Both the position numbers and the translations under genes were made by a program. The notes under the pieces were generated by a model that worked only from the letters and a program-made list of their open reading frames with translations, had not been told where the DNA came from and searched no databases. From positions 1,399 through 65,398 of the forward strand of contig CADBUJ010000066.1 in the NCBI GenBank assembly GCA_902797845.1: a stretch of 64,000 nt of DNA. The letters run 5' to 3'. Positions 1 through 64,000 of this stretch are shown here, one piece after another. Position 1 is the first letter of the stretch, and each line of letters opens with the position of its first letter. This DNA is from an uncultured Eubacteriales bacterium. Lineage in GTDB: Bacteria; Bacillota; Clostridia; Lachnospirales; Lachnospiraceae.

Positions 1-156
1 AAAACCCACAAAATATTGGCATTTTATCGGAAAAAACGAAAAAAATATTCTCAAAAACCAGCGATTTTGCCTTGATTTATTTTTTCATACACGTATAATT
101 AAAATGCAATAAAAGTTGCTAAAAAGTTATCAAAATTACAAATGCAGGAGGATAGT

Positions 157-1593
157 ATGAAGGCAGACGTGGTAATCATAGGTGCCGGAGCAGTGGGGTG
201 CGGCATTGCCCGGGAACTTTCCCGGTATAAGCTGGATATTGTTGTGGTGGATAAAAATGAGGATATCGGGGGAGATGCCTCTAAATCCAACAGCGCCATT
301 ATCCATACGGGGTACGATGCTTCTCCCGGAACTCTTGAATCTCAGCTGGTGGTCTCAGCAAATGTCATGTATGACAAAATAACGGAAGATCTGGATATAC
401 CTTTTAAAAGGTGCGGGGCAATACTTCCGGCCATCACTGACGAACAGTTTGAAAAGCTTCAGGACATAAAACATAAGGCATTTTTAAACGGGGTATACGA
501 TGTTGAATATAAAACAGGTCCGGAGCTTTTGGAGATGGAGCCAAACCTTAACCCGGAGGTCAAGGGAGGGCTCTTTATCCCGAGGGAAAGCATTATAGAT
601 CCCTTTATCCTTGTACAGGCGCTGGCTGAGAATGCCAACGACAACGGAGTCAGATTCCTTCTGAATTCCAAGGTGACGGATATAAAAACAGCAGACGGCA
701 TGGTCAAAGAGGTGGTCACAGAGAAGGAGACCATCCAGGCGGATATCGTTATTAATGGTGCAGCTCTTTATTGTGATGAGATCGCAGCCATGGTGGGGAA
801 GGCGGATTATAAAGTCGTGGCCAGAAGAGGCCAATTTTTCATACTGGATAAAAATACCTCCTGCAAGGTAAACGGTATCGTTCTTCCCATTCCCACCAAG
901 GTTACAAAGGGCAAGCTTATGTGCCCGACCATCCACGGAAATATGCTTGTGGGTCCCACGGCAGAAGATCTTGATGATAAAACAGACAAAAGCGTAACGC
1001 CCGAAGGCCTTAAGTCCATAGAGGATGATGTTAAAAGGCTTATTCCGGGAGTTAATGTAAGAGACGGCATCACTCAGTATGCGGGACTGCGTCCCAACAG
1101 AGTTCCCGAAGGCCTTCATGTGGACACCTACGAGGATCTTAAGGGATATATCAATCTTTCAGGAGTCAGATCCACAGGTCTTACTCTTTCTGTATCCATG
1201 GGAATATATATAGCCGATCTTATTAGGGAACTGGGTTATCCTATGGTCCTTAAGGAAGATTTTAAGGAGAAAAGAAAGGGCATAACAAGGGTCAAAGAGC
1301 TTAGCGAAGAGGAAAGAGATGCCCTTGTTAAAAGTGATCCCGCTTACGGAAGGGTCATATGCAGATGCGAAACCGTCACAGAAGGTGAGATACTTGAAGC
1401 TATCCGCCGTCCTCTTGGAGCAAGGAGCATGGATGCAGTAAAGAGGCGCGTCAGAGCCGGAATGGGAAGATGCCAGGGCGGATTCTGCGGGCCCAAGGTG
1501 CTTGAGATACTGGCCAGAGAAGCCCAGGTGGATGAAACAAAGATAAATAAGAACAACGACGGTTCCTATATGGTAGTAGGAAAGACAAGATAA
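157..1593 (+). CDS. FAD-dependent oxidoreductase, GlpA-like (glycerol-3-phosphate dehydrogenase family) with BFD-like [2Fe-2S] C-terminal domain
   Basis: ORF 142..1593. AGGAGG precedes the ATG at 157. N-terminal dinucleotide fold VVIIGAGAVGCG. C-terminal CRCETVTEGE...GRCQGGFC Cys motif. Confidence 0.8.
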   Translation: MKADVVIIGAGAVGCGIARELSRYKLDIVVVDKNEDIGGDASKSNSAIIHTGYDASPGTLESQLVVSANVMYDKITEDLDIPFKRCGAILPAITDEQFEKLQDIKHKAFLNGVYDVEYKTGPELLEMEPNLNPEVKGGLFIPRESIIDPFILVQALAENANDNGVRFLLNSKVTDIKTADGMVKEVVTEKETIQADIVINGAALYCDEIAAMVGKADYKVVARRGQFFILDKNTSCKVNGIVLPIPTKVTKGKLMCPTIHGNMLVGPTAEDLDDKTDKSVTPEGLKSIEDDVKRLIPGVNVRDGITQYAGLRPNRVPEGLHVDTYEDLKGYINLSGVRSTGLTLSVSMGIYIADLIRELGYPMVLKEDFKEKRKGITRVKELSEEERDALVKSDPAYGRVICRCETVTEGEILEAIRRPLGARSMDAVKRRVRAGMGRCQGGFCGPKVLEILAREAQVDETKINKNNDGSYMVVGKTR

Positions 1594-1603
1594 GGAGGGG
1601 AAA

Positions 1604-2860
1604 ATGTACGAAACAAAATGTGATGTAGCCATTATCGGTGGCGGCCCCGCCGGTCTTTCCGCAGCTGTTGCAGCTAAAAAAGAAGGGGCTGAAAAAGTTC
1701 TGATCATAGAAAGAGACGTTAAGCTGGGAGGCATACTTCAGCAGTGTATCCATCCCGGATTCGGTCTTACATATTTTAATAAAGAGCTTACCGGACCGGA
1801 ATATGCAGGAGCATTCAAGGAAGAAGCAAAAAAGCTTTCTGTTGATGCTCTTCTGGATGCCATGGTGCTTTCCGTGGACGGTGAAGAAAAAACCGTAACA
1901 TGTGTATGCTCGGAATACGGTGTGACTAAGATACATGCGGGAAGCATTGTACTTGCCATGGGCTGCAGGGAAAGGACAAGAGCCCAGATACAGATACCGG
2001 GCACAAGGCCGGCAGGCGTTTATACGGCAGGGGCTGCACAGAGACTTATAAACCGTCAGAATATAGTAGTGGGAAAAGACATCGTTATCCTGGGATCCGG
2101 TGATATTGGAATGATTATGGCCCGCCGAATGACCCTGGAAGGATGTAAGGTCCATGCCGTTGTGGAGATAATGGATTATCTGGCAGGACTTACCCGTAAT
2201 AAGGTCCAGTGTCTTGATGATTTCGGGATCCCTCTTAAACTGTCTCATACGGTTACGAGGATAAAGGGCAACGAAAGAGTGGAAGGCGTGTATATCGCGG
2301 AAGTGGATGAAAACAAAAAGCCCATTCCGGAAACCGAGGAATTTATTCCCTGCGATACGCTTCTTCTCTCCGTAGGGCTTATTCCCGAAAACGAGATAAC
2401 AAGAGGAGCGGAAATAGAGATATCTCCCGTAACAAACGGACCAACGGTCAATCAGTATATGGAAACTTCCAAGGAAGGCATCTTTGCCTGCGGAAATGTG
2501 GTACATGTTAATGACCTGGTGGATAATGTTACGGTGGAAAGCGAGAAAGCCGGAAAATATGCGGCAAAATATGCCAAGGGAGAAATGCCTTCAAGAAACA
2601 GAACAGTTCCTTCCGTATGCGGAAATAATGTAAGGTACATTTGTCCTCAGACTATAAATATTTCAGGAGAGGATGAAAAAATATCCCTCTATTTCAGAGT
2701 AATGGCACCGGATACAGGCGTATTTCTTACGGCATCATCAGCAGGCAAGGAGATATACAGAAAGAAAGAGCTTCGTGTAAATCCCGGAGAAATGTGCCAT
2801 GTAGTCATCAATGCTGCAGACATCACCGGGGATGATGTTACAATAAGTGTGGTAAAATAA
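1604..2860 (+). CDS. NAD(P)/FAD-dependent pyridine nucleotide-disulfide oxidoreductase family protein
   Basis: Two Rossmann motifs, VAIIGGGPAGLSAA and IVILGSGDIGMI. Starts 11 nt after the upstream gene. This is the usual partner of the GlpA-like gene in Clostridia. Confidence 0.8.
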   Translation: MYETKCDVAIIGGGPAGLSAAVAAKKEGAEKVLIIERDVKLGGILQQCIHPGFGLTYFNKELTGPEYAGAFKEEAKKLSVDALLDAMVLSVDGEEKTVTCVCSEYGVTKIHAGSIVLAMGCRERTRAQIQIPGTRPAGVYTAGAAQRLINRQNIVVGKDIVILGSGDIGMIMARRMTLEGCKVHAVVEIMDYLAGLTRNKVQCLDDFGIPLKLSHTVTRIKGNERVEGVYIAEVDENKKPIPETEEFIPCDTLLLSVGLIPENEITRGAEIEISPVTNGPTVNQYMETSKEGIFACGNVVHVNDLVDNVTVESEKAGKYAAKYAKGEMPSRNRTVPSVCGNNVRYICPQTINISGEDEKISLYFRVMAPDTGVFLTASSAGKEIYRKKELRVNPGEMCHVVINAADITGDDVTISVVK

Positions 2861-2878
2861 TCCGGAAAGGAGCATTTT

Positions 2879-3232
2879 ATGGAAAAGGAAATAATCTGCA
2901 CAGTTTGCCCGATGGGCTGTCATATATTCGTTGAAGGAGAAGGCGACCGGATAGATAGGATCGAAGGCTTTACCTGCAAAAGAGGAGAAGAATACGGAAG
3001 AGCGGAATTCAGTCATCCCGTAAGGATCCTTACAAGCACCGTAAAGATAACGGGAGCGGATCAGCCGCTGCTCCCCGTAAGGTCTGAAGGCCCCGTTCCC
3101 AAAGAGCTGATACCTTCCTGCATGGAGGAGATCAGAAATACAGTGGCAAAGGCACCGGTAGGTGTGCACGATGTGATCATCGAGAACATCTGCGGATGCG
3201 GAGTAAATATTATTGCATCAGATACAGTCTGA
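2879..3232 (+). CDS. DUF1667 domain protein (third member of the GlpA-like trio)
   Basis: 117 aa with N-terminal CTVCPMGCH motif and FTCKRGEEYG. Its size and position match the DUF1667 partner protein. Confidence 0.75.
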   Translation: MEKEIICTVCPMGCHIFVEGEGDRIDRIEGFTCKRGEEYGRAEFSHPVRILTSTVKITGADQPLLPVRSEGPVPKELIPSCMEEIRNTVAKAPVGVHDVIIENICGCGVNIIASDTV

Positions 3233-3244
3233 GAGGTGAGCAGA

Positions 3245-4747
3245 ATGGCAAAACGTATTCTTATATGCGAATTCCATGAGGAAACAGACACATTTAACCC
3301 GGAGATAGCGCAGCTTATCTCCTTTGACAGCGGTATCCACGCAGAAGGAGAAGAGCTTCTTTTAAAGCATAGGAGCATACCAAGTCTTTTTCACGGCATA
3401 GTTGATGCAGTCGAGGAAGCAGGAGGGGAGGTCGTACCGGGAATATCCCTTTATTCCGGATCTGCAGGAGTGGTTGCAGACGATGTTTACAATCTTCTGA
3501 TCGAGAGAACGGATCATTATCTTAAAAACTCCGGTGAACTGGATGGAGTATTTCTTTCTCTTCACGGGGCCACTGTTACGGAATCAATAAATGATGCCTG
3601 CGGAAATTACATAGAGCATATCCGAAACATCATCGGCAGGGATAAGGTGATCGCAGCAGGATTTGATCTTCATGCCAATATAACCGACAGGATACTGGAA
3701 AATGCGGATGCCGTATGCCTTTATCAGACATATCCTCATGTGGACTTTTATGAAACCGGATACAGAGCAGGAAAGATGGGAATGAGGATCATTGCAGGAG
3801 AGCCTGTGGTAATGGCAGCAACCACCCTCCCTGTTCTTGTGCCTCCGTCGGGCTTTACTTCTCTTGAAAGTCCCTTTAAGGAAGTTATAGATTACGGCAA
3901 CAGCCTTATTAAGGACGGAAAGATACTGGATTATTCGGCCTCCTATGTTCAGCCGTGGCTGGATATTGATGAGATCGGATCTACCGTTGTTGTGCTGGCA
4001 GAGGACGGAGATACCGCCTGCAGATATGCGGACGATATAGCAGAAAAGCTTTTTGCCATAAAGGATGACTGCTGGCCGGATATGATGTCTGTGGATGAGA
4101 TCATCGATCTTGCAGAGGCAAAGGAAACAAAAAAACCTGTTATCCTGGCAGACCCGGCCGATTCTCCAAACGGAGGAGCCGTGGGAGACAGCATTGTTGT
4201 GGCTTTAAGACTTTTTGAAAGAGGCTCCACCCTAAAGGCAGGTATGTTCGTAAAGGATCCGGAAACCGTGGAACAGGCCTTTTCCGTTGGAGTGGGAAAT
4301 ACGGCTTTATTCCGTATCGGCGGGAAGATTACACCTGATGTGCCCGGACCTTTGGTTGCAGAGGGCAGGGTACGGTTGCTTTCGGACGGAGAATTTGTTC
4401 AGGAAGGACCGGCAGGCAAGGGATTTCCATGTAATGTGGGCAGAGCCTGTGTTATCTCAGTGGGAAATACGGATATAATGGTATGCGAAAAACCCATGTC
4501 TTCCGGTGATCCTCAGATACTGCGCCATTTCGGCATAGAGCCCAAGCTTTATGACCTTATAGTTGTAAAGGCCAACACCTCCTTCAGAGTTCCCTACGGA
4601 CCTATTGCAGGAGAGATATGCTTTGCCGATACGCCCGGTGCCGGAGCATCGAATCTTAAAAGATTCAAGTGGAAGAATCTTCCGAAAAATATGTATCCCT
4701 TCGATCTTGAGGAAGGGTATAAACCCGTAAAAGCCACAATAAGATAA
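3245..4747 (+). CDS. M81 family metallopeptidase (MlrC/microcystinase C-like)
   Basis: ORF opens at GTG 3236, and GAGAGG precedes the ATG at 3245. The N-terminus KRILICEFHEETDTFNP resembles the MlrC N-terminal signature. About 500 aa. Confidence 0.7.
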   Translation: MAKRILICEFHEETDTFNPEIAQLISFDSGIHAEGEELLLKHRSIPSLFHGIVDAVEEAGGEVVPGISLYSGSAGVVADDVYNLLIERTDHYLKNSGELDGVFLSLHGATVTESINDACGNYIEHIRNIIGRDKVIAAGFDLHANITDRILENADAVCLYQTYPHVDFYETGYRAGKMGMRIIAGEPVVMAATTLPVLVPPSGFTSLESPFKEVIDYGNSLIKDGKILDYSASYVQPWLDIDEIGSTVVVLAEDGDTACRYADDIAEKLFAIKDDCWPDMMSVDEIIDLAEAKETKKPVILADPADSPNGGAVGDSIVVALRLFERGSTLKAGMFVKDPETVEQAFSVGVGNTALFRIGGKITPDVPGPLVAEGRVRLLSDGEFVQEGPAGKGFPCNVGRACVISVGNTDIMVCEKPMSSGDPQILRHFGIEPKLYDLIVVKANTSFRVPYGPIAGEICFADTPGAGASNLKRFKWKNLPKNMYPFDLEEGYKPVKATIR

Positions 4748-4780
4748 ATATTTTACGGAAATAACGGATAGAACAATAAA

Positions 4781-4843
4781 AGATCTCCCTTTTGGGACAA
4801 AGGATATTATCTGATCCGATGTTTTAAGAGGGAGATCTTTTTC
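4781..4843. terminator. Long-loop hairpin between convergent genes, likely a bidirectional terminator
   Basis: AGATCTCCCT (4781-4790) pairs with AGGGAGATCT (4829-4838), followed by TTTTT. The upstream side is A-rich. Confidence 0.5.
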
Positions 4844-4901
4844 AGTTGTCGATTTATGATTAATGGTTTAAGCCATTAAAGGGGACATGATATAATGCGT
4901 T

Positions 4902-5105
4902 TTATTCTATGTCCAGCTCCGGCGGCAAGTCTATTTCATCGGAAATGTATTTGCCGTTCTTTTTTCTCTGCCTTACACATTCCGTAAGCAGATATTCTAT
5001 CTGCCCGTTTACGGATCTGAAGTCGTCCTCCGCCCATGCTACTATTGCGGCATATAGTTTTGGTGACAGTCGGAGTGGGACCTGCTTTTTCTTGTTATCA
5101 TCCAT
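4902..5105 (-). CDS. Arc/MetJ-type ribbon-helix-helix DNA-binding protein
   Basis: 67 aa. [35 protein letters not shown] fits an RHH beta-strand plus two helices. Starts 4 nt after the SPFH gene stop. Confidence 0.55.
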
Positions 5106-5108
5106 TGA

Positions 5109-6134
5109 TCAATAGAGACTGCCCGAATTTACCACGGGCTGAGCATCATGGTTGCCGCATAAAACTACAAGCAGATTCGATACCATGGCAGCTTTTCTTT
5201 CTTCATCAAGAGTAACCACCTGATTTTCATTTAATCTTTCAAGGGCCATCTCTACCATACCTACAGCTCCGTCAACGATCATCTTGCGGGCATCAATGAT
5301 GGCTGATGCCTGCTGACGCTGAAGCATTACTGCAGCGATTTCCTGAGCATAAGCAAGATAAGTTATGCGGGCTTCGATTATTTCTATGCCGGCAGAAGCC
5401 ACTTTTTCCTGGATGCGTTCCTTTATCCTTGATGCAACCAGCTCGCTGGAACCCCTTAAAGAGCCTTCGTCTGCAATGCCGTCACCGGTGGTATCAACAT
5501 TTGGAGCTACATCGTAGGGGTATATCCTGACGATATCCCTTAAGGCACTGTCGCACTGGAGAGAAAGATATTCTTTGTAATTGTCCACATCGAAGACGGC
5601 CTTTGCGGTGTCCACGACTTTCCAGATGACGGCAATACCGATATCTACGGGATTTCCAAGGCAATCGTTTATTTTCTGTCTGGAATTATTTAAGGTCATT
5701 ACCTTAAGGGAGACCTTCTTTCCGGAACCGAACTTAATGTCTATGGATGTACTTTCACCCTTCGAGGAAAAGATAGAGCGGTTTTTCTTATTGACATCTC
5801 CGCTTTGGTTAAGCTCCGTTTCTGCAGCAGGGTTAACGGCAACGCAGAAGGGATTTACAAAATAAAAACCGTTTTCCTTGATGGAACCGTAGTACTTACC
5901 GAACAGAGTAAGCACCAGAGCTTCCTGAGGGCCAACGACCTTAAGTCCGAGGAAGATGATCCAGCCAAAAGCCAGATAGATTATGGAGATCACGAGTATA
6001 ACGGGGCCGAAGGAAGTAAAACCTGCATTGACTGCACCGTAAACACATCCAAGCACAGCTATTAGATACAGTACTATTCCCAGTATAAGTACGGGCAGGC
6101 CGTTCTTTCTCTTATTTAATACTTTTTCTTTCAT
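5109..6134 (-). CDS. SPFH/Band 7 (stomatin/prohibitin-like) membrane protein
   Basis: ORF 5109..6173. AAAGGAG sits 6 nt before the ATG at 6134. Two N-terminal TM helices are followed by an SPFH-like core and an alanine-rich coiled C-terminus (AQEIAAVMLQRQQASAIIDAR). Confidence 0.75.
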   Translation of the reverse strand: MKEKVLNKRKNGLPVLILGIVLYLIAVLGCVYGAVNAGFTSFGPVILVISIIYLAFGWIIFLGLKVVGPQEALVLTLFGKYYGSIKENGFYFVNPFCVAVNPAAETELNQSGDVNKKNRSIFSSKGESTSIDIKFGSGKKVSLKVMTLNNSRQKINDCLGNPVDIGIAVIWKVVDTAKAVFDVDNYKEYLSLQCDSALRDIVRIYPYDVAPNVDTTGDGIADEGSLRGSSELVASRIKERIQEKVASAGIEIIEARITYLAYAQEIAAVMLQRQQASAIIDARKMIVDGAVGMVEMALERLNENQVVTLDEERKAAMVSNLLVVLCGNHDAQPVVNSGSLY

Positions 6135-6275
6135 TTTAAGCTCCTTTCGGAAATGCAATCTATATGATATCAAAAAGATATCATATAGATATTTGCATTG
6201 TCAATATATTTTTGTCGAGGGCTGTCGATTTCCATCGATTTATGTTTATTTACGGCCGTTCTTCCCTTACCTATA

Positions 6276-6839
6276 ATGCCCCTAAAGAAGGGAGGTGATG
6301 CCTGTATAGTTATAAAGATACCCGTGCTGACAGCGATCCTTTTGTGGGGCATGATCTCAGATCTTAAGACCGGTAAAGTAAAAAATAAGATAATCATTAC
6401 GGGTTTTGTTGCCGGTCCGGCCCTGGAGTTGATCTTTCCAAGTGCAGGCGGCCTTGCAGATAAGCTTATGGGGACGGCAGTACCCATATTGGCGTTGTTT
6501 ATATTACATGTGTTTTCCATGATGGGAGCAGGAGACATCAAGCTTATTTCCGTAACAGGAGCGTTTTTAGGGCTTAAGGCCGTCATAAATATTATGCTGG
6601 GAACGCTTTTTCTGGGCGGAGCAGTGTCAATATTTTTAATGTTAAAAAGAAGGATCCTCGCAGAAAGATTTAACTATTTCAGGGATTATGCGAGGCAAAG
6701 CCTCCGCAGAAGGAGGGTCATCCCTTATGATGATCTGACCTCTGAAGATAAAAGACACTTGTTCCATTTATCCCCATGTATCTTCATTGCAGCGGCAATG
6801 TATTGTTTAAAACTTTTGTTTTTTAAGGAGTTATTTTGA
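6276..6839 (+). CDS. A24 family prepilin peptidase (TadV/CpaA-like), copy 1
   Basis: ORF opens at TTG 6198, and the first ATG is at 6276. Polytopic membrane protein with two Asp motifs, ISDLKTGKV and GAGDIKL. Confidence 0.7.
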   Translation: MPLKKGGDACIVIKIPVLTAILLWGMISDLKTGKVKNKIIITGFVAGPALELIFPSAGGLADKLMGTAVPILALFILHVFSMMGAGDIKLISVTGAFLGLKAVINIMLGTLFLGGAVSIFLMLKRRILAERFNYFRDYARQSLRRRRVIPYDDLTSEDKRHLFHLSPCIFIAAAMYCLKLLFFKELF

Positions 6840-7708
6840 AAAGTATAAATCTGCATATTTTTGATAATGATATTAAGTATCTTGACAGGCTGGAGGATTA
6901 TCTTCTTTCCAGAAAAGACAATATATTTTCCGTGAAAACCCATACGGACATAAAAGAAGGCTATATTACAGAACACGGCATCAATCTTATCAGTGCATCA
7001 CTGGCAGAAGGGTGCGGAATAAGGCTTTCAAAGGAAAGGACCCTGATACTTCATGACGGCAGAATGGCGGAGGAACTGTTTGAGATAGAGGGCTTATATA
7101 AATATCAGCCCGGTGAGGCGATATACAAGAGACTTGTTGATATGTGCATGGACATAAGGGAAACAGTCCCCGGTATCTTTTATAAAAAAACAAAGGACAT
7201 GGAAATAACGGGCATATATTCGCCTGATCCTTTAAAAGACACATATTCTCTGGCGCTGGAACTTGCGGGAAAGGAAGCCGAATCGGAAAATGTTCTGCTT
7301 ATAGATCTGCAGGATTTCCCCCAAAAATGTTCGGCAGGAGGCATTCAGGATCTTTTTTATTACTTAAGCAGTCCTGGAGGAAAGATAGGGATCAAGATGC
7401 AGGAGGTAATTTTTAAAGACAAGGGCATATGGACCGTAAACGGAGGAGGCAGGCCCGGGGACATTAAGGACATAGATAAGAACACCTGGGAGAAGTTATT
7501 TAAGGCCATAGGAAGAGAAACTGATGTGGAAAGCCTGATAATCAATTTTTCCGGCCTACCTTCAGATATGGGGATCTTCGGTCTGTGCGACAAACTGCTG
7601 ATACCTGAAGGAGATCATGGGGATAAACGAGGCGAAGCCTTCAAAGATATGCTTAAGGGAATGGGAATGGAAGGAACAGTAAGCCGGACGGAGGAGATAT
7701 TTGTATGA
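6836..7708 (+). CDS. TadZ/CpaE-like pilus localisation protein with degenerate P-loop
   Basis: Sits immediately upstream of the CpaF ATPase with a 4-nt overlap. ITGIYSPDPLKDTYSLALELA...VLLIDLQD follows the MinD/ParA layout, but GGxGKT is replaced by PDPLKDT. Confidence 0.4.
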   Translation: MKSINLHIFDNDIKYLDRLEDYLLSRKDNIFSVKTHTDIKEGYITEHGINLISASLAEGCGIRLSKERTLILHDGRMAEELFEIEGLYKYQPGEAIYKRLVDMCMDIRETVPGIFYKKTKDMEITGIYSPDPLKDTYSLALELAGKEAESENVLLIDLQDFPQKCSAGGIQDLFYYLSSPGGKIGIKMQEVIFKDKGIWTVNGGGRPGDIKDIDKNTWEKLFKAIGRETDVESLIINFSGLPSDMGIFGLCDKLLIPEGDHGDKRGEAFKDMLKGMGMEGTVSRTEEIFV

Positions 7709-8940
7709 ATCCTGTGGAGGATCTCAAAGAGCAGATACGGGAAAGCATTCTTTCGGAATCCGAGGGCAGAGGCGCATTAACGGATGAGGAAGTAATCGGG
7801 ATAATCGACAGGAGTATACAAAGGTTGTCGGACAAAAGCTTTCTAAGTCTTAAGGAAAAGATGATCCTCAGAAAAGAGATATTTCATTCCATCAGGAAAT
7901 ATGACATCCTTCAGGAGCTTCTGGACAGGGATGATGTTACGGAGATCATGGTCAACGGGACAGAGAGCATTTTCTATGAGACCGGCGGAAGGATCATAAG
8001 GTGGAATAAGACCTTTGAAAATCAGGAGAAGATTTTTAATGTTATCCAGCGAATGGCGGGAAATAAGGACAGACCCGTGAATGCGGCTAATCCTGTTCTG
8101 GATGTGGTCCTGGATGACGGCTCCAGGGTAAATGCAGCTCTAAGACCGGTGGCCTTAAACGGACCGGTGATCACCATAAGGAGGTTCGGAAAAAGAAATA
8201 TTAAATTATCTGAACTTACAGACATGGGAGCATTATCGCGGGATGCTGCCGAGTTCTTAAAAAAGATCGTAGCATCAGGTTACAACATTTTTATATCGGG
8301 ATCCACAGGCAGCGGAAAAACAACATTTTTAAATGCCCTTTCCGAGTTTATTCCCCGTGACGAAAGAGTCATCACCATAGAAGATCCCGCTGAGTTACGC
8401 ATGGAAGATAGACCGAATCTCGTCAGACTTGAAACAAAAGGGAGAGATTCAGAAGGTGCAAAGAATATAACCATACGGGATCTCATAAGGACCAGTCTCA
8501 GAATGCGGCCGGACCGGATCATAGTGGGGGAAGTAAGAGGTGCGGAAACTGTTGATATGCTGCAGGCCATGAATACGGGGCATAAAGGTTCCATGTCTAC
8601 AGGGCATGCCAATTCTTCCGGCGATATGGTCGTAAGATTGGAGACTATGATGCTCATGGGAATGGATATCCCCCTTAAGGCAGTAAGGGAACAGATTGCT
8701 TCGGCCATTGATATAATCATCCATCTGGGACGCCTGAGGGACAAGAGCAGAAGAGTCCTTTCCATAGACGAGGTGCTTTGTGCAGATGACAGGGGCGTAA
8801 AGCTAAATAATCTGTTCTTCTTTCGGGAGGAGGGAGATTTAAATGATAAAGAAGTCAAAGGTCGGCTCAGAAAGTCGGGCAATAAGCTTAATAACCGGGA
8901 AAAGCTCAGGGAGGCCGGGATTGCAATGGAGGATATTTAA
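7705..8940 (+). CDS. tadA: CpaF/TadA family type IV pilus/secretion ATPase
   Basis: Walker A GSTGSGKTT, Walker B/Asp box RIIVGEVRG, His box GHKGSMSTGHA. 411 aa. Confidence 0.9.
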   Translation: MNPVEDLKEQIRESILSESEGRGALTDEEVIGIIDRSIQRLSDKSFLSLKEKMILRKEIFHSIRKYDILQELLDRDDVTEIMVNGTESIFYETGGRIIRWNKTFENQEKIFNVIQRMAGNKDRPVNAANPVLDVVLDDGSRVNAALRPVALNGPVITIRRFGKRNIKLSELTDMGALSRDAAEFLKKIVASGYNIFISGSTGSGKTTFLNALSEFIPRDERVITIEDPAELRMEDRPNLVRLETKGRDSEGAKNITIRDLIRTSLRMRPDRIIVGEVRGAETVDMLQAMNTGHKGSMSTGHANSSGDMVVRLETMMLMGMDIPLKAVREQIASAIDIIIHLGRLRDKSRRVLSIDEVLCADDRGVKLNNLFFFREEGDLNDKEVKGRLRKSGNKLNNREKLREAGIAMEDI

Positions 8941-9643
8941 AAAGGAGCTTCCGACTGCTGCATCATATTTGGCTCTGTCATTTTTATTCTGTTTGGCCTT
9001 TTACGGATCACCCAAGGGGCTTCTGATCACCATTCCTGCTGCGGCGCTGCTTTGGTTCTTTAATAAACAGGATAAGAAGATCTCAATGAAAAAAGAATTC
9101 AGTATGGAATTACGTGACGGGCTTACTGCATTAAAGGGCAGGATCTCGGGAGGTGCTTCTCTTGAAAATGCATTTTCTCTGGCATTAAAAGATCTGCAGA
9201 TGCAGTACAAAGGAGGGAAAGGGGCGATCATCGACGTATTTAACGATATATGCAGTATGCAGCAGGTCAATATTCCCATGGATGAATGCCTTCTTAAGGT
9301 ATCCCGGTATTACAGAGACGAATATCTTGAGGGATTTGTAAATATCGTTATCAGCATCAGGGAAAGAGGAGGGGATGTAGAGGCAGCAGTAAAAAGGACT
9401 ATCGATCGGATCACTGAAAAACTGGAACGGGAGCAGGAGGCCGGAACAGCAGTGGCAGGGAAGAAAAAGGAATTTCTTGTAATGAAAGCCATTCCTGTTC
9501 TTATACTGATATATTTGAGGCTTTTGGGAGGAGACATGACAGAGGTGCTTTATAAATCTTTTTCGGGGAAGGTCGCCATGACTATATGCCTGATGATTTA
9601 CATCAGCGCATGGCTTTGGGGAAGAAAGATACTGGAGTTTTAA
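8843..9643 (+). CDS. TadB-like type II secretion system F-family membrane protein
   Basis: Position directly after tadA, with TM segments flanking a soluble helical domain. The start is uncertain: ATG 8843 overlaps tadA by 98 nt, and an in-frame TTG lies near 8917. Confidence 0.6.
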   Translation: MIKKSKVGSESRAISLITGKSSGRPGLQWRIFKKELPTAASYLALSFLFCLAFYGSPKGLLITIPAAALLWFFNKQDKKISMKKEFSMELRDGLTALKGRISGGASLENAFSLALKDLQMQYKGGKGAIIDVFNDICSMQQVNIPMDECLLKVSRYYRDEYLEGFVNIVISIRERGGDVEAAVKRTIDRITEKLEREQEAGTAVAGKKKEFLVMKAIPVLILIYLRLLGGDMTEVLYKSFSGKVAMTICLMIYISAWLWGRKILEF

Positions 9644-9645
9644 GT

Positions 9646-11025
9646 ATGGATGCGGCTTTTTTATTCAGCATGCTTATGGTCATTGTTGTTCTTCTGGGGG
9701 AGCTTGTTTTGCGGATAAAAGGCAGGGGCCTCTGCGGAAGAAGACCTTTCTCTGCCCTTTCTGCATTTGTCTACGGCATCATTCCCTTTAAAGGAAAGAA
9801 AGACAGAGACAGGAGAAGCGATACGGAACGGCTGGGAATATTTATTACTTTTTTGTTTTTTGTAAATGTTCTGTCCGTCGTGATGGGGATCAAAGATATG
9901 GCATCCTCCCGGGAGATAACAGACAACACTCTTTTTAGGGGAGAAGCAGGGGGAGACACTAAAACAGTGGTCCTTGAGGCAAAGGGAGAAGGAATAGAAG
10001 AGGAGATCAGCTTCGAAGTGGAACCGAGGCAGTTATCATATGAGGAAGCTCAAAGGTATTTAGATAATGCCGGGGAAACGATTTTAAAGGAAGTTAAGGG
10101 CGAAAACAAAAGTCTGGAAAAGATAACCAAGGACCTGAACTTTGTCCGGACGCTGGAAAACGGAATGGTTGATGTCAGATGGATCCCGAAAGATCCTGAG
10201 CTTATAGACAGAAACGGAAAGATAAATACAGAAGCGCTTTCTTCCGAGTACGGAACAGCCACTTCAGTTTCCGCCATTTTAAGGGCGGGCACTGAGGAGA
10301 GGGAAACAGATATACATTTGGTCCTTTATAAAGCCTCTTCCAAAATGCCTTTCAGGGAACAGCTGCTTTATCTGTTGGAAGAAAAGGAAAAAAGCACCCG
10401 TGAAAACGGAGAGTTAAAACTGCCCGAGGAAATAGACGGCAGAAAAATAAGCTGGTCTGTTAAGGACGATGTGGGGCAAAAGGAGATACTGGCAGCAGGG
10501 TTGCTTATTATATGCCTGCTTCCGGTGGCGTGGATCCGAAAGAACAGAATTAAAGAAGAGGCAGCAGCAAAAGAGTTAAAAGAGGATTATCCGGATTTTG
10601 CATATAAGCTTGTCCTTTATCTTGATTCAGGTGTGGGAATAGCAAACAGCCTCTCCATGATACTTCGGGACATGGAAAAGAGAGGTTATACAGAAAGAAG
10701 ACTGCCTTTGGAATTAAGAAGATTAGTTGAAGATATAAGAAACGGAGGTGATATGGAAAAGGCCCTGGAGGGATTCGGAAATGCCTGCGGCTTTGTGGAA
10801 TATATGAGACTTTCAGGAATGGTATCCCATTTTGCAGCTACAGGAGACAGGGATATCAAAAGGGCTTTATCGGATACCGGCAGGGAAGCAATGATGATCA
10901 AAAACGAATTGCTGAAAAGAAAGGGTGAGGAGGCATCACTGAAACTTCTCGGACCCATAATGCTGCTAATGGTCTCAGTGATGATCGCAGTTATGTTTCC
11001 CGCCCTAAGCACCATCAGTTTTTAA
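9646..11025 (+). CDS. TadC-like T2SS F-family membrane protein with a large inserted soluble domain
   Basis: ATG 9646 lies 2 nt after the TadB stop. The C-terminal part (DYPDFAYKLVLYLDSGVGIANSL ... terminal TM) is GspF-like. About 300 aa of charged domain precede it. Confidence 0.6.
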   Translation: MDAAFLFSMLMVIVVLLGELVLRIKGRGLCGRRPFSALSAFVYGIIPFKGKKDRDRRSDTERLGIFITFLFFVNVLSVVMGIKDMASSREITDNTLFRGEAGGDTKTVVLEAKGEGIEEEISFEVEPRQLSYEEAQRYLDNAGETILKEVKGENKSLEKITKDLNFVRTLENGMVDVRWIPKDPELIDRNGKINTEALSSEYGTATSVSAILRAGTEERETDIHLVLYKASSKMPFREQLLYLLEEKEKSTRENGELKLPEEIDGRKISWSVKDDVGQKEILAAGLLIICLLPVAWIRKNRIKEEAAAKELKEDYPDFAYKLVLYLDSGVGIANSLSMILRDMEKRGYTERRLPLELRRLVEDIRNGGDMEKALEGFGNACGFVEYMRLSGMVSHFAATGDRDIKRALSDTGREAMMIKNELLKRKGEEASLKLLGPIMLLMVSVMIAVMFPALSTISF

Positions 11026-11037
11026 GGAGGAGAAGGG

Positions 11038-11205
11038 ATGGAACATATAAAAAGTTTTATAAAAGAAGAAGACGGAGTAGGAGTGGTGGAAGTGGTACTG
11101 ATCCTGGTCGTACTGATCGGCCTTGTGATCATTTTCAGGGATCAGCTTCAGGCACTGGTAGATAAATTATTTAAACGCGTTAACAGTGATGCAACAGCTC
11201 TTTAA
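11038..11205 (+). CDS. flp: Flp-family type IVc pilin precursor (55 aa, absent from the ORF track)
   Basis: AAGGAGGAG RBS then ATG 11038. Hand translation: MEHIKSFIKEEDGVGVVEVVLILVVLIGLVIIFRDQLQALVDKLFKRVNSDATAL. Charged leader, G/VGVVE cleavage-type motif, hydrophobic helix. Confidence 0.75.
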   Translation: MEHIKSFIKEEDGVGVVEVVLILVVLIGLVIIFRDQLQALVDKLFKRVNSDATAL

Positions 11206-12685
11206 ACGGAGAGCCGGCTACATGACCGTTTTTCTTACCATGCTTCTGGGCGTGATGATCTTTTTTCTCCTGGCCGTATACTCCGCTGTAAAAATCGACG
11301 GAGGGAAAAAGGATGCACTTATGAGAAGTGCCGTGAGTGTGCGGGGGATCCTGGGAGATCACTGCAGGCCTTTGTGGGACAGGTATGGAATACTGGCCAT
11401 AGACGGAGGCTATGACACAGGATCCTTAAGGTTTTCGGTTATGGAAAACAGGATCAGGGATCTTATAAACAAGAATGATTCTCTTATGCCATACGCAGGG
11501 GATGATGTTTTTGCTGAAGAGGTGGAAATAAAGCAGGCGGAGATGCTGATAGAGAGCTCGGGGCGCAATATGAAGGATGCCATCGGAGATTATGTGAGGG
11601 AAAGACTTGCTGTAAGAGCTGCAGCAGAGCTCTTCAGGGGCGTGGATGATGCAAATGAGGCACTTGAGAAAAAGGATTCCATGGTTGATGAGCTGGAGGA
11701 AGGGAAGAGGACAGAGGAGGATTATTACAGGGAAGCAGAAGGCACCTCCATGGAAGGTGAGACGGGCGAAGTGGCGCAAGACCCGGGCGATGTAAAGGAA
11801 GATGAGGATCCCAGAATAAGCATGAATAAACTTATGCGAAAAGGTTTTTTTGCGCTGGTCCTGCCGAAGGACTTCTCCCTGTCCCAAAGAAAAGCCGATC
11901 TAAGCTGCTGTTACAGGGAAGGAGCAAAAGGTGCAACCATGTTCATTTCCGATTTCAGATCTTATGACGATGTTGCCGGCGGCCTTTCCTCTTTCGGAGG
12001 ATTCTTCGAAAAGGCAGAGGAGGATATTTATCTAAACGAATATATTTTGGGAGTATTGGGTAATGCATTGTCTTTAAAGGAAGATACTTGTCTGGATTAT
12101 GAAACAGAATTCATCATCGGAGGCACAGCGTCTGATGAGGAAAATCTTAAGAAGACATTGAATAAGATCCTCTTACTGAGGACATCTCTCAATGGGGCCC
12201 ACATTCTGTCAGACAGCGTAAAATCCGGAGAAGCCAGTGCCGCAGCAACAGCTCTCACGCTGTGGTGGCCTCCTCTGCAGCCGGGAGTTTATATGCTTAT
12301 AGTTTCGGCCTGGGCTTATGGGGAAGGCCTTATAGATGTAAGGACACTGATGAAAGGCTATGGCGTACCCATGATCAAAAATGCATCCGAATGGAAATTG
12401 TCCTTTTCCGGGCTTTTAGCCGTTACAGAGACGGGCATTGACAGTCTGACGGGAGATGGAAGCAGAGGTCCGGGATATGAAGGGTATCTGAGGCTTTTAT
12501 TATATGCCATGGGAGAAACGGAAAAATACGAAAGGCTGGCCGGCATCATAGAGGCAAATATAAAAACAGTCCCCGGGTATAAGGAGTTCTGCATCAGAAA
12601 TGCAGTTACAGGTATAGATGCGGACTGCAGATATCACATCAACAGATTCGGCCCGTATACGGTCAATTACAAAGTCAGATATTAG
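11186..12685 (+). CDS. TadG/DUF5702-like pilus-associated protein
   Basis: N-terminus RRAGYMTVFLTMLLGVMIFFLLAV resembles the TadE/G-like N-terminal anchor. Large soluble domain with an acidic linker. GTG 11186 / ATG 11189 overlap the flp stop. Confidence 0.45.
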   Translation: MMQQLFKRRAGYMTVFLTMLLGVMIFFLLAVYSAVKIDGGKKDALMRSAVSVRGILGDHCRPLWDRYGILAIDGGYDTGSLRFSVMENRIRDLINKNDSLMPYAGDDVFAEEVEIKQAEMLIESSGRNMKDAIGDYVRERLAVRAAAELFRGVDDANEALEKKDSMVDELEEGKRTEEDYYREAEGTSMEGETGEVAQDPGDVKEDEDPRISMNKLMRKGFFALVLPKDFSLSQRKADLSCCYREGAKGATMFISDFRSYDDVAGGLSSFGGFFEKAEEDIYLNEYILGVLGNALSLKEDTCLDYETEFIIGGTASDEENLKKTLNKILLLRTSLNGAHILSDSVKSGEASAAATALTLWWPPLQPGVYMLIVSAWAYGEGLIDVRTLMKGYGVPMIKNASEWKLSFSGLLAVTETGIDSLTGDGSRGPGYEGYLRLLLYAMGETEKYERLAGIIEANIKTVPGYKEFCIRNAVTGIDADCRYHINRFGPYTVNYKVRY

Positions 12686-12704
12686 AAAGGAGGTGCAGAT
12701 ACAG

Positions 12705-13616
12705 ATGGCCTGGTCACACAGATCCAATATTATTTTTTCTTCTCCCCCTAAGAAAAGCACAAGGGGAATATGTCATGTCCGATGGATGGCAGCAGTTAAG
12801 TATAGATTTCATAAACACCATACAGAAATAAAAGAAAAGCAAAAGACAATGGTAAATAGGCCATCTGCATCTGCATCTCTTAAAGGAAGCATAACGGTGG
12901 AGGCTACTCTGGGACTCCCGCTTTTTATCATGGCCATGATTGTTCTGTCCATGGCAATACGCATCCATTCCATAGATTCCGGGATCAGCGACAGCCTTAT
13001 TTCCGCTTCCGTTTATGCAGAAGCGACGGAAGGGGGTGCAGAGCTTGCAGGAGCATCGGCATATCTTATGTCCTCCGTAACAGATGAGAAAGAAAGGGAG
13101 CCATTCTTCCATAGGAAGGTGATGCAAACGACTCCGCTTGTCTTGGGAGACGGAGATATGGCGTCTGTTTCCTGCATCACAGAAATATCAGGGATCAGCA
13201 CATTCGGTATAGGAATCATCCAAAAGGATCAGAGTGCATATGTGCCTCTTTTTATGGGATACGAACCCGGAACTGCAGAGGATACCGGAGAAGAGGAATA
13301 TATAAGAGCTTATATGACAGAATACGGAAGCGTATACCATATAAATATCGGATGCACATATCTCACAAGAAGACCAAAGGCATTAGAGCATGCTCTGGTG
13401 GGAAATGAAAGAAACAGCGGAGGCGGGAAGTACTATCCATGCAGGTTTTGCAGAAAAGCAGGAGAAAACGGCACATCAGTTGTATGGGTGACGGAATACG
13501 GGGACAGATATCATTGGGCGGCAGACTGCAAGGCGCTTAGGCCCGTTTACAAAGAAGTGATGATCAAAAAGGAAGGCAGTATAAGATGCTGCTCAAAGTG
13601 CGGGAATGGCAGCTGA
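12705..13616 (+). CDS. TadE-like pseudopilin with duplicated His/Cys-rich C-terminal module
   Basis: GGAGG sits 11 nt before ATG 12705 (alternative start ATG 12849). LKGSITVEATLGLPLFIMAMIVL is a TadE-type motif. The C-terminus carries VYHINIGC...YPCRFC and RYHWAADC...CCSKC. Confidence 0.5.
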   Translation: MAWSHRSNIIFSSPPKKSTRGICHVRWMAAVKYRFHKHHTEIKEKQKTMVNRPSASASLKGSITVEATLGLPLFIMAMIVLSMAIRIHSIDSGISDSLISASVYAEATEGGAELAGASAYLMSSVTDEKEREPFFHRKVMQTTPLVLGDGDMASVSCITEISGISTFGIGIIQKDQSAYVPLFMGYEPGTAEDTGEEEYIRAYMTEYGSVYHINIGCTYLTRRPKALEHALVGNERNSGGGKYYPCRFCRKAGENGTSVVWVTEYGDRYHWAADCKALRPVYKEVMIKKEGSIRCCSKCGNGS

Positions 13617-14031
13617 AATGATATTTAAAACACTGGCACTTATAATGACTGCCCTGGAGGGTATAAGGGATCTAAGGACAGGCGGGATATCCCCTGCAGC
13701 CGTGGCATGCTTTGCCGTACCCGGTGCCTGTTTTAAGGGCATGACAGGAGAGCCTCTATTTACGCTTCTTTCCGGAATGATTCCGGGGATGATCCTTATG
13801 GGAACAGCATTTGTTACAAGGGATAAACTGGGATACGGAGACGGCATTCTGTATTTGGGAATAGGTCTGCTGGTTGGGCTGTATCTGACTCTTGTGATCC
13901 TTTTTGTATCATTATTATTGGCAGGTACTACGGGAATGATCTTAATGGCTTTTGGAAAGCTCCGATTTAAAGACAGTCTGCCGTTCGGCCCGTTTACAGC
14001 GGTAGCGTGCCTGGGGGTGATCTTTATATGA
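13606..14031 (+). CDS. A24 family prepilin peptidase, copy 2
   Basis: 141 aa polytopic protein with Asp motifs IRDLRTGGI and GYGDGIL. Overlaps the upstream stop. Confidence 0.7.
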   Translation: MAAEMIFKTLALIMTALEGIRDLRTGGISPAAVACFAVPGACFKGMTGEPLFTLLSGMIPGMILMGTAFVTRDKLGYGDGILYLGIGLLVGLYLTLVILFVSLLLAGTTGMILMAFGKLRFKDSLPFGPFTAVACLGVIFI

Positions 14032-14492
14032 ATAAAATACGGAAAAAAGATCAAAAGGGCAGCATCACAGTGGAAGCGTGCGTGATCGTCCCCATAACAG
14101 TGATTCTCTTTATGATCACAGTATGCCTGGTACTTTTTGTTTATGATCACATGATAATGAAACATGCTGCAGGAAAATTGGCCATAAGACTTGCAGAGGC
14201 ATATGCTCTTGATCTCGAAGGAGAAGATATCATAGAAGAGATGACAGCAGAGCTGGAAAAAACCTTTATCATCTCGTGCGATCCCGTAATAAATGTGGAA
14301 AGAGAAGGAGAATGGATGGGGGTAGGAAAAAGCTTTAAAGTGACCATATCAGCAGGCATAAAAAAACAGCTTTCTTTTTTCGGAAGCACATTTTTTAGAG
14401 AGCATTCGGTATATGGAGCGAGCTATATGTGGGATCTTAAAAGCTACAGATTCTTAATGGAAAACGGAAAGGAGATCACAGGAACGGAATAA
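14028..14492 (+). CDS. TadE-like pseudopilin
   Basis: ATG 14028 overlaps the peptidase stop (ATGA). The N-terminus MNKIRKKDQKGSITVEACVIVPITVILFMI is a TadE-type G/SITVE motif plus TM helix. Confidence 0.6.
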   Translation: MNKIRKKDQKGSITVEACVIVPITVILFMITVCLVLFVYDHMIMKHAAGKLAIRLAEAYALDLEGEDIIEEMTAELEKTFIISCDPVINVEREGEWMGVGKSFKVTISAGIKKQLSFFGSTFFREHSVYGASYMWDLKSYRFLMENGKEITGTE

Positions 14493-14495
14493 TTT

Positions 14496-15626
14496 ATGGA
14501 AAACATTTCAGGCAGAAGAAAAGAGATATTGGTAATAAAGCAAAAGGATAGAAGAGATCATACCCTGGAGGAAAGGATGCTGGAAAATGTCTGCGGCTGT
14601 ACGATACTGCCGATGACAGTACGGGAAAGAGACGGAGAGAAAAGCTATATTTATAACATCGGAAAGGGCAGGTGCCTGGCCGATTTGACGGATCAGGGGA
14701 TTTCTGCGGATATGGCTTTTAAGGTCTTAAATACACTGAAAGACTACAGGAAAGATTGCGGTAACTATTTTCTGGATCCATGCGGGATGATATTGGAGCC
14801 CAGGAAAATATTTGAAGATGAGAACGGAATTAAATTTCTTTATAAACCCGGGCAGAAAAGCGAGATAAAGGAAGAGATCAGAAAGCTTTGTACATTTTTC
14901 TTTAAAAATGCAGATTACAGTAACGGAGAATTGCTTGATATCCTCCAAAAGGCAATGATGGATCTGTCAAAGGAGGATTTTTCACTGGAAATGCTTGGCT
15001 GCTCCGGAGAAGAAAAGGAAGAACAAAGGCAGCAGTTGAAAGCCGGTTCCCGGGAAAGCGATGTCTATCATAATACATTTTTATACCTTCCGGATAATGC
15101 GGATGAAGAGCCGGAGGGGGCAGAGGAATCTGCAGTAAAGATATCCGAAAGAATACAGGATAATTATGTAAAAGAAAGATCTCAAAAATTCTTAAAAGGT
15201 ATACGGGGAAGAATAGGAACAGTATTTAAAAAGGAAAGGGAAGATGACTTTTGGGATCCTGAAGAGGCAGATGAGATCATATTCCATAACGGAATCCCTT
15301 CTTTTGTAAAAGAAAACCCGGATATACATATAGTTCTGAGAAATACGGAAGACAGAAGAGAAGTGCACGAGGTGGCATCTTTCCCTGCATCCATAGGGAA
15401 AACGCCCGGTGAAGCAGATGTTGTAATAAAGGATTCCTTTGTTGATAAAAGGCATGCGCTTATGGAATATGACGGAGGAATAGTTTCTTTGCGGGATCTT
15501 GGATCTGTATACGGAACATATGTAAACGGAAAGAAAATAAAAAAGAATGCAGCGGTGGAGATCAGGGACGGAGACAAGGTGGGCTTTGCCGGAATGAGCT
15601 ACGAAGCCGGATTTATAAGAGCATAG
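14496..15626 (+). CDS. FHA domain protein (C-terminal FHA, N-terminal domain of unknown function)
   Basis: C-terminus FPASIGKTPGEADVVIKDSFVDKRHALMEY...LRDLGSVYGTYVNGKKI...IRDGDKVGFAG matches FHA core motifs (G-R/K, S-xx-H, N-G). Confidence 0.75.
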   Translation: MENISGRRKEILVIKQKDRRDHTLEERMLENVCGCTILPMTVRERDGEKSYIYNIGKGRCLADLTDQGISADMAFKVLNTLKDYRKDCGNYFLDPCGMILEPRKIFEDENGIKFLYKPGQKSEIKEEIRKLCTFFFKNADYSNGELLDILQKAMMDLSKEDFSLEMLGCSGEEKEEQRQQLKAGSRESDVYHNTFLYLPDNADEEPEGAEESAVKISERIQDNYVKERSQKFLKGIRGRIGTVFKKEREDDFWDPEEADEIIFHNGIPSFVKENPDIHIVLRNTEDRREVHEVASFPASIGKTPGEADVVIKDSFVDKRHALMEYDGGIVSLRDLGSVYGTYVNGKKIKKNAAVEIRDGDKVGFAGMSYEAGFIRA

Positions 15627-15729
15627 AGGCTTTTCCTGTATACGGATAAGACAAAGCTGTTGAAAGGGAAGGAAACTTTAAGTAAAATTTCTTTGAAAAG
15701 ATCTTATGTTTTAAGAAAGGATAAAAGAA

Positions 15730-16149
15730 ATGACTAAAGATCCTGATTGCATTTTTTGCAAGATAGCTAACGGAGACATCCCTTCGGATACAGTATTTGA
15801 AAACGAGGAATTCAGGGTTATCCTTGACCTTAACCCTGCAACAAAGGGCCATGCGCTGGTGCTTCCGAAATATCATTTTACAAATATATATGACATGGAA
15901 AGCGGATATACAGGGAGAGCCTTTGAAACGGCGAGAAGTGTTGCCCTTGCCATGAAAAATGGATTAAACTGCGAAGGAGTAAATGTCATACAGAACAATG
16001 AAGCCTTGGCAGGACAAAGCGTGTTCCATTTCCATATACATGTTATTCCCAGGTATAAGGATGACGGGCAGCAGGTACTCTGGAAGCCCGGTAAGAGTGA
16101 TCCTGAGGAACAGAAGAAACTGGCAGAGACCATAGGAAATGCCATGTAA
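15730..16149 (+). CDS. HIT family (histidine triad) nucleotide hydrolase
   Basis: CIFCKI N-terminus and the histidine triad HFHIHVIPR. Confidence 0.9.
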   Translation: MTKDPDCIFCKIANGDIPSDTVFENEEFRVILDLNPATKGHALVLPKYHFTNIYDMESGYTGRAFETARSVALAMKNGLNCEGVNVIQNNEALAGQSVFHFHIHVIPRYKDDGQQVLWKPGKSDPEEQKKLAETIGNAM

Positions 16150-16182
16150 GAACATATGCGTTAATAAGTAATCATTTCAAAG

Positions 16183-16214
16183 AAAAGCCCGACGGATCAT
16201 TCCGCCGGGCTTTA
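16183..16214. terminator. Bidirectional intrinsic terminator between convergent HIT and yhfZ-like genes
   Basis: AAGCCCGACGG-loop-CCGCCGGGCTT stem flanked by A-run and T-run. Confidence 0.65.
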
Positions 16215-16251
16215 TATATACCCCAAGGGCTTTAAGACTCTAAAGAAGAGA

Positions 16252-17181
16252 TCAGTAGGAAGGTATGAGTTTCTGCTCTATAACATCCTTTTGTATCTTG
16301 CTTATTTTTTTAATATTAAGAACAGCTTTAATAACATTTTTTGCAGGACTGTCCTTTTTTACAAGGATCGCTGCATCCTCGGCAGGAGATATTGATTTCT
16401 CCAGTTCTCCGGCAGCAGGGATCATGGAACAGTTCTCTATGCCCGCATTTCTGATATTATCGAAGGACCATACGGTAGCATCGATCTCTCCCTTGACCAG
16501 CTTGGGCAATATCTGGGAGTACTTAAGCCTTACAAACTTAACATCTTTGCTGCCTGCTGCCAGCTTATTCAGATTGACATGATCCACTGAGTCTTCGTCA
16601 ACTCCCAGTCTCATGCCGTCTTCTATTTCTGTCTGGCCCTTTCTGCTGAAAATGATCCCGCTTAAAGAAACATAAGTCTTAGGCCCGAATTCTGCCAGCA
16701 GTTCCAGATCGTCATATGATGACAGAGCGGCCTGAGCGGCCATTTTGGAACATACGGCGAAGTCCATTTTTCCTTCTTTTAGATAATCGATACGCGCTTT
16801 TCCGCCTCTTACATAGGAGAGCTTTAATAAAACACCGGCATCGTCGAAGTTTTCATAAAGTCCGGTAGCCAGCCCCTCTAAAGCAGCAGAATAGAGAAGC
16901 GGCATTTCGCCGGTTATCCATGGAGTCGGAGAAAGATTGAATAATTTGACATAATCAATTTCCTCCACAACTGTACCCTGATGTCCGTGGGATTCCAGAG
17001 TAAGAGCTCCTGCTTCCTCAAAGTATTTTAAAGCGGATTGAATAGTCCCGGCACCGGCCTTAAGCTGATTTGCTAACACCTGGTTGGTGGGGATCGTATC
17101 CTTCTTCTCTAAGAGAAGAAGGATACGGGACATTTTCATTATTACTTCGCCTTGCTTTGAGAGTAATTGATCATGTATCAT
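16252..17181 (-). CDS. YhfZ-like putative transcriptional regulator (N-terminal HTH plus substrate-binding-like domain)
   Basis: N-terminal HTH-like TNQVLANQLKAGAGTIQSALKYFEEAGAL. AAAGGGG RBS precedes ATG 17181. Last gene of the RLP operon. The family call is from memory of YhfZ proteins. Confidence 0.45.
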   Translation of the reverse strand: MIHDQLLSKQGEVIMKMSRILLLLEKKDTIPTNQVLANQLKAGAGTIQSALKYFEEAGALTLESHGHQGTVVEEIDYVKLFNLSPTPWITGEMPLLYSAALEGLATGLYENFDDAGVLLKLSYVRGGKARIDYLKEGKMDFAVCSKMAAQAALSSYDDLELLAEFGPKTYVSLSGIIFSRKGQTEIEDGMRLGVDEDSVDHVNLNKLAAGSKDVKFVRLKYSQILPKLVKGEIDATVWSFDNIRNAGIENCSMIPAAGELEKSISPAEDAAILVKKDSPAKNVIKAVLNIKKISKIQKDVIEQKLIPSY

Positions 17182-17195
17182 CTGCGGCCCCTTTA

Positions 17196-18728
17196 TCAGC
17201 CCTGAAGCTTTTTAAGAGTCTGGAATACAGGATACATTCCGCCCTTTACGAGCTCCTGCTGTACCTCGTAAACTTCCTGGTATTTTGCAGTATTCTCTGC
17301 GTTGGGATCATATTCGCCAAGAACACCGAGTGTCTTTAATACGGTCTCGCCAAGGTCATCGATATCACCTACAGCATAAGCTGCAAGAAGAGCATCCACC
17401 ATAACGGCGCCTTCTTTTCTCTTCATGGTGGTTACGTGTGCATCAAGCATATCAGCCTTGATCTGATTCCAGAGATCAGACTTGGAACCGCCCTCTGTGA
17501 TGATAACTTCATCAACAGGGATGCCGTTTGCCTTAAGGGAATCTGTAAGTCCCTTGTATTCGTAAGCGATGGACTCAAGGAGAGCTCTCCACATTTCGCC
17601 TCTGGTGGTGTTCATGGTCATATTAAGGAAGCATCCGCTTGCACCGTCAAGTGTTCCTGTACCGCCTGTAAGATAAGGCATAAAGATAGTTCCGTTGGAT
17701 CCTGCAGGCACCTGAGATGCTTCTGCCTGGATCTCATCGTAGAAGCTGTTGTCGTCTACTCTTCCGCAGATATTGTCTCTGAACCAGCGAAGAGAAAGAC
17801 CGCCTGTTCTTATATAACCCCAGTAGAAATATGTATCGGGAAGAGTTCCGATGGAGAACAGAAGATCTGTGTTCTTTGTAAGATCCTCGTTGATGCCGTC
17901 AACCATTATGGTAAACATGGCAGCAGTTCCGGCAACGTCTGCAGCCATACCTGCCTTAACAAGTCCGCAGCCGATATTGCTCTGCATGGTGTCGCCGGCG
18001 CCGGCAGCAATAGGGATACCTGCGGGAAGACCCGTTGCAGCAGCAGCTTCTTCTGTAAGAGTTCCTATTATATCGTAGGGCTTAACGATCTTGGGAAGAT
18101 ACTCCATAGGGATCTCAAGCTCATCCATCTGTCTCTTTGACCATTCCTTCTTGATGGCATCATAACCGATAAGCCATCCTGAAAGAGTAGCCCAGTCTAT
18201 ACAGATATCGTCTGCCTTAAGGCCTGCCAGTCTTGAAAGAACATAAGGGCCGTTGTTGATAAACTTGGCGCCTCTCTCCTGGAAATCCTTATTGTTCTTA
18301 AGGAACCATCTTGCAATAAGGGGAGGATCAAAAGGATCAACAGCGTTATTTCCGCTTTCTTCAATCCAGTAAGGCTCGCAGTTTGCCTTTACCCACTCAG
18401 CATCCTCTGCACATCTGGAATCCAGATAAGGGATATAAGGAGTGATGGCCTTGCCGTCTTTGTCTACACCGAGGATACCGCAGATGATGCCGTCGCCTGA
18501 GATGGCGCGTACTTCGTTGGGATCGATACCGCTCTTGTCAAGGCAGTTCTTGATGCCCTTAAGTACGGAATCAAGATATTTGTCTGCATCCATTTCTGCC
18601 CAGCCTGCCTGAGGATAGCTTATCTCGGTGGGGATCATATCTTCTGCAACGCAGTCGAAGTTGTCGTTGTAGATAGTTGTTTTTGTACTCTGTGTACCAC
18701 AGTCAAAACCGATATAGTATTTGCTCAT
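17196..18728 (-). CDS. FGGY family carbohydrate kinase (xylulokinase-like)
   Basis: N-terminus YIGFDCGTQSTK and C-terminal TEGGSKSDLWNQIKADM are the FGGY signatures. 510 aa. Confidence 0.85.
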   Translation of the reverse strand: MSKYYIGFDCGTQSTKTTIYNDNFDCVAEDMIPTEISYPQAGWAEMDADKYLDSVLKGIKNCLDKSGIDPNEVRAISGDGIICGILGVDKDGKAITPYIPYLDSRCAEDAEWVKANCEPYWIEESGNNAVDPFDPPLIARWFLKNNKDFQERGAKFINNGPYVLSRLAGLKADDICIDWATLSGWLIGYDAIKKEWSKRQMDELEIPMEYLPKIVKPYDIIGTLTEEAAAATGLPAGIPIAAGAGDTMQSNIGCGLVKAGMAADVAGTAAMFTIMVDGINEDLTKNTDLLFSIGTLPDTYFYWGYIRTGGLSLRWFRDNICGRVDDNSFYDEIQAEASQVPAGSNGTIFMPYLTGGTGTLDGASGCFLNMTMNTTRGEMWRALLESIAYEYKGLTDSLKANGIPVDEVIITEGGSKSDLWNQIKADMLDAHVTTMKRKEGAVMVDALLAAYAVGDIDDLGETVLKTLGVLGEYDPNAENTAKYQEVYEVQQELVKGGMYPVFQTLKKLQG

Positions 18729-18743
18729 TAAATAAGTCTCCTT

Positions 18744-19376
18744 TCACAAAAGTTCTTTAAAAGAGGTTATAAATCTGCTGCTGTAGGGTTTGATCTTTTC
18801 GTAATCACCCTGGGAAACTCCGTCATACACACCGACCACATCGAAGCCTGCGGATGATGCGACCCGCGCGGCATCGGGAGAATCCTCGAATACAGTACAT
18901 TCCGATGGCTGTGCGCCGGTCCTTTCGGCACATATGAGATATATCTCCGGACTGCTCTTATCGGTGGTTATATCCTCGATGGATATGATGTGATCGAAAT
19001 ATCCTATTATTCCGGTACGCTCAAGGGCGGGCATTATAAAATCCCTTTCCATAGCGGTTGCAAGACATATGTGCTTGCCTTCCGTTTTGAGCTTTTCCAG
19101 ATATTCCGTTACATATTCCCTAAGGGGGATCACCTTGTGGTAATTGACGCCCATTCTGGACCGCCATGCCTTAACGATATCCATAACATCATCTTCCAGG
19201 GAAAACTTTTCCTTGAAGAAGGCGGCTCCGTTCTTTACGCCCATGGGCTTTACTATATCGAAGATATCGTCCTGGGCGGGGAAGCCTCTCTTAATAAGAT
19301 CGTTGTTCATGGTCTCGATCCAGTATTTGGGAGAATCAAAGATCGTTCCGTCAAAATCAAATATGGCAGTTTTCAT
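18744..19376 (-). CDS. HAD superfamily phosphatase
   Basis: Motif I AIFDFDGTIFDS (DxDxT), with later FEDSPDAARVA motifs. 210 aa. Confidence 0.85.
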   Translation of the reverse strand: MKTAIFDFDGTIFDSPKYWIETMNNDLIKRGFPAQDDIFDIVKPMGVKNGAAFFKEKFSLEDDVMDIVKAWRSRMGVNYHKVIPLREYVTEYLEKLKTEGKHICLATAMERDFIMPALERTGIIGYFDHIISIEDITTDKSSPEIYLICAERTGAQPSECTVFEDSPDAARVASSAGFDVVGVYDGVSQGDYEKIKPYSSRFITSFKELL

Positions 19377-19385
19377 ATTATTTCC

Positions 19386-20699
19386 TTAATTTGTAAGTTC
19401 GAAGATTGATTTATTGGGATCATAAACTCCCCAGATATCAAGTGCAGCCTGAAGTTCAGGATGATCCTTGGCATATTCTCTTATGTCTATATCCTGAAGC
19501 CAGGAATCAGCTGCCTGACGAAGGGCCTCAACACCGGCCTTAAGTCCCATGGGATGAGCATGCATTGCTGCACCGGCACCAAGCATTACGTCGGGACCGA
19601 GGTCATCCATGATGGCGGGAACCATACCGGGATTAAGTCCTGCTGCAGGGCTGGGGAAGGTATTCTTCATGCCGTTGAACTCGGAGAGCATGCTCTGAGC
19701 GGAACGTATATATCTGTCCTTAAGACCGGGAACCTTTCCGTAAGCGCAAGGATAAACAACGATGTCAGCACCTTCAAGTCTCATAAACTTACCGAATACG
19801 AGAGTGGATGAGATACCGCCTGTGGGTGAAGTATAGCCTGCACCTGCGTAGCAGGGATGTGCAAGAAGCGGTACGTTGATGGAATCGTCTGCAGCCAGAG
19901 CGCCTGTAAGTCCGTAACCGGAAGCATGGGAGTTGATCATAAGTGCTCTTGCACCCATTTCAACAGCTCTGTGAGCCTTTTCCAAAGCTATATCCTGACG
20001 ATCGGTGATGTTGGGGATATAGATCGTGCGGTGACCTGTCTCCTCGTAAACTCTTTCAGCAACCTTCAGGCAGGCCTCAACTCTTTCATAGAAAGGAGCA
20101 TAAACGGGATCTGCAATAAGCTCGTCGTCCTTAACAAGGTCAAGACCGGCGCGGCACAGTTTTTCAAACTGCTTTTCGATTACGCTGATGGGGATACCTG
20201 TACAAGGCTTGATCATGGCAAGGACAGGAGGTCTGTCGATACATCCTGTAAGCTCTCTTATACCCTGAACGCCGAAGCGGGGGCCATGGAATCCGTCCGT
20301 GAATTTCTTGGGGAACTCCAGATCAAGGAGCTTAAGATCCTTACTCATTGAAATGTTACCGAAAACGGTAGATAAGAGCTCAGGGATCTGCTGTCCGATA
20401 TTCTCCCAAGGGAAAGCTATCTGCATGATAAATTCTCTTTCCTTATCGGGGCAGTCAAGCTCATATCCGGGTACGTTGTAAACAGATATAACTCTGCCTA
20501 CGTGACCTCTTCTGACTTCGTCTGTCTCGTCGGGTACACGCATCCAAGTACCGGTGGTCTGCTCTACAGCCATTGCTCCGGCACGCATAAGGATGTCAAC
20601 TGTTTCCGCCTTTGCCCAATAGGTTCCCACGATAAAGTCGTCCATGTTCAGGGATTCCCTTTGGCAAAAGATAATAGGATCATATTTTGCTTTGCCCAT
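19386..20699 (-). CDS. RuBisCO large-subunit family protein, form IV (RuBisCO-like protein)
   Basis: Aligns by eye to RbcL: LSTVFGN, IKPCTGI (vs IKPKLGL), GLDLVKDDE (vs GLDFTKDDE), GAGAAMHAHPMG (vs GGGTLGHPWG). The HR pair of RbcL (HIHRAMH) is HPCY here. No small subunit gene nearby. Confidence 0.85.
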   Translation of the reverse strand: MGKAKYDPIIFCQRESLNMDDFIVGTYWAKAETVDILMRAGAMAVEQTTGTWMRVPDETDEVRRGHVGRVISVYNVPGYELDCPDKEREFIMQIAFPWENIGQQIPELLSTVFGNISMSKDLKLLDLEFPKKFTDGFHGPRFGVQGIRELTGCIDRPPVLAMIKPCTGIPISVIEKQFEKLCRAGLDLVKDDELIADPVYAPFYERVEACLKVAERVYEETGHRTIYIPNITDRQDIALEKAHRAVEMGARALMINSHASGYGLTGALAADDSINVPLLAHPCYAGAGYTSPTGGISSTLVFGKFMRLEGADIVVYPCAYGKVPGLKDRYIRSAQSMLSEFNGMKNTFPSPAAGLNPGMVPAIMDDLGPDVMLGAGAAMHAHPMGLKAGVEALRQAADSWLQDIDIREYAKDHPELQAALDIWGVYDPNKSIFELTN

Positions 20700-20883
20700 T
20701 TCTGTTCCTCCTTTTTCAATCTTCAGTATTTTGAATTTTGCATATTCATCTTATTCCTCTTCCATCATCACAGTCAAGGGAAAACGGGCCCTGAAGAGAA
20801 AAAGTACAATCCTGGGAAAAACGCAGATCTGGGCATAAAAAAATTCGGAAGGCAAGCCTTCCGAATCCTTTTCGTTCGATGGA

Positions 20884-21057
20884 TCATTCTCCTGCTGAAA
20901 TAGCACCAACGGGGCAGTTGCCTGCGCAAGAACCGCAATCGATACAGGAATCAGCATCAATAACATATTGAGAATCGCCCTGAGAGATAGCACCAACGGG
21001 ACATGAATCTGAGCATGCGCCGCAGCTGATGCAATCTGATGAAATTACAAAAGCCAT
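20884..21057 (-). CDS. fdx: Clostridial-type 2x[4Fe-4S] ferredoxin (57 aa, absent from the ORF track)
   Basis: GGAGG RBS. Hand translation: MAFVISSDCISCGACSDSCPVGAISQGDSQYVIDADSCIDCGSCAGNCPVGAISAGE. Two CxxCxxCxxxCP motifs. Confidence 0.85.
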   Translation of the reverse strand: MAFVISSDCISCGACSDSCPVGAISQGDSQYVIDADSCIDCGSCAGNCPVGAISAGE

Positions 21058-21220
21058 ATATAACCTCCTAAAATCCTTCTACTGCTACATGTTACTCTGG
21101 AATTCTGCACTTCCGTCATTGATTATAATCCAAAAGAAAACGGAAATCAAGCAAGCGGCTTGCAAAACTGGGACTTTCAGGGTATACTTTAGCAAAATCG
21201 GTGAGGAAGGAGGCACAAAA

Positions 21221-21427
21221 ATGGTACAGATCACAAGAGATACACTTATAGGCGAACTCATCTCCATCGATCCCGAAGTCGCGCCTATTCTTATGGATAT
21301 AGGAATGCATTGTCTGGGATGCCCGTCTTCCCAGATGGAATCCATAGGGGAGGCAGCCATGGTACATGGTATCGAACCTGATTCGTTGGTTGACAGTATA
21401 AATGAGTTTCTTGCTTCAAAAGGCTGA
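21221..21427 (+). CDS. DUF1858 domain protein (hybrid-cluster-protein-associated redox disulfide family)
   Basis: GAGGAAGGAGG RBS before ATG 21221, so the ORF track start at 21029 is an upstream extension. MHCLGCPSSQMESIGEAA CxxC motif. 68 aa. Confidence 0.6.
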   Translation: MVQITRDTLIGELISIDPEVAPILMDIGMHCLGCPSSQMESIGEAAMVHGIEPDSLVDSINEFLASKG

Positions 21428-21487
21428 TTTTAGAAGAATGGGAAGGGCTGTCTCCGGACAGCCCTTCAATTTATTTTAAAGAACCAT

Positions 21488-22123
21488 ATGAATAAAAAAG
21501 ACAGAATAAAAGAAGTGCTGGCCCGCCTTGATAAGGAATACGGCACGGAAAAGATCATATATCTTACATCAGAAAGCACATGGCAGCTCTTGGTAGCAGT
21601 TATGCTGTCGGCCCAATGCACGGACGACAGGGTAAATATGACCACGCCTGCGCTTTTTAAAAAGTATCCCACAGCGGAGAAAATGGCTGATGCAAAGCTT
21701 TCCCGGGTGGAGGAGCTTATCCATTCCGTTGGGCTTTATAAAAGCAAAGCAAAAAATATAATAGCGGCATCAAAGATGATCATGGAGGAATACGGCGGAA
21801 AGGTTCCGGAAACGGTGGAAGAGCTGACTTCCCTGCCGGGAGTGGGCCGAAAGACAGCCAATGTTATAAGAGGCAATGTCTTCGGGGAACCTTCCATCGT
21901 AGTGGACACCCATGTCAACAGGATATCCAACAAGCTGGGATTTACGAAGGAAAATGACCCTGAGAAGGTGGAATACGACCTTATGAAATGCCTGCCTAAG
22001 GATCACTGGATCAGATACAACATGCAGATCATAACGCTCGGCAGGACCATATGCACTGCCAGGAATCCGAAATGCGGGGAATGCTTTTTATCTGATATAT
22101 GTCCCAAGATCAGCAGGAAATAA
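21488..22123 (+). CDS. nth: Endonuclease III
   Basis: HhH-GPD motif LPGVGRKTANV, catalytic D in VDTHV, and the C-terminal [4Fe-4S] loop CTARNPKCGECFLSDIC. Confidence 0.9.
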   Translation: MNKKDRIKEVLARLDKEYGTEKIIYLTSESTWQLLVAVMLSAQCTDDRVNMTTPALFKKYPTAEKMADAKLSRVEELIHSVGLYKSKAKNIIAASKMIMEEYGGKVPETVEELTSLPGVGRKTANVIRGNVFGEPSIVVDTHVNRISNKLGFTKENDPEKVEYDLMKCLPKDHWIRYNMQIITLGRTICTARNPKCGECFLSDICPKISRK

Positions 22124-22247
22124 GGAGCTAAGGACAGAAACTTTTTGGATATACAGGGAGAATGCATTTACTGAACTTAAAAAACATAGTAAAATCATAT
22201 ATTTATAAGGCTTATAGGACTTTTATCACTTAGAAGGATTTTAAGGA

Positions 22248-23681
22248 ATGAAAAAAATAAGGGCTTTTTTAATTACGATCTTAATAATGATGATGGCTGC
22301 CCGCCCTGTAATGGCATCAGAAAATACGGTGCCGGAGGGAGTAAGAGTAGGAGAGACCGATATCTCCGGCCTTACCCGTGAAGAAGCGGACACGGTGTTA
22401 TCTGACCATATAGAGAAGATTAAAAATACGAAGATCTCCCTTAATATCGAAGGAGAGGAGGAATTATCCTTCACTCTTTCCGATATAGGAGCAGAGGTCA
22501 AAGAAGGTGATACCCTTGATCAGGCCATGGAGATCGGCAGGTCAGGAAATGTTCTTGAGAGATACTTTGCCCTTAAAAAGGTAAAGGACGAGGGAATGGA
22601 TCTTACGCCTGAATATTTTTTTAACCGCGATGCCCTTATATCGCTTCTGGAAGCAAAGCTTCCCGAGCTTAACAGGGAAGCCAGAAGTTCTTCCATAGAG
22701 ATAATAGACGATACTCCTTATGTTCAGATCGCTGAGACGGGTATTGCAGTCAATGTGGATGAAACGGTAAAGGCGGTAGAAGGCGCCCTTAACGGAAAGG
22801 TTGATGCCGAAACTGTATCAGTTGACATAGTTGCAGATATTACGGAACCCGAAGGGGATACTACGGATTTTTCGGATATAACGGACTGTCTCGGCAGCTA
22901 TACCACGGTCATGGGCTATTATAAGGAAAACAGAGTGGGAAACATCATAAATGCAGCCAAGCTTATAAACGGTGTAGTTGTGGCGCCAGGAGAGGTCTTT
23001 GATCTTAACAGTTATCTGGAGCCCTACACCACGGACAACGGATATCTTATGGCCACAGGCTACGGTTACGGAGGACGAGTTGTTCCGGCCATGGGCGGAG
23101 GAGTGTGCCAGATGGCTTCGACCCTCTACAATGCGGTCCTTAATGCGGAGCTGGAGATAGTTGAGCGCCGCAACCATATGATGACCGTAAGCTATGTGCC
23201 CGTAAGCATGGATGCCACCGTATCGGAAGGATCTGATAATTTTAAATTCAGGAACAATACGGATACGCCTGTATACATCTATACATATACATCAGACGAT
23301 CTTAAGGTTACAGCGGCCATCTTCGGAAAAGAGACAAGGCCCGAGAACAGAACGGTGGAATATGTAAGCGTTATAGACTCGACCATAGGCGCACCTGCGG
23401 ATGTTATAACCGTCGATGAGACCAAGCCTGCAGGCTACAGAGAGGTTACTCAGGGAGCTCACACGGGATATACCGGGCACCTTCAGAAAAATGTTTATGT
23501 GGACGGAGAGCTTACGGAATCCACTACCGTTAACACCTCCAGATACGGTGCCTTTCCCAGATATATAACCGTAGGACCGGAGCCTGAGACTGAGCCTGAA
23601 ACAGAGGCGGAATCCCAGGAGGAGCCCGCACCCGCTGCGGAAGAGGAAACAGAAGCCGCACCGGAAGGAGAAGAAGGGTGA
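22248..23681 (+). CDS. VanW family protein with signal peptide and acidic Pro/Glu-rich tail
   Basis: Signal peptide MKKIRAFLITILIMMMAARPVMA. VanW core GGGVCQMASTLYNAVLNAELEIVERRNH. Confidence 0.8.
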   Translation: MKKIRAFLITILIMMMAARPVMASENTVPEGVRVGETDISGLTREEADTVLSDHIEKIKNTKISLNIEGEEELSFTLSDIGAEVKEGDTLDQAMEIGRSGNVLERYFALKKVKDEGMDLTPEYFFNRDALISLLEAKLPELNREARSSSIEIIDDTPYVQIAETGIAVNVDETVKAVEGALNGKVDAETVSVDIVADITEPEGDTTDFSDITDCLGSYTTVMGYYKENRVGNIINAAKLINGVVVAPGEVFDLNSYLEPYTTDNGYLMATGYGYGGRVVPAMGGGVCQMASTLYNAVLNAELEIVERRNHMMTVSYVPVSMDATVSEGSDNFKFRNNTDTPVYIYTYTSDDLKVTAAIFGKETRPENRTVEYVSVIDSTIGAPADVITVDETKPAGYREVTQGAHTGYTGHLQKNVYVDGELTESTTVNTSRYGAFPRYITVGPEPETEPETEAESQEEPAPAAEEETEAAPEGEEG

Positions 23682-24226
23682 TGGAGTGGTCCCTTATGAT
23701 CACGGGCTTTATCGGAGATGAGACAGCCTATGCCCTTTTAAAGGAAAGAAAAGAAAAACTGCTTGAAAGATACAGTCCCGAATTTATTGAAAAAGCAAGA
23801 AAGCAGCTGGAGGGATACGAAAGGACGGATGTGCCGGATATCCTGTCAGATATGGAAGATACAAAGCTCTTTCATATAGGAGGACAAGGTCTTAACAGCA
23901 GCCTTTGGCTTTTTGCCGAGGAGCTTTCAGCGGGATTTAAAATACATCTTGATAATATACCCATGCACCAGTGTGCAGTGGAATTTACGGATGTTTTCGA
24001 CCTTAATATTTATGATGTCCCGTCAGGAGGCAGCTTTATAATCTGCACAAAAGACAGGGATCAGGTATCGGAAAGACTTGAAAAGGCGGGGATATCCGTC
24101 AGGGAAGCCGGAGTATTTAACGGCACTAATAAAAGGATATTCATCACCCATGAGGGTATTACCAGATATGCGGGAAGACCCGGGGATGAAGAAAATAATT
24201 ATTATGAGACCGGGGGTCAAAAATGA
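23678..24226 (+). CDS. Hypothetical protein (possibly AIR synthase C-terminal-domain-like)
   Basis: 4-nt overlaps with both neighbours support coding. I recognised no firm motif. Confidence 0.35.
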   Translation: MMEWSLMITGFIGDETAYALLKERKEKLLERYSPEFIEKARKQLEGYERTDVPDILSDMEDTKLFHIGGQGLNSSLWLFAEELSAGFKIHLDNIPMHQCAVEFTDVFDLNIYDVPSGGSFIICTKDRDQVSERLEKAGISVREAGVFNGTNKRIFITHEGITRYAGRPGDEENNYYETGGQK

Positions 24227-24708
24227 AAGAAAAGATTCTGAGCATCATTGAGAAAAATTCCAGACTCGGCGTAAGCGACATAGCGGTGCTTTTGGGAGAG
24301 GAAGAAGAGGCGGTTAAAAGGGCCATCGAGGAAATGGAAAGGGACCATGTTATCTGCGGATATCATACCATAGTCAACTGGGGAGCCCTGGATAACAACA
24401 CTAAAGTATCTGCCCTTATAGAGGTAAAAGTTACGCCGCAGAGAGGCATTGGCTTCGATAAGATAGCGGAGAGGATCTATAATTATCCGGAGGTGGATGA
24501 TGTTTATCTTATGTCCGGAGGATTTGACCTTTGTGTAATGATAGAAGGGGAAAGCCTTCAGGATGTGGCACTGTTCGTTTCCGATAAGCTTTCCACCCTT
24601 GATTATGTTATAAGCACAGCCACACATTTTATGCTTAAAAAGTATAAGGATCACGGAACGATCCTTAATCCCGTTAAAGACAGAGAAAGGATACCGATTC
24701 AGCCATGA
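24223..24708 (+). CDS. Lrp/AsnC family transcriptional regulator
   Basis: N-terminal HTH (LSIIEKNSRLGVSDIAVLLG) and a C-terminal RAM-like domain. Paired with the downstream aminotransferase. Confidence 0.8.
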   Translation: MKEKILSIIEKNSRLGVSDIAVLLGEEEEAVKRAIEEMERDHVICGYHTIVNWGALDNNTKVSALIEVKVTPQRGIGFDKIAERIYNYPEVDDVYLMSGGFDLCVMIEGESLQDVALFVSDKLSTLDYVISTATHFMLKKYKDHGTILNPVKDRERIPIQP

Positions 24709-25883
24709 GAGATCCCCTGGGACAGAAAATCAAGGAAATCAAGCCTTCGGGCATAAGGAAATTTTTTGATCTTGTTACAGAGATGAATGATCCTGAGGTC
24801 ATCTCTCTGGGCGTAGGTGAACCTGATTTCGATACACCCTGGCATATAAGAGAAGAAGGCATTTATTCCCTGGAAAAAGGAAGGACATTTTACACATCAA
24901 ATTCCGGCCTTCAGGAATTAAGAGAAGCCATTTGCAGATATACGGAAAGAAATTTCGGACTTTCTTACGATCCGAATAAAGAGACCCTTATCACCGTAGG
25001 AGGATCGGAGGCTATAGATATAGCTCTTCGGGCCATGGTCGATCCCGGGGATGAGGTCCTTATTCCTCAGCCCAGCTATGTATCATACGAGCCCTGCGCC
25101 ATTCTGGCAGATGCGGTCCCCGTTATTATAGAACTCAAGGAAGAAAATGATTTTTCTCTTACAGGCAGGGAGCTGGAAGAGGCCATAACTGATAAAACGA
25201 AGATCCTTGTTCTTCCCTTCCCCAATAATCCCACAGGCTCTATCCTTAAGGAAAAGGAGCTTAGGGAGATAGCAGAGATCGTGGAGAAGTATGATCTTTA
25301 TGTTATCTCCGATGAGATATATGCAGCCCTTACATATTCCGAGGAAGGCCATATATCCATAGCATCCATGCCGGGAATGAAGGAAAGGACCGTGGTCATA
25401 AACGGCTTCTCCAAGGCCTTTGCCATGACAGGATGGAGACTTGGTTATGCTCAGGGTCCTGAGGTAATAATCGACCAGATGAGAAAGATACATCAGTATG
25501 CCATAATGTGTGCGCCCACAACTTCTCAGTATGCAGCGGTTGAAGCCATGAATAACGGCGAAAAAGATGTGGAGACCATGAGAGAGGCATATGATCAGAG
25601 AAGAAGATTCCTTCTGGATTCCTTTGAAAAAATGGGACTTCGCTGTTTCGAGCCTCTGGGAGCATTCTATGTATTTCCCTGTGTCAAGGATCTGGGCCTT
25701 ACATCCGACAAGTTTGCTGAGGAGCTGTTAAAGGAACAGAAGCTTGCGGTGGTTCCCGGAACTGCCTTCGGAGACAGCGGAGAAGGCTTTATCCGTGTTT
25801 CTTATGCATATTCCCTTGAAGAGCTGGAAGAGGCCATGAGAAGGATGACCAAATTCGTGGAAGCAAGGCTTAAGAATGGTTAA
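24705..25883 (+). CDS. Class I/II pyridoxal-phosphate-dependent aminotransferase
   Basis: PLP lysine motif NGFSKAFAMTGWRLGY and PNNPTG motif. 392 aa. Confidence 0.9.
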   Translation: MRDPLGQKIKEIKPSGIRKFFDLVTEMNDPEVISLGVGEPDFDTPWHIREEGIYSLEKGRTFYTSNSGLQELREAICRYTERNFGLSYDPNKETLITVGGSEAIDIALRAMVDPGDEVLIPQPSYVSYEPCAILADAVPVIIELKEENDFSLTGRELEEAITDKTKILVLPFPNNPTGSILKEKELREIAEIVEKYDLYVISDEIYAALTYSEEGHISIASMPGMKERTVVINGFSKAFAMTGWRLGYAQGPEVIIDQMRKIHQYAIMCAPTTSQYAAVEAMNNGEKDVETMREAYDQRRRFLLDSFEKMGLRCFEPLGAFYVFPCVKDLGLTSDKFAEELLKEQKLAVVPGTAFGDSGEGFIRVSYAYSLEELEEAMRRMTKFVEARLKNG

Positions 25884-26376
25884 TATCGTTTTGCTGGAGC
25901 CGGAGATTCCGGATAATACGGGAAATATCGGCAGAAGCTGTGTGTCTGCGGGGGCAAGGCTCCACCTTATAAAGCCCCTGGGATTCAGCCTGGATGAAAA
26001 ATCCGTAAAAAGGGCCGGCCTGGATTATTGGCATAAGCTTGATCTTAATGTATACGAGGATCTGGAAGACTTCTATTTAAAAAATCCTGATGCCGAAGGA
26101 AGCATCTTTATGGCCACCACCAAGGCGGAAAAGACATACGGAGATGCACAGTATCCCGAGGACTGCTACATTATGTTCGGTAAAGAAAGTGCAGGCATAC
26201 CTGAGGAGATACTTGTTAAGAACAGGGAAAGATGCATACGTATACCCATGGTAAAGGACAATCGGTCCTTAAATCTGTCAAATGCAGTGGCTGTGGTTCT
26301 GTATGAAGCCCTGAGACAGAACGATTTTCCCGGGCTTGAGAAAAAGGGACAGCTTCACAGATCCAGCTGGGAGTAG
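25876..26376 (+). CDS. trmL: tRNA (cytidine/uridine-2'-O-)-methyltransferase TrmL (SpoU/TrmH family)
   Basis: N-terminus IVLLEPEIPDNTGNIGRSC, FGKESAGIP, and SLNLSNAVAVVLYEALRQ for the SPOUT knot region. Confidence 0.85.
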   Translation: MVNIVLLEPEIPDNTGNIGRSCVSAGARLHLIKPLGFSLDEKSVKRAGLDYWHKLDLNVYEDLEDFYLKNPDAEGSIFMATTKAEKTYGDAQYPEDCYIMFGKESAGIPEEILVKNRERCIRIPMVKDNRSLNLSNAVAVVLYEALRQNDFPGLEKKGQLHRSSWE

Positions 26377-26387
26377 ATATAAAGATT

Positions 26388-27161
26388 ATGAAAATAGGAT
26401 TATATGATTCAGGAGCCGGAGGTCTTACGGTCCTTAATGAGGCCATGAACAGACTCCCCCATGAGGAGTTTGTTTTTTATGCAGATACGGAGAATGTGCC
26501 TTACGGGGAAAAGACCGTAGAGGAAATAAGAGAATATGCAAAAAAGGCCGTAAGCTTTCTTGTGGAACATGACTGCAAGATCGTTGTGGTGGCATGTAAT
26601 ACGGCAACCAGTGCTGCAATAGAATATCTCCGGGAAACTTTTCCTATCCCGATCATAGGCATGGAGCCTGCAGTAAAAGTGGCCATGGACGAGAATCCGC
26701 AAGGGAAGATACTTGTCCTTGCGACGAATGTCACTGTACACGGGGACAAAATGAAACATCTTCTGGAGAAATACGACAAAGATGAAAGAGTCGTACTTCA
26801 GCCCATGCCCGGGCTTGTGGAGCTGGCGGAAAATTGTGACTTCGGCATAGATGCGGAGGAATACATAAATAATCAGCTTTACAAATACGACTTAGAGGAA
26901 TTTTCTGCGATCGTTCTGGGGTGTACGCACTTTACATACTTCAAGGATGTTATAAGATGTATGGTACCTGACAACATACGCATCGTTGACGGTAATGCGG
27001 GAACGGTAAAGCAGCTTGTCAGAAAGCTTTCGGAAGGGGAAATGCTTGAAAATAATCTTCCTTCTCTTGAATGCTATGCATCGGGAAAGCCCTTCTCTGA
27101 AGCGCTTAAATATAAAATGGAGGTCCTTCTGAAAAGAGCAGAGGATATGCACGAGATTTAA
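26388..27161 (+). CDS. murI: Glutamate racemase
   Basis: DSGAGGLTV, the catalytic Cys motifs VVACNTATS and LGCTHF. Confidence 0.9.
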   Translation: MKIGLYDSGAGGLTVLNEAMNRLPHEEFVFYADTENVPYGEKTVEEIREYAKKAVSFLVEHDCKIVVVACNTATSAAIEYLRETFPIPIIGMEPAVKVAMDENPQGKILVLATNVTVHGDKMKHLLEKYDKDERVVLQPMPGLVELAENCDFGIDAEEYINNQLYKYDLEEFSAIVLGCTHFTYFKDVIRCMVPDNIRIVDGNAGTVKQLVRKLSEGEMLENNLPSLECYASGKPFSEALKYKMEVLLKRAEDMHEI

Positions 27162-27175
27162 AAGAATGATGATTG

Positions 27176-27201
27176 CCGGCGGTATGCACCGCCGGTTTTT
27201 T
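27176..27201 (+). terminator. Intrinsic terminator after murI
   Basis: CCGGCGG-TATGCA-CCGCCGG followed by TTTTTT. Confidence 0.8.
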
Positions 27202-27216
27202 ATTGCATCATAAAAA

Positions 27217-27231
27217 TGAAAACAATTCTCA
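27217..27231. promoter_or_regulatory. Fur-family (Zur-type) 7-1-7 box, copy 1, abutting the -35
   Basis: TGAAAACAATTCTCA. A near-identical copy sits 51 nt downstream. Confidence 0.5.
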
Positions 27232-27237
27232 ATTTCA

Positions 27238-27266
27238 TTGACAAAAGGCCTTCCCGGCAGTACAAT
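27238..27266 (+). promoter_or_regulatory. Sigma-A type promoter of the zur-znu operon
   Basis: TTGACA, a 17-nt spacer, then TACAAT. Confidence 0.6.
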
Positions 27267-27267
27267 T

Positions 27268-27282
27268 TGAAAACGGTTCTCA
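27268..27282. promoter_or_regulatory. Fur-family (Zur-type) box, copy 2, just downstream of the -10
   Basis: TGAAAACGGTTCTCA. Confidence 0.5.
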
Positions 27283-27347
27283 AATTTGTATATAGATAAT
27301 TATGCATTTTATGAAGGATCATATAAACAGGATATCAGGGGATAAAG

Positions 27348-27764
27348 ATGGACAGCAGATCAAAATATAAGACCAGACACAGAGAAGTGATCCTGGATTA
27401 TTTTGTTAAAATGCCGGGAATACACATCACTGCAGGAGAAGTTTATAAAGGCCTAAAGGACAGGGGAGTATCCATAGGACAATCCACCGTATACAGGCAG
27501 TTGGAAAGCCTTGTGGAGGAAGGCATCTTAAATAAATACATAATCGATGAAAACAGTCCTGCATGCTTTGAATTCGAAGAAGAGGATAATCATTGTCATA
27601 AGGAGATATTTTTCCATTGCAAATGTGAATCCTGCGGAAAGCTCATACATCTTCAATGCGACGAGATCGAGGAGATAGAGGAGCATCTTATAAAGGAGCA
27701 TAAGTTTTTTATGGATCCTAAAAGAACCGTATTTTACGGGCTTTGTGAGGCGTGTCAGAAATAG
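27348..27764 (+). CDS. zur: Fur family transcriptional repressor, probably Zur
   Basis: Winged HTH N-terminus. Metal sites HCH, CKCESCGK and CEACQ. First gene of the zinc ABC operon. Confidence 0.75.
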   Translation: MDSRSKYKTRHREVILDYFVKMPGIHITAGEVYKGLKDRGVSIGQSTVYRQLESLVEEGILNKYIIDENSPACFEFEEEDNHCHKEIFFHCKCESCGKLIHLQCDEIEEIEEHLIKEHKFFMDPKRTVFYGLCEACQK

Positions 27765-27782
27765 ATTCAGAAAGGAAATAAA

Positions 27783-28796
27783 ATGAAAAAAAGGATCATA
27801 GCCTCCCTTATTTTTCTTATGATGCTTATGGGAATAAGCGCATGCAAAGGGACGGAAAGCATAGAACAGGCTGAAGAAAAGAAAAGGATAAAAGTAGTTA
27901 CGACTATTTTCCCGGAATATGACTGGGTGAGAAATGTAGCGGGAGAAGCTGAAGGCGTGGATATCCTTTTGCTTCTTGACAGCGGAGTGGATCTGCACAG
28001 CTTTCAGCCGACGGCCGAGGATATAATGAATATCACAAACTGCGACCTCTTTATATATGTGGGCGGAGAGTCGGATGAGTGGGTAGAGGATGCCCTGAAA
28101 GAAGCCGCCAACGAAAATATGAAGACCATCAATTTGCTGGAAGCCATGGGGGACATGGCAAAAGAGGAGGAGGTCATCGACGGTATGCAGGAGGATGATC
28201 ACGATCACGAGCATGATTCAGATGATGGGGACGATCACGAGCATGAGGGCGAGGCGGAATACGACGAGCACGTGTGGCTGTCTCTTAAGAATGCATCCTT
28301 CCTTACAGAAAGAATCGCGGAAGTTCTTTCGGAGATCGATCCTGAAAACGGTGATACATATAAAAGCAATGCAGCTTCTTATATAGAAGAGCTTAAAAGG
28401 CTCGACGGGGAATATACAGACGTAACGGAAAAATCCTCAGGGGACATACTTCTTTTCGGTGACAGATTTCCTTTCAGATATCTTACAGACGACTACGGTC
28501 TTACCTATTATGCGGCCTTTGCCGGATGCTCTGCAGAAACAGAGGCCAGCTTTGAGACCATAAAGTTCCTGGCGGACAAAACAGACGAATATTCTCTTAA
28601 ATATATAATGACTATCGAGGGCTCCCATGACACCAAGCTTGCGGAGACCATAATCCAGTCCACAAAGGATAAGGATCAGGAGATTCTTTCTCTGGACTCC
28701 ATGCAGTCTACAACATCAAATGACGCAGAAGAAGGGGCAACATACATCTCCATTATGGAGAAAAATCTGAAAGTCCTTGAGAAGGCACTTAACTAG
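27783..28796 (+). CDS. znuA: Zinc ABC transporter substrate-binding lipoprotein (ZnuA/AdcA-like)
   Basis: Lipobox MGISAC. His/Asp-rich loop EDDHDHEHDSDDGDDHEHEGE followed by DEHVWLS. Confidence 0.85.
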   Translation: MKKRIIASLIFLMMLMGISACKGTESIEQAEEKKRIKVVTTIFPEYDWVRNVAGEAEGVDILLLLDSGVDLHSFQPTAEDIMNITNCDLFIYVGGESDEWVEDALKEAANENMKTINLLEAMGDMAKEEEVIDGMQEDDHDHEHDSDDGDDHEHEGEAEYDEHVWLSLKNASFLTERIAEVLSEIDPENGDTYKSNAASYIEELKRLDGEYTDVTEKSSGDILLFGDRFPFRYLTDDYGLTYYAAFAGCSAETEASFETIKFLADKTDEYSLKYIMTIEGSHDTKLAETIIQSTKDKDQEILSLDSMQSTTSNDAEEGATYISIMEKNLKVLEKALN

Positions 28797-28804
28797 GAGG
28801 AAAC

Positions 28805-29509
28805 ATGCCATTACTTACCATAAAGGATCTGTATCTCGGATACGAGGGAGAGGCCATAATAGAAGGCCTTTCCTTCAGCATAAATGAGGGAGATTATCTT
28901 TGCATCGTAGGAGAGAACGGCTCCGGAAAGACAACTCTCATGAAGACTCTCCTGGGGCTTCAGTCTCCCATGAAGGGAGAGATAATAAGAGGTGACGGCC
29001 TTAAGAAAACCGAGATAGGATATCTTCCCCAGCAGACTATAGTTCAAAAGGATTTTCCCGCATCCGTAAAGGAGATAGTTCTATCCGGATGTCAGGGAAG
29101 AGCAGGCCTTCGGCCTTTCTATTCCAAAGAAGAAAAGGCACTTGCAGAAGAAAAGATGGCAAGGATGGGGATAAAGGAGCTTAAAAACAAATGCTACAGG
29201 AACCTTTCCGGGGGCCAGCAGCAGAGGGTCCTTCTGGCAAGGGCGCTTATGGCGACGGGCAAGATCCTCCTTCTGGATGAGCCTGTTTCAGGCCTTGATC
29301 CGAAGGTTACGGCAGATATGTATTCGCTCATAAAGGAGCTTAATAATGACGGAATAACCATAATCATGATATCTCATGATGTGGGAGCCGCAGTAAAATA
29401 TGCCAGTCATATCCTTCATATCGGCAATTCCGTATATTTCGGCACCAGAGAAGAATATGTAAAAAGCGATACAGGCAGATTATTTCTTGAAGAAAGGAGA
29501 GGGGAATAA
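28805..29509 (+). CDS. znuC: Zinc ABC transporter ATP-binding protein
   Basis: Walker A GENGSGKTT, signature LSGGQQQR, Walker B LLLDEP. Confidence 0.85.
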   Translation: MPLLTIKDLYLGYEGEAIIEGLSFSINEGDYLCIVGENGSGKTTLMKTLLGLQSPMKGEIIRGDGLKKTEIGYLPQQTIVQKDFPASVKEIVLSGCQGRAGLRPFYSKEEKALAEEKMARMGIKELKNKCYRNLSGGQQQRVLLARALMATGKILLLDEPVSGLDPKVTADMYSLIKELNNDGITIIMISHDVGAAVKYASHILHIGNSVYFGTREEYVKSDTGRLFLEERRGE

Positions 29510-30348
29510 TGGAAAAGCTTTTGATGTATCTCGAATATCCATTTGTTCGCTATGCCATCATAGTGGGAGTGCTGGTTGCTCTCTGCTCCTCTCTTCTGGG
29601 AGTAACGCTTGTCCTTAAAAGATATTCCTTTATAGGAGACGGTCTTTCCCATGTGGCTTTCGGCGCAACAGCCATTGCCAGTGTGGTTAATCTTACGAAC
29701 GAAATGCTTCTGGTGATGCCTGTTACCATCATCAGCGCCGTACTGCTCCTCAGAAAAGGGCAGAACGCCAAGATAAAGGGAGATGCGGCCATTGCCATGA
29801 TATCTGTCGGGGCTCTGGCCTTCGGATATTTGATCATGAATGTATTCTCCACATCATCAAACCTTTCAGGTGATGTGTGTACCACTCTTTTCGGTTCCAC
29901 CTCCATACTTACACTTACATCTACGGAGGTTTGGCTTTCGGTGGTTTTATCAATAGCTGTATTAACGATATTTGTGGTATTCTATAACAAAATATTCGCA
30001 GTTACATTTGACGAGGATTTTTCCAGAGCTTCTGGCACAAAGGTGGACAGATACAACCTGCTTATAGCAGTTGTTATAGCGGTTATCATAGTGCTTGCCA
30101 TGAACCTTGTGGGATCGCTTTTGATATCGGCACTGGTGATATTTCCCGCCTTGTCTGCCATGCGTCTTTTTTCAAACTTTAAAATGGTTACCATAAGCTC
30201 TGCTGTTATATCTGTTGTATGTGCAGCTGCAGGCCTTATTATATCCATACTGGCCGGGACGCCTGTAGGATCCACCATTGTGGCTGTAGATGTGGCGGCA
30301 TTTCTTATATGCCTTGCAGCAGGTTCCTTAAAAGGAGGATTAAGATGA
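29509..30348 (+). CDS. znuB: Zinc ABC transporter permease
   Basis: Polytopic ABC-3 type permease. Its start overlaps the znuC stop. Confidence 0.85.
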   Translation: MEKLLMYLEYPFVRYAIIVGVLVALCSSLLGVTLVLKRYSFIGDGLSHVAFGATAIASVVNLTNEMLLVMPVTIISAVLLLRKGQNAKIKGDAAIAMISVGALAFGYLIMNVFSTSSNLSGDVCTTLFGSTSILTLTSTEVWLSVVLSIAVLTIFVVFYNKIFAVTFDEDFSRASGTKVDRYNLLIAVVIAVIIVLAMNLVGSLLISALVIFPALSAMRLFSNFKMVTISSAVISVVCAAAGLIISILAGTPVGSTIVAVDVAAFLICLAAGSLKGGLR

Positions 30349-30923
30349 TCAGAAAGATATTCACATTAGTTTTAACGGGAATGCTCCTTCTTTTTGTCTC
30401 TGCATGCGGAGACAGCGGGGAAAGCCGTTCTTCCGGCAGCAAGACCCAGGGAGTTGATGATGTACTGGAATCGGGAGCCGCTTCTGCAGATCAGGATGAA
30501 ACCGGCCGACAGAGCGGAGTCAGCGAAAATGCACCGGAACCGGAGGAAGTGGCAGATGATGCCGTATTAAGCAATACAGAAGGCATCGATATAGATCTTA
30601 CGACTCTTTCCAGCACCATGGTCTATTCGGAAGTCTATAACATGATGAATGTACCGGAGGATTACATAGGTAAGACCGTTAAAATGGAAGGCAGCTTTGC
30701 CTATTATCATGATGAGGCCAACGACCAGTATTATTTCGCCTGTGTTATCTCCGACGCAGCTGCCTGCTGTGCTCAGGGGATGGAATTCGTTCTTGAGGGA
30801 GACTACACTTTCCCCGAGGATTATCCCGAGGAAGGCGAGACCATAAGGGTGGCCGGAGAATTTGACACGTATTACGAAGGACAATATCAGTACTGTACAT
30901 TAAGAAACGCCAGCTTTGTATAA
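30345..30923 (+). CDS. Lipoprotein of unknown function with conserved-looking CC motif, last gene of the znu operon
   Basis: AAAGGAGG RBS. ATG 30345 overlaps the znuB stop (ATGA). Lipobox LLFVSAC. C-terminal domain with FACVISDAAACCAQGMEF. Confidence 0.6.
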   Translation: MIRKIFTLVLTGMLLLFVSACGDSGESRSSGSKTQGVDDVLESGAASADQDETGRQSGVSENAPEPEEVADDAVLSNTEGIDIDLTTLSSTMVYSEVYNMMNVPEDYIGKTVKMEGSFAYYHDEANDQYYFACVISDAAACCAQGMEFVLEGDYTFPEDYPEEGETIRVAGEFDTYYEGQYQYCTLRNASFV

Positions 30924-30974
30924 AAAGCTTTTTACTCATAAATCATACGCAGAAGACCATATATAAAAGATCAA

Positions 30975-30998
30975 AGCTCCCTGTAAGGGGGCTTTTTT
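30975..30998 (+). terminator. Intrinsic terminator after the znu operon
   Basis: AGCTCCC-TGTA-AGGGGGCT followed by TTTTTT. Confidence 0.7.
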
Positions 30999-31116
30999 CA
31001 AAATATAAATGATCAATTGTTACCAAAGACCCTTAAAGGGGTACATTATAGTCAGAAGACCTGACATCCCTAAAGGGTCTGCAAGCGGTCAGGCAGTTTC
31101 ATAGAGGTGCACATTT

Positions 31117-31677
31117 ATGGAAGACGGCAAGATCATAGAGTTGTATTGGAACAGGGACGAGAAAGCCATAGAAGAGACAAAAAGCGCTTACGGGAATTAT
31201 CTGGAAGCGATCTCTGCCCGCATCCTTAAGGACAAAAGAGATGCAGAGGAGTGTGTCAGCGATACATACCTTGGAGCCTGGAACAGTATCCCTCCCGAAA
31301 GACCGGGGATCCTTTCGGCCTATTTGGCCAGGATCACAAGGAATCTGTCCCTTAAGAAGCTCAGGGACAGAAGTGCCCTGAAAAGAGGGGGAGGGGAAAC
31401 AGAGATCGTGTTTCACGAGCTGGAGGATGTGCTCTTTGAGCATAACGGTATAGAAGACGCTCTTTCCCTGAAGGAGCTTTCATCCCATATAAGCAGATTT
31501 CTTGAAACAAGAAAAAAGTCTGAAAGGCAGGTCTTTATAAGAAGATATTTCTATTTTGATTCCGTTGAGGATATAAGCCGGGGCTTCGGCTACAGCATCG
31601 GTAAGGTGAAGATGATGCTGAAGAGGACAAGGGACTCCTTAAGAGAAGCTCTGGAAAAGGAGGGAATATTCGTATGA
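31117..31677 (+). CDS. ECF (sigma-70 family) RNA polymerase sigma factor
   Basis: 186 aa with region 2 (ECVSDTYLGAW) and region 4 HTH (RRYFYFDSVEDISRGFGYSIGKVKMMLKRTR). Confidence 0.85.
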   Translation: MEDGKIIELYWNRDEKAIEETKSAYGNYLEAISARILKDKRDAEECVSDTYLGAWNSIPPERPGILSAYLARITRNLSLKKLRDRSALKRGGGETEIVFHELEDVLFEHNGIEDALSLKELSSHISRFLETRKKSERQVFIRRYFYFDSVEDISRGFGYSIGKVKMMLKRTRDSLREALEKEGIFV

Positions 31678-33134
31678 AAGGCGACAACGAGATAAAAGAG
31701 GCTGTTGACATCATAAAGGAAAAGGAACGTAAGGAAAGGCTGGAGAAGGATACGGAAAAAATATCCGATGCCATTGGTCTTATAAACGATAAGCTTGTAA
31801 AGGAAAGCGAAAAGCCTTCCGGGAATAAGAATAAATGGTATAAGGCCGCAGCAGCGGCAGCCTGCTTCCTATTGGTAGGGACCATAGCAATTTCCAGGCT
31901 TGGGATAGGAAAGAATCCGGAAACGGATATACCTGTTGAAGTAAACGAAGACAAAACGGCAGAAGTGGCTCCCGGAAAAGACGGAAAGGGAGATGCAGAA
32001 TCTCCGGTGATCTCTGCCGATACAACAGATCCGGCCGGAGGGAGCGAGGCATCTTTTGACAGTGCAGGAAGCGACGGAGCAGAAGCAGGCTACGGCGGCG
32101 AGGGAATTGGAAATATAACGGGAGAGCCCTTCGTGCTCACCGGAGCACGGTGGAATGACAATGATAACTGGCCGTTCTTGATCAACCTGGTTAACAGCGG
32201 TACCATAACATTTCCTTCCTTCGGCATAGATCCCAGGAACAGGATAAAGGTAAATGTTTCAGGTGGCGGAGCTCCTCTCTTCGGGGAAACAGTGGAGCTT
32301 CTGGACAAGGAGGAAAATGTTGTTTTTACGGCAAGAACGGACAGAGAAGGTATCGCATACCTTTTCGTCCCTGAAGGGGCAGAGGCATCACAGGTAAGAT
32401 GCAACGGTATAACTGAATCTCTCACGATCACGGAAGCGGATCCGGAAAATTCTCAGGGAGATCCCGTTATAAGAACTGCGGAAGAGATAAGCATCGAGAC
32501 AGAAAAAAGGGCAGAGGCCATAACAGATCTTCAGGTAATGTTCATAGTTGATACAACAGGATCCATGGGCGACGAACTGGCATATCTGCAGAAGGACTTC
32601 GCAGCCATAGCTGATGATGCCGGAAACAGCGGCATAACATATTCCGTCAATTTCTACAGAGATGAAGGTGACGAATATGTAACAAGGACAAATGGCTTTA
32701 CTGATGATATAGAGGAAGTTAAGGCACTTTTAAATAAGGAATATGCCGACGGCGGCGGAGACACTCCAGAAGCGGTGGCAGACATATTAAGAGATACGAT
32801 CACAAATAATGATCTGTGGTCAGAGACATCAGAGAAGATAGCATTTCTCATATTCGATGCTCCTCCTCATTACGGCACGGAAGGTGTTATTAAAGAAGCC
32901 ATAGAAAGTGCGGCAGAAAGAGGCATACATATGATTCCCGTGGTGGCTTCCAATTCCGAAAGAGAGACAGAGCTCTTCGGAAGGGCGATCTCCATCATGA
33001 CGAACGGGGAATATGTCTTCCTTACAGACGATTCCGGCGTGGGAGATTCTCATCTTGAGCCAATAGTAGGGGATTATAATGTAGAGCTCCTTCATGACAT
33101 CATCGTACAGATCATAGAAGAATATAAGATCTGA
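31674..33134 (+). CDS. Single-pass membrane protein with extracytoplasmic vWA domain, putative anti-sigma factor
   Basis: 4-nt overlap with the sigma gene. Short charged cytoplasmic N-terminus and TM AAAAAACFLLVGTIAI. vWA MIDAS MFIVDTTGSMGDE. Confidence 0.55.
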   Translation: MKGDNEIKEAVDIIKEKERKERLEKDTEKISDAIGLINDKLVKESEKPSGNKNKWYKAAAAAACFLLVGTIAISRLGIGKNPETDIPVEVNEDKTAEVAPGKDGKGDAESPVISADTTDPAGGSEASFDSAGSDGAEAGYGGEGIGNITGEPFVLTGARWNDNDNWPFLINLVNSGTITFPSFGIDPRNRIKVNVSGGGAPLFGETVELLDKEENVVFTARTDREGIAYLFVPEGAEASQVRCNGITESLTITEADPENSQGDPVIRTAEEISIETEKRAEAITDLQVMFIVDTTGSMGDELAYLQKDFAAIADDAGNSGITYSVNFYRDEGDEYVTRTNGFTDDIEEVKALLNKEYADGGGDTPEAVADILRDTITNNDLWSETSEKIAFLIFDAPPHYGTEGVIKEAIESAAERGIHMIPVVASNSERETELFGRAISIMTNGEYVFLTDDSGVGDSHLEPIVGDYNVELLHDIIVQIIEEYKI

Positions 33135-33252
33135 ATATCACTTGTCCGTGAACAGGCAGAGCATCATTAAGATGACTCTGCCTGTTTTCGGGAAAAACAA
33201 AAGGTTTTGGGGTATAATAAACAAAAGACCCGGAAACTTAAGAGGGATGAGC

Positions 33253-34377
33253 ATGAAAAAGAAATTGGTTTTATTTATCCTGACAGGTTTTATGATATGC
33301 CTTTTTGCAGCAGGCTGCGGACTTGGGGATATAGATCTTAATAAGTATCTTTCGGTGGATTTTACCGGCTACAACGGATACGGAAGGGCCACCGTAAACT
33401 TTGATTTCGAAAAGCTGGTGGAGGGGCACGAAGATAAGCTTGCCAATACTACCTTTTACGAAATGGCATATGCGGCCTGGGGAAACCTGGACCGCAGCGA
33501 ATCCTTAAGCAACGGCGAAAGGGTGGAATTTACGTGGACCATAGACCAGGATGCCCTAAAGGCCTTTGAAGATACTTATGATGTAAAGATAAGATACAGA
33601 GACACATCATTTAAGGTATCAGGGCTTACTCCCACGGAAGATCTTATACAGGTGGATCCCTTTCAGCATGTGGATGTTACCTTTAAGGGCGAATCGGGAG
33701 AGGCATCCATAGTAATAACGGATCATAACGGGCTTGAGGGCCTTACCTTCGAAGTGGATAAATATAACGGTCTTAAAAACGGGGAGGAAGTAAAAGTATA
33801 TGCTTCCTTTGACGACGAGACCATGATGGATGACGGATTCTTTATAACTGTCAGGGAAAAGACGTATACGGTTTCGGGATTAACGGAGCTTGTGGATGGC
33901 TTTGACCGCATTACAAAGGATGCAGACAGCCGTATGGATAAAGCCTTAAGGGACATTATCGTAAATGATGCCAAAGAGGAGTGGACATACGGGGAAAGAG
34001 GCATAACGGATATTTCCCTTGTAAACAGAGTCTTTCTTAAAAGAAAGGAAGGATATTTGGGCCCCGGCAACATGGTATGCTACATATACAGGATACTTGC
34101 GGGTGATACGGCAGACGAAAAGGTGGAGTATTACTGGTACGGCTGTTTTTCGGATCTAAAACGTACCGGAGATAATACGGATATGAAAATGGAAGAAGCG
34201 GCGATGCCTTTTGCATCATTAAAATGGTATATGGTCGCAGGAGACTGCTGCAGCACGGGAAATACGGACAAAGAAGGGGCTCTGTATTATTACAAGGGCT
34301 TCAGAGAGGAAGCGGATGTCCTTAACAGGATAAGAGAAAGATACGGACAGGAATATGATATAGAAAAAGAAAAATAA
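33253..34377 (+). CDS. Lipoprotein of unknown function
   Basis: AGAGGG before ATG 33247/33253. Signal and lipobox MKKKLVLFILTGFMICLFAAGC. The ORF track start at 33142 is an upstream extension. Confidence 0.5.
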   Translation: MKKKLVLFILTGFMICLFAAGCGLGDIDLNKYLSVDFTGYNGYGRATVNFDFEKLVEGHEDKLANTTFYEMAYAAWGNLDRSESLSNGERVEFTWTIDQDALKAFEDTYDVKIRYRDTSFKVSGLTPTEDLIQVDPFQHVDVTFKGESGEASIVITDHNGLEGLTFEVDKYNGLKNGEEVKVYASFDDETMMDDGFFITVREKTYTVSGLTELVDGFDRITKDADSRMDKALRDIIVNDAKEEWTYGERGITDISLVNRVFLKRKEGYLGPGNMVCYIYRILAGDTADEKVEYYWYGCFSDLKRTGDNTDMKMEEAAMPFASLKWYMVAGDCCSTGNTDKEGALYYYKGFREEADVLNRIRERYGQEYDIEKEK

Positions 34378-34395
34378 ATATAAATATAAATAATA

Positions 34396-34430
34396 AAAAG
34401 TGCCGGACTTACGACCGGCACTTTTATTTT
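34396..34430. terminator. Bidirectional intrinsic terminator between the lipoprotein gene and proC
   Basis: AAAAGTGCCGG-loop-CCGGCACTTTT with T/A runs on both sides. Confidence 0.75.
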
Positions 34431-34433
34431 CTC

Positions 34434-35234
34434 TTACATCTTTTTGCTTTTTTCCAGACAGGCCTCCATGCCTTCCTTTATTATTCCCTGAAGATCTCTT
34501 TCTGTAAAAACATTTACTGCCTCGATGGTGGTGCCTCCCGGGGAGCACACATTCTGCCTGAGCTTAAGAGGTGTTTCACCTGTTTCCGATACCATGGCGG
34601 CAGCACCCGTAACGGAAGTACATACGAAGGTCCTCGCCTCCTCCGGATCCATACCCTTTGAAACCGCAAAGTCCATCATGGCCTCTATTACCATATAGAT
34701 GTATGCAGGGGAGCTGCCGCTTACGGCAGTAACAAGATCCATCATGCTCTCTGGCACATTTATTGCCGTGCCGAAGCAGCTTAGGATCCTGCCTGCAAGA
34801 GCCTTGTCCTCTGCCGAAACATTATCTTTGCAGCAATAGCCGGTCATGCCCTTTCCAATAAGAGCAGGTGTATTGGGCATTGCTCTTATGAGCCTTATAT
34901 CCTTCTTAAAAAATTCCGTGATCCGTTCCGTGGTCTGGCCTGCGGCTATGGAGATAATAAGTGCATCATCCTTTATATGGTTACGGATGCCTTCTATAAC
35001 ATCACCAAACAAGCCGGGCTTTACGGCCAGTATAAGAATATCGCTTACCCGAGAAACGGCGCTGTTTTCCGTAAATGCATTTATTCCGAAGCTTTCCTTT
35101 AAAGATATAAGGGATCCCTCTGTTTTTACAGAGGCAAAAATGTTTCGGGCAGGTACCAGATCGTTTTTAATGATGCCGGAAACCATGGCTTTTCCCATAT
35201 TTCCGCAGCCTATAAATCCTATGTTCATGTGCAA
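34434..35234 (-). CDS. proC: Pyrroline-5-carboxylate reductase
   Basis: NADP fold IGFIGCGNMGKAM. C-terminal SPGGTTIEA motif. Confidence 0.9.
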   Translation of the reverse strand: MHMNIGFIGCGNMGKAMVSGIIKNDLVPARNIFASVKTEGSLISLKESFGINAFTENSAVSRVSDILILAVKPGLFGDVIEGIRNHIKDDALIISIAAGQTTERITEFFKKDIRLIRAMPNTPALIGKGMTGYCCKDNVSAEDKALAGRILSCFGTAINVPESMMDLVTAVSGSSPAYIYMVIEAMMDFAVSKGMDPEEARTFVCTSVTGAAAMVSETGETPLKLRQNVCSPGGTTIEAVNVFTERDLQGIIKEGMEACLEKSKKM

Positions 35235-35253
35235 ACTCCTTCAGTATGATAGA

Positions 35254-36189
35254 TCAGGTGCGACGTATGTTAGAGTCAAAAAACTTATTGTAGCCAAGCC
35301 ACGTATCTTCGGGCCGGGCATTATCAAGGGCTTCCTTAAAGGTCTGGGCTCTGGCATCCATGTTGTCAGCCATATGGAGTGCAAGGGCCTCGATAAGCTC
35401 CGGCTTCTTGGGAGAACCGTATTCCAGCTGACCGTGATGAGATGCTATGCAATGAAGGAACTCCGTTCTGAGGAGAGGCGGAAAGCCGTCTATCTTATCT
35501 ATCTCATGGCTTAACATATCAAGACCGATGATGATGTGACCCAGCATATATCCTTCGTCGGAAAAATCATTCTGGGGAAGAGCGGTAAGCTCCTTCGTTT
35601 TTCCTATATCGTGGCAAAGGGCGGAAGCCATTAAAAGATCCCTGTTTAAAAAATCGTAATGGCTGCTGTAGAAATCGCAGATGTCTGCCACCGAAACAGT
35701 ATGCTCCAAAAGCCCGCCCATAAAGCTGTGGTGGATGGTCTTTGCAGCTGAATGGGATGCAAAGATCCTGGCAAAGGCTCTGTCCTTTATAAATAGATTC
35801 TCGCAAAGCTGCTTTAAATGAGGCTCTTTTATGGAGTCTATATATGACATAAGGGCCTTGTAGAGGATGTCCCTGTCCTTATCCGTGGAAGGGATATAAT
35901 CCTGAATATTGTATTCTCCCTCCGATGCCTTTCTTACTCTTGTTATATTAAGCTGCGGAGCGTCTTTAAAGATCGTGACCGTGGCATCTACCTGAATAAG
36001 ATCCATGGGTTCAAAGCTTTCGATGGCATTGGTAAGATCCCATACCTTGCCGTCTATCTGACCTGTTTTGTCCTGCAGGACAAGGGCATAATAGTTCTTG
36101 CCGTTTTTTGCGATCTGCGTAAGCTTTGTTTTACAAAGGTATATTTCCCTGACGGAATCGCCTTCTTTAAGTGATGCTATCTCTCTCAT
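35254..36189 (-). CDS. yhaM: 3'-5' exoribonuclease YhaM-like (OB fold plus HD domain)
   Basis: ATG 36189 (MREIASLKEGD). OB-fold N-terminus. HD domain motifs HSFMGGLLEHT and CHDIGK. Confidence 0.8.
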   Translation of the reverse strand: MREIASLKEGDSVREIYLCKTKLTQIAKNGKNYYALVLQDKTGQIDGKVWDLTNAIESFEPMDLIQVDATVTIFKDAPQLNITRVRKASEGEYNIQDYIPSTDKDRDILYKALMSYIDSIKEPHLKQLCENLFIKDRAFARIFASHSAAKTIHHSFMGGLLEHTVSVADICDFYSSHYDFLNRDLLMASALCHDIGKTKELTALPQNDFSDEGYMLGHIIIGLDMLSHEIDKIDGFPPLLRTEFLHCIASHHGQLEYGSPKKPELIEALALHMADNMDARAQTFKEALDNARPEDTWLGYNKFFDSNIRRT

Positions 36190-36427
36190 TTTATCTCTGC
36201 CTTCTGTAAATCTTTTTGAAAATAATACAAATGGATTATAGCATAGGGCCGACGCAGGCAAAAGTGCTGTACTCACAAAGTGGGGGTATCAAAGCTGTCT
36301 GAAAGGCTATGTGCATGAATAGGGAAGCCCACATCATCTCTACATCATTTCTGGTGGCATAAAACATGAAAAATGTAATTTATAATTACAATATTTGTAA
36401 AAAAAATACAAAAAACGAGAAAATAAA

Positions 36428-36456
36428 TTGACATTGCGATTTAAGAATGCTATTAT
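36428..36456 (+). promoter_or_regulatory. Consensus sigma-A promoter driving the AT-rich island
   Basis: TTGACA, a 17-nt spacer, then TATTAT with TG at the extended -10 position. AAAGGAGGAGG RBS follows before ATG 36482. Confidence 0.6.
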
Positions 36457-36481
36457 TCGTACACAAAGGAGGAGGCTAGGA

Positions 36482-37738
36482 ATGCTTTTACAATTTAACG
36501 TTTCAAATTTTATGTCAATAAAAGATGAAATTACGCTAACAGCATTTGCAAATGCAAGCAAAGAACATGAAGATAGTTTAATTATTTGTGGAAAAGAAAG
36601 GGTATTGCCCACTCTTGCGATTTACGGGGCGAATGCTGCCGGTAAATCAAATATTTTCAAAGCCTTGACAAGGGCTATTATGCTGGTTCGTCTATCTAAC
36701 AATTTGCAAATCAATTCTCCGACAGGATTTGAACCGTTTTTGTTTGATGATAAATCTAGGAATGGTAAAACCAAGATAGATTTTCTGTTTTATCACAATG
36801 GAAAAAAATTTGAGTATGGATTTACGGCTGATAGACAGTACATATATGAGGAATACTTGTATGAATATAAGACGTCGAAGCCAACAATGATATTTGAGAG
36901 AACAAATATCAAAGACTTTAAGTTCACGACGGCATATAAGGATTTAGCGCAATACAAAGGGAAAAATACATCCAATAAACTATTTATGTGTACGGCAACT
37001 GCATGGAACTGCAAAGCAACAAAAGATGCATTCCTATGGTTCTCAGAAAGCATTGATACATATAATAAGTTTTCTTTTGATGACACGGATCAATTACTAG
37101 GTTATTTAGATATTCACAAAGATAACCCAGAAACAAAGAATTTCATGTTATCTTTACTTAAGCATGCAGAAATAAATATTCAAGATTACGAATTTGAATC
37201 ACAGGTAGTGGAGAATCCAAGCATACCATTACCACCGGGGATTACGATTGATCAGGCTTTATTTGGCGAGATGAAGCGATTTCGTCTAGAAACGGTACAC
37301 CAGATTGAGGATGAGAAAGGTAGATTTCAATCATATAGATTAAATTATGATCATGAATCAGAGGGGACTAAGAGATTGTTTGCTTATGGTCCTATTATCA
37401 TGGATGCATTGAAAAAAGGAAGAACAATAGTTATTGATGAAATTGACAATAGTTTACACACAAATTTGACTAGGTATTTGATAGGATTATTTAATGATTT
37501 AAGTGTAAATAGGAATGGAGCACAATTAATATTTAATTCCCATGATGTAAGCCTTCTTGATTTAGATTTGTTAAGGAGGGATCAAATCTATTTTGTTGAA
37601 AAGAACAACAAAACAGGGGTTACAGATCTTTATTCGCTGGCTGATTACTCTCCAAGGAAAAATGAGAATATTCAAAGGGGATATTTACAAGGCCGTTACG
37701 GAGCAATCCCGTTTATTTCTGGAGGGATTGAATGGTAA
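36482..37738 (+). CDS. ABC-type AAA ATPase (AAA_21/AAA_15-like, AbiLi/RloA-like)
   Basis: Walker A GANAAGKSN, signature-like ESEGTKRLF, Walker B IVIDEIDNSLH, H-loop FNSHD. No TM or nuclease domain. Confidence 0.8.
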   Translation: MLLQFNVSNFMSIKDEITLTAFANASKEHEDSLIICGKERVLPTLAIYGANAAGKSNIFKALTRAIMLVRLSNNLQINSPTGFEPFLFDDKSRNGKTKIDFLFYHNGKKFEYGFTADRQYIYEEYLYEYKTSKPTMIFERTNIKDFKFTTAYKDLAQYKGKNTSNKLFMCTATAWNCKATKDAFLWFSESIDTYNKFSFDDTDQLLGYLDIHKDNPETKNFMLSLLKHAEINIQDYEFESQVVENPSIPLPPGITIDQALFGEMKRFRLETVHQIEDEKGRFQSYRLNYDHESEGTKRLFAYGPIIMDALKKGRTIVIDEIDNSLHTNLTRYLIGLFNDLSVNRNGAQLIFNSHDVSLLDLDLLRRDQIYFVEKNNKTGVTDLYSLADYSPRKNENIQRGYLQGRYGAIPFISGGIEW

Positions 37739-38358
37739 AAAGAATTAAGAAAGTAACAAAAAATAGGGCAACACGTAGACGGAAAAAACTTATCATTATA
37801 GGGACAGAAGGGTTCAATAAAAGCGAAATACTCTATTTACATGAACTTGAGAAAAAACAAGAAGAGTATCATTTCCTGTTTGCACATGGAAACGAAACAG
37901 ACCCGGTTAAAATAGTGCGAAATACGGAAAGAATGGCTAGGATTGAAGAAATATCATATGAGGAAGGAGATATGGCTTTTAGCCTTTTTGATTTGGATTT
38001 AGATTCAGCAAAGGAGAAACAGCTAAAAAAAGCAAAGGAATTAGCTTTAAAGAATAACATCAAACTGATAACATCCAATCCATGTTTTGAAATATGGTAT
38101 TTGCAACACTTTGGATTTACTAGCAAGCCATTTGCAAGTTGCAATGCAGTTGTGAAAGAGCTTTTAAAGAAACTTCCCAAATATCAGAAGAATTACTGCG
38201 ATATTGATACGTTTTATCCACTGACAGAAGAAGCAATCTATAATTGTAAAAGACTAATTGAATTCCATAAAAACAATGGGGTAAGAAGTGAATTTGCTAA
38301 CCCAATAACGGGTGTGTATAAAATAGCGGAAATACTCTTTCATAAGGAAGATGTATAA
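37732..38358 (+). CDS. RloB-like (Toprim/OLD-related) protein, AbiLii-like
   Basis: Overlaps the ATPase stop by 7 nt. N-terminal KLIIIGTEGFNKSEILY (cf. RloB CEGxxTE) and C-terminal SNPCFEIWYLQHF (RloB signature). Confidence 0.7.
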   Translation: MVKRIKKVTKNRATRRRKKLIIIGTEGFNKSEILYLHELEKKQEEYHFLFAHGNETDPVKIVRNTERMARIEEISYEEGDMAFSLFDLDLDSAKEKQLKKAKELALKNNIKLITSNPCFEIWYLQHFGFTSKPFASCNAVVKELLKKLPKYQKNYCDIDTFYPLTEEAIYNCKRLIEFHKNNGVRSEFANPITGVYKIAEILFHKEDV

Positions 38359-38601
38359 AAAAGTTTAACGAAACCTTCGACTACTGATGAGCTCTGAAAG
38401 GGGGTGATAATAAATTGATTAGCAAAAGAAAAGCACCAAATGATTGCTGGAACAATCAACTTGGTGCAAGTCTTCGAATGGAATTCATTCGTTGTTGTAC
38501 GAAGATGATAACAAAATTCGGAGACATTTACAAGAAAAATTTGCCAAGGAAACAAGCTATGTGCATAACAAAAAAATGTTTTCGAAAGGAGAATATTATC
38601 T

Positions 38602-39354
38602 TTGGAAAAAAATAATAAATTTAAGAAAATTACAAATAATTATGTCAGAACCCTGTTCCTTTCATATCTAGTGGAGGGGGCAGAATGGACGAAACCAGAT
38701 GGATATCCAATTATTGAAAAATGGATGGTGGCAGATAATCCACCAAAGGAAGCTTTTCAGTGGGATTGCAGGCATGAAGCGATTGAGCCAGAAATAACAG
38801 GGATGTCCTTTTACTGCAGAGATGAGAAGTTCACTCCGATATTAAATAATCCCCGCAATTATGTGGATAAACTATCTAAATATGAATGTATTATTGGTCT
38901 AGATGCAAGTCCCTACGACAATATGCCATTGGCAGTTCAGAAAAGCCAGATCTATACCAATCTTGCAATTACATATTTCTTTGGAGCACAGGGATTGAAA
39001 GTAATCCCCAACATCAGGTTGGGAAATGACAAAACAATCGGGATGCTAGATGCCATACCAAAAGAGTGTTTAATAGCAGTAGGTACAAATGGCTTTATGC
39101 GCAATATTGAAACCAGAAGAATATTTCGAAATCAAATGGCGATAGTTGTAGATGCACTTCGACCCACTGGTATTATCGTGTATGGTCCGGCATATGATTA
39201 TGTGTTTCAATCTGCGATTGATTCAGCAATACCTATTTATCAATACGATTCCCATACCATGAAACGTAATGCCGAAATACATTCGAGGACAAGAGCAAGA
39301 AAACGGAAGGCTAAGTCTAACACAAAGTTAGAAGGTGAATGTATTGAAGGGTAA
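38602..39354 (+). CDS. DUF4417-like protein
   Basis: TTG start after AAAGGAG (an in-frame GTG at 38671 is also possible). FYCRDEKF...IGLDASPYDNMPLAVQKSQIYTN...GLKVIPNIR recalls DUF4417 from memory. AT-rich codon usage matches the island. Confidence 0.45.
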   Translation: MEKNNKFKKITNNYVRTLFLSYLVEGAEWTKPDGYPIIEKWMVADNPPKEAFQWDCRHEAIEPEITGMSFYCRDEKFTPILNNPRNYVDKLSKYECIIGLDASPYDNMPLAVQKSQIYTNLAITYFFGAQGLKVIPNIRLGNDKTIGMLDAIPKECLIAVGTNGFMRNIETRRIFRNQMAIVVDALRPTGIIVYGPAYDYVFQSAIDSAIPIYQYDSHTMKRNAEIHSRTRARKRKAKSNTKLEGECIEG

Positions 39355-39715
39355 TTGGCCTGGCTTTTCTGGTGCGAGATTAGGAGGGAAACAGGATGGC
39401 GATGGCGGATATATTAATGGTGAAGATTATAATTCTGCAGGCTCAAGCAGCGTTGGGAAAGTTGATTCAATTACAACATTATCTAATGTCCATTCTGTGC
39501 CCACCACATCCGACCCAAATTCAGTCACAAAGAACTATAAGGACGGAAAACTAAATAGCGAAAGATATTACGATGAAGATGGGAATGCCTATTTAGATAT
39601 TGATTATAGTAACCACGGGAACCCATGGACTCATCCACAAGTACCGCACGAACACAGCATATCATTTGATGAAAACGGCAATATGCATAGAGGAAAGGAA
39701 AAGGATATAGAATAA
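39335..39715 (+). CDS. Glycine-rich protein ending in a YD-repeat-like/His-rich module, possibly an orphan polymorphic-toxin C-terminal fragment
   Basis: GTG start only, overlapping the DUF4417 stop. No signal peptide. SERYYDEDGNAYLDIDYSNHGNPWTHPQVPHEHSISFDENG. Confidence 0.3.
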   Translation: MNVLKGNWPGFSGARLGGKQDGDGGYINGEDYNSAGSSSVGKVDSITTLSNVHSVPTTSDPNSVTKNYKDGKLNSERYYDEDGNAYLDIDYSNHGNPWTHPQVPHEHSISFDENGNMHRGKEKDIE

Positions 39716-39960
39716 TGACGAAAGAATTACTAAAAGAATACGTTGATTATGGCAGAGAGATTGAGTTCAAATACAACGAAAAAATGTATTCGATTACGTA
39801 TAGTCCTGCAGATCAAGACGATTATATTTCATTTTGTGAGTTCTATAAGGAGCCAACTAATGTCAAAACATTTGATGAGCTACTTGAAATATCTCGTGAG
39901 GGGGTAACGGTGCTTCAAATGTGGGAAGATCTTACTGAGGATAATATTTGGATATATTAA
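39715..39960 (+). CDS. Small acidic protein, immunity-protein-like
   Basis: 81 aa. Its ATG shares one nt with the upstream TAA (TAATG coupling). No recognisable motif. Confidence 0.3.
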   Translation: MTKELLKEYVDYGREIEFKYNEKMYSITYSPADQDDYISFCEFYKEPTNVKTFDELLEISREGVTVLQMWEDLTEDNIWIY

Positions 39961-40252
39961 TAAGTGAAGGGTATGGAAAATAAGAAAATGTGATGATCGG
40001 CTTAGAAAGATTCCTACAAGGGTAAATAAGTGCTCGATACATTGGGAGCACAATACGAAAATCATTAAAGAGTTAATCTCTGCAATATATATGTTACCGA
40101 TAAGGACAAAGGGAAAAAGTTGGAATATTCATAATAAAATATGGCTTCGAAAATATATCTCGGTTATTGAATGATGAAAATAGATATAGGTTCGGGCTGA
40201 TAACCGCATGATTCTATAAAAACCGCGTTATGTGCAGGCGCTTAATCAAAGC

Positions 40253-42625
40253 ATGATAAACGAAAAAAGTCTTATAACACTGGAATTCAATAAAATACTG
40301 GAAAAGCTGGAGGCATATGCTGCATCCCGGGAGGGAAAAAAGAAGTGCCGCAGTCTTGTGCCTTTTACAGAGATCGGGATGATCGAAAGATCCCAGCAGG
40401 AAACGGAAGACGCGCTGAGCCGCATTATAAAGAACGGAGCCCCGTCCTTTTCGGGATTAAAGGATATAAAAGGAGAGATCCTCCGTCTTCAGCTGGAGGG
40501 AGCCCTGTCACAGAAAGAGCTTCTTGATATAGCATCATCAATGGAGACAGCCTGCAGGGTAAAGGCCTATGGAGGTACGCCTGAAGAAGGAGAAGAACCT
40601 GACAGCCTTCAGGAGTATTTTGACGGGCTTTTCGATCTGGGCCATGTATCCAGGGAGATAGGAAGATGCATTATCTCAGAAGACGAAATGGCTGATGATG
40701 CATCATCTGCCCTTAAGGATATACGCCGGAAGATGAAGAATGCCGGAGAAAAGATAAGGGTAGAGTTAAACAGGATATTAAGCAGGGAAGCCTCTGCAGG
40801 GACTCTTCAGGAAAACATCATCACCATGCGAAGCGGGAGATACGTAATACCCGTAAGAGCAGAACATAAGAGCAAGATAAGGGGACTGGTGCATGATCAA
40901 TCTTCATCCGGATCCACTGTGTTTATCGAGCCCATGGCAGTAGTGGAGCTTAATAACGAGATACGGGAGCTGGAATCAAAGGAACTTGAGGAGATAAACC
41001 GTATCCTCAAAAAGCTGTCGGAAATGGCCGCAGAATACAAGGATGAGCTCCGCTATAATCTGGAAAACCTTACGGAACTGGATTTTATCTTTGCCAAAGG
41101 GCATTATGCAAAAGAAACGGAAGGCATAAAGCCTTCCTTTAATACAATAGGTACCATTCTTCTTAAAAAGGCAAGACACCCTTTGATCGACAGAAAAAAA
41201 GTGGTTCCCATCGATATGATGCTTGGTGAGGACTACAGGATGATGATAATAACCGGCCCCAACACAGGAGGAAAAACAGTTTCCTTAAAGACCACAGGGC
41301 TTTTGTGCCTAATGGGTCAGGCGGGCCTGCATATACCTGCGGGAGACGGCTCCAGCCTGTTTCCTTTCAGGGATATCTTTGCAGACATAGGGGACGAGCA
41401 GTCCATCGAGCAGAGCCTTTCAACTTTTTCATCCCATATGACAAATCTTGTAAAGATAATAAATGATGCAGACAAAAATTCTCTTGTACTGCTGGATGAA
41501 CTGTGCTCCGGAACGGATCCCACTGAGGGAGCTGCTCTCGCCATGGCTATGCTTAAAAATTTCCTTATGCGGGAAGTAAGAGTAATAGCAACGACTCATT
41601 ACAGCGAACTTAAGGTCTTTGCCCTTTCAACTAAAGGAGTAATAAACGGAAGCTGCGAATTTGATGTGGGAACACTCAGCCCCACATACAGACTTCTTAT
41701 AGGTATACCAGGTAAGAGCAATGCCTTTGCCATAGCAGAGAAGCTGGGACTTCCCGGCTTTCTTATAGATGATGCCAGAAAACGCCTGGATTCGGAGGAT
41801 GTGGCCCTGGAGGATGTCATATCCGAACTGGAGGATAAAAGGACCAGAATAAATAAGGATCTTACGGAAACGGAAAAAGCAAAGCTGGAGGCCGAAAAGC
41901 TTCGTGATGCCCTGAAGAAGCAGGAGGAAAAGATCGAAGACCGCAAGGAAAAGATAATTTCCGAGGCCAAAAGAGAGGCGGCAGAGATCCTTAAAAAAGC
42001 AAAGGATACTGCGGACAGCACAATTAAGGAGCTTAATAAGCTTGGAGCCGCAGACGGCAGGAGCCTTGAAAGGATAAGGGGAGAGCTCCGGGAGGAGCTT
42101 GATAAAGTATCTGAGAAGAAGGCCCTTGGGGTAAAGAGAACAGGAAAGGAATTTACGGAGAAGGATGCTGCGATAGGAACATTTGTTAAGGTCCTTTCCA
42201 TGAATACAACAGGCAGGATAATAGGACGCCCCAACAAGGCGGGAGAAGTAGAGGTCCAGATGGGAATAATAAGGGCCAATATTAAGCTTACGGATCTGGA
42301 ACCTGCCGCGGAGCAGGAGATCACAGGCCCGAGCATCAAGGGGACCGGAGCAGGAAGGATAAGGATGCAGAAAACATCCTCCATCTCGTCTTCCCTTAAT
42401 CTTATAGGCCTTACAACGGCAGAAGCGCTGGGAGAACTGGACAAATATCTGGATGATGCTTATCTTTCCAGACTTGAATCGGTACAGATCGTTCACGGAA
42501 AGGGCACGGGAGCCTTAAGAAATGCGGTGCATAAGAAGCTTAAGGAGACATCCTTCGTAAAGGATTACAGGCTTGGCAATCCCGGAGAGGGAGATGCGGG
42601 AGTCACCATAGTTACATTTAAGTAA
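40253..42625 (+). CDS. mutS2: Endonuclease MutS2
   Basis: Walker A GPNTGGKTV, DELCSGTDP, long coiled-coil, and a C-terminal Smr domain (IVHGKGTGALR). Confidence 0.9.
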   Translation: MINEKSLITLEFNKILEKLEAYAASREGKKKCRSLVPFTEIGMIERSQQETEDALSRIIKNGAPSFSGLKDIKGEILRLQLEGALSQKELLDIASSMETACRVKAYGGTPEEGEEPDSLQEYFDGLFDLGHVSREIGRCIISEDEMADDASSALKDIRRKMKNAGEKIRVELNRILSREASAGTLQENIITMRSGRYVIPVRAEHKSKIRGLVHDQSSSGSTVFIEPMAVVELNNEIRELESKELEEINRILKKLSEMAAEYKDELRYNLENLTELDFIFAKGHYAKETEGIKPSFNTIGTILLKKARHPLIDRKKVVPIDMMLGEDYRMMIITGPNTGGKTVSLKTTGLLCLMGQAGLHIPAGDGSSLFPFRDIFADIGDEQSIEQSLSTFSSHMTNLVKIINDADKNSLVLLDELCSGTDPTEGAALAMAMLKNFLMREVRVIATTHYSELKVFALSTKGVINGSCEFDVGTLSPTYRLLIGIPGKSNAFAIAEKLGLPGFLIDDARKRLDSEDVALEDVISELEDKRTRINKDLTETEKAKLEAEKLRDALKKQEEKIEDRKEKIISEAKREAAEILKKAKDTADSTIKELNKLGAADGRSLERIRGELREELDKVSEKKALGVKRTGKEFTEKDAAIGTFVKVLSMNTTGRIIGRPNKAGEVEVQMGIIRANIKLTDLEPAAEQEITGPSIKGTGAGRIRMQKTSSISSSLNLIGLTTAEALGELDKYLDDAYLSRLESVQIVHGKGTGALRNAVHKKLKETSFVKDYRLGNPGEGDAGVTIVTFK

Positions 42626-42631
42626 AAGAAT

Positions 42632-44002
42632 ATGAATAAAAACGACATTGTAGACATTGAGATAACGGATCTGGGAAAACAGGGAGAGGGTATCGGCAAA
42701 TACCGCGGATATACTCTCTTTGTTAAAGACGCGGTTCCGGGAGACAAGTGCAGGGTAAAGATAATAAAAGACAAAAAGAGCTATGGCTACGGCAAGCTCT
42801 TGGAGATCCTTGCCATGTCACCTGACAGAGTAGCGCCGCGGTGTCCGGTAGCGGGCCCCTGCGGCGGCTGTACCCTTCAGGCCCTGGAATATAAAAGCCA
42901 GCTGAAATACAAGCAAGACAGGGTGGAGGAGCTTCTTAAAAGGATAGGAAAGGCAGAGGGCTTTCTGATGGAGCCCATAGCCGGAATGGAGCATCCTTAT
43001 AATTACAGAAATAAAGCTCAGTTTCCCGTAAGAAGGGGTAAGGACGGAACCGTAAAAATAGGATTTTATGCAGGTCATACCCATTCGGTAATTGAGCATG
43101 AGCATTGCTGCATAGAGCATGAAGATGCCGACATCATTGCCGAAACAGTAAGAAAGTGGATGGAGCGGTTTTCCGTAAGCCCCTATGATGAGGCAACAGG
43201 AGAAGGGCTTTTGCGCCATATATTAATAAGAACAGGATTCGCCACGGGGGAGATACAGGTCTGCGTGGTAATAAACGGTGAAGAACTGCCCCATGCAGGA
43301 GAACTGATCGCAGAGCTTAAAAAAATAAAAGGTATGACAGGGATATGTGTCAACATAAATAAGCACAACACAAATGTGATCCTTGGGGACAGGATGGAGT
43401 ATGTCTGGGGAAAAGAGTATATAAAAGACTATATAGGCGATCTGGAATTTTACATTTCTCCAAGATCTTTTTATCAGGTCAATCCCGTTCAGACAAAGGT
43501 GATCTATGATACTGTCAGGGAATATGCTGCAGCAGGGAAGGCAGATGAAGTTGCTGATCTTTATTGCGGCATCGGTACCATAGGTCTTTATCTTGCAAAA
43601 GATGCAGGCAAGGTAACGGGAGTGGAGATCATTCCTGATGCTGTCAGGGATGCAGAGATGAACAGCCGTATCAACGGCATCAAAAATGCCGAATTCTACT
43701 GCGGCAAAGCGGAAGAATTATTGCCGGACCTTGTAAAGGAAGGAAAAGTATCACCGAACATAGTTATAACTGATCCCCCGAGAAAGGGCTGCGACAGAAA
43801 GCTTCTGGAATGTATAGCATCCCTTTCCCCGGAAAGAGTTGTATATGTGAGCTGCGATCCTGCCACTCTCGCAAGAGACGTGGACATAATGAGAGAACTT
43901 GGCTATGTCCTGGAAAAGGCAAAATGCGTTGATGCCTTTTGCCACACTTCTCACGTTGAGACGGTGGCGCTTTTGCGGCGAATGAGCAGGATCACCAAAT
44001 AA
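42632..44002 (+). CDS. rlmD: 23S rRNA (uracil-C5)-methyltransferase RlmD/RumA family
   Basis: N-terminal TRAM domain, Fe-S Cys cluster (CPVAGPCGGC), SAM motif DLYCGIGTIGL, DPPRKG, and catalytic Cys in YVSCDP. Confidence 0.85.
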   Translation: MNKNDIVDIEITDLGKQGEGIGKYRGYTLFVKDAVPGDKCRVKIIKDKKSYGYGKLLEILAMSPDRVAPRCPVAGPCGGCTLQALEYKSQLKYKQDRVEELLKRIGKAEGFLMEPIAGMEHPYNYRNKAQFPVRRGKDGTVKIGFYAGHTHSVIEHEHCCIEHEDADIIAETVRKWMERFSVSPYDEATGEGLLRHILIRTGFATGEIQVCVVINGEELPHAGELIAELKKIKGMTGICVNINKHNTNVILGDRMEYVWGKEYIKDYIGDLEFYISPRSFYQVNPVQTKVIYDTVREYAAAGKADEVADLYCGIGTIGLYLAKDAGKVTGVEIIPDAVRDAEMNSRINGIKNAEFYCGKAEELLPDLVKEGKVSPNIVITDPPRKGCDRKLLECIASLSPERVVYVSCDPATLARDVDIMRELGYVLEKAKCVDAFCHTSHVETVALLRRMSRITK

Positions 44003-44046
44003 ATTGACCAGTTCCCGGACAGGATAATGGAATACAGAGGAAAACG

Positions 44047-44856
44047 ATGAACGGATTCATATTGCGTATTATTGCCATGGCAACAATGCTTTTAGATCAT
44101 ATAGGGTGGAATTTTCTGGAAGAGCCTATGATCCTGACATGGATCGGCAGAATTGCCTTTCCGTTATATGCTTTTTTGCTGGCGGACGGTTTTCTGATCA
44201 TCTGCCATGACAAGGAACGGCTAAATAAGCATCTGGCTATCATGCTGGTTTTGACGATCGTGTCGTTTCCCGGATATGCATTGATGGAAGCAAGACTGGA
44301 CTTTGCCCATTATCTCGACTCTTTAAGCAATATGGTAACTCTGCTGATCGGATACATCGGTATGATGGTTACCGAAGCATTGCTTCCCTCAGACAAAGAG
44401 GTAAATGAAAGCATTTCAAAACTGAAGATCTGTGCCATTGGAAGTGCATATATCCTGATGAGTCTGGCCAATTACATGATGAAGGGGAATTTCAATATCG
44501 TAGGGCCCTTGCTAGTTATTGCATTTTATTGGCTTATACGGGTTTCAAAAGCTGATGCGGAAAAGGAGGAAGCCTGGTCGTGGATAAAACGGATTACAGT
44601 ACTGCTGATCATTTTTGTATTATATCTGATCCCGTATTATTGGGTCAGAAGCGGATTCGGAAGTATTGCCCGCTGGTGGGAGGAGGTCGTAAACTACGCG
44701 CCGTGGATCGCAGGCCATGTGATAGCCGCAGTTCTGATCAGCCGGTATAACGGCCGGCAGGGATATCACAAGAAATGGTTTAGAAGGCTCTATGTTTCTT
44801 TCTATCCGATCCATACCTTTGCAATAGGATTGATCTGCGTGCTGAGCGGGAGATAA
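44047..44856 (+). CDS. TraX family membrane protein
   Basis: LRIIAMATMLLDHIGW N-terminal signature. Polytopic. Confidence 0.7.
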   Translation: MNGFILRIIAMATMLLDHIGWNFLEEPMILTWIGRIAFPLYAFLLADGFLIICHDKERLNKHLAIMLVLTIVSFPGYALMEARLDFAHYLDSLSNMVTLLIGYIGMMVTEALLPSDKEVNESISKLKICAIGSAYILMSLANYMMKGNFNIVGPLLVIAFYWLIRVSKADAEKEEAWSWIKRITVLLIIFVLYLIPYYWVRSGFGSIARWWEEVVNYAPWIAGHVIAAVLISRYNGRQGYHKKWFRRLYVSFYPIHTFAIGLICVLSGR

Positions 44857-44979
44857 AGCCTTTTGTAATAAATATGAATATATCCCCTGCGACTATTTAG
44901 GAGGCAGCAGTTTAATCCGGGTTTAAGTACCGAAAGATCGTACATATACAGATGGCAAATAAATTTATAGATAAACATA

Positions 44980-45008
44980 TTTACATTATGTTAAAATACC
45001 TTTACTAT
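44980..45008 (+). promoter_or_regulatory. Putative sigma-A promoter of an untranslated transcript
   Basis: TTTACA, a 17-nt spacer, then TACTAT. Coordinates are plus or minus 1 nt. Confidence 0.4.
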
Positions 45009-45014
45009 ACCGTG

Positions 45015-45309
45015 TAGACTTAAGTGCTTTTATGCTGATATGCAGAAAACACTGCTTAGAGAAAGGCGTTGTTACGGAGCGGACGATCCAAGGAGATCCT
45101 CCGATAACCGGAGACAAAAATGACCTGATATCCCTTATGGCATTGCTTTCAGCGTCGGCAGCAGCCCCTGGGGCGCTTTGATACAGTCAGAGGAAAGCAT
45201 ATAAGTAAACGGCATCCAAGGGATGGATGTCAGCTGACAATAATAACCACTTCTTATTCGAAATACTTACAGATACAGGAGCACCGGAAACGGTGCTCCT
45301 GTATTTTTT
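45015..45309 (+). ncRNA. Candidate structured RNA of about 290 nt (sRNA or attenuator leader), class unknown
   Basis: No credible ORF. Internal GC-rich hairpins such as CGGA(C)GATC-loop-GATC(C)TCCG near 45075-45103. Ends in a strong terminator at 45275-45309. Confidence 0.3.
45275..45309 (+). terminator. Intrinsic terminator upstream of the LD-carboxypeptidase gene
   Basis: ACAGGAGCACCG-GAAA-CGGTGCTCCTGT followed by ATTTTTT. Confidence 0.8.
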
Positions 45310-45323
45310 CAAAAGCCAAGACA

Positions 45324-45332
45324 TGCTATAAT
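45324..45332 (+). promoter_or_regulatory. Extended -10 promoter element for the LD-carboxypeptidase gene
   Basis: TGCTATAAT lies 35 nt upstream of the ATG and directly after the terminator. Confidence 0.4.
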
Positions 45333-45366
45333 AAGCAGTATTTAAATTTCTGAAAGGGGCAGAAAA

Positions 45367-46395
45367 ATGATTAGGACAGTTGAGATCATAAGCCTTTCGA
45401 GCGGCATCATAGGTGAACCGGCGGTGGAACATGAACTTAAGATAGGCCTGGACCGTCTTAGGTCCATGGGACTTGAGGTAAAGTTTTCCGAGCACGCACT
45501 TAAAGGGCTCGATCATATAAAGAAGCAGCCTGAGGACAGAGCATCCGATCTTCTGACGGCATATGCAGATCCCGGTGTTGATATGATCCTCTGCGCCATC
45601 GGAGGGGATGACACATATACTCTTTTGCCGTATCTCTTTGAAGAGCATCAGCTTGAGAAGGTCGTTAATGATAAGATTTTTCTTGGCTTTTCTGATACCA
45701 CCATCAATCATTTTATGCTGCATAAGTTAGGGATAAAAACATTTTACGGACAATCATTTCTGGCGGATATCTGCGAACTTGATACAGAGATGCTTCCATA
45801 CACCAGAAGATTCTTTGAAGAACTTATACGTACAGGAGGCATAAAGGAAATAAGGCCCAGTGACGTGTGGTATGAAGAGAGAACATCCTTCGATGCAGAT
45901 CAGATAGGGACAAAGAGACCGGAGCACAGAAATACAGGATTTCAGTTGCTCCAGGGACCGCCTGTATTTTCGGGAAAGATCCTGGGCGGATGTCTCGATT
46001 CCATGTTTGATATTTTTGACAAAGGACTATATGGGGATATGCCTGTATTATGCGAAAAATATGATATTTTTCCGGATGCTTCCGGATGGGAGGGGCGTAT
46101 CCTTCTTCTGGAGACCAGTGAGGAAAGACCTGCTCCTGATAAGGTCCGAAAGGCATTGGAATACTTAAAGGAAAGAGGTGTTTTTAAAGCGGTCTCAGGG
46201 GTGCTTTTCGGAAAACCCATGAATGAATGCTATGATGATGAATACAAAAAAGTGCTTGTATCCGTTATAGACGACCCCGCTCTTCCGATCCTTTGCAACA
46301 TCAATGTGGGCCATGCCGCACCAAGATGTATAATCCCATTCGGCATAAATGCAACGGTTGATGCGGTGGAGCAGGTTATAAGATTCGGATCATGA
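45367..46395 (+). CDS. S66 family LD-carboxypeptidase (LdcA/MccF-like)
   Basis: Catalytic Ser motif LGFSDTT and C-terminal NINVGHAAP His motif. 342 aa with an MccF-like insertion. Confidence 0.8.
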   Translation: MIRTVEIISLSSGIIGEPAVEHELKIGLDRLRSMGLEVKFSEHALKGLDHIKKQPEDRASDLLTAYADPGVDMILCAIGGDDTYTLLPYLFEEHQLEKVVNDKIFLGFSDTTINHFMLHKLGIKTFYGQSFLADICELDTEMLPYTRRFFEELIRTGGIKEIRPSDVWYEERTSFDADQIGTKRPEHRNTGFQLLQGPPVFSGKILGGCLDSMFDIFDKGLYGDMPVLCEKYDIFPDASGWEGRILLLETSEERPAPDKVRKALEYLKERGVFKAVSGVLFGKPMNECYDDEYKKVLVSVIDDPALPILCNINVGHAAPRCIIPFGINATVDAVEQVIRFGS

Positions 46396-46563
46396 GCGTG
46401 CTCCAATAAAATGCCACGAAAAAATATGATGCCGTCGGGGTTTTGTATTTAAAAATAAACGGCAGACCAACGGGAAAAATAAAGGATATACAATAATCCG
46501 TTTAATTATTGTATAATTAAATTTAATCAACTGTATTAAAATCTTCGGAAAAAGAGGGAAATC

Positions 46564-49500
46564 ATGCTCAGACGACAGGAAGTACATCCAAAAAAACATA
46601 TTATGTTTATATTGGTGATCACATTGACACTTGCCATGGTCGCGGGTACTGGAGATCTATCTTATGCAGCAGAAGACAGCAGCTGGCAGAATGACTGGAC
46701 ATATACGACTCAGGCCTCTGCAGACCCGCAGACTATCACACTTACAAAATATAACGGCAGCGAAACTGACTATAAGATACCTTCGACAGCAGTCATAGGA
46801 GGAGTGGAATACAAGGTCATCCTCGGAGGCGGCGGTATCAGAGGCAGCAGTATAAAGAACATATCCTTCGAAGAAGGTGTAAAGATAAACAACGGGAACA
46901 GCTCCGCTTCGCCTTTCAACAACGCGACGAATCTTGAGACAATAGATCTGAGAGGCGCAGATCTTTCTTCAGCCACCAGCATGTATTATATGTTCAGCGG
47001 CTGCAGCAATGTAACAGAGATCAATATGAGCGGGATCAAGGTTCCCGGTGTCACTGACGTCAGATACATGTTCAGGAACTGTTCAGCCCTTAAGAAACTG
47101 GATATGAGCGGCGTGGACTTAAGCGGTGTCAGCGGCAGCGGCAATGTAAGATATATGTTTTACGGAGCAACGGCAATAGAGGAGCTGAGCTTTGCCAATG
47201 CTGACATGAGCAAAGTTACCAGCTTTGCTTATTCAAACCCGACAAATAACTTTTCACCCAGTCCTCTTCATGGCATGCAGGCACTTAAAAAAGTGGATTT
47301 CAGTAATTTTGACACATCTTCACTGACCACTGCTCAGCGCATGTTCGTAATAGACGGCAACAACTATGACAATAAAAACCGTCTGGAAGAGATCGATGTG
47401 ACCGGATGGAAGACACCGTCAGTCACACAGTTCTACGACACATTTATGCACTGCGGAGAAAATGTTGACTGTGTCATCAAGGGCCTTGAGACCATGGATA
47501 TATCTTCGGCCACAAGTCTTGTAGGCATGTTCTCCACATGTATAAAAGTGGCGGACTTATCAGGCGTGGAAAGCTGGGATGTTTCGGGAGTGAGTGATAT
47601 GACCAGAATGTTCCAGGAGTGCGAGTCCATTACCTCTCTGGATCTGAGCGGCTGGAATACGGAAAGCCTTACGAGCCTGTCAAATACCTTTGCGGGCTGC
47701 ACATCTCTTACAGACATAAATGTAAGTACGTGGGACACCTCCAAGGTTTCAGATATGCAGCAGACTTTTCTGGGATGTACATCTCTCGAAAAGCTGGATC
47801 TTTCAAGCTGGACATCCGACGGCATCACCAGGGGCTATAACATGAACGAATTCCTGGGCAAGGCCGGGACGACATCCAGCTCGGATATGGGTACTGCTCC
47901 CCTTAAGGAGATAACTCTTCACAAGGATTTCAAGTTTTATACAGATACGCCTGTGGGCCTCCGTGGTGGTTACTGGAATCTCAAGCAGGGAACGGATGCT
48001 CAGGTGGCAAAGAGATATTCCACAGCAAGGCTTTATACACAATATAACGAAAGAAAGACACCGGATTTTGAAGACGGCTACGAATACAGCCATACCTGGG
48101 TCCTTTCGGTACTGGATCCTGCCGAGGCAAATTATTATGCCAGAGGCACCGGAGAAGAAAATGTATGGGAGGTTCATTATCCGGACGACAAGTTCAAGGG
48201 ATACTGCATCAATCTGCACAGAGCCGGACCCAACGGTTATTATGACCGTGTGATCGTAAAGGACAATGAGATCGTGGATGTGGGGTATATAGACAGCGAG
48301 AATTACGGCTGGGAGCCCCTTGGAAACAACATGGAAGAGGCTTTTATAACCCTTATATATTACGGCTGGGGAAATGATGCAGACGGGATCCAGGCGAAGT
48401 ACGGATTAAGCGATTCCCAGTTTATGACTCTTACCCAAAGGCTTATATGGGATTTTTCCGACCGCTACGATACAATTGAAGAACTGCCGGAAGACAGCGA
48501 TATCAATAAGGCATATAACGAGCTTCTTTCAAAAAGATTTGCAGATATTCCGGATAACGAGAACCTTAAGCTTTATCTGTACGAATCCATTGACGGAAGA
48601 CAGAACCTGCTTTCCATAAGCGGACTTAACAATAAAGCCTATGCAGGCGTCAGAGTCCTTAAGCTCGTGGATAAGGAGGACGGAGCAGAGCCTCTTAAGG
48701 GCGCAATATTTACCGTATTTGATGAAGACGGTGCAAACGTGGCAACTATCGTTTCCGACGATGACGGTTATGCCACAAAGTACAATACAGATTCCATATA
48801 CGGTCTTCCCCAGGGCATCTACACCATAAGAGAGACCACACCGCCCAGAGGATATTCCAGAAGCGGCAACGATTATTACACGTTCATCGTCCGCGAAGAG
48901 GATGACAATACCATCATTACCGTAGGTAAATTACAAGGCTCCGGCGAAGACGTGGGCATGATATTTACCAATGTGGAAAGCACAAGTGTGACCGGCGGAG
49001 GAGTAGCCATCGAGAAAAAGAATGATGCCGGGGATCCTGTTATAGGGGCAACCTTCGAGATCACAGACAGTTCGGGGACTGTTGCGGCAGAGCTGGTTAC
49101 CGGTCAGGGAGGAAAGGCATCGACGGGAAACAAGGACCTTCCTCTCGGCACATATACCGTAAAAGAGATCTCCGCACCGGAAGGATATATAGCGGACACT
49201 ACACCTAAGACCGTAACGCTCACCGAGAACAAACAGGTGGAGACTGTCAGCTTTGTAAATACAACTAAAAAAGGCAGCGCAAAGATAGAGGCCAAAAAAG
49301 AGTATAACGAGGCCTTGGAAGGCGGTGAGTTCAGCTTCCGTCTTCTGGATGATATAACAGGTGAAGTAGTGGCCGAAGCCGTCAATGACAAAGACGGAAA
49401 TATCATATTTGATATGAGTTATAACGGAACAGAGATCGGATACAAGGTATACGATCTTGAGGAAGTAAAAGGCGATTCGGATGAGATCACTTATGATGCT

Positions 49501-49830
49501 CATAAGGAAGAGATCATCGTATATATTTCCGACGATGGCAGTGAAGAGCTTGTAACAAGCGTGGAATATGATGACGACGGCGCGGTGTTCAAGAATCACA
49601 GGGAAAGGAAAGAGGAAGAAACGGAGAAAGAAGAGGAACCTTCTTCGGAAAGCGAGAGCAAAGATGCTCCGCCTCCTGCCGACGATAAAAAGGATCCCCC
49701 TGAAAGGAAGGGCGATATACCGGCATCAGGTGATACGGCGGATACGGGTCTTTACCTGGCAGTGATGCTGACAGCACTTTTAATTACCATTGCATCATCA
49801 GCAGCAAGGATGAAAAGAAAAAACAGATAA
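46564..49830 (+). CDS. Cell-surface adhesin: signal peptide, BspA-type leucine-rich repeats, Cys-Gln thioester domain, SpaA/CnaB-type Ig folds, C-terminal sorting signal
   Basis: Repeats of the LxxIDLSxxDxSxVTxMxxMFxxCSxL type. Thioester motifs GYCINLH (Cys codon 48205-48207) and TQRLIWDF (Gln codon 48436-48438). LPQGIYTIRETTPPRGY and LPLGTYTVKEISAPEGY. IPASGD plus TM plus RMKRKNR tail. Confidence 0.8.
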   Translation: MLRRQEVHPKKHIMFILVITLTLAMVAGTGDLSYAAEDSSWQNDWTYTTQASADPQTITLTKYNGSETDYKIPSTAVIGGVEYKVILGGGGIRGSSIKNISFEEGVKINNGNSSASPFNNATNLETIDLRGADLSSATSMYYMFSGCSNVTEINMSGIKVPGVTDVRYMFRNCSALKKLDMSGVDLSGVSGSGNVRYMFYGATAIEELSFANADMSKVTSFAYSNPTNNFSPSPLHGMQALKKVDFSNFDTSSLTTAQRMFVIDGNNYDNKNRLEEIDVTGWKTPSVTQFYDTFMHCGENVDCVIKGLETMDISSATSLVGMFSTCIKVADLSGVESWDVSGVSDMTRMFQECESITSLDLSGWNTESLTSLSNTFAGCTSLTDINVSTWDTSKVSDMQQTFLGCTSLEKLDLSSWTSDGITRGYNMNEFLGKAGTTSSSDMGTAPLKEITLHKDFKFYTDTPVGLRGGYWNLKQGTDAQVAKRYSTARLYTQYNERKTPDFEDGYEYSHTWVLSVLDPAEANYYARGTGEENVWEVHYPDDKFKGYCINLHRAGPNGYYDRVIVKDNEIVDVGYIDSENYGWEPLGNNMEEAFITLIYYGWGNDADGIQAKYGLSDSQFMTLTQRLIWDFSDRYDTIEELPEDSDINKAYNELLSKRFADIPDNENLKLYLYESIDGRQNLLSISGLNNKAYAGVRVLKLVDKEDGAEPLKGAIFTVFDEDGANVATIVSDDDGYATKYNTDSIYGLPQGIYTIRETTPPRGYSRSGNDYYTFIVREEDDNTIITVGKLQGSGEDVGMIFTNVESTSVTGGGVAIEKKNDAGDPVIGATFEITDSSGTVAAELVTGQGGKASTGNKDLPLGTYTVKEISAPEGYIADTTPKTVTLTENKQVETVSFVNTTKKGSAKIEAKKEYNEALEGGEFSFRLLDDITGEVVAEAVNDKDGNIIFDMSYNGTEIGYKVYDLEEVKGDSDEITYDAHKEEIIVYISDDGSEELVTSVEYDDDGAVFKNHRERKEEETEKEEEPSSESESKDAPPPADDKKDPPERKGDIPASGDTADTGLYLAVMLTALLITIASSAARMKRKNR

Positions 49831-49849
49831 GATAAGGCGTTAAGCCGCG

Positions 49850-49880
49850 CAGGGCCTCCCTTAAGGGAGGCCCTGTTTTA
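49850..49880 (+). terminator. Intrinsic terminator after the first adhesin gene
   Basis: CAGGGCCTCCC-TTAA-GGGAGGCCCTG followed by TTTTA. Confidence 0.8.
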
Positions 49881-50049
49881 TTGCCTTAAAGAGATATCTC
49901 AGCTTGATTTACATGTGTATAAAAAGGGCATAAGTATAAATTTTTGAAAAGTTTTTTCTGATGTATAATGTATATATATGCCGAATGGTGCTATAATAAT
50001 GAATAATTGTCGCTCTTTACAAATGCATTAAAGAGAAAAGAGGTTTTTT

Positions 50050-52224
50050 ATGGAAGCAGTAAGGAAAAAACAAGGATCAGGAAAACTCTTAAAGACAAGA
50101 AGGAGCAAGGCGCTTGCTGCTCTTATGGCAGCAGCGATCACAGTAACCGGTTTTTCGGTAGCTCCTATGAGAGCCATGTCGGCCGATTCAGGAGAGCCGT
50201 CGGCTTCTGTTATCGAGAAGACTGCAGATGCTCCTTCCGATTACGGTGCTCACATGAGCGAGCCGGATGACACTTCCCAAGTAGGAAGAGTCAAAACGGA
50301 TAAGACCGTAAGAACAGTGGCTTTCGACGCGATCGATCGTAATTCGGGAGATCCCGTAAATCCTCAGGACATAGGGGATAATTTTGCGGTGACCTTCTCT
50401 GCTCTTTCTTCCGGCGGAACCATAGCCGGCGAGAGCACGGTTCCGATAGATCTGGTATTTATACTGGACCTTTCAAAATCCATGAGCATAAACGGAGTTG
50501 ATGGGGAAGGCGACCTGTCCCGTCTGGGAGTAATGATAAATTCCCTTAATACGGCTATTAAAGAGCTTATGGTATTAAATCCCGACAACAGAGTGGCAGT
50601 CGTAGGATACGGGGATTACGCAGATACCATAATTCCTCTGCAATCTTTAAGTCCCACAATGACCGAATATGTAACAACAGACTATATGGATGTTATAAGC
50701 CAGAGCATAGATGCTGTTGTAACACCCAATCCCGCCATCCAAGGCGGAAGGGCTATGGCGGTTGACGGCCGTACCAATACCCAGATGGGTATATATACGG
50801 GAATGAATATCCTTGCCAATGCCGATACTCAGGTTCAGATCGGTGGCACGACCGTGAACAGGATTCCCGGTGTTATCTTAATGGCAGACGGCGGATCCAA
50901 TGTTAACCACAATAATCCGAACTGGTGGAATCTTTCCACTTCAGATCAGACATATACAGGTACCACAGGTGCAACTACATATTCCGTGGGCTACTATTAC
51001 CTTACCACTCTTGAAGCGGCATTCATGAAAAATAAGGTAAAGGCCCACTATTCTGCGGATGATTGCCTCATTTACACCGTAGGCCTCGGCCTTGGGGCAA
51101 ATATCACAGATACAGCAAGTGCTGTTGCACATGTGGTAATGAACCCCTCTGAATATGTGGAAGATGACGGTACAATAATAAATACCGGCGCTTATTTTCA
51201 GCCTGCAGCAAGAGAAGCATTTAAGACAGCCTGGACGAATCTGCAGAACGGAATGACCGCTATCGTATATTCCGGAGGCAGAAACAACAGGATCACAGTA
51301 AATGTTCCCACCGGCGAAAATGCTCAGTATATACCCACGTCTCTTAAATATAACGACGGGTTTACGAGCACTGCCAACGCAGAAGAGCTGATCAACGCCT
51401 TTTCATCAGCTATCCAGACCATAACGGAAAGGGCATATACTCCCACTGCTACAGAGGACATAACAGGAGAGACTTCCGGTTATGTTACCTTTACGGATAC
51501 AGTGGGCGACCTCATGGAAGTAAAGGGCTTTGATTCCATACTTTGGGTCGACCATATGAGGACACTTCCGGACGGAAGCCCTAATCCCAATTACGGTGTG
51601 GAAACAGAATATACTAATGTTTCAAAAACCACATCAGGAAAAGTGGATACATATGTCTTCGATGATCCTGTGCACAGCTCATGGCTTTTTGATTTCGAAG
51701 ATACAAACCTCAATACTATAATCATTACCGTTGACCGTTCAGGAGCAAATGATGTGGTAACTATCAAAGTGCCTCCGGCACTGGTACCTATGGTTGACTA
51801 CAACGTTAAAAAGAGCGGCGGAACCGTTACGGAAGTTACAAGAAACGAAGAAACGAGACCCGTTAAGATCAATTATGTTGTTGGTCCCAAGGAAGGCGTT
51901 GTAGATTATATCGCAGGCAAGGGCGACATCGCAGATGCAGAACTGAAAGCTCAGGTTGACGCATATATAGCCAACAGCGCCAATAAAGTAACTACTGCAA
52001 ACGGCAGCGGCATAGCTATCTATACAAACCATTGGAGAGGCCCCAATGAGGGCATTCCTTATGCGGAATTTGCCATAAATCCTCTTAATAATTATTATTC
52101 CTTTGCAAAACGTACACCTCTTTACACGGATTCCGCATGTACAGTTCCCGCAACAAGCTTTACTGAGGGAACAACATATTATTATAAAAGTGATGTTTAT
52201 GTGGTAGGGGCAACAGGGTGGTAA
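50050..52224 (+). CDS. N-terminal part of a giant adhesin: signal peptide plus vWA (tip-adhesin-like) domain, ending at a frame break
   Basis: Signal peptide ALAALMAAAITVTGFSVAPMRAMSA. MIDAS IDLVFILDLSKSMS (DLSKS at 50467-50481). TAA at 52222-52224. Confidence 0.7.
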   Translation: MEAVRKKQGSGKLLKTRRSKALAALMAAAITVTGFSVAPMRAMSADSGEPSASVIEKTADAPSDYGAHMSEPDDTSQVGRVKTDKTVRTVAFDAIDRNSGDPVNPQDIGDNFAVTFSALSSGGTIAGESTVPIDLVFILDLSKSMSINGVDGEGDLSRLGVMINSLNTAIKELMVLNPDNRVAVVGYGDYADTIIPLQSLSPTMTEYVTTDYMDVISQSIDAVVTPNPAIQGGRAMAVDGRTNTQMGIYTGMNILANADTQVQIGGTTVNRIPGVILMADGGSNVNHNNPNWWNLSTSDQTYTGTTGATTYSVGYYYLTTLEAAFMKNKVKAHYSADDCLIYTVGLGLGANITDTASAVAHVVMNPSEYVEDDGTIINTGAYFQPAAREAFKTAWTNLQNGMTAIVYSGGRNNRITVNVPTGENAQYIPTSLKYNDGFTSTANAEELINAFSSAIQTITERAYTPTATEDITGETSGYVTFTDTVGDLMEVKGFDSILWVDHMRTLPDGSPNPNYGVETEYTNVSKTTSGKVDTYVFDDPVHSSWLFDFEDTNLNTIIITVDRSGANDVVTIKVPPALVPMVDYNVKKSGGTVTEVTRNEETRPVKINYVVGPKEGVVDYIAGKGDIADAELKAQVDAYIANSANKVTTANGSGIAIYTNHWRGPNEGIPYAEFAINPLNNYYSFAKRTPLYTDSACTVPATSFTEGTTYYYKSDVYVVGATGW

Positions 52225-55200
52225 GAACACCCGTTTCATCTCTTTCATCATCCGATGTGGAGTTGGTGGACGGTAATCTTTATACAAAGGCCGGAGCCCA
52301 GAAAGATCTTCCGGGAACGGAAAATAAGCCTGAAAATACTACAGGCTCAAAGAGTTATCAGCTGATGAACCATTGGCAGAACGGTACAACTGTCCATCAG
52401 CATCAGGGAAATAACGGCCGCCTTGTTATCGAACAGCCGGGTAATCTCAAGCTTGACAAGGCTATCGTGCTTGATGCTGCTCTGCAGGGTGACGATATCG
52501 CCGTTGACACAGACGCCATGGAAGGTAAGGAATTTACCTTTACCATAGACCTTGCAGATGTTTCCGGTGCTTCAGAAACAGCGCTGGACGGCACCTTCGA
52601 TTATGTAATACAGAGACCCGGCAGCGCAGACGTGCAAGGAACCATACAAAGCGGCGGACAGGTATCACTTACTGTCGATGATACACTGCTTGTAAAAGGT
52701 ATCCCCAACGGAACGAAATATACCATAAGGGAAACAAATATCCCTGCGGGATACAGCGTTAAAAGCTGGACTACCACTTACCGCGATGATTCCGGTGAGA
52801 TAAATAATACAGGCACAACAAATCAGCTTACAGGATATATTTCATCCGGTAATACTTCCACGGCGGAGTTTACCAACGAATATAAGATGACCTCCGATTA
52901 CGAGCTGTCAAACCGTCCTCATGTTAAAAAGACATTGGAAGGAAGGACCTTCAATTCGTCGGATGAGTTTTTCGTTACCATGACTCCGTCCCAGACGAAT
53001 CCTGCGCCTGTTACCGTAACTCCTTCTCAGCTGGAGATCAGTCTTGATGCTGAAGGAGCCACGGTCATAGACAATAATAATATAGATAATTTCTTCGATA
53101 ATGTTACCTTCACAGCTCCCGGCACATACAGATTCAACATATCCGAGGAAGGCGGATCCATCCCCGGCATCTCCTATTCTCATTCGGTCTACATGTATAC
53201 GGTGATCGTGGAAGACGATGGTGACGGTACCATGTCTATAGACCCGGATACGGGAATAAGCATGGAGAAGACCATTAACATGGACGGTAATACAGTAGCG
53301 CAAGATGACCCCGACAGGCACGTTCCTCTGTCAGATCTGGACACTGACGGGGACGGTACTGCGGACATTCAGGTATATGAAGCTACCTTTACAAATAAGT
53401 ACAGTGTAACGGAACTGTCACTGGCACTTCCCGGCCTTAAGGTCTATAACGACAGAACAGGCCAGAATCCCATGACAGCAAATATGTTCCAGTTTGAGGT
53501 GAGACCTTCCTTCTATGATGCCCAGACAAATCCTCTTACACAGGCACAGATAGATGCGGTTCCCATGCCTGAGGAGACACCTGACGATACATTTACAGAC
53601 GAAGCAACAGGTCTTACATACAGAAAGCTTGATACATTCAATGCTGCTTCAGGAGACTTCGGTTTCGGTAATGTAACATTCGGACGGGCCGATGTGGGAA
53701 ATACTTACAGGTATGTTGTTCAGGAGATAATACCGGATGAAGTTCTTACTTCCGGTACAAGAACATATGCCAAGAGGACAGATCCCAGCCAGACAGAAGA
53801 AACAACAGAGGACCACGGATACCTGTGGCACAAGGACGGTATCGTGGATCTGGCACATACCTGGGATCTTAAGACCATAGAATATAAGGGTTATATTTAT
53901 GACTGCAGCCGCCACGTAGCTACCATAACCGTGGGTGAGACTGCAGAGGGCGGTACGACCCATATAACGGCAGATGTGGAATTTACCACAGCAGCTTCTG
54001 CCGACAAGGGCGAGATCGTTATTAACAATATTTACGAACCGGATCCTGCAACGACCGGGGATACTGAGAATATCGTATCCGTAACAAAGAAGATCCAGGG
54101 AAGAGATTCTCTTGATGGAGAGACCTTCAGCTTCAAGATAACTCCTTCCGGCGCCAACGCCATAAGCGGAGTGGAAAACGGCTGGATAGTCATCCCCGAG
54201 GGAGCAGATACAGCAGAAACATCCGGTATCATATCGGATGGCGGAACTCAGGAAGTCTTCTTTGAGGGCATTCAGTTCAAGCGTCCGGGAACATATACAT
54301 TCTCCATCACAGAGAATGCCGGAAACGCCAAGGGTATGACATATGATGATCATACTTGCGTCGCAGTAATAACTGTCACAGATAACGGCGAAGGCACCCT
54401 TGAGATAGACAGTATCGATTTTACTGGAAGCACAACCTTTACAAACGTATACTCCGTTGATGAACTTGATTTCGGCAGCACCGGAGCAGTTCAGATAATG
54501 AAGAAAGTAGACGGGCGCAATATGGCGGCAAACAAGTACCACTTCGCCATAGAGGCCGTAAACGATGACGCCAAAACTAAGACCCCCAATTCTATATCCG
54601 CTGAGGATAGCGGAATAGGAAGACCTGCGGCAGCAGTAGTGACCAACGCATCTGCTGCACCTGATGGTCAGTTCAGAGGTACACAGGCCCTTACGGACAT
54701 TACCTTTACAACGGAAGATATAGGCAAGACCTTTACTTACAAAGTAACTGAGGTTGTACCTGAGGGAGCAGTACGGAATCCGGACGGTACATATACATTC
54801 GAGGGCGTAACTTACGCATATGACGGCAATGATTCTTACGATATCAGCCTTGCAGTAAGCGACAACAGTGACGGTACCATAACAGTTACCGCAACAGCTG
54901 ACGGAAAAGACGGAAGCACTCAGACGGCTGTCAGTACATCCGGTGATGCAGGCACCGTTAATCCCGTACAGGTACGCTTTGCAAACAAATATGAAGTTAA
55001 GCCGGTAAATTATACTCCTGTTTTTTATAAGAGGATAACGGGCAGAGAATGGGAGTCAACAGATTCCTTTACCTTCAATCTTACAAGGTCTCCTGATACA
55101 GCACCTCTTCCTTATAAGAACGGAGTCGAGACTACCAGCATAACAGTAGACCATCCCGACAGCGAAGGCATAGATACAGCGGCCTTTGATTTCGGAAATA

Positions 55201-58200
55201 TCACATTTACAAAGCCCGGCACATATATGTACACCGTTACAGAGGCAGATGCCGGCACTACCACAAGGGGTCTTACAAGAGACAGAAACCCCAGAACCAT
55301 TGAGATAGTAGTAACAGATAACGGTGACGGCACCATGTCCGTAAGATCCGGTGCCACTGCAGATACTCTTACATTTGTTAACGAGTACCATGCAAAGATG
55401 GACTATTCCGCATCAGGTAAAAACGTTCTTGATGTAAGCAAAGTCCTTCACGGAAGGACCACCTATCAGGGTGAGTACCTTATAATCGCAAATCCCATAG
55501 ATGTGGATGAGGAAGGTTATGCATCCGCTACGGAGACTGCCCGCAGATTCTGGACAAGTCCTATTTTCGGACGAGTAGTTATCATGGGCGAGGCTTTAAG
55601 CGATGAGGCTTACGAAACCGCAGTCATCAATCCTATGGTATTTACGGAAGAGGATGCCGGAATAATATATGCATTTGAGATGCATGAGTTCGTTCCCGAC
55701 AATGCGGAAAAAGAGATAAACGGAGAGACCGTTTATTATAAGGATGCCACAGAGGAACAGAAATCCGAAGGAGGATTCTCATACGACGGTACTACATATA
55801 ATGTAAACGGAGTAGATCACTGGAGAGTAGATATATCCACAGAGGATAACGGAGACGGTACACTTAAGCTGACTGTCACCTGGACAGCTCATGATGCATC
55901 CCACAACGAGATACCCGGTAAGGGCGGAAGCATAGTAAATGACGGTTCCGATCCTTCCGCAACTCTCCAGACAGGTGTTATTCCTTTTGAGAATGATTAC
56001 GTCTCCGAAGGAGTTGCAGAAATAACTGCAATAAAGGACATAGAAGGCAGAGAATGGCTTGATTCCGACAGCTATGACTTCGAGATAAGCAGAATGAAGC
56101 TGGAAAACGGTGTTCTTGTGGAGGATACTGATCCTCAGTCAAATACACCTCTTCCCGATTACACCATCACTGCAACGAAAGATACGGATCTGGCAGGCTC
56201 CGACGGATCACAGCATGTAGCAGTTAAGGATCCTACCGCTTCAGTTAAGGAGGCCGGATGGCGCATAGAGCTGGATCAGTCCATGATGGAATGGGATGCC
56301 GAAAACATCCAGATGAGAGCCGACTTCTATTATCGTATAAGAGAAGTTGTTCCCGGAGATGCCAAGAACGGTGACGGCGTAGAATATTCACAGGCTACCG
56401 ATGAGCAAAAGGCAGCAGGCGGATTCGTTAAGGACGGCCTCAGATATTCGGCAACACCCAGATACGTACATATATCAGCAGAGGATGACTGGACAGGCAG
56501 CATAGCAACCGAGGTAAATTATGTAAGCAAGGATGCTCCCACAGTTGATCTCGGTATAGCTCCCGTATTTACCAACTATTACACTCCTTCGGGATCCGTT
56601 GAGATTCCTGTAACAAAGGTCGTTACCGGGATTTCCGAATGGGATGATGATGACGTGTACACCTTTACCATAGCGAAGCTTAATGCATCTGCTACCGATG
56701 TGGACGGTGATACGGAAGTTACCATCGATAAGGATACGCCTAATCATCAGGCTAAGTTCGGAAAGATCACCTTTACAAGGCCCGGTATGTATATTTACCT
56801 TGTGGAGGAGACTGAAGGAAATATTCCCGGTATCAGATATGATGATAATCTCCAGAGATATGTTCAGATAGAGGTTACGGACAATAAGGACGGAACCCTT
56901 AATGTGGATAACATTAAATACTACACGGATGCAACACGTACCACAGAACAGGATGAGCAGGACTTCGCTCTCTTTACAAACCATTATGATGCAACATCCG
57001 GAGCGATGGATACAACGGCTCTCTTCGGCACTACAAAGGAGATAACGGGACGCCATTTCCGCGAAGGCGGAGCATTCAGCTTTACCGTGGAAGCGGACAA
57101 GAGCAATGCACCTCTTCCTGAAAATCCTTCCGTTACGGTTTATCCTGATGCAGGACTTTCAGAATATACATTCGGATTCGGGACTATAGAATTTACAGAG
57201 GAACATCTGGCATTAAGTCCCATAACATACACCATTAAGGAAGTTGCCGGAAATACCGACGGCATCACTTACGATACCCACGAAGAGAAGGTGCAGATAG
57301 TTCTTGCAGATGACGGCGTAGGCCATATTACAGCTACTGCTACTCCTCTTAATACGGGTTCCGGTGATACTACAGAAGATGAAGTAAGATTTATAAACAG
57401 ATACGAGGCAGAAGGAAGCGCTATTATAAACGTCATAAAGGACCTTCAGGGAAGAGGCGACGTAGAGTGGCTTAATTCCGATTCCTTCAATTTTGCCATA
57501 ACTCCTGTTTATATCTCCGGCGGAGAATGGACCGAATACGATACGGTGCCTGAGAATTATCCGATGCCTTCAAACGGCACAAATAACAACCAGGCCATAG
57601 CTACAAATCAGAATCCTTCCGTTACTCCGGAGCAGTATTTTGCACTGCCTGAATGGACACTTAGCCTTTATCAGGGAAGTCAGGACAGTACGAAGCCTGA
57701 CAGCCTTACATACGATGAAAACTTAAAGAGAATGACCGGAAACTTCTATTATAAGATATACGAAGTTATTCCGGCTGATGCTGAAAACGGAGACGGTACC
57801 AAGTATCAGGATGCAACAGATGAAGAGAAGGCAGCAGGCGGTTTCGTAAAGAACGGCATCATTTATGACAGCACAGCAAGATATGCCCATATTTATGCCG
57901 AAGATGATCGTCACGGAAATATAGTAACAACGGTTTACTACGACGAGACCACACCCGGTGACAGGACTACTGCAAGGAAGGCTACACCTGTATTCATGAA
58001 TAAATACAGCTCACCTACAGGCACCATTACCGTAACAAAGGTATGGAATGATGATGGCGACCGTGACGGCAAGAGAGCAGATGCAGTAATGCACCTGTTT
58101 AAGAGAACGGCCGGAGGACAGCTTGTTCAGGTAGAAGTTCCCAAGATGACCCTGGCTACAGGAAGCGCTCATGACCAGACCATGACGGATACATGGGAAG

Positions 58201-61200
58201 ATATTCCTATCTACGATTATGACGGTACCACCAAGATATCTTATGTGGTACAGGAGGAAGCAATAGCAGGCTACAGGACAGAGATCGACGTTCGTACAGT
58301 TACTCTTTCCGAGGATGAGCCCGAGAAGACCGTTACCGTTACGAACAGCTACGATCCTGCAGTTACGGAAGTTAAAGTAACGAAGAACTGGGATGACAAT
58401 AACGACCAGTCCGGATTAAGGCCCGATTCCGTAACAGTTAATATTCTTGCAGACGGAAGCGCTGCAGTTGATAAGAACGGTGATGCCGTTGAGCCTCTGG
58501 TACTCACGGATCAGGATGGATGGGAAGGAACATTTACAGATCTTCCTGCCATGAAGGATGGTGTCAAGATTGACTACACCGTAACAGAGACTGCTCTTGA
58601 TGCAGCTCTCGGATATGATGCAGCCGTTATAACAGGATGCGCAAGCAAGGGTTATACCATCACAAATACAAGAAAACCTACCTATACCAGCGTAACAGTT
58701 ACAAAGGTATGGGATGACGACAGCAACAGAGACGGTATAAGACCTAATTACGCAGAGCTTCAGCTTTATAAGAAGGTAGGAGCTTCCGGCATCGTGGAGA
58801 TAGTTCCCGGCAAGACCATCAAGGTTACAGGGGACGATGATTCCAACAGATGGACCGGAACTATCGATAACCTTCTTATGTACGAAGACGGTCAGCAGAT
58901 AACATATTCCTTCGATGAGACTACTGTTCCTTCAGGATATACAAAGACCGTTTCTTCAGACGGACTTACCATAACCAACACCCATACGGATGCAAAGGGT
59001 AGTCTGAGCATCGTTAAGTACTGGGATGATAATAACGATCAGGACGGCAAGAGAGATGTGGATGCATTCCTGGCAGCCCTTCACCTGTATGCAGACGGTA
59101 CGGAGCTTACAGGCCGTGTGCCCGTTTATTCCACCACCGGAAACAATACGACAGTTACATTTAGCGGTCTTGATGTATATGCAGCAGGCGGAACAAAGAT
59201 CAAATACTCTGTAACAGAGGATGCCATAGCAGACTATACTCTTGTATCAATAAATCATGAGTATGTAGAGCTTACGCAGAATCAGACAGCAACTATCAAT
59301 ATACGTAACCACCACGATACAGGTACGAAGTCCGTACACTTTACAAAGATCTGGAATGACGGTTCCGATCAGGACGGCATAAGACCTGATGAGGAAGAAT
59401 TCCTTGCAGCCATAGTGCTTCACGACCAGAACCACAGGGTAGTTGAAAGAGAAGGAGTTCAGAAGACTCTTGATAGTACTTCCGATCCCGACAGATGGAC
59501 TGTTACATGGGATGGACTTTATACAAACCTTCCCGATGAATACGGCGGAGGAGAAGCGATCTATCATGCAGTCGAAGTGGTAACTGATGATGCAACAGGC
59601 CAGCAGGTTCCTGCAACGCAAAGCAGTCCTTTCGAAGGATATGACCCTCCTGAATATGACAACAGTCATTCGACCCATCCTGATCTCAGTGACGGCGTAT
59701 ATGACGGCGGAACCATGACAAATACCCACAGCACATCTGCTGAAAAGGTATTTGTAAGGAAGAACTGGGTAGATACAGATCACGAGGATATGAGACCTGA
59801 CAATGTGGTGATCCAGGTAATGGACGGCACCACGATCGCAGATACGATCACCATAGCTCCTGATGCAACAACAGGCGAATGGCCTGAAACGGCTTCTTCC
59901 GATGATCTTCCTAAATACAGGAACGGAAGCGAGATAGAATATACCGTAAGAGAACAGCATGTTAACGGATATTCCGTAACATACGACGGCGGCACAGGAA
60001 AGACGGCCAACGATCCTTATGTGATCACCAATACCCTTGAGACCATTGATCTCAGCGGTGTTAAGGTATGGACTGACAGCGGAAATGCTGCCGGACTCAG
60101 ACCTGCCGAAATAGAGGTATCCGTAAAGAACGGAAATACCGTTGTGGCAACAAAGACATTTACGGGCAACAGCACCGCAAATGCATGGAACTACAGCTTC
60201 ACGGGTCTTCCTAAGTACGGAAGAGACGGAAATGCGATCTCCTACACAGTAGAGGAGACATCAGTTCCTAATTACAATACGGTATACCACAACAAGACGA
60301 CCATCATAAATCTCCTCAGAAGCGAATCCATAAGGGGTACCAAGATCTGGGTAGACGGTCAGAAGACTCACGATAACGTAAGAGAGGTAGAGCTTAAAGT
60401 CGTAAGAAAGACAGAAAGCTCCGACTGGGAGACAGTATCAGCTGCCAGCGAACCTTATACAGTTATCTGGACAGGCACCGAAGTAAGCAGGGCTAATTAC
60501 GAGATTGTAGGACTTAAGAGCGCCGATGAAAACGGCAATGCTTACACTTACGGCGTACAGGAGACTCCTCCTGCAGGATATACCGTAAGCTACAGCTCTG
60601 ACGACAAGGCCCTTAACGGCGGTACCATAACGAATACCATCGATCAGGATCAGATATCCGTATCTCTTTCCGCAGAGAAGACGATAGAGGGAAGATCCTT
60701 CAGAGGCGGTGATTCCTTTACCTTCCTTGTGGAAGCTGCAGACGGAACACCTATGCCTGTTGATCAGAGCGGTGCAGAAGTAACTTCTGTTACCATAGAG
60801 CCCACCTCCGGAACAACGGCAGAGATCGATCTGGGAACCATCACCTTTAATAACGAAGACATACCGGACGGAGGAGTAACATATACATATAATGTTACAG
60901 AGCAGATACCTGCAGCTCATGACGGAATGACTTATGACCAGACCACTGATACCATCACGGTACATGTGGAAAGAGTAGACGGCATCCTTACGGTGACGAC
61001 TACACCTGATTCGGCTCCTCATGCTTCATTTACAAACACATATGAAGGATCCGATACGGTAACTGCAGAGCTTAAGGCTACAAAGACCTTAACAGGCAGA
61101 AACTTCAATAATAATGATAAGTTTACATTTGCCATAACAGCAGCAGACGGAACACCTATGCCGGCAACGATCTATACAGAGCTTACAGGCCTTGATCAGG

Positions 61201-64000
61201 CCAAGAGCTCGGAGACGTTCTCCTTTGGCAATGTAACATATGAGCTTTCGGATCTGGAAGGCGCAACCGAAAAGGTATTTGAATATACCATAGTGGAGAC
61301 AGCTGCAAACCAGAGCGGTATCACCTATTACGAAGGAAGCGCTAAGCTTTATGTAAAGGTTACAAGATCTACCGCAGACGGAACACTTAGGGTGTCATAC
61401 TCCACAGACAACAGCAGCTTCCAGACTGACGCAGCAAACTTTACATGGCCTGTAATAGGCAACTCCTATGATGCCGACGGATCATTCGTTCCCGAGGTAA
61501 CAAAGACAGTTACGGGAGCAACTCTTGAAGCAGAGCAGTTCTCCTTCGAGATCCTTGACGGAGAAGGAACTGTAGTAGGCACAGCAAAGAATGCCGGTGA
61601 CGGAAGCGTTGTCTTCCCTGCACTGGAGTACGGCCTTGATGATGCAGGAGAAGAGTTCACCTATACCATAAGAGAGGTAATACCTGAAGATGCCGTAACG
61701 GAAGACATTGAAAACGTTTCCAATTACGGAGATGCTCTTGCCAAGGTATCAAGAGGTACACTTCCCAAGGCTACCGTAGAAGCAGCTAAATGGGTGAAGG
61801 ATGACATCACTTATGATGCACACAGCGTTGCTCTTAAGGTGACCGTTGCAGATAACGGCGACGGAACGGTTCAGGTTACAGGAGAATATACAGGCTCGAC
61901 AACCTTTACAAATAATGTGGAAGGCTCCGGAGTAACAGTTACAGTCCTTAAGAAGTGGGATGACAATAACGATCAGGACGGCATAAGACCCGGATCTGTA
62001 ACGTTCGTTCTTCTTGATCAGAATGACAACGAAAAAGCATCCAAGGAAGTAACGGAGGAAATGGGCTGGAAGTATACCTTTACAGACCTTCCCGAGTTCG
62101 ATGAAAGCGGAGCAAGGATCACATATAAGGTTGAGGAGCTGGATATCGCAACAGATACCGATGATGCATACCAGAGCTCAGCAGCTACCGGAACAGGTAC
62201 GCCGGACGATCCTTTCGTTATAACAAATACTCATACACCTGATGTTTACACTGCAATAACTGCAGTAAAGGTATGGGATGATGACGATGATGCCCTCGGC
62301 ATGAGAGAAGATGCAGTCATAAGACTTGTGGGCAAGGTTGACGATGCCGTGGTATCAGTTGATGAAAAGACCATCGCAAAAGATGCTGAAGGCGATGCGC
62401 TTACCGTAAGCTGGGCAAATGTTCCCGTAAAGAAGGACGGAGCTGTTATCCAGTATTCCGTGGAAGAGGATGCAATGTTCGGTTACTCCACCGATATAAC
62501 AGGCGAGGATACCGATAACGACGGAGTAAATGACAAGTTTACAGTAACCAATACCTTCATATACGAGGCAGGTATCACAGAGGCATCTGTAACTAAGGAA
62601 TGGGATGATGCCAACGATCAGGACGGCATAAGACCTGAGGAGATCACCTACATCCTTATGAAGAAGGTTGGAAGCAATGATCCCGAGGAGGCAGACAGAA
62701 AGACTGTCGGAGAAGCAGAAGGCTTCGCATATACCTGGAGCGAGCTTCCTTATGAAGAGATAATCGACGGTGAGTTCTATCCTGTTATCTACTGCGTAAC
62801 GGAAGATACAACTGATACATCAGTATTTACAGGAGATGTTAAGACAGGATACGAATCCTATATCCTTTCCGTAGCTCCCGGAGAATATAAGGCAGTTAAC
62901 CGTCATGTGCCCGCTACACACGGTGATCCCGATGATACAACAGATCCTTCTGATCCTGATTACAAGGGTATAAAGATACAGAAGGTATGGGCAGACGGAA
63001 ATGATGAAAACAAAAACAGGCCTGATCATGTAGTATTCCATCTGTACGCAAACGATGAAGATACAGGCAAAACAGTAGTATCCTTAGGCGGAAGCGACAG
63101 TGCCGAGTGGGATCCTGTAGGATTTACCGGACTTCCTGTAAATAAGGACGGACAGCCCATAACCTACACGATAAAAGAGGATCCTGTTGCAAATTACACA
63201 TCTGCTGTTTCAGGCGATATGGCAGAAGGATTCATCGTAACGAACACTTATAACTCAACCGTAAGCGTGACCGTTACGAAGATATGGAAAGACACAGAGG
63301 ATGCAGAGATGGAAAGCTCTCCTCTGGAGATCATCATCCGCCTTATGAAGAAGGTAGACGGATACGGAGAAGTTGAAGTGGATTCCAAGACCATTGCAGC
63401 CGGTGCATCAGGCGAAGAGCTTACCTTAAGCTGGAGCGGTCTTCCTACAGTAGAAAACGGACTTCCTGTTGTATATTCCGTATCTGAGGATCCTGTAGAA
63501 GGTTACGAGACAAGCTACGGCGAGGGACAGTGGTCCGAAGAAGGCGACTCTCTTGCACTTACCGTGACAAATACTGAGATACCTGAGACTCCCGAAGATG
63601 AAAAGCCTGCAATACTTACATTCGTAGATCATCTGGAAGACGCAGGAAATCAGATCATCAAGGTTGGAAATATGACTCTGGGTGAGGCAAAGGCACTTGA
63701 CAATGTTAAGCCTGAAGCTGATCCTTCCCACGAAGGATATGTATTCCAGCAGTGGGATATGAATATCAAAACAACAGAGAACGGCGAGATAATGGTCGTA
63801 TATGTTGCACGTTATCAGGCAGATCCTCCTGTTACCGTAAGCTATGTAAACGGTCAGGCAGAGGACGGCAAGATCCTTATTAAGAGTGAGCTGACAAGAG
63901 ATCCCGCATCCGTTACGGATCCTGAAGAGGCACCTACTCATACAGGATGCGAATTTACCGGCTGGGCAGAGACAACAGATGCCGGCGGAAATATCATAAG
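52194..64000 (+). CDS. Continuation of the giant adhesin in frame 3 (partial, runs off the window): stalk of FctA-type and CnaB-type domains, then Listeria-Bacteroides-type repeats
   Basis: Frame 3 is open from 52194 to 64000. I hand-translated 52200-53360 and spot-checked 58020, 60600 and 63860-64000. The track lists no plus-strand ORF over 62 aa here, as expected for an ORF with no stop in the window. No RBS, ATG or signal peptide at its 5' end. Confidence 0.75.
52400..58010 (+). repeat. About 11 protein-level repeats of Spy0128/FctA-type pilin isopeptide domains
   Basis: Each unit has K-x-L/I-x-G-R...F-x-F, then YxIxE..G...G(I/M)xYD, and ends in F-x-N-x-Y. Examples: EFTNEYK about 52866, TFTNKY about 53385, TFTNVY about 54440, RFANKYE about 54975, TFVNEYH about 55372, PFENDY about 55985, VFTNYY about 56568, LFTNHYD about 56972, RFINRYE about 57388. 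Sequences are diverged at the DNA level. Confidence 0.6.
58020..60640 (+). repeat. 8 CnaB-type repeats
   Basis: Motif V-T/K-K-x-W-x-D-x-x-(N/D)-x-D-G-x-R-P recurs about every 300-400 nt, e.g. VTKVWNDDGDRDGKR at 58030, and further units near 58390, 58710, 59025, 59350, 59765, 60065 and 60345. Confidence 0.65.
60640..63590 (+). repeat. 3 further FctA-type domains (60640-61920) followed by 5 CnaB-type repeats (61920-63590)
   Basis: KTIEGRSFRGGDSFTFLVEAADGTPMP at about 60680, FTNTYEG at about 61030, KKWDDNNDQDGIRP at about 61955, and further K-x-W-x-D units near 62270, 62600, 62985 and 63285. Confidence 0.6.
63590..64000 (+). repeat. Listeria-Bacteroides (Flg_new-like) repeats at the window edge
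   Basis: HEGYVFQQWD and HTGCEFTGWAE motifs about 70 aa apart. Confidence 0.4.

Follow-up and report, generated by a model that had tools for sequence, protein, structure and literature searches.

The enolase MtnW/YkrW of Bacillus and Geobacillus (PDB 2oek, 2zvi) is a RuBisCO-like protein (RLP) that acts on 2,3-diketo-5-methylthiopentyl-1-phosphate (DK-MTP-1-P) in methionine salvage, and its gene adjoins one for a HAD-superfamily phosphatase. The Rhodospirillum rubrum RLP, a 5-methylthio-D-ribulose-1-phosphate 1,3-isomerase of a different clade (DeepYkr), works in a sulfur-salvage context and converts a 2-ulose 1-phosphate via an enediolate without carboxylation. A third kind, the 3-oxo-isoapionate-4-phosphate decarboxylase OiaX, belongs with related transcarboxylase/hydrolase RLPs to D-apionate catabolism (PMC10176493 and PMC6302742, citing Carter et al. 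2018). OiaX uses a kinase-made keto-sugar-acid monophosphate within a catabolic cluster, and the RLP described here may do likewise.

The window analyzed, a 64 kb stretch of DNA, carries a four-gene operon on its minus strand, encoding an RLP (437 aa, 19386..20699), a HAD-IA family phosphatase (210 aa, 18744..19376), an FGGY-family carbohydrate kinase (“type 1”, 510 aa, 17196..18728), and a YhfZ-family transcriptional regulator (309 aa, 16252..17181). All four open reading frames lie where the original prediction had placed them and are as tightly packed as it claimed, with successive gaps of 9, 15, and 14 nt. Each gene is preceded by a Shine-Dalgarno sequence, and no internal terminator was found within the operon. 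Its 5′ boundary is the intrinsic terminator (20837..20872, minus strand; a stem of 16 bp, then U7; −22.4 kcal/mol, z = −3.8) of an upstream ferredoxin gene (20884-21057; FdxA_fam, 93 bits), and 39 nt beyond the yhfZ stop codon a second intrinsic terminator closes the unit (16176..16213, minus strand; a G+C-rich stem of 13 bp with a U-tract, −27.3 kcal/mol, z = −4.1). Downstream of the ferredoxin terminator and ahead of the RLP start is a sigma-70-like promoter candidate (20748..20777, minus strand; TTGACT, 18 nt, TAAGAT), a consensus match alone (9/12 in a consensus scan). Two strong terminators and a candidate YhfZ operator ahead of the RLP gene (20718..20739) support the view that the four genes form one unit. 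None of the four encodes a transporter, dehydrogenase, reductase, or epimerase.

The RLP matches Pfam RuBisCO_large (PF00016, 7.3e-41) and RuBisCO_large_N (PF02788, 1.4e-09), that is, the TIM-barrel catalytic and N-terminal domains, and the top Foldseek matches of its AlphaFold model (pLDDT 85, pTM 0.86) were all RuBisCO or RLP structures. Across 120 homologs with ≥ 47% identity, E60, T65, W66, N123, K175, P176, C177, K201, D203, E204, H294, and K334 (RuBisCO numbering) are invariant, as are G381 and G403, which make up the P1 phosphate site with T65 and W66. K164, K190, D192, E193, H281, and Asn115 of the window protein are the equivalents of K175, K201, D203, E204, H294, and N123. Both motifs named in the original prediction, VKDDE (K190, D192, E193) and KPCTG (K164–G168), are invariant over the 120 homologs, and the Pfam matches bear out the assignment to the RbcL family.

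The carbamylation/Mg2+ site (K201-D203-E204), K175, and H294 are thus all present, whereas the full RuBP-binding residue set of bona fide RuBisCO (forms I–III) is not. Form III RuBisCO (Thermococcus kodakarensis, PDB 3a12; Pyrococcus, 2cwx) shares with the RLP its fold and E60, T65, W66, N123, K175, P176, K201, D203, E204, H294, and K334. In the RLP, however, K177, R295, H298, H327, and S379 are replaced by C, P, A, V, and A, and the protein scores 222.6 bits against the form III model (cut-off 497) and 209 bits against PRK04208 (cut-off 438). The second-phosphate (P2) residues R295, H298, and H327 are replaced in 120/120 homologs; the substrate is therefore predicted to be a monophosphate, and because this site is gone, the protein could not hold the second phosphate of RuBP. 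Of the HR pair said to be lacking, the Arg is indeed replaced by Pro, but the His is kept (H281, RuBisCO H294) and invariant. By its sequence, then, the RLP is, as predicted, of form IV and belongs to an uncharacterized clade related to MtnW/YkrW, on which we found no publications in the literature. The RLP also keeps the equivalents of E60, N123, and loop-6 K334, which had been overlooked; all three are lost in MtnW.

The FGGY kinase, already named as a partner in the original prediction, proved to be strongly conserved beside RLP. Our synteny sample comprised 106 related loci, including 16 dereplicated close and 48 distant relatives. RLP is flanked by an FGGY kinase in 54 of the 106 loci, and such a kinase lies at most four genes from RLP in 14/16 close and 26/48 distant relatives. 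These kinases fall into at least three lineages with a mutual identity of only ∼25% and were therefore recruited beside RLP repeatedly and independently. The window kinase belongs to the FGGY family (FGGY_N, 2e-40; FGGY_C, 2.6e-21) and stays below the equivalog cut-offs for XylB (253.5 bits vs 380), GntK (202.7 vs 648), and LsrK (140.8 vs 528); its best PDB match is 3ifr (8.5e-40), an entry of unknown function. Orthologs with 66–72% identity adjoin RLP in type-A loci, and the trio of RLP, HAD-IA phosphatase, and type-1 FGGY kinase recurs on independent contigs at 65–86% RLP identity.

The phosphatase (HAD_2, PF13419, 1.4e-25) carries the nucleophile motif D7-F-D9-G-T and falls into subfamily IA (HAD-SF-IA-v3, 43.8 bits, cut-off 29.4). 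No NCBIfam equivalog model passed, the best being PGMB/YqaB at 69 bits; the NCBIfam models that it matches best all describe class IA sugar-phosphate phosphatases or beta-PGM-like proteins, and in the PDB it comes closest to TM_1254, a sugar-phosphate phosphatase of Thermotoga (3.7e-16). Orthologs with 52–55% identity adjoin RLP in four loci (L001, L004, L024, and L027). Among the 16 close relatives, however, HAD-IA is found in only six and absent from ten, others having an SDR in its place, and the phosphatases that stand beside RLP in different subclades come from four unrelated families (HAD-IA, PHP, Cof-type HAD, and ComB). Of the original prediction of a route from kinase to RLP to phosphatase, acting on a sugar or sugar acid, the RLP/FGGY link is thus well supported, whereas the order of the three steps is plausible but unproven because the phosphatase does not accompany RLP throughout. 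The phosphatase may be an accessory enzyme, may act as a safety valve when sugar phosphates cause stress, or may catalyze an earlier step.

We give an even chance to the reading that the operon encodes a self-contained conversion of a small keto-sugar or keto-sugar acid, running from the kinase through an RLP-bound enediolate to the HAD phosphatase under YhfZ control. The kinase would phosphorylate a terminal hydroxymethyl group, yielding a monophosphate that most likely contains CH2OP-C(=O)-CHOH- (a 2-ulose 1-phosphate or equivalent). The RLP would bind this compound at the conserved P1 site and at Mg2+, with carbamylated K190, D192, and E193 as the metal ligands, and abstract a proton to give a metal-stabilized enediolate. 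Isomerization, epimerization, or tautomerization is the most likely way in which the enediolate would be resolved to a different product, with decarboxylation of a beta-keto acid in second place. A reaction of the R. rubrum RLP type seems most likely, although no close sequence relationship to that protein was seen (the related PDB entry 3qfw scores only 1.5e-33 against the window RLP). The HAD-IA phosphatase would then dephosphorylate the RLP product, as MtnX does after MtnW, and YhfZ would sense the substrate or an intermediate and bind a palindrome over the transcription start. That phosphatases of several families recur beside RLP speaks for this reading; their absence from 10/16 close relatives and the operon's lack of a transporter and a dehydrogenase speak against it.

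For the substrate class that we infer, and the CH2OP-C(=O)- motif in particular, GlpA/EryB-type dehydrogenases and known RLP substrates serve as analogs. In a Lachnospiraceae subclade, a Gat/Ula-type PTS and a GlpA/B/C-like dehydrogenase occupy the kinase's place; like glycerol-3-phosphate dehydrogenase, the latter would oxidize the carbon beside CH2OP. In further subclades FGGY is paired with an SDR or with a saccharopine-dehydrogenase-like oxidoreductase. The kinase, the PTS with dehydrogenase, and FGGY with oxidoreductase appear to be alternative ways to a keto-sugar phosphate, although the oxidoreductases could act after RLP rather than before it. The Brucella erythritol pathway consists of the FGGY kinase EryA, the GlpD-like dehydrogenase EryB, the AP_endonuc_2 isomerase EryC, and the SorC regulator EryD. 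The same kit (FGGY, GlpA/GlpD-like dehydrogenase, AP_endonuc_2, and SorC) is also found around RLP in relatives, which suggests polyol or tetrulose/pentulose phosphate chemistry; the Brucella pathway has no RLP, and the likeness is at the level of gene families. An RLP of an uncharacterized clade, paired with a sugar kinase, a phosphatase, and a YhfZ regulator, points to an as yet undescribed keto-sugar-phosphate reaction.

A clearly less probable but still serious reading makes the RLP a beta-keto-acid-phosphate decarboxylase, like OiaX or, in function, UlaD/SgbH. The kinase substrate would be a 3-keto sugar acid, just as LyxK phosphorylates 3-keto-L-gulonate, and the RLP would release CO2 via the enediolate, leaving a ketose phosphate to be dephosphorylated or passed to isomerases. 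The carboxyl-handling residues of RuBisCO, E60, N123, and loop-6 K334, argue for such chemistry: they are invariant in the RLP clade and conserved in the OiaX-like clade too (P0194 among its members; OiaX is their top NCBIfam match, at 345–524 bits), and the enolase MtnW lacks them. Their retention is no less consistent with (de)carboxylation than with simple isomerization. Because these residues of CO2 addition/release are invariant, as in the OiaX-like relatives, the earlier statement that this form IV protein is not a carboxylase went too far, and from its sequence (de)carboxylation of a monophosphate substrate is possible.

The residue argument, however, draws on two functional classes only, and OiaX-like proteins mostly have R295 and H327, with Ser at position 177. 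Against the OiaX model the window RLP reaches 168.4 bits, with a cut-off of 700, and OiaX-type systems use a DUF1537-type kinase instead of an FGGY one. Gene content likewise speaks on both sides. In type-B relatives, RLP is accompanied by an SDR, an FGGY kinase, AP_endonuc_2 (to which SgbU/UlaE belong), and a Gat/Ula-family EIIC or a GPH symporter, a set reminiscent of the yia/ula pathways for sugar acids in E. coli. The window operon, by contrast, is without reductase, epimerase, and transporter, and the GlpABC-like context places the keto group beside the phosphate, not beta to a carboxylate.

The missing transporter and dehydrogenase would suit an endogenous substrate, as in a biosynthetic scheme that we regard as improbable. 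Here the route would begin with the HAD phosphatase, which would dephosphorylate a central pentose or tetrose phosphate; the FGGY kinase would re-phosphorylate the free ketose at its other end, and the RLP would turn the resulting ketose 1-phosphate into a specialized product. One example would be a 1-deoxy-2,3-diulose like DPD (AI-2), arising when the enediolate loses phosphate through beta-elimination. Such elimination of the P1 phosphate is a known side reaction of RuBisCO, and the type-A clusters in L001, L004, and L024 are accompanied by SorC/LsrR-type regulators. The scheme is nevertheless purely inferential; many relatives carry transporters (PTS, GPH symporter, EIIC, and DUF1097), and the kinase resembles LsrK weakly, both in the equivalog score given above and in the PDB search (6.5e-22).

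Still less probable, in our view, is a divergent MtnW (DK-MTP-1-P enolase) whose HAD partner acts as MtnX and whose mtnK/A/B/D genes lie elsewhere in the genome. MtnW is the nearest characterized relative by sequence (PDB 2oej, 5.9e-82) and provides the best PDB match by fold (2oek, TM 0.83–0.88, 36% identity), the RLP being 35–37% identical to MtnW/YkrW proteins overall; the RLP beside a HAD phosphatase mirrors mtnW–mtnX, and the JGI annotation of homologs is DK-MTP-1-P enolase. The two proteins also have in common K175, carbamylated K201, D203, E204, H294, Pro at 295, and the loss of the P2 site. Yet the window RLP misses both MtnW equivalog cut-offs (NF007095, 365.2 bits vs 409; TIGR03332, 317.8 vs 513.6). 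The MtnW catalytic base Lys98 (Geobacillus kaustophilus numbering; RuBisCO position 123), present in all four PDB MtnW sequences, is Asn in the RLP and in 120/120 homologs. These four sequences depart from the RLP clade at positions 60, 123, 176, 177, and 334, with Gly and Ser in MtnW at 60 and 334, and with Pro176 and the invariant Cys177 found in the RLP but not in MtnW. Phylogenetic placement, proposed as a check in the original prediction, sets the RLP clade apart from the MtnW-type sequences, which form their own 21-tip clade in a neighbor-joining tree of 116 sequences without bootstrap.

The surroundings differ from the MtnW system as well. The kinase is FGGY rather than APH-type MtnK, and the phosphatase is class IA, with no MtnX model among its 25 best of 30 NCBIfam matches. 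As had been predicted, mtnK/A/B/D-type Pfam families are absent from the window (ORFs ≥ 150 aa, antisense shadow ORFs excluded), and no mtnX was recognized there; neither an S-box nor a T-box was found ahead of the operon, nor an S-box anywhere in the 64 kb, and among the 106 related loci no mtn-like cluster recurs. In the hosts, which are anaerobic Clostridia, the O2-dependent MtnD step could not run. The sub-cut-off scores, the Lys98-to-Asn exchange, the separate clade, and the lack of mtn genes and S-box in the window all indicate that the RLP is not MtnW. That the four genes are neighbors merely by chance is hardly credible: regulator, phosphatase, and oxidoreductase partners do differ between relatives, but gaps of 9–15 nt, a single promoter and a single terminator, the recurrent RLP/HAD-IA/type-1 FGGY trio, and an RLP–FGGY link that arose at least three times all speak against it.

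In the favored reading of a kinase, RLP, and phosphatase route, control would fall to the fourth gene. Its predicted kinship with YhfZ is confirmed by the NCBIfam model YhfZ_full (NF041241, 293.9 bits, cut-off 260), a full-length match, and by PF14503 (1.1e-61). E. coli YhfZ (PDB 2ozz, 1.3e-22), a GntR-like protein, has the same architecture of HTH_41 plus the ligand-binding domain YhfZ_C but sits in an unrelated yhfS–yhfZ cluster, and we found neither a ligand nor an operator for it in the published literature. Among the close relatives, 11/16 have YhfZ near RLP. The candidate operator is a 22-bp imperfect palindrome (minus-strand sequence AAAATTCAAAATACTGAAGATT; consensus of the family AATATTCAGTATACTGAATATT) and lies between the −10 hexamer and the ribosome-binding site, just upstream of RLP. 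YhfZ probably represses the operon. With a position weight matrix trained solely on other loci, the palindrome scored 21.0 bits, precisely where it was expected and the best value in the 64 kb (runner-up outside the site, 11.8); of 300 shuffled windows, 2 reached 21.0 bits anywhere. Of 14 YhfZ-bearing loci, 13 have the motif upstream of RLP or of the gene that opens the operon, compared with four, all weak, of the 92 loci without YhfZ.

The four genes of the operon that encodes a RuBisCO-like protein (RLP, form IV) lie on the minus strand, the RLP (19386–20699, 437 aa) being followed by a HAD hydrolase (18744–19376, 210 aa), an FGGY kinase (17196–18728, 510 aa), and a YhfZ regulator (16252–17181, 309 aa) that scores 294 bits against the YhfZ_full model (curated cut-off, 260). 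These open reading frames match the positions in the original prediction exactly, the tight packing it described is borne out by intergenic gaps of 9, 15, and 14 nt, and Pfam and NCBIfam uphold its family assignments for all four proteins. A Shine–Dalgarno sequence precedes every start codon (4/4). Strong intrinsic terminators flank the operon on both sides: that of the upstream ferredoxin gene (stem 20837–20872; −22.4 kcal/mol, z = −3.8) and one 3′ of yhfZ (stem 16184–16213, or 16176–16213 including the U-tract; −27.3 kcal/mol, z = −4.1). Both were missed by a consensus scan and confirmed by folding; the same scan, which thus missed both flanking minus-strand terminators, found no convincing terminator in the operon interior. 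A candidate promoter-like site (TTGACT-18-TAAGAT) is located at 20777–20748 on the minus strand.

The neighbouring genes are on the opposite strand and unrelated, with Tad-pilus genes, an FHA protein, and HinT on one flank, and Nth, a VanW-like protein, an Lrp-type regulator, an aminotransferase, TrmL, MurI, and a zinc ABC transporter on the other. The operon includes neither a transporter nor a dehydrogenase. Neither an S-box nor a T-box nor any further Rfam element was found before the operon or in the whole window, and the window contains no tRNAs. The adjoining ferredoxin gene (20884–21057, minus strand; 57 aa, 2x[4Fe-4S]) is divergent from a plus-strand open reading frame (21029–21427) for a small protein whose C-terminal part is a hybrid-cluster-protein-associated redox-disulfide domain; the general neighbourhood table of relatives, in which ferredoxin was not specifically sought, contains no recurrent gene cluster at the position of this pair beside the RLP.

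We gathered 106 related loci, clustered their open reading frames, and annotated the recurrent clusters; five architectures recur. Type A (the window, Lachnotalea glycerini L001, and loci L004, L024, and L027) combines a YhfZ or SorC regulator with a "type 1" FGGY kinase and a HAD-IA phosphatase, often together with DUF1097 and sometimes with AP_endonuc_2; its kinases are 66–72% and its HAD-IA proteins 52–55% identical to those of the window. Type B (L006–L009, L023, L025, and L026) comprises YhfZ, an SDR, and a "type 2" FGGY kinase, with optional genes for a GPH symporter, a Gat/Ula-family EIIC, AP_endonuc_2, a PHP phosphatase, and a LUD domain protein. Type C occurs in Lachnospiraceae (Faecalicatena, Mediterraneibacter, Schaedlerella, and Hespellia) and carries UPF0047 and GlpA-, GlpB-, and GlpC-like dehydrogenase subunits, with PHP, a Cof-type HAD, EI, HPr, EIIA, EIIB, EIIC-GAT, and a PucR regulator as further genes. 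Type D (Thermacetogenium and others) has PEP_hydrolase, a ComB-type phosphatase, UPF0261, and a further PEP_hydrolase, and type E, on ∼20 sediment and freshwater metagenome contigs, consists of a "type 3" FGGY kinase, the RLP, and a saccharopine-dehydrogenase-like oxidoreductase.

The type C cluster of gut Lachnospiraceae (L012 4940–17394; also L011, L013–L022, L037, and L038) spans 12–14 genes, among them a complete Gat/Ula-type PTS that brings its own EI and HPr; in these cultured strains it has the look of an uncharacterised pathway for a polyol or sugar acid. Type D (L002 9067–15252 of Thermacetogenium phaeum, L045, L058, L059, L065, and L074) belongs to a sister group of RLPs with a distinct conserved cluster, ordered G3P_antiterm, RLP, PEP_hydrolase (PF09370), ComB-type 2-phosphosulfolactate phosphatase, UPF0261, and PEP_hydrolase. 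The type E triad (L066, L069, L071–L073, L076–L078, L082, L084–L086, L090, L093, L094, L096, L097, L099, L101, L105, and L106) is often accompanied by a TetR or ArsR regulator. The window itself encodes, at 142–2860 on the plus strand, an FAD oxidoreductase of the DAO family that carries a BFD-like [2Fe-2S] domain and, after it, a Pyr_redox_2 protein; the former shares its enzyme family with the GlpA-like dehydrogenases beside the Lachnospiraceae RLPs, but is here 14 kb off and with no sign of a link.

Neighbours within four genes of the RLP were counted after dereplication at 95%. FGGY kinases were present in 14 of the 16 loci with RLP identity ≥ 57%, along with YhfZ (11), HAD-IA (6), SDR (5), and AP_endonuc_2 (5). 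At 50–56% identity (12 loci), a phosphatase was found in 10 and GlpABC-like subunits in 7–8, and below 50% (48 loci) FGGY kinases reappeared in 26. Because the three FGGY kinase types are mutually only ∼25% identical, the RLP–FGGY pairing has arisen repeatedly. Recruitment of a kinase at least three separate times, its replacement by a PTS and a dehydrogenase in one subclade, and the occurrence of phosphatases from four families make these partners unusually informative.

The recurring theme around the RLP is a phosphorylating device, often combined with an oxidoreductase: FGGY alone in type A, FGGY and SDR in type B, PTS and a GlpABC-like dehydrogenase in type C, and FGGY and the saccharopine-dehydrogenase-like enzyme in type E. 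Enzymes of the GlpA/GlpD type oxidise the carbon adjoining CH2OP (glycerol-3-P to DHAP), as does Brucella EryB, which acts on erythritol-4-P. Oxidation at this carbon would give a CH2OP-C(=O)-CHOH- motif, which to our knowledge is common to all known RuBisCO and RLP substrates, and on this ground we expect the kinase of the window to yield a 2-ulose 1-phosphate or else an equivalent keto-sugar (acid) monophosphate. This product would be converted by the RLP via a Mg2+-stabilised enediolate, and the HAD would then release the product. We give this route, from kinase through an enediolate at the RLP to the phosphatase under YhfZ control, a roughly even prospect of being correct. The original kinase–RLP–phosphatase interpretation is largely right, with a phosphatase step less secure than assumed because a phosphatase is missing from 10 of the 16 closest relatives; support for this step comes from phosphatases of four unrelated families that lie beside the RLP in different subclades. 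The oxidoreductases of relatives could act after the RLP.

Active-site conservation was assessed in an alignment of 120 homologs (47–100% identity), four MtnW sequences from the PDB, and spinach RbcL, whose sequence served for numbering and is correct at 19/19 canonical positions. E60, T65, W66, N123, M173, K175, P176, C177, K201, D203, E204, H294, and K334 are invariant across the 120 homologs, and none of them keeps R295, H298, or H327 (P/L, A/S, and V/I, respectively, stand there instead), whereas MtnW has G60, K123, G/A176, M/V/C177, and S334. The clade has lost RuBisCO's second-phosphate site, and its substrate would therefore be a monophosphate. Judging from the alignment, it has kept every residue acting on the enediolate or on the carboxylate derived from CO2. 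The HR pair, originally described as lacking, has lost its Arg (R295 to P/L) and kept its His (H294), and the accompanying statement that the protein is not a carboxylase is stronger than the retained residues permit. Cys177 was considered as a unique catalytic marker and dropped, as several further RLP clades also have Cys at this position, Alicyclobacillus MtnW among them.

When 1.84 billion representatives were searched, 2016 members of the superfamily were recovered; no more than two representatives reach ≥ 50% identity with the query, and the clade is therefore compact. The core catalytic residues are identical across all five architecture groups, and second-shell positions 295–298, 335–337, 379–383, and 401–405 are group-specific, with types A and B nearly alike, which we read as one chemistry on a few related substrates. 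The RLP belongs to the superfamily and fails the membership tests for MtnW, for the 3-oxo-isoapionate-4-phosphate decarboxylase OiaX, and for true RuBisCO.

A variant in which the RLP is a beta-keto-acid decarboxylase is unlikely. The OiaX-like clade, whose best NCBIfam match is the 3-oxo-isoapionate-4-phosphate decarboxylase model (345–524 bits), likewise keeps E60, N123, and K334, so that a (de)carboxylation reading is still alive. A phosphate-swap or biosynthetic route for the operon is improbable, and slightly more so is the idea that this clade represents a genuine RuBisCO relative that adds (or exchanges) CO2, with a ketose 1-monophosphate as its substrate. Such a carboxylase would catalyse R-CHOH-CO-CH2OP + CO2 + H2O → 3-phosphoglycerate + R-COOH, and the operon would then be a miniature analogue of the PRK–RuBisCO–CbbZ module, with the FGGY kinase corresponding to phosphoribulokinase, the RLP to RuBisCO, and the HAD-IA protein to phosphoglycolate phosphatase. 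Invariance extends to all residues with a direct part in enolisation, CO2 addition, hydration, and cleavage (K175, carbamylated K201, D203, E204, H294, K334, E60, and N123), and the only changes relative to RuBisCO affect the second-phosphate site, K177, T173, and S379. If true, this would be a redox-neutral means of cleaving a sugar to 3-PGA plus an organic acid in CO2-rich anaerobic habitats.

By sequence, the closest characterised relative is MtnW, the DK-MTP-1-P enolase of methionine salvage (2oej, 5.9e-82), and the AlphaFold model of the RLP (pLDDT 85, pTM 0.86) has another MtnW structure as its best Foldseek match (2oek; TM 0.83/0.88, 36% identity). However, both MtnW equivalog models score the RLP below their cut-offs (365 vs 409 and 318 vs 513.6), and in a residue-by-residue alignment its Asn115 (query numbering) takes the place of Lys98 of G. 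kaustophilus MtnW (Imker et al. 2007, cited in PMC10176493), where this lysine serves as the base abstracting the C1 proton. A neighbour-joining tree (116 superfamily representatives, no bootstrap) groups MtnW-type proteins in their own clade and leaves the query clade outside it, and proteins with the ENCK signature form a grade rather than a clade. As originally predicted, MtnK-, MtnA-, MtnB-, and MtnD-type families are absent from the scanned open reading frames (≥ 150 aa) of the 64-kb window and the kinase is of the FGGY rather than the APH-type MtnK family; the HAD is class IA, and its nearest relatives are sugar-phosphate phosphatases and beta-PGM. With MtnW membership failing on scores, Lys98, tree, and gene context, MtnW-type methionine salvage is very improbable. 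The JGI label "2,3-diketo-5-methylthiopentyl-1-phosphate enolase" on clade members (homologs P0003, P0004, P0013, P0028, P0033, and others) appears to be an over-annotation, because the catalytic lysine is missing and HMM scores are sub-threshold, and "DK-MTP-1-P enolase" is an unsupported label for these genes in gut and rumen metagenomes. An AI-2 (LsrK/LsrR-like) main reading was dropped, given weak LsrK similarity and SorC being one of two alternative regulators.

Few RLP reactions are known, namely those of enolase, isomerase, decarboxylase/transcarboxylase, and oxygenase (PMC10176493): enolisation by MtnW, 1,3-isomerisation by the R. rubrum RLP, decarboxylation and transcarboxylation in apionate pathways, and oxygenation in a hamamelose pathway (PMC10176493, PMC6302742). 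The literature searched (including PMC6302742, PMC10176493, PMC6389311, and PMC6079011) contains no description of the RLP–FGGY cluster, this RLP clade, or a YhfZ operator, although an earlier mention is possible. This orphan subfamily probably acts on a new substrate and may catalyse a new reaction. Every newly solved RLP has revealed unexpected chemistry and informed ideas on RuBisCO evolution, and this clade is close to the MtnW enolases, yet retains the CO2-handling residues of RuBisCO. Since the cultured hosts Lachnotalea glycerini, Faecalicatena, Mediterraneibacter, and Schaedlerella carry the cluster, the question is directly testable.

Upstream of YhfZ-associated RLP operons we identified a 22-bp palindrome with the consensus AATATTCAGTATACTGAATATT. 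A PWM built from seven loci, excluding the window, and applied at a threshold of 16 bits located it in 13 of 14 YhfZ-bearing loci, upstream of either the RLP or the first gene of the operon, compared to only four weak matches (16–17 bits) among 92 loci without YhfZ, representing five times more sequence. The best match in the window lies at 20718–20739 (21.0 bits; next best elsewhere, 11.8 bits), and a match of ≥ 21 bits anywhere occurred in 2 of 300 shuffled windows. The palindrome has the −10 hexamer on one side and the ribosome-binding site on the other, a position that fits repression. The literature searched describes neither an operator nor a ligand of YhfZ; this would be the first candidate operator for this uncharacterised regulator family. 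Extra copies of the box (L033, 3062 and 4027; L040, 4327 and 5375; L009, 13890) are located upstream of cluster genes, namely AP_endonuc_2, FGGY, yhfZ itself, and the gene before the LUD-domain protein, suggesting small YhfZ regulons with autoregulation.

Elsewhere in the window, a Tad/Flp-type pilus region on the plus strand (6198–15626) encodes an A24 prepilin peptidase (6198–6839) and a TadA/VirB11-like ATPase (7705–8940), followed by five open reading frames without an NCBIfam family match and an FHA-domain protein (14496–15626). A low-GC island (36000–40000; 0.35–0.36 vs ∼0.46 elsewhere) contains an AAA_21 ATPase (36428–37738), a RloB-like protein (37732–38358), and DUF4417 (38602–39354), and resembles a horizontally acquired defence-type pair. 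The plus strand from 46564 to 64000 encodes surface proteins that look like a pilus or adhesin locus. Two of them (46564–52224), one of 1,088 aa with DUF285/LRR, thioester (TED), SpaA, and FctA domains and one of 724 aa that is VWA-like, lie directly upstream of a giant Gram-positive surface protein (52194–64000), whose single uninterrupted frame of at least 3,935 codons runs past the window end and contains 12 Cna_B domains, 9 FctA (Spy0128-like isopeptide) domains, and a DUF7601 domain.

Follow-up and report, generated by a model that had tools for sequence, protein, structure and literature searches.

A foreign segment between yhaM and mutS2

The window analysed here is a 64-kb stretch of DNA in which a yhaM-like gene with an HD/OB-fold product (35254-36189, minus strand) and mutS2 (40232/40253-42625, plus strand) flank an AT-rich segment at 36300-40230. 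Five co-directional genes lie between them, all on the plus strand: abiLi, for an ABC/Rad50-like ATPase (36482-37738); abiLii, for an RloB/Toprim protein of the OLD type (37732-38358); a DUF4417 gene (38602-39354); a gene for a putative small toxin (39344-39715); and a gene for its putative cognate immunity protein (39715-39960). The initial annotation had read the same frames as five genes of conflict type (ABC-like ATPase, RloB/Toprim, DUF4417, toxin-like, and immunity-like), and these calls hold. It had also placed a TTGACA-17-TATTAT promoter at 36428-36456 (plus strand), which we confirmed as a sigma-70-type candidate promoter of the AbiL operon with 11 of 12 matches and a TG extension. 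This is the top-scoring promoter-like site within 36000-40400; such sites are not enriched overall (10 observed, 19 expected). An AGGAGG ribosome-binding site and the ATG of abiLi at 36482 follow 26 nt downstream; a start at the TTG at 36428 was considered and rejected in favor of this ATG. The 243-bp gap between abiLii and the DUF4417 gene yielded no consensus promoter.

The composition of the segment is clearly foreign, as the annotation had proposed for an island of about 3.9 kb. The full profile gives 35.0% GC against 45.5% across the remaining window, the minimum among all 3.9-kb windows (mean 44.8%, sd 2.3%), and 100-bp steps place the drop near 36300 and the return near 40300. Two lines counted by hand in the annotation proved exact (23.3% for 37441-37500 and 50.0% for 35401-35460), and the full profile shows a weaker contrast than these two lines, yet a clear one. 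Codon usage agrees, with GC3 at 0.29-0.34 in the five island genes compared with 0.48-0.52 in proC, yhaM, mutS2, and rlmD; among the 31 long ORFs of the window, AbiLi ranks lowest in GC3. A spacer of 33% GC (39961-40231) separates the last gene from mutS2. Homology to related loci stops at 39960/39961, a search of the spacer for conserved features found none, and it may be either an island remnant or the native upstream region of mutS2.

The annotation had seen no integrase, transposase, tRNA, or obvious direct repeats, and this was upheld: searches with the five island proteins hit no integrase or transposase family, the 64-kb window contains no tRNA, and no convincing direct repeats flank the island. 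When the yhaM-mutS2 interval was compared across relatives, as the annotation had proposed, the two genes were found divergent and adjacent in 14 family-level relatives, and none of the 14 carries an island gene. A single contig at 99% identity was found (L020), and the left end of the island is present on it as well; no close strain showed an empty site. The case for a recent insertion is thus based on composition and on distant relatives.

An AbiL pair

The first two genes, together with their promoter (36428-38358), are by homology a complete two-gene AbiL abortive-infection system of a known kind. AbiLi (418 aa) matches the PADLOC AbiLi model (E=1.3e-90) and Pfam AAA_21 (E=2.5e-32), with a Walker A motif, GANAAGKS, at residue 49 and a Walker B motif, IVIDE, at residue 316. 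The abiLii gene overlaps abiLi by 7 nt and encodes a 208-aa protein that matches Pfam RloB over the full profile (E=1.6e-30) and PADLOC AbiLii (E=1.6e-15) and carries the Toprim-like acidic motifs GTEG and DLDLD. The pair was assigned to AbiL and not to PARIS because the AriA models match AbiLi only partially, and AbiLii matches its own PADLOC model, one weak CARF model, and no others. The suggestion that the ATPase and RloB genes belong to an uncharacterised system therefore fell with the PADLOC assignment.

AbiL of Lactococcus lactis pND861 and RloAB-type systems resemble this pair in their overlapping ATPase and RloB/Toprim genes with intact Walker motifs; pND861 AbiL is plasmid-borne, whereas the pair described here is chromosomal in an uncultured Lachnospiraceae-like Firmicute. 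PARIS (AriA/AriB) is a mechanistic relative, and the two systems have been grouped together as ABC ATPase plus TOPRIM/OLD, although the trigger and target of the whole AbiL family are not known (PMC13064643). On the model of PARIS and other ATPase-plus-Toprim systems, AbiLi probably senses a phage component and would then free or activate the AbiLii nuclease, so that the infection is aborted.

A cassette of DUF4417, putative toxin, and putative immunity genes

The remaining three genes and the leader in front of them (38399-39960) form, as judged from sequence, a discrete and translationally coupled cassette that is undescribed. Homology to other loci in blastn (L007-L012) is confined to 38399/38421-39961, starting about 40 nt past the AbiLii stop codon, and the cassette occurs without AbiL on at least 17 unrelated contigs (L007-L017 and L096-L101), a count that includes three (L096-L098) in which the genes behind DUF4417 are unrelated, exchanged ones. 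Because DNA homology covers only this part and the cassette occurs elsewhere without AbiL, the island consists of two independent modules and not one system. The annotation had put the island forward as the best candidate in the window for an uncharacterised conflict system; this applies to the three-gene cassette but not to the AbiL half, nor to the island as one system.

The left end of the homology is a conserved noncoding leader (38399-38601, plus strand) with a 35-nt inverted repeat at 38433-38467 and a second hairpin at 38475-38491. Its predicted RNA fold reaches -23.7 kcal/mol (z = -4.3), it has no match in Rfam, and it lacks a conserved ORF, since the copy in L009 has an early in-frame stop. 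In 17 loci the cassette has a neighboring pair of an XRE repressor and an M78 (ImmA/IrrE) protease, which precedes it in 16 and follows it in L013. By analogy with the ImmR/ImmA and DdrO/IrrE switches (PMC2701414, PMC6868357), this pairing suggests de-repression through repressor cleavage, and such a switch would control expression in the usual form of the cassette. Unlike the related loci, the island has no XRE or M78 match, nor does the rest of the 64-kb window. With the pair absent and AbiL in its place, transcription of the cassette probably begins in the leader or reads through from the AbiL promoter.

The DUF4417 protein (250 aa, TTG start; Pfam DUF4417, E=9.5e-31) has 378 homologues. 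An AlphaFold2 model (pLDDT 82) predicts an alpha/beta fold that has no significant match among solved structures (best E=5e-3, TM about 0.3), and its resemblance to TIM-barrel, EAL, or TGT-like folds is weak. The toxin gene shares 11 nt with the end of the DUF4417 gene, stop codon included, and encodes a putative toxin of 123 aa, recognized by family motifs and a PHROG 'toxin' match (E=1.5e-9). It has the motif MKGNWPGF in its N-terminal part, then a linker rich in Gly and Ser, and at the C-terminus an all-beta domain rich in His (H..GN...HP.VPHEH). The annotation had called it a toxin-like fragment, which does not stand: the gene is full-length, nearly all of its 42 homologues stand alone at about 117-133 aa and share an MKG... 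start and N-terminal region, and every related locus (L007-L017 and L099-L101) has an intact copy that overlaps the DUF4417 stop. The only truncated copies, in L102 and L103, are without DUF4417. The immunity gene starts within the toxin stop codon (TAATG), and its 81-aa product belongs to a family of uniform length (about 81 aa) and matches PHROG 3711 (E=9e-8).

Other carriers of the toxin domain come from a profile search with 700 matches. Phage_Mu_F and Phage_min_cap2 proteins carry the domain at their very C-terminal end, and it comes behind a HINT-like end in P0254, behind transmembrane segments in P0257, and after PT-TG in a Paenibacillus phage 'toxin'; it also forms the end of the minor capsid protein of the C. 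difficile phage phiCDKH02 and of the Javan578 post-portal protein. No Pfam family matches at threshold, and the predicted model has no PDB fold match. Ntox24 (PF15529) recurs over the region below threshold (best 22.4 bits, gathering score 24), and the domain is probably a distant Ntox24 branch. Next to the MuF, PT-TG, and PT-HINT toxins that end in this domain, small downstream genes code for homologues of the 81-aa protein, as seen by hhalign for those behind the phiCDKH02 MuF toxin (E=5e-5) and the Paenibacillus phage toxin (E=4e-4), and P0346 carries the immunity domain fused behind the toxin domain (E=1e-5). The 81-aa protein would, from these relationships, be the cognate neutraliser of the toxin.

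Phages also contain a related gene pair. Phages of Streptococcus, Dorea, and Roseburia have a DUF4417 gene and then a gene for a related His-rich protein just upstream of terminase; homologues of phage A25 gp23 occupy this place in 30 phage records, beside DUF4417 or ParB_N-DUF4417. The 11-nt overlap of the window recurs in phages. Alignment of the gp23 family with the toxin core profile by hhalign gave 80% probability (E=1.4e-5) with a broad profile and 35% with a narrow one, and the two families have a sub-threshold Ntox24 match in common. Their homology is moderate.

Behind some related DUF4417 genes the pair appears to be exchanged. In L095 and L096-L098, DUF4417, XRE, and M78 are followed by fourth and fifth genes unrelated to the pair in the window, yet the exchanged gene keeps an MKGN..F or M..KG start and, in L095, the 11-nt overlap. 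From these two variants, DUF4417 appears to be the fixed member of the cassette, behind which the toxin/immunity pair is swapped with only a short N-terminal motif, M-K-G-x-x-x-x-F, kept. DUF4417 would then bind or process the N-terminal leader of the toxin as an adaptor or activator.

Role of the islet

In our preferred reading, to which we give a probability of about 0.7, the segment came in by horizontal transfer and is a composite conflict islet in which an AbiL module and a DUF4417/toxin/immunity cassette are separable. The cassette would be a phage-derived toxin-immunity module used by bacteria in conflict with phages or mobile elements. Its nearest comparisons are polymorphic toxins. 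MuF toxins of temperate phages (Jamet et al. 2017, PMC5576092) share the C-terminal domain and have a homologous small immunity gene right behind them, whereas the toxin described here is a stand-alone protein coupled to DUF4417, without a MuF domain and away from portal and capsid genes. Ntox24 and the classical PT-TG, PT-HINT, and LXG-like polymorphic-toxin systems are also close, since the domain follows PT-TG and HINT-like pretoxin modules in other proteins; in contrast to them, the window toxin has no trafficking domain and the constant part is a separate gene. A close relative in kind is the three-component S8-PTS (peptidase, toxin, immunity; PMC9424270), in which the accessory is a subtilase instead of DUF4417; toxins of the window type also differ from it in lacking a signal peptide and BetaH domain and in their attached XRE and M78 regulators.

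Use of the toxin as a weapon is unlikely, although several observations lean that way. The toxin would be exported, or packaged in phage or phage-like particles with DUF4417 as carrier, so that competitors are killed or newly infected cells primed while the 81-aa protein guards the producer. The presence of the domain on MuF capsid proteins (PMC5576092), Sec signal peptides in some family members (P0313 and P0327), a pair exchangeable in the manner of competition toxins, and phage DUF4417 genes that adjoin packaging genes and often carry a fused ParB_N DNA-clamp domain (bioRxiv 10.1101/2025.10.10.680097) would all fit. The window toxin, however, lacks both a signal peptide and any known trafficking domain, none of 20 cassette loci has secretion or virion genes beside it, and two scans of 2.9 million IMG/VR contigs returned the arrangement in one only (L095, 37% identity) plus three more distant DUF4417 relatives. 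Control by XRE and M78 and restriction-modification genes among the neighbors elsewhere suggest an intracellular module triggered by stress or phage.

Slightly harder to credit is a selfish toxin-antitoxin module that serves addiction, has no defence role, and sits next to AbiL by accident. A two-gene toxin/neutraliser core with coupled translation is what such a module would have, XRE plus COG2856 (M78) modules have been grouped among mobile elements that resemble toxin-antitoxin systems (Makarova et al. 2009, PMC2701414), and integrases or transposases adjoin four loci (L100, L101, L012, and L095). This leaves the strictly conserved DUF4417 partner and the phage gene pair unexplained; it differs from our preferred reading in biological role, not in parts.

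That all five genes make up one new defence system, with AbiL sensing phage and the cassette as its effector arm, is quite improbable. The tight, co-directional packing, with a strong promoter before the first gene and none detected in the 243-bp gap, would fit. The arrangement also recurs unchanged in L004-L006 from three further metagenome samples, but at 100% identity these are the same sequence and lend no independent support. The homology boundary behind AbiLii, the AbiL-free loci, and the self-sufficiency of the two AbiL genes in Lactococcus (PMC13064643) all argue against it.

Orphan toxin/immunity pairs are frequent in polymorphic-toxin loci and this domain is otherwise C-terminal in long toxins, yet a remnant of a decayed locus with DUF4417 as an unrelated neighbor is very hard to reconcile with, and in our judgment already contradicted by, the stand-alone homologues, their conserved start, and the overlap with DUF4417 in related loci and phages.

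Under the composite-islet reading, the AbiL-linked cassette offers the first testable functional context for DUF4417.

An AT-rich island with AbiL at its left

The fall in base composition between yhaM (minus strand) and mutS2 (plus strand), which the initial annotation had read from two hand-counted lines, is real. Recounting gave exactly 23.3% and 50.0% GC for those lines, and the full profile gave 35.0% GC for positions 36300-40230, compared with 45.5% in the remainder of the window. This value is the minimum among all 3.9-kb windows (mean 44.8%, sd 2.3%), and in 100-bp steps GC falls near 36300 and recovers near 40300. Third codon positions gave a GC3 of 0.29-0.34 in the five plus-strand island genes and 0.48-0.52 in proC, yhaM, mutS2, and rlmD, with AbiLi having the lowest GC3 among the 31 long ORFs of the window. 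The promoter noticed earlier, TTGACA-17-TATTAT at 36428-36456, is indeed present with a TG extension and, at 11/12 matches, is the best promoter-like site of the region. It is followed by an AGGAGG ribosome-binding site and then by an ATG at 36482, and because both elements precede this ATG, we place the abiLi start there and not at the TTG at 36428. At the other border, the mutS2 start is ambiguous (GTG 40232 or ATG 40253), neither candidate having a clear ribosome-binding site, and no exact protein is on record for the 790-aa MutS2 version. The reported absence of mobility marks was borne out as well: no tRNA or convincing flanking direct repeat was found, none of the five island proteins matched an integrase or transposase family, and an Rfam search of 35800-40600 returned no match.

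The yhaM-mutS2 interval was then compared with that of relatives, as had been suggested. The two genes are divergent neighbors in 14 metagenome contigs of family-level relatives (~50% protein identity), separated by 1.4-3.5 kb. A gene for a ~430-aa membrane-anchored protein was found in 8/9 intervals inspected, and interval GC equaled locus GC in 9/9. The five island genes are all missing between yhaM and mutS2 in these relatives, which, distant as they are, agree with the reading of the segment as an accessory island. The ~430-aa membrane protein gene (in L022, L028, L030-L033, L048-L050, L068, L072, L077, and L091) is absent from the window interval, and rlmD, which lies beside yhaM in those relatives, follows mutS2 in the window; the neighborhood has therefore been rearranged. 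A scan of genome contigs with yhaM returned relatives of 53% identity or less, and a metagenome scan with MutS2 returned full-length relatives of at most about 60% identity. Only one close strain was recovered, as contig L020 (99% identity), and it too has the island's left end. L020 diverges from the window exactly at ~34408, left of proC and ~2 kb left of the island, where a gene at 2341-3384 replaces the window 411-aa gene (33142-34377); by eye, its product looks like the C-terminal portion of a large serine recombinase. The site would count as a second place of strain variation, only 2 kb away from the island.

The first two island genes belong to familiar territory. abiLi (36482-37738, plus strand) encodes a 418-aa protein that matches the PADLOC AbiLi model (PDLC02335, E=1.3e-90, 301.8 bits) and Pfam AAA_21 (E=2.5e-32), with Walker A (GANAAGKS) and Walker B (IVIDE) motifs. 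The adjacent and codirectional abiLii (37732-38358, plus strand) overlaps it by 7 nt and encodes a 208-aa protein that matches Pfam RloB over profile positions 1-195 of 195 (E=1.6e-30) and PADLOC AbiLii (E=1.6e-15). By inspection, AbiLii also carries the Toprim-like acidic motifs GTEG and DLDLD. The pair contains what the PADLOC/DefenseFinder definition of AbiL asks for, namely an ABC ATPase, an RloB/Toprim protein, and adjacency. AbiL of Lactococcus has been defined by experiment as a two-gene abortive-infection system; its trigger and target are still unknown, and it has been grouped with PARIS and RloAB as an ABC ATPase plus a TOPRIM/OLD nuclease (PMC13064643). AriA models of PARIS match AbiLi partially (E=8.4e-33, best stretch residues 302-378), and gene 2 gave no AriB match in PADLOC, matching AbiLii instead. 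The partial AriA match together with the absence of an AriB-type DUF4435 Toprim partner rules out PARIS membership. Genes 1 and 2 are best assigned as ordinary AbiL, a further member of a known family, in which the sensor ATPase would control the Toprim nuclease. The exact AbiLi sequence returned no record on protein look-up. The initial annotation had singled out the island as the best candidate for an uncharacterised conflict system, and this reading survives in part: the island is real, but one half of it is AbiL, already known to PADLOC, whereas the other half, genes 3-5, is an undescribed polymorphic toxin-immunity variant.

A DUF4417 cassette with a predicted toxin and immunity protein

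Genes 3-5 encode a DUF4417 protein (38602-39354), a predicted toxin (39344-39715), and a predicted immunity protein (39715-39960). The DUF4417 (PF14386) match is strong, with E=9.5e-31 and 107 bits against a gathering cutoff of 28.9. The exact DUF4417 protein is recorded in other samples in the same arrangement (L004-L006), on contigs 100% identical to the window. Homologues of 56-79% identity sit in quite different chromosomal neighborhoods, and in all of them a toxin-like gene of ~114-130 aa comes next, overlapping the DUF4417 stop codon, and is followed by a ~81-aa gene. Nucleotide homology between the window and these related loci is limited to 38399/38421-39960/39961, that is, from the noncoding leader 5′ of DUF4417 (38399-38601), which elsewhere lies 3′ of the M78 gene, to the stop codon of the 81-aa gene. 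Because homology covers this block only, AbiL and the triad are two joined modules. Genes for an XRE-family HTH repressor and a Peptidase_M78 protein (ImmA/IrrE, COG2856) lie upstream of the cassette in L007-L012, L014-L017, and L096-L101, as well as in L095 from IMG/VR, and downstream of it in L013. Both are absent from the island, and neither was matched anywhere in the 64-kb window by tblastn; AbiL occupies their place in this genome. A plasmid collection searched with DUF4417 gave no match, and two IMG/VR scans for the cassette type of DUF4417 gave only L095 and three distant matches. Apparent toxin-gene inactivation in L007, L014, L016, L017, and L099 was rejected, as the DNA is identical to that of sister loci and only the gene calls differ.

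The leader is as conserved as coding DNA across L007-L012. At 38433-38491, it can form two stable hairpins (-23.7 kcal/mol, z = -4.3), the first a 35-nt inverted repeat (GCACCA..TGATTG..CAATCA..GGTGC) and the second CGAATG..CATTCG. A structured RNA gained no support from covariation, the fold being stable nonetheless, because the stems are either invariant or, in L100, broken without compensation. A small ORF in the leader was also set aside as not conserved, given an early stop in L009. One possibility is that the leader is an operator bound by the XRE repressor, which this island lacks; an RNA element is the other.

The fourth island gene had been taken for a toxin-like fragment, a description that does not hold. 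The gene is complete, and among the 42 close homologues of its product nearly all stand alone, at ~117-133 aa. The family starts with MKGNW.GF or variants of it and has a Gly/Ser-rich linker and an invariant core, NSV.KNYKDGKL.SERYY..DG.AYLDIDY.NHGN...HP.VPHEH. A profile search with the toxin against 1.8 billion representative proteins gave 700 matches. The domain forms the extreme C-terminus of Phage_Mu_F and Phage_min_cap2 proteins, comes after a HINT-like pre-toxin end in protein P0254 and after transmembrane segments in P0257, and ends the minor capsid protein of the Clostridioides phage phiCDKH02, the post-portal protein of the Streptococcus phage Javan578, and, after a PT-TG pre-toxin domain, the 676-aa "toxin" of Paenibacillus larvae phages. 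Such a spread over different N-terminal modules is the signature of a putative polymorphic-toxin C-terminal module. Some small proteins, among them P0313 and P0327, carry the domain behind Sec signal peptides with Lys/Pro-rich linkers. The window toxin, at 123 aa and with no Pfam domain, has no N-terminal secretion or trafficking domain; only the 8-residue conserved start and the Gly/Ser-rich linker stand ahead of its toxin domain. It differs in this respect from the MuF toxins described by Jamet et al. 2017 (PMC5576092), which have a MuF domain (PF04233/PF06152) and a post-portal position, whereas the window toxin has neither, and no phage structural genes are nearby.

No Pfam family is matched by the toxin domain at threshold. 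Ntox24 (PF15529), with a gathering score of 24 bits, recurs over the same region at 15-22 bits, including 16 bits for the window toxin, 19.8 bits for the toxin of L015, and matches in 7/32 toxin-family members and 6/10 distant members (best 22.4 bits). Because these matches are consistent but sub-threshold, we consider the toxin domain likely to be a distant relation of Ntox24, with membership in that family unproven. An AlphaFold2 model of the toxin (pLDDT 77) shows an all-beta fold, and nothing significant came from PDB searches by sequence or by fold. Four invariant histidines suggest a metal site, and the 123-aa protein would be toxic in the cytoplasm. Two toxin leaders, those of L096 (6785-7153) and P0267, contain a motif (ELNIQLF'A and KLNIQFF'G) that resembles the site at which Prp protease cuts ribosomal protein L27 and the capsid and scaffold proteins of phage 80alpha (PMC9405229). 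Prp-type cleavage was rejected as a trait of the toxin leader, the motif being found in 1/191 family members plus the L096 toxin and being absent from the window toxin. A truncated toxin copy of 107 aa, the sole decayed one seen, lies at 6001-6324 of L102 (Lachnobacterium bovis, JHWB01000013.1), in an island with Mrr_cat, SLFN/AlbA_2, and WYL genes but neither DUF4417 nor the 81-aa gene.

The fifth island gene, immunity-like in the initial annotation, starts with an ATG that shares bases with the stop codon of the toxin gene (TAATG), and the product has 90 homologues, almost all of 81-82 aa. By hhalign, the 81-aa profile aligns with the products of genes that follow phage toxins, namely phiCDKH02 gp31 (E=5e-5, probability 68%) and Paenibacillus phage gp26 (E=4e-4), and the protein also matches PHROG 3711 (E=9e-8). 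A small downstream gene traveling with the toxin domain is what is expected of a polymorphic toxin. P0346 combines the two in a single ORF, as a fusion with an immunity-like domain immediately after the toxin domain (E=1e-5, probability 82%). Given this fusion and the domain order in P0352, where the toxin domain lies upstream of a Tox-WTIP domain, the toxin domain may in some proteins not act as the terminal effector. On the strength of these homologies, the 81-aa protein is the predicted cognate immunity protein of the 123-aa toxin, which it would neutralize.

DUF4417 as a proposed constant partner, and a phage counterpart of the pair

Loci with more divergent DUF4417 genes keep the arrangement and change the toxin. 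In L096-L098, DUF4417 is 56% identical, with XRE and M78 upstream; the 122-aa product of the next gene has only its first residues (MKGNSPLF) in common with the window toxin, the rest being unrelated, and an unrelated 114-aa gene follows. In L095, where DUF4417 is 37% identical and a large serine recombinase gene is nearby, the next gene overlaps DUF4417 by 11 nt, starts with MATKG, and has a third, unrelated C-terminal part, with the immunity position taken by a fifth gene (4527-5249) encoding three Cys_rich_CPCC repeats (PF14206, E=4e-33), which the recombinase gene adjoins. This replacement of toxin and immunity gene, with the gene ahead of them and the short leader staying the same, would be polymorphic-toxin logic with the constant part made as a separate protein. 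The structure of DUF4417 offers few clues, as its model (pLDDT 82) is alpha/beta with weak TIM-barrel, EAL, and TGT-like matches, and PDB sequence and fold searches gave nothing significant. DUF4417 is rich in invariant Asp, Arg, Asn, and Gln, which suggests an enzyme, and it would handle the toxin through the N-terminal leader of the latter.

A related gene pair is found in phages. There, DUF4417 occurs either as a gene of its own or, often, fused to ParB_N. In Streptococcus phages it is located where the packaging module begins, and in mycobacteriophages at the left end of the genome. Many mycobacteriophages (cluster A-like) and Gordonia phages have a homologue as gene 1 or 2, at the far left beside the packaging genes, and some of these are annotated "nuclease". 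In phage A25, the gene after DUF4417, overlapping it, encodes the 127-aa gp23. Homologues of gp23 occur in 30 phage records, including Dorea phage DO134P1 and Roseburia phage Jekyll. The gp23-like gene adjoins the DUF4417 gene (or, in unannotated records, a DUF4417 tblastn match) in 9/9 inspected records and lies just upstream of terminase in all 6 of the annotated records inspected, and the stop/start overlap in Javan23 and the Dorea phage is 11 nt, the same as in the window. The gp23 family, which keeps the pattern P.ET.TK..VY...YYD..NKR.KQIDL.H.H...PH.HH, aligns to the toxin core profile (169 sequences) with a probability of 80% and E=1.4e-5 and to a narrower toxin profile with a probability of 35% and E=4e-4. 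Comparison of the single A25 gp23 sequence with the toxin profile was not significant, and the family-to-family profile comparison alone was. Two gp23-like proteins show the same sub-threshold Ntox24 match as the toxin. With moderate confidence, we regard DUF4417 and the His-rich protein as an old phage gene pair, of which the chromosomal cassette would be a captured version with an immunity gene and regulators added.

Proposed role and implications

By analogy with ImmR/ImmA and DdrO/IrrE (PMC2701414, PMC6868357), the XRE repressor would normally be cleaved by the M78 protease, leaving the cassette de-repressed, and the cassette would serve in conflict with phages or mobile elements. Roles in competition or addiction carry less weight than one in defense or exclusion, which is favored because of the neighbors (AbiL here and restriction-modification genes in L012), the regulators, and the absence of an export signal. 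Our fullest reading is a tentative one, with a probability of roughly 0.3. It holds that DUF4417 is the separately encoded constant partner (adaptor, activator, or carrier) of unrecognized small polymorphic toxins of phage origin, and that the phage pair, at the start of the packaging module, is perhaps loaded together with the DNA. Bacteria would have captured the pair and added an immunity gene and an XRE/M78 switch to obtain a device for inducible suicide or exclusion, and the toxin would be a new metal-dependent (His-cluster) enzyme.

The order XRE-M78-DUF4417-toxin-immunity is the suggested five-gene architecture, which the PADLOC models tested do not recognize. Its cassette parts are small and readily cloned, so that toxicity, neutralization, and the role of DUF4417 are open to direct test. 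The cassette brings out a toxin domain and an immunity family, neither with a Pfam model, that phage capsid toxins and chromosomal cassettes share. DUF4417, a widespread domain common in Streptococcus phages and mycobacteriophages, gains its first consistent genetic partners.

Follow-up and report, generated by a model that had tools for sequence, protein, structure and literature searches.

An intact AbiL-type ATPase and RloB gene pair in a low-GC chromosomal island of a rumen or gut member of the Bacillota

A stretch of 64,000 nucleotides from an uncultured bacterium of the Lachnospiraceae (the window) carries two intact genes on the same strand, at 36482-37738 and 37732-38358, which encode an ATPase of 418 aa and an RloB protein of 208 aa and which almost certainly constitute a member of the AbiL family. 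The reading preferred here, with moderate confidence, is that the pair forms a horizontally acquired, two-gene defence module of the AbiL abortive-infection (toxin–antitoxin-like) type and acts in the manner proposed below. An anti-phage role for the pair is probable. The initial annotation had described an AbiL/Rlo-like split ATPase and RloB/Toprim pair, a description borne out, as ATPase plus RloB, by matches to the AAA_21, RloB, AbiLi and AbiLii models.

Organisation of the AbiL gene pair

The features of the AbiL module are as follows.

36428..36456, + strand: predicted sigma-70-type promoter of the AbiL operon (TTGACA, 17-nt spacer, TG-extended TATTAT)
36482..37738, + strand: AbiLi-like ABC-type ATPase, 418 aa (AAA_21, PADLOC AbiLi, ABC motifs)
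37732..38358, + strand: AbiLii-like RloB protein, 208 aa, presumed metal-dependent nuclease effector (Pfam RloB, PADLOC AbiLii)

The open reading frame of the ATPase extends over 36428..37738 (+), and the in-frame ATG at 36482, from which the 418-aa protein is read, is the start common to all homologues compared (MLLQFNV...). Strong candidate ribosome-binding sites can be read from the sequence 8 nt 5' of this ATG (AGGAGG) and 6 nt 5' of the ATG at 37732 (GGAGGG). Of the 12 consensus positions the promoter matches 11, and no site within 36200-40300 scores better; as homology to other AbiL loci begins at 36377, it is part of the AbiL module, and this single predicted promoter is expected to serve both genes. 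The reading frames overlap by 7 nt (ATGGTAA, 37732-37738), so that the overlap and both protein lengths are as first claimed. Among relatives, L001-L009 retain an overlap of 7 nt and L013-L019 one of 13 nt, and the overlap is predicted to couple the translation of the ATPase and RloB genes.

The RloB gene lies 3' of the ATPase gene in about 22 of 26 related loci. Where pairs have decayed, the ATPase is intact whilst RloB carries a frameshift (L007), is reduced to a stub (L010) or is absent (L011 and L012). This pattern suggests a toxin-like asymmetry, within a sample retrieved entirely via the ATPase, in which the opposite case, loss of the ATPase with retention of RloB, would be invisible.

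The ATPase

By sequence, the first protein belongs to the ABC/SMC-type ATPases, and all of its catalytic motifs are preserved. It matches Pfam AAA_21 with an E-value of 2.1e-32 (113.9 bits, cut-off 27) and, over residues 1-413, PADLOC AbiLi (PDLC02335) with an E-value of 2.6e-89 (297.5 bits); its second PADLOC match is AriA, at 7e-33. All of the motifs attributed to the two proteins at the outset are found in their translations, in this case GANAAGKSN, ESEGTKRLF, IVIDEIDNSLH and FNSHD. Walker A spans G49-N57, the signature includes S293-G295-T296, Walker B contains D319-E320 and the H-loop contains H354. Ten of these residues (G49, N51, G54, K55, S293, G295, T296, D319, E320 and H354) are invariant among 18 relatives with 26-86% identity. 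The two lobes of the ATPase are separated by a variable helical insertion. Searches of the PDB with the single sequence of either the ATPase or RloB found no match, and a family profile of the ATPase produced marginal matches in the C-lobe to an AAA ATPase (9n69), an OLD nuclease (6p74, E 8e-4) and PtuA.

The RloB partner

The second protein matches Pfam RloB (PF13707) across the full model, positions 1-195 of 195 (E 1.6e-30, 107.2 bits, cut-off 31.5), and PADLOC AbiLii (PDLC02337) at E 1.6e-15, these being its sole matches in Pfam and PADLOC, respectively. The searches with AAA_21, RloB and the AbiL models, which the initial annotation had set as the test of its own reading, were therefore strongly positive. 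Both expected motifs, IIIGTEG..NKSE and SNPCFEIWYLQHF, are present. The candidate catalytic residues are E26, D87-x-D89 and E120; a comparison with 73 diverse relatives shows no exception at E120 and conservation of at least 90% at E26, D87 and D89.

An AlphaFold2 model of RloB (pLDDT 90) contains strands at residues 19-25, 46-51, 81-87 and 111-116; E26 comes directly after strand 1, strand 3 ends with D87-x-D89, and E120 follows strand 4. The model thereby matches the Toprim pattern of a four-stranded parallel sheet in which Glu follows the first strand and Asp-x-Asp the third, and in the model the conserved Glu and Asp-x-Asp are placed where a Toprim metal site would be. Fold and profile comparisons did not reproduce the Toprim/nuclease assignment. 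A Foldseek search of the model against the PDB gave generic Rossmann-like matches above E 2e-3 and none below E 1e-3, and the sole significant fold match, in BFVD, was to a phage RloB-like protein (E 1.5e-7). Profiles built from 45 and 73 RloB sequences matched no solved structure, and no alignment was obtained when they were compared by hhalign with the Toprim half of P2 Old. The RloB family numbers 2,915 representatives at 50% identity.

The island and its genomic context

The gene pair lies on the chromosome of a rumen or gut member of the Bacillota, in an island of 3.6 kb (36377-39960) with a GC content of 34-38% compared with about 45% in the flanks. The AbiL pair forms the left half of the island and a DUF4417 module the right; the homology boundaries place the junction within 38358-38399 and indicate that the two halves have separate histories. 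This mosaic structure had been overlooked in the initial annotation, and the right half is the less understood of the two.

From the GC content and the homology boundaries, which are the evidence at hand since no usable empty site was found, we infer that the AbiL pair was acquired horizontally within this low-GC island, between a yhaM-like gene and mutS2. An exact-protein look-up for yhaM beside mutS2 with no island between them returned one contig, itself island-bearing, and a metagenome scan with the yhaM-like protein recovered four distant loci, none informative on the empty site. No flanking direct repeats, tRNA gene or integrase were found at the island. Sequences identical to parts of the island were found on independent metagenome contigs.

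To the left lie the HD/OB yhaM-like gene, proC (assigned by Pfam, in L029) and ZnuA, together with a sigma-factor-like and a VWA-like open reading frame assigned by eye alone, and farther out aminotransferase, VanW, RuBisCO-like and FGGY kinase genes. The right flank carries mutS2 and genes for an LD-carboxypeptidase and a surface adhesin, with rumA-like and TraX-like open reading frames again assigned by eye alone. In keeping with an earlier claim, there are no hsd genes among these neighbours, examined by Pfam or by eye in a scan which ran from about 17 kb after the start of the window to about 10 kb before its end. AbiL relatives elsewhere are found in prophages and on plasmids (181 plasmids), including moron or hotspot positions in the Lactococcus prophage proPhi7 and a P2-like Klebsiella phage.

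Comparison with known systems

AbiL is defined in PADLOC by AbiLi and an adjacent, co-oriented AbiLii, both of which are present here. The PADLOC-modelled AbiL of Lactococcus lactis plasmid pND861 has the same order, an AAA_21/Rad50-like ABC ATPase followed by an RloB protein of ~200 aa, and a mobile-element location is a further feature in common. The present pair differs in being chromosomal, in its rumen or gut Bacillota host and in the DUF4417 cassette downstream. The lactococcal sequences compared were those of the annotated proPhi7 prophage pair (ORF55/56, annotated as abortive phage resistance proteins) rather than the validated pND861 AbiL sequence; here the ATPase has 28% identity, whilst RloB aligns over 55 residues alone.

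PARIS has a similar architecture of a split ABC ATPase and a small nuclease. Its effector, however, is DUF4435/AriB, whereas the partner here is RloB (PF13707) with no match to the AriB model, and AbiLi is a far better match for the ATPase than AriA is. P2 Old and other class 1 OLD proteins also combine an ABC ATPase with a presumed Toprim nuclease in a prophage-borne abortive defence role, and the C-lobe of the ATPase aligns weakly with P2 Old (hhalign E 5e-4). Class 1 OLD is nevertheless a single polypeptide, in contrast to the two reading frames here with their own starts and ribosome-binding sites.

The same pairing of domains appears in NetFlax, as an AAA-ATPase antitoxin node (D29) with RloB-like (D44) and TOPRIM_OLD toxin nodes, where it is read as antitoxin and toxin. 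Representatives with a TOPRIM_OLD toxin have been validated for toxicity and neutralisation (PMC10440598); the validated proteins are different from the pair described here, and their toxic partner is TOPRIM_OLD, not RloB. RloA/RloB of Campylobacter type I restriction-modification loci share the RloB family partner, but their hsd context has no counterpart among the genes examined. More distant are Gabija, whose UvrD-like helicase GajB is absent from the island and whose GajA is not among the best 25 of 37 PADLOC matches, and Septu, for which the PtuA matches are marginal (E about 1e-4) and the partner would be HNH PtuB instead of RloB.

Proposed function and mechanism

In the mechanism envisaged for the AbiL pair, the ATPase would oligomerise and keep the RloB nuclease inactive. 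Its variable helical insertion would sense a phage-derived trigger, whereupon an ATP-dependent rearrangement would release or activate RloB. The nuclease would then cleave host tRNA (DNA or some other RNA being a less likely substrate), so that translation halts and the infection aborts. This scheme is drawn by analogy with PARIS AriA/AriB, with a preprint on P2 OLD and with published AAA-ATPase/Toprim toxin–antitoxin pairs. The chances that a logic of sequestration and release applies here are about even; tRNA as the target of the nuclease is a more tentative suggestion.

In PARIS, AriA sequesters AriB, which cuts tRNA (PMC11464382, PMC12409363); the assembly is a hexameric ATPase sequestering a Toprim tRNase (PMC11464382). 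P2 OLD has been reported to be a tRNase (preprint 10.64898/2026.07.10.737580). In the NetFlax study AAA antitoxins neutralise TOPRIM_OLD toxins, and the RloB node is separately tied to OLD_TOPRIM by HHpred (PMC10440598). The literature of 2024-2026 groups AbiL with PARIS, OLD and MADS (PMC11464382, PMC13064643) and treats its mode of action as open, in agreement with the initial statement that trigger and target are unknown for this subfamily. A 2026 review reports a poor fit between the structures predicted for AbiLii and AriB when superimposed (PMC13064643), and the mechanism of PARIS may therefore not transfer. With a DUF4417 cassette recurring downstream, it is also conceivable that the pair acts together with other components.

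Could the pair instead serve chiefly as an addiction module, a type II toxin–antitoxin system with RloB as toxin and the ATPase as antitoxin, which stabilises the island and has no meaningful anti-phage role? The NetFlax AAA-ATPase/TOPRIM_OLD pairs were validated by toxicity and neutralisation, without phage data (PMC10440598), and the decayed pairs lose RloB and keep the ATPase. Neither an integrase nor a tRNA gene nor flanking repeats were found at the island, and post-segregational or anti-deletion selection thus becomes a plausible reason for its persistence. On the other hand, the founding AbiL was discovered through a phage-resistance phenotype, as Deng 1999 is represented in PMC13064643, and relatives occupy defence hotspots of P2-like and lactococcal prophages. 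Nor are the two roles exclusive, PARIS being an example of both. An addiction role to the exclusion of defence is accordingly considered unlikely.

The adjacent small RNA and DUF4417 cassette

The right half of the island contains a divergent predicted small RNA and three overlapping or abutting genes.

38427..38498, - strand: predicted small RNA of ~72 nt (fold, promoter, terminator), not shown to be part of AbiL
38602..39354, + strand: DUF4417 protein, 250 aa (Pfam DUF4417, E 9.5e-31)
39335..39715, + strand: polymorphic toxin-position protein, 126 aa (Gly-rich N-terminus, His-rich C-terminus; weak Ntox24)
39715..39960, + strand: immunity-position acidic protein, 81 aa (assigned by position in the cassette)

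The predicted small RNA has a promoter at 38533-38505 (TTGTAA-17-TGtTATCAT) and would consist of a 5' hairpin followed by a terminator hairpin (38467-38433) with a U-tract; its fold has a minimum free energy of -27.2 kcal/mol and a z-score of -5.9. A unit of promoter, two hairpins and U-tract, with differing stem sequences, stands 5' of 10 of 12 DUF4417 cassettes. As a control, a detector for this unit run on 1.13 Mb of strand sequence returned 25 units, 12 of which were DUF4417-cassette units. No Rfam match was obtained at E <= 1. The consensus from MAFFT and RNAalifold recovered the apical stem alone, as the register of the lower stems differs from one subfamily to another, and the support for the small RNA thus comes from per-sequence folds and the detector control rather than from covariation. 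A search for a trans target in the cassette leader was inconsistent (z -5.2 to +1.8). The conserved leader was also considered as a + strand riboswitch-like element or small open reading frame, and this was rejected as the main reading and is regarded as a less likely alternative, the small open reading frame being absent from L009 and L011 and lying in a different frame in L004.

The DUF4417 protein has no match in PADLOC, which holds no model for DUF4417. Searches with its AF2 model (pLDDT 81) found weak resemblances to TIM-barrel-like folds (EAL, PdxJ, aldolases), all at E-values above 5e-3, and in the literature searched DUF4417 appears solely in fusions to ParB-CTPase folds in phages. The following gene overlaps that of DUF4417 by 20 nt. 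Assignment of its 126-aa product as an Ntox24 toxin was rejected: the match (E 0.016) is below the cut-off, and Ntox24 matches, all of them sub-threshold, occur in just 2 of 10 family members. In relatives the same position is taken by EndoU_bacteria (L007, E 1.2e-17), by a PBECR1-like protein (L003, E 1e-4) or by unrelated small proteins. No Pfam or PADLOC family matches the 81-aa protein; in L035-L039, L045-L049 and L054 the equivalent place is likewise taken by a gene of 81 aa. The homology of the module stops at the stop codon of the window's 81-aa gene.

In the close clade, where ATPase identity is at least 53%, 11 loci were informative, and in 7 of them a cassette of DUF4417, polymorphic small protein and small acidic protein lies 3' of AbiL; the DUF4417 proteins of these AbiL-linked cassettes share 27-38% identity. 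The window's own cassette, from 38399 to 39960, has 66-73% DNA identity to loci where an XRE-HTH and M78 peptidase pair, matching capH/capP and RmrA, stands directly 5' of the cassette in the place of AbiL. In other genomes the cassette also adjoins a PADLOC candidate system. No description of the cassette with its predicted small RNA was found in the literature searched.

It is quite possible, though somewhat short of an even chance, that the small RNA, DUF4417, toxin and immunity genes make up an unrecognised defence or toxin system of their own which travels with AbiL. Less probable, and doubtful in itself, is an undescribed composite immune island, in which swappable sensor modules (AbiL or a CapH/CapP-like pair) would regulate a DUF4417-dependent toxin cassette or work together with it. 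AbiL would then be the sensor or first effector of a larger assembly with the small RNA, DUF4417, toxin-like and immunity-like genes, in the place of the CapH/CapP-like pair, a role that is likewise doubtful. Such an arrangement would account for the recurrence of the cassette beside AbiL despite the divergence of DUF4417, for L011, which retains the ATPase and cassette where RloB is absent, and for the XRE and M78 pair found before the cassette elsewhere, as though two-gene sensor modules had been exchanged at this position. It sits less easily with the junction at 38358-38399 and the separate histories of the halves, with what appear to be the cassette's own back-to-back promoters, and with the AbiL pairs that stand alone in the remaining informative loci, in phages and on plasmids. 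Defence genes, moreover, are commonly co-located in islands without functional coupling.

Decay of some relatives (L007, L010, L011 and L012) might suggest that the present pair, too, is the non-functional remnant of a defence module; this is very improbable given two full-length frames with intact catalytic motifs, a promoter and ribosome-binding sites near consensus, and identical island parts on independent contigs. Least credible is a role as RloA/RloB-type accessory to type I restriction-modification. Although the RloB family was named from genes within Campylobacter hsd loci (PMC10440598, PMC13064643) and the partner matches Pfam RloB, the neighbours examined, in the scanned part of the window, are housekeeping and cell-surface genes.

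Significance

The AbiL pair is itself of a catalogued kind, and since both PADLOC models match, annotation of the PADLOC type should call it AbiL. As one more AbiL locus in a family of thousands it changes little; its value is that of a compact, intact representative of the system from a rumen or gut member of the Bacillota. The neighbouring cassette with its predicted small RNA is the more novel object. It recurs beside AbiL, and elsewhere beside CapH/CapP-like damage-responsive regulators. If the cassette does prove to be a defence or toxin system, the locus would provide natural AbiL-linked and CapH/CapP-linked backgrounds in which to test it.

Identity and expression signals of the AbiL-type pair

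Judged from its sequence, the gene pair is a real further member of the catalogued AbiL kind.

36428-36456, plus strand: predicted promoter, TTGACA-17-TATTAT with TG
36482-37738, plus strand: ATPase gene, 418 aa, from the in-frame ATG at 36482 (MLLQFNV...)
37732-38358, plus strand: RloB gene, 208 aa (ORF call)

The two reading frames described in the initial annotation are present in the ORF calls, and the motifs it quoted are all legible in the translations. The AAA_21 and RloB profile searches on which it had staked its assignment were strongly positive. In Pfam, the ATPase matches AAA_21 (E 2.1e-32) and its partner the full RloB model, PF13707 (E 1.6e-30), both far over the curated cut-offs. 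In PADLOC, a set of defence-system models, the two proteins match AbiLi (E 2.6e-89) and AbiLii (E 1.6e-15), which bears out the AbiL-type interpretation; since both models match, a PADLOC-type annotation run should label the pair AbiL. The distant PADLOC runner-up for the ATPase is AriA of PARIS, no PADLOC model of AriB matches the RloB partner, and an NCBIfam search of the pair returned no specific model.

The longest ORF call for the ATPase gene (36428-37738) extends 5' of the ATG at 36482, the start common to all homologues. As read from the sequence, this ATG is preceded at 8 nt by AGGAGG and that of the RloB gene at 6 nt by GGAGGG. The genes overlap by 7 nt, sharing ATGGTAA, and the predicted promoter, matching at 11 of 12 positions and the top promoter-like site of the region, sits just 5' of the ATPase gene.

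Conservation and distribution

When one genome of each species was scanned for relatives of the ATPase, 26 loci came up, most of them in Lachnospiraceae, Erysipelotrichaceae and Clostridia of the rumen and gut, with a few in Proteobacteria and Bacteroidota. The RloB gene lies directly 3' of the ATPase in about 22 of these, with the overlap kept. Across 18 ATPases of 26-86% identity, the Walker A residues G49, N51, G54 and K55, the ABC signature residues S293, G295 and T296, Walker B D319 and E320, and the H-loop H354 are invariant; the most variable stretch lies between the lobes (approximately residues 150-290). Among 73 RloB proteins (27-52% identity), E120 and W122 are invariant, and at E26, D57, D80, D87, D89, H126 and K153 conservation is 90% or higher. 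RloB proteins form a large family, with 2,915 representatives at the 50% identity level at E <= 1e-3, and 557 at E <= 1e-10.

Relatives of the pair occur on 181 plasmids, in a P2-like Klebsiella phage between replication and portal genes, and 3' of the lysin gene in the Lactococcus prophage proPhi7, where they are annotated as abortive phage resistance proteins. A second, divergent ATPase and RloB pair, 27% and 36% identical to the window proteins, occurs on one comparison contig, L016 (123-1653), about 9 kb upstream of the main pair there. Four relatives, all found via the ATPase so that the pattern of RloB kept and ATPase lost could not have shown up, are decayed: in each the ATPase is intact and the RloB gene frameshifted, truncated or missing.

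L007, 11248-11900: broken or absent RloB gene
L010, 11239-11382: the same
L011, 11276-11531: the same; the ATPase is kept directly upstream of a DUF4417 cassette
L012, after 11242: the same

AlphaFold2 models RloB with confidence (pLDDT 90, pTM 0.84) as a fold with four parallel strands; E26 immediately follows strand 1, D87-x-D89 closes strand 3 and E120 comes after strand 4, a layout which we take to match that of the Toprim domain. Among solved structures Foldseek returned nothing below E 1e-3; in a viral library the sole significant match was another RloB-like phage protein (E 1.5e-7), with DnaG-Toprim and topoisomerase matches only at E ~0.03. Neither RloB HMM profiles against the PDB nor hhalign against the Toprim half of the OLD nuclease P2 Old gave a match, and the family appears to be without a solved structure.

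A mosaic island with a DUF4417 cassette

The pair lies in a low-GC island (36377-39960; 0.34-0.38 against ~0.45 in the surroundings) flanked by a yhaM-like HD/OB gene and mutS2. The island lacks an integrase, a tRNA gene and flanking repeats, and public data yielded no empty site. Two modules, joined somewhere between 38358 and 38399, make up this mosaic: 36377-38355 has 68-75% DNA identity to other AbiL loci, the homology stopping at the RloB stop codon, and 38399-39960 has 66-73% identity to loci without AbiL. At L029 2341-3384, a contig 99% identical to window 34408-36747 loses its match beyond proC (window ~34408), which suggests a strain-level rearrangement beside the island.

38602-39960, plus strand: cassette of three genes, DUF4417, a small protein and a small acidic protein
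38427-38498, minus strand: predicted ~72-nt small RNA between the RloB and DUF4417 genes, with promoter, hairpins and U-tract
38533-38505, minus strand: its TG-extended promoter, TTGTAA-17-TATCAT
38396-38615, plus strand: conserved SD-like motif GGnGGTGAT, start codon and short ORF, antisense to the predicted small RNA

Cassettes were found in the window and in L001, L003, L004, L007, L009, L011, L033-L039 and L045-L054. The DUF4417 gene is first and translationally coupled to a small protein with a variable C-terminus; the third gene encodes a small acidic protein, of 81 aa in the window and many loci. The second protein varies by locus, being EndoU_bacteria in L007 (E 1.2e-17), PBECR1-like in L003, weakly Ntox24-like in the window and unrelated in others, each followed 3' by a small protein, and the two genes appear arranged like a polymorphic toxin and then its immunity gene.

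Of 11 informative loci in the clade of close AbiL relatives, 7 have a DUF4417 cassette downstream of AbiL, the DUF4417 proteins there having 27-38% identity to that of the window. In the loci without AbiL that match 38399-39960, the window's three genes (DUF4417, ~125 aa, 81 aa) lie directly 3' of an XRE-HTH and M78 peptidase pair, and at least five distinct chromosomal settings show this arrangement; in L045 and L054 the three genes precede such a pair. This XRE and M78 pair matches PADLOC capH/capP and RmrA, and one cassette linked to it adjoins the candidate system PDC-S27. In Streptococcus phages, DUF4417 stands just 5' of terS together with a small His-rich gene that overlaps it. In phage phiNJ2 (L030, 2824-3875), the overlapping gene encodes a 127-aa His-rich protein, with a C-terminus resembling that of the window's 126-aa protein, and is followed by the small terminase gene. 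PADLOC has no model for DUF4417 or for the whole cassette, the DUF4417 model gave no informative fold match, and there is almost nothing on DUF4417 in the literature.

The predicted small RNA has two hairpins, one 5' and the other a long terminator (38467-38433), ahead of a U-tract (MFE -27.2 kcal/mol, z -5.9). Such a unit (RNA of 61-79 nt) lies 5' of 10 of the 12 DUF4417 cassettes examined, its stems differing in sequence with pairing kept. Over 1.13 Mb of strand sequence the same detector returned 25 units, 12 of them the DUF4417-linked ones. Transcription is predicted to diverge from the DUF4417 gene, the promoter of which seems to stand back-to-back with that of the small RNA. Rfam gave no match, and a search for a trans target yielded none that was consistent. 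The short ORF spans 66 aa in the window and 27-33 aa in L033, L035 and L037; the peptide K-A/S-P-x-D/N-C-W-x-N is common to five loci. L009 and L011 lack the ORF, and L004 has it in another frame. It may be coding, or reflect only constraint at the RNA or DNA level.

Elsewhere in the window, the gene for a RuBisCO large-subunit-like protein (19386-20699, minus strand) lies ~650 bp away from that for an FGGY-family sugar kinase (17196-18728, minus strand). The host appears to be a gut anaerobe, and the first of these is probably a RuBisCO-like protein with a role outside the Calvin cycle. A surface protein of 1,088 aa (46564-49830, plus strand), probably a covalent adhesin, combines DUF285/LRR, thioester (TED), SpaA and FctA isopeptide domains.

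Mechanism and alternative explanations

AbiL was first described in 1999; current lists of ABC ATPase and Toprim systems place it beside PARIS, OLD, Gabija, class 3 retrons and MADS (PMC11464382 Fig. 6c; PMC12409363; preprint 10.64898/2026.07.10.737580). Whether pairs such as AbiL and RloAB act like PARIS is not known according to a 2026 review, which also reports poor superposition of the AbiLii and AriB models (PMC13064643). NetFlax showed TOPRIM_OLD toxins to be neutralised by AAA ATPases of such a kind (PMC10440598). AriB is an established tRNase (PMC11464382, PMC12409363), as is reported for P2 OLD (2026 preprint).

The best-supported explanation, and one we hold to be probable, is that the ATPase restrains the RloB nuclease and frees it upon infection. 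The observed basis for this is an operon with coupled translation, catalytic motifs that are intact in both proteins, a pairing kept across relatives, a mobile-element setting and the loss of RloB, with the ATPase kept, in decayed relatives. The ATPase would serve as sensor and antitoxin of a toxic RloB nuclease, possibly sequestering it as an oligomer; phage might be sensed through the variable ATPase insertion, and the released nuclease may target tRNA.

The pair could be a plain addiction module, which we regard as unlikely. Slightly less likely still is that pair and downstream cassette together make up one composite system. That the pair is a dead remnant is very improbable, being contradicted by the intact signals, and a role as a restriction-modification accessory is scarcely credible: as initially annotated, the pair is not beside hsd genes, none of which occur among the neighbours examined. 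The module of predicted small RNA, DUF4417, toxin-like and immunity-like genes is, as far as can be determined, undescribed, and the AbiL-type pair may at least travel recurrently with it.
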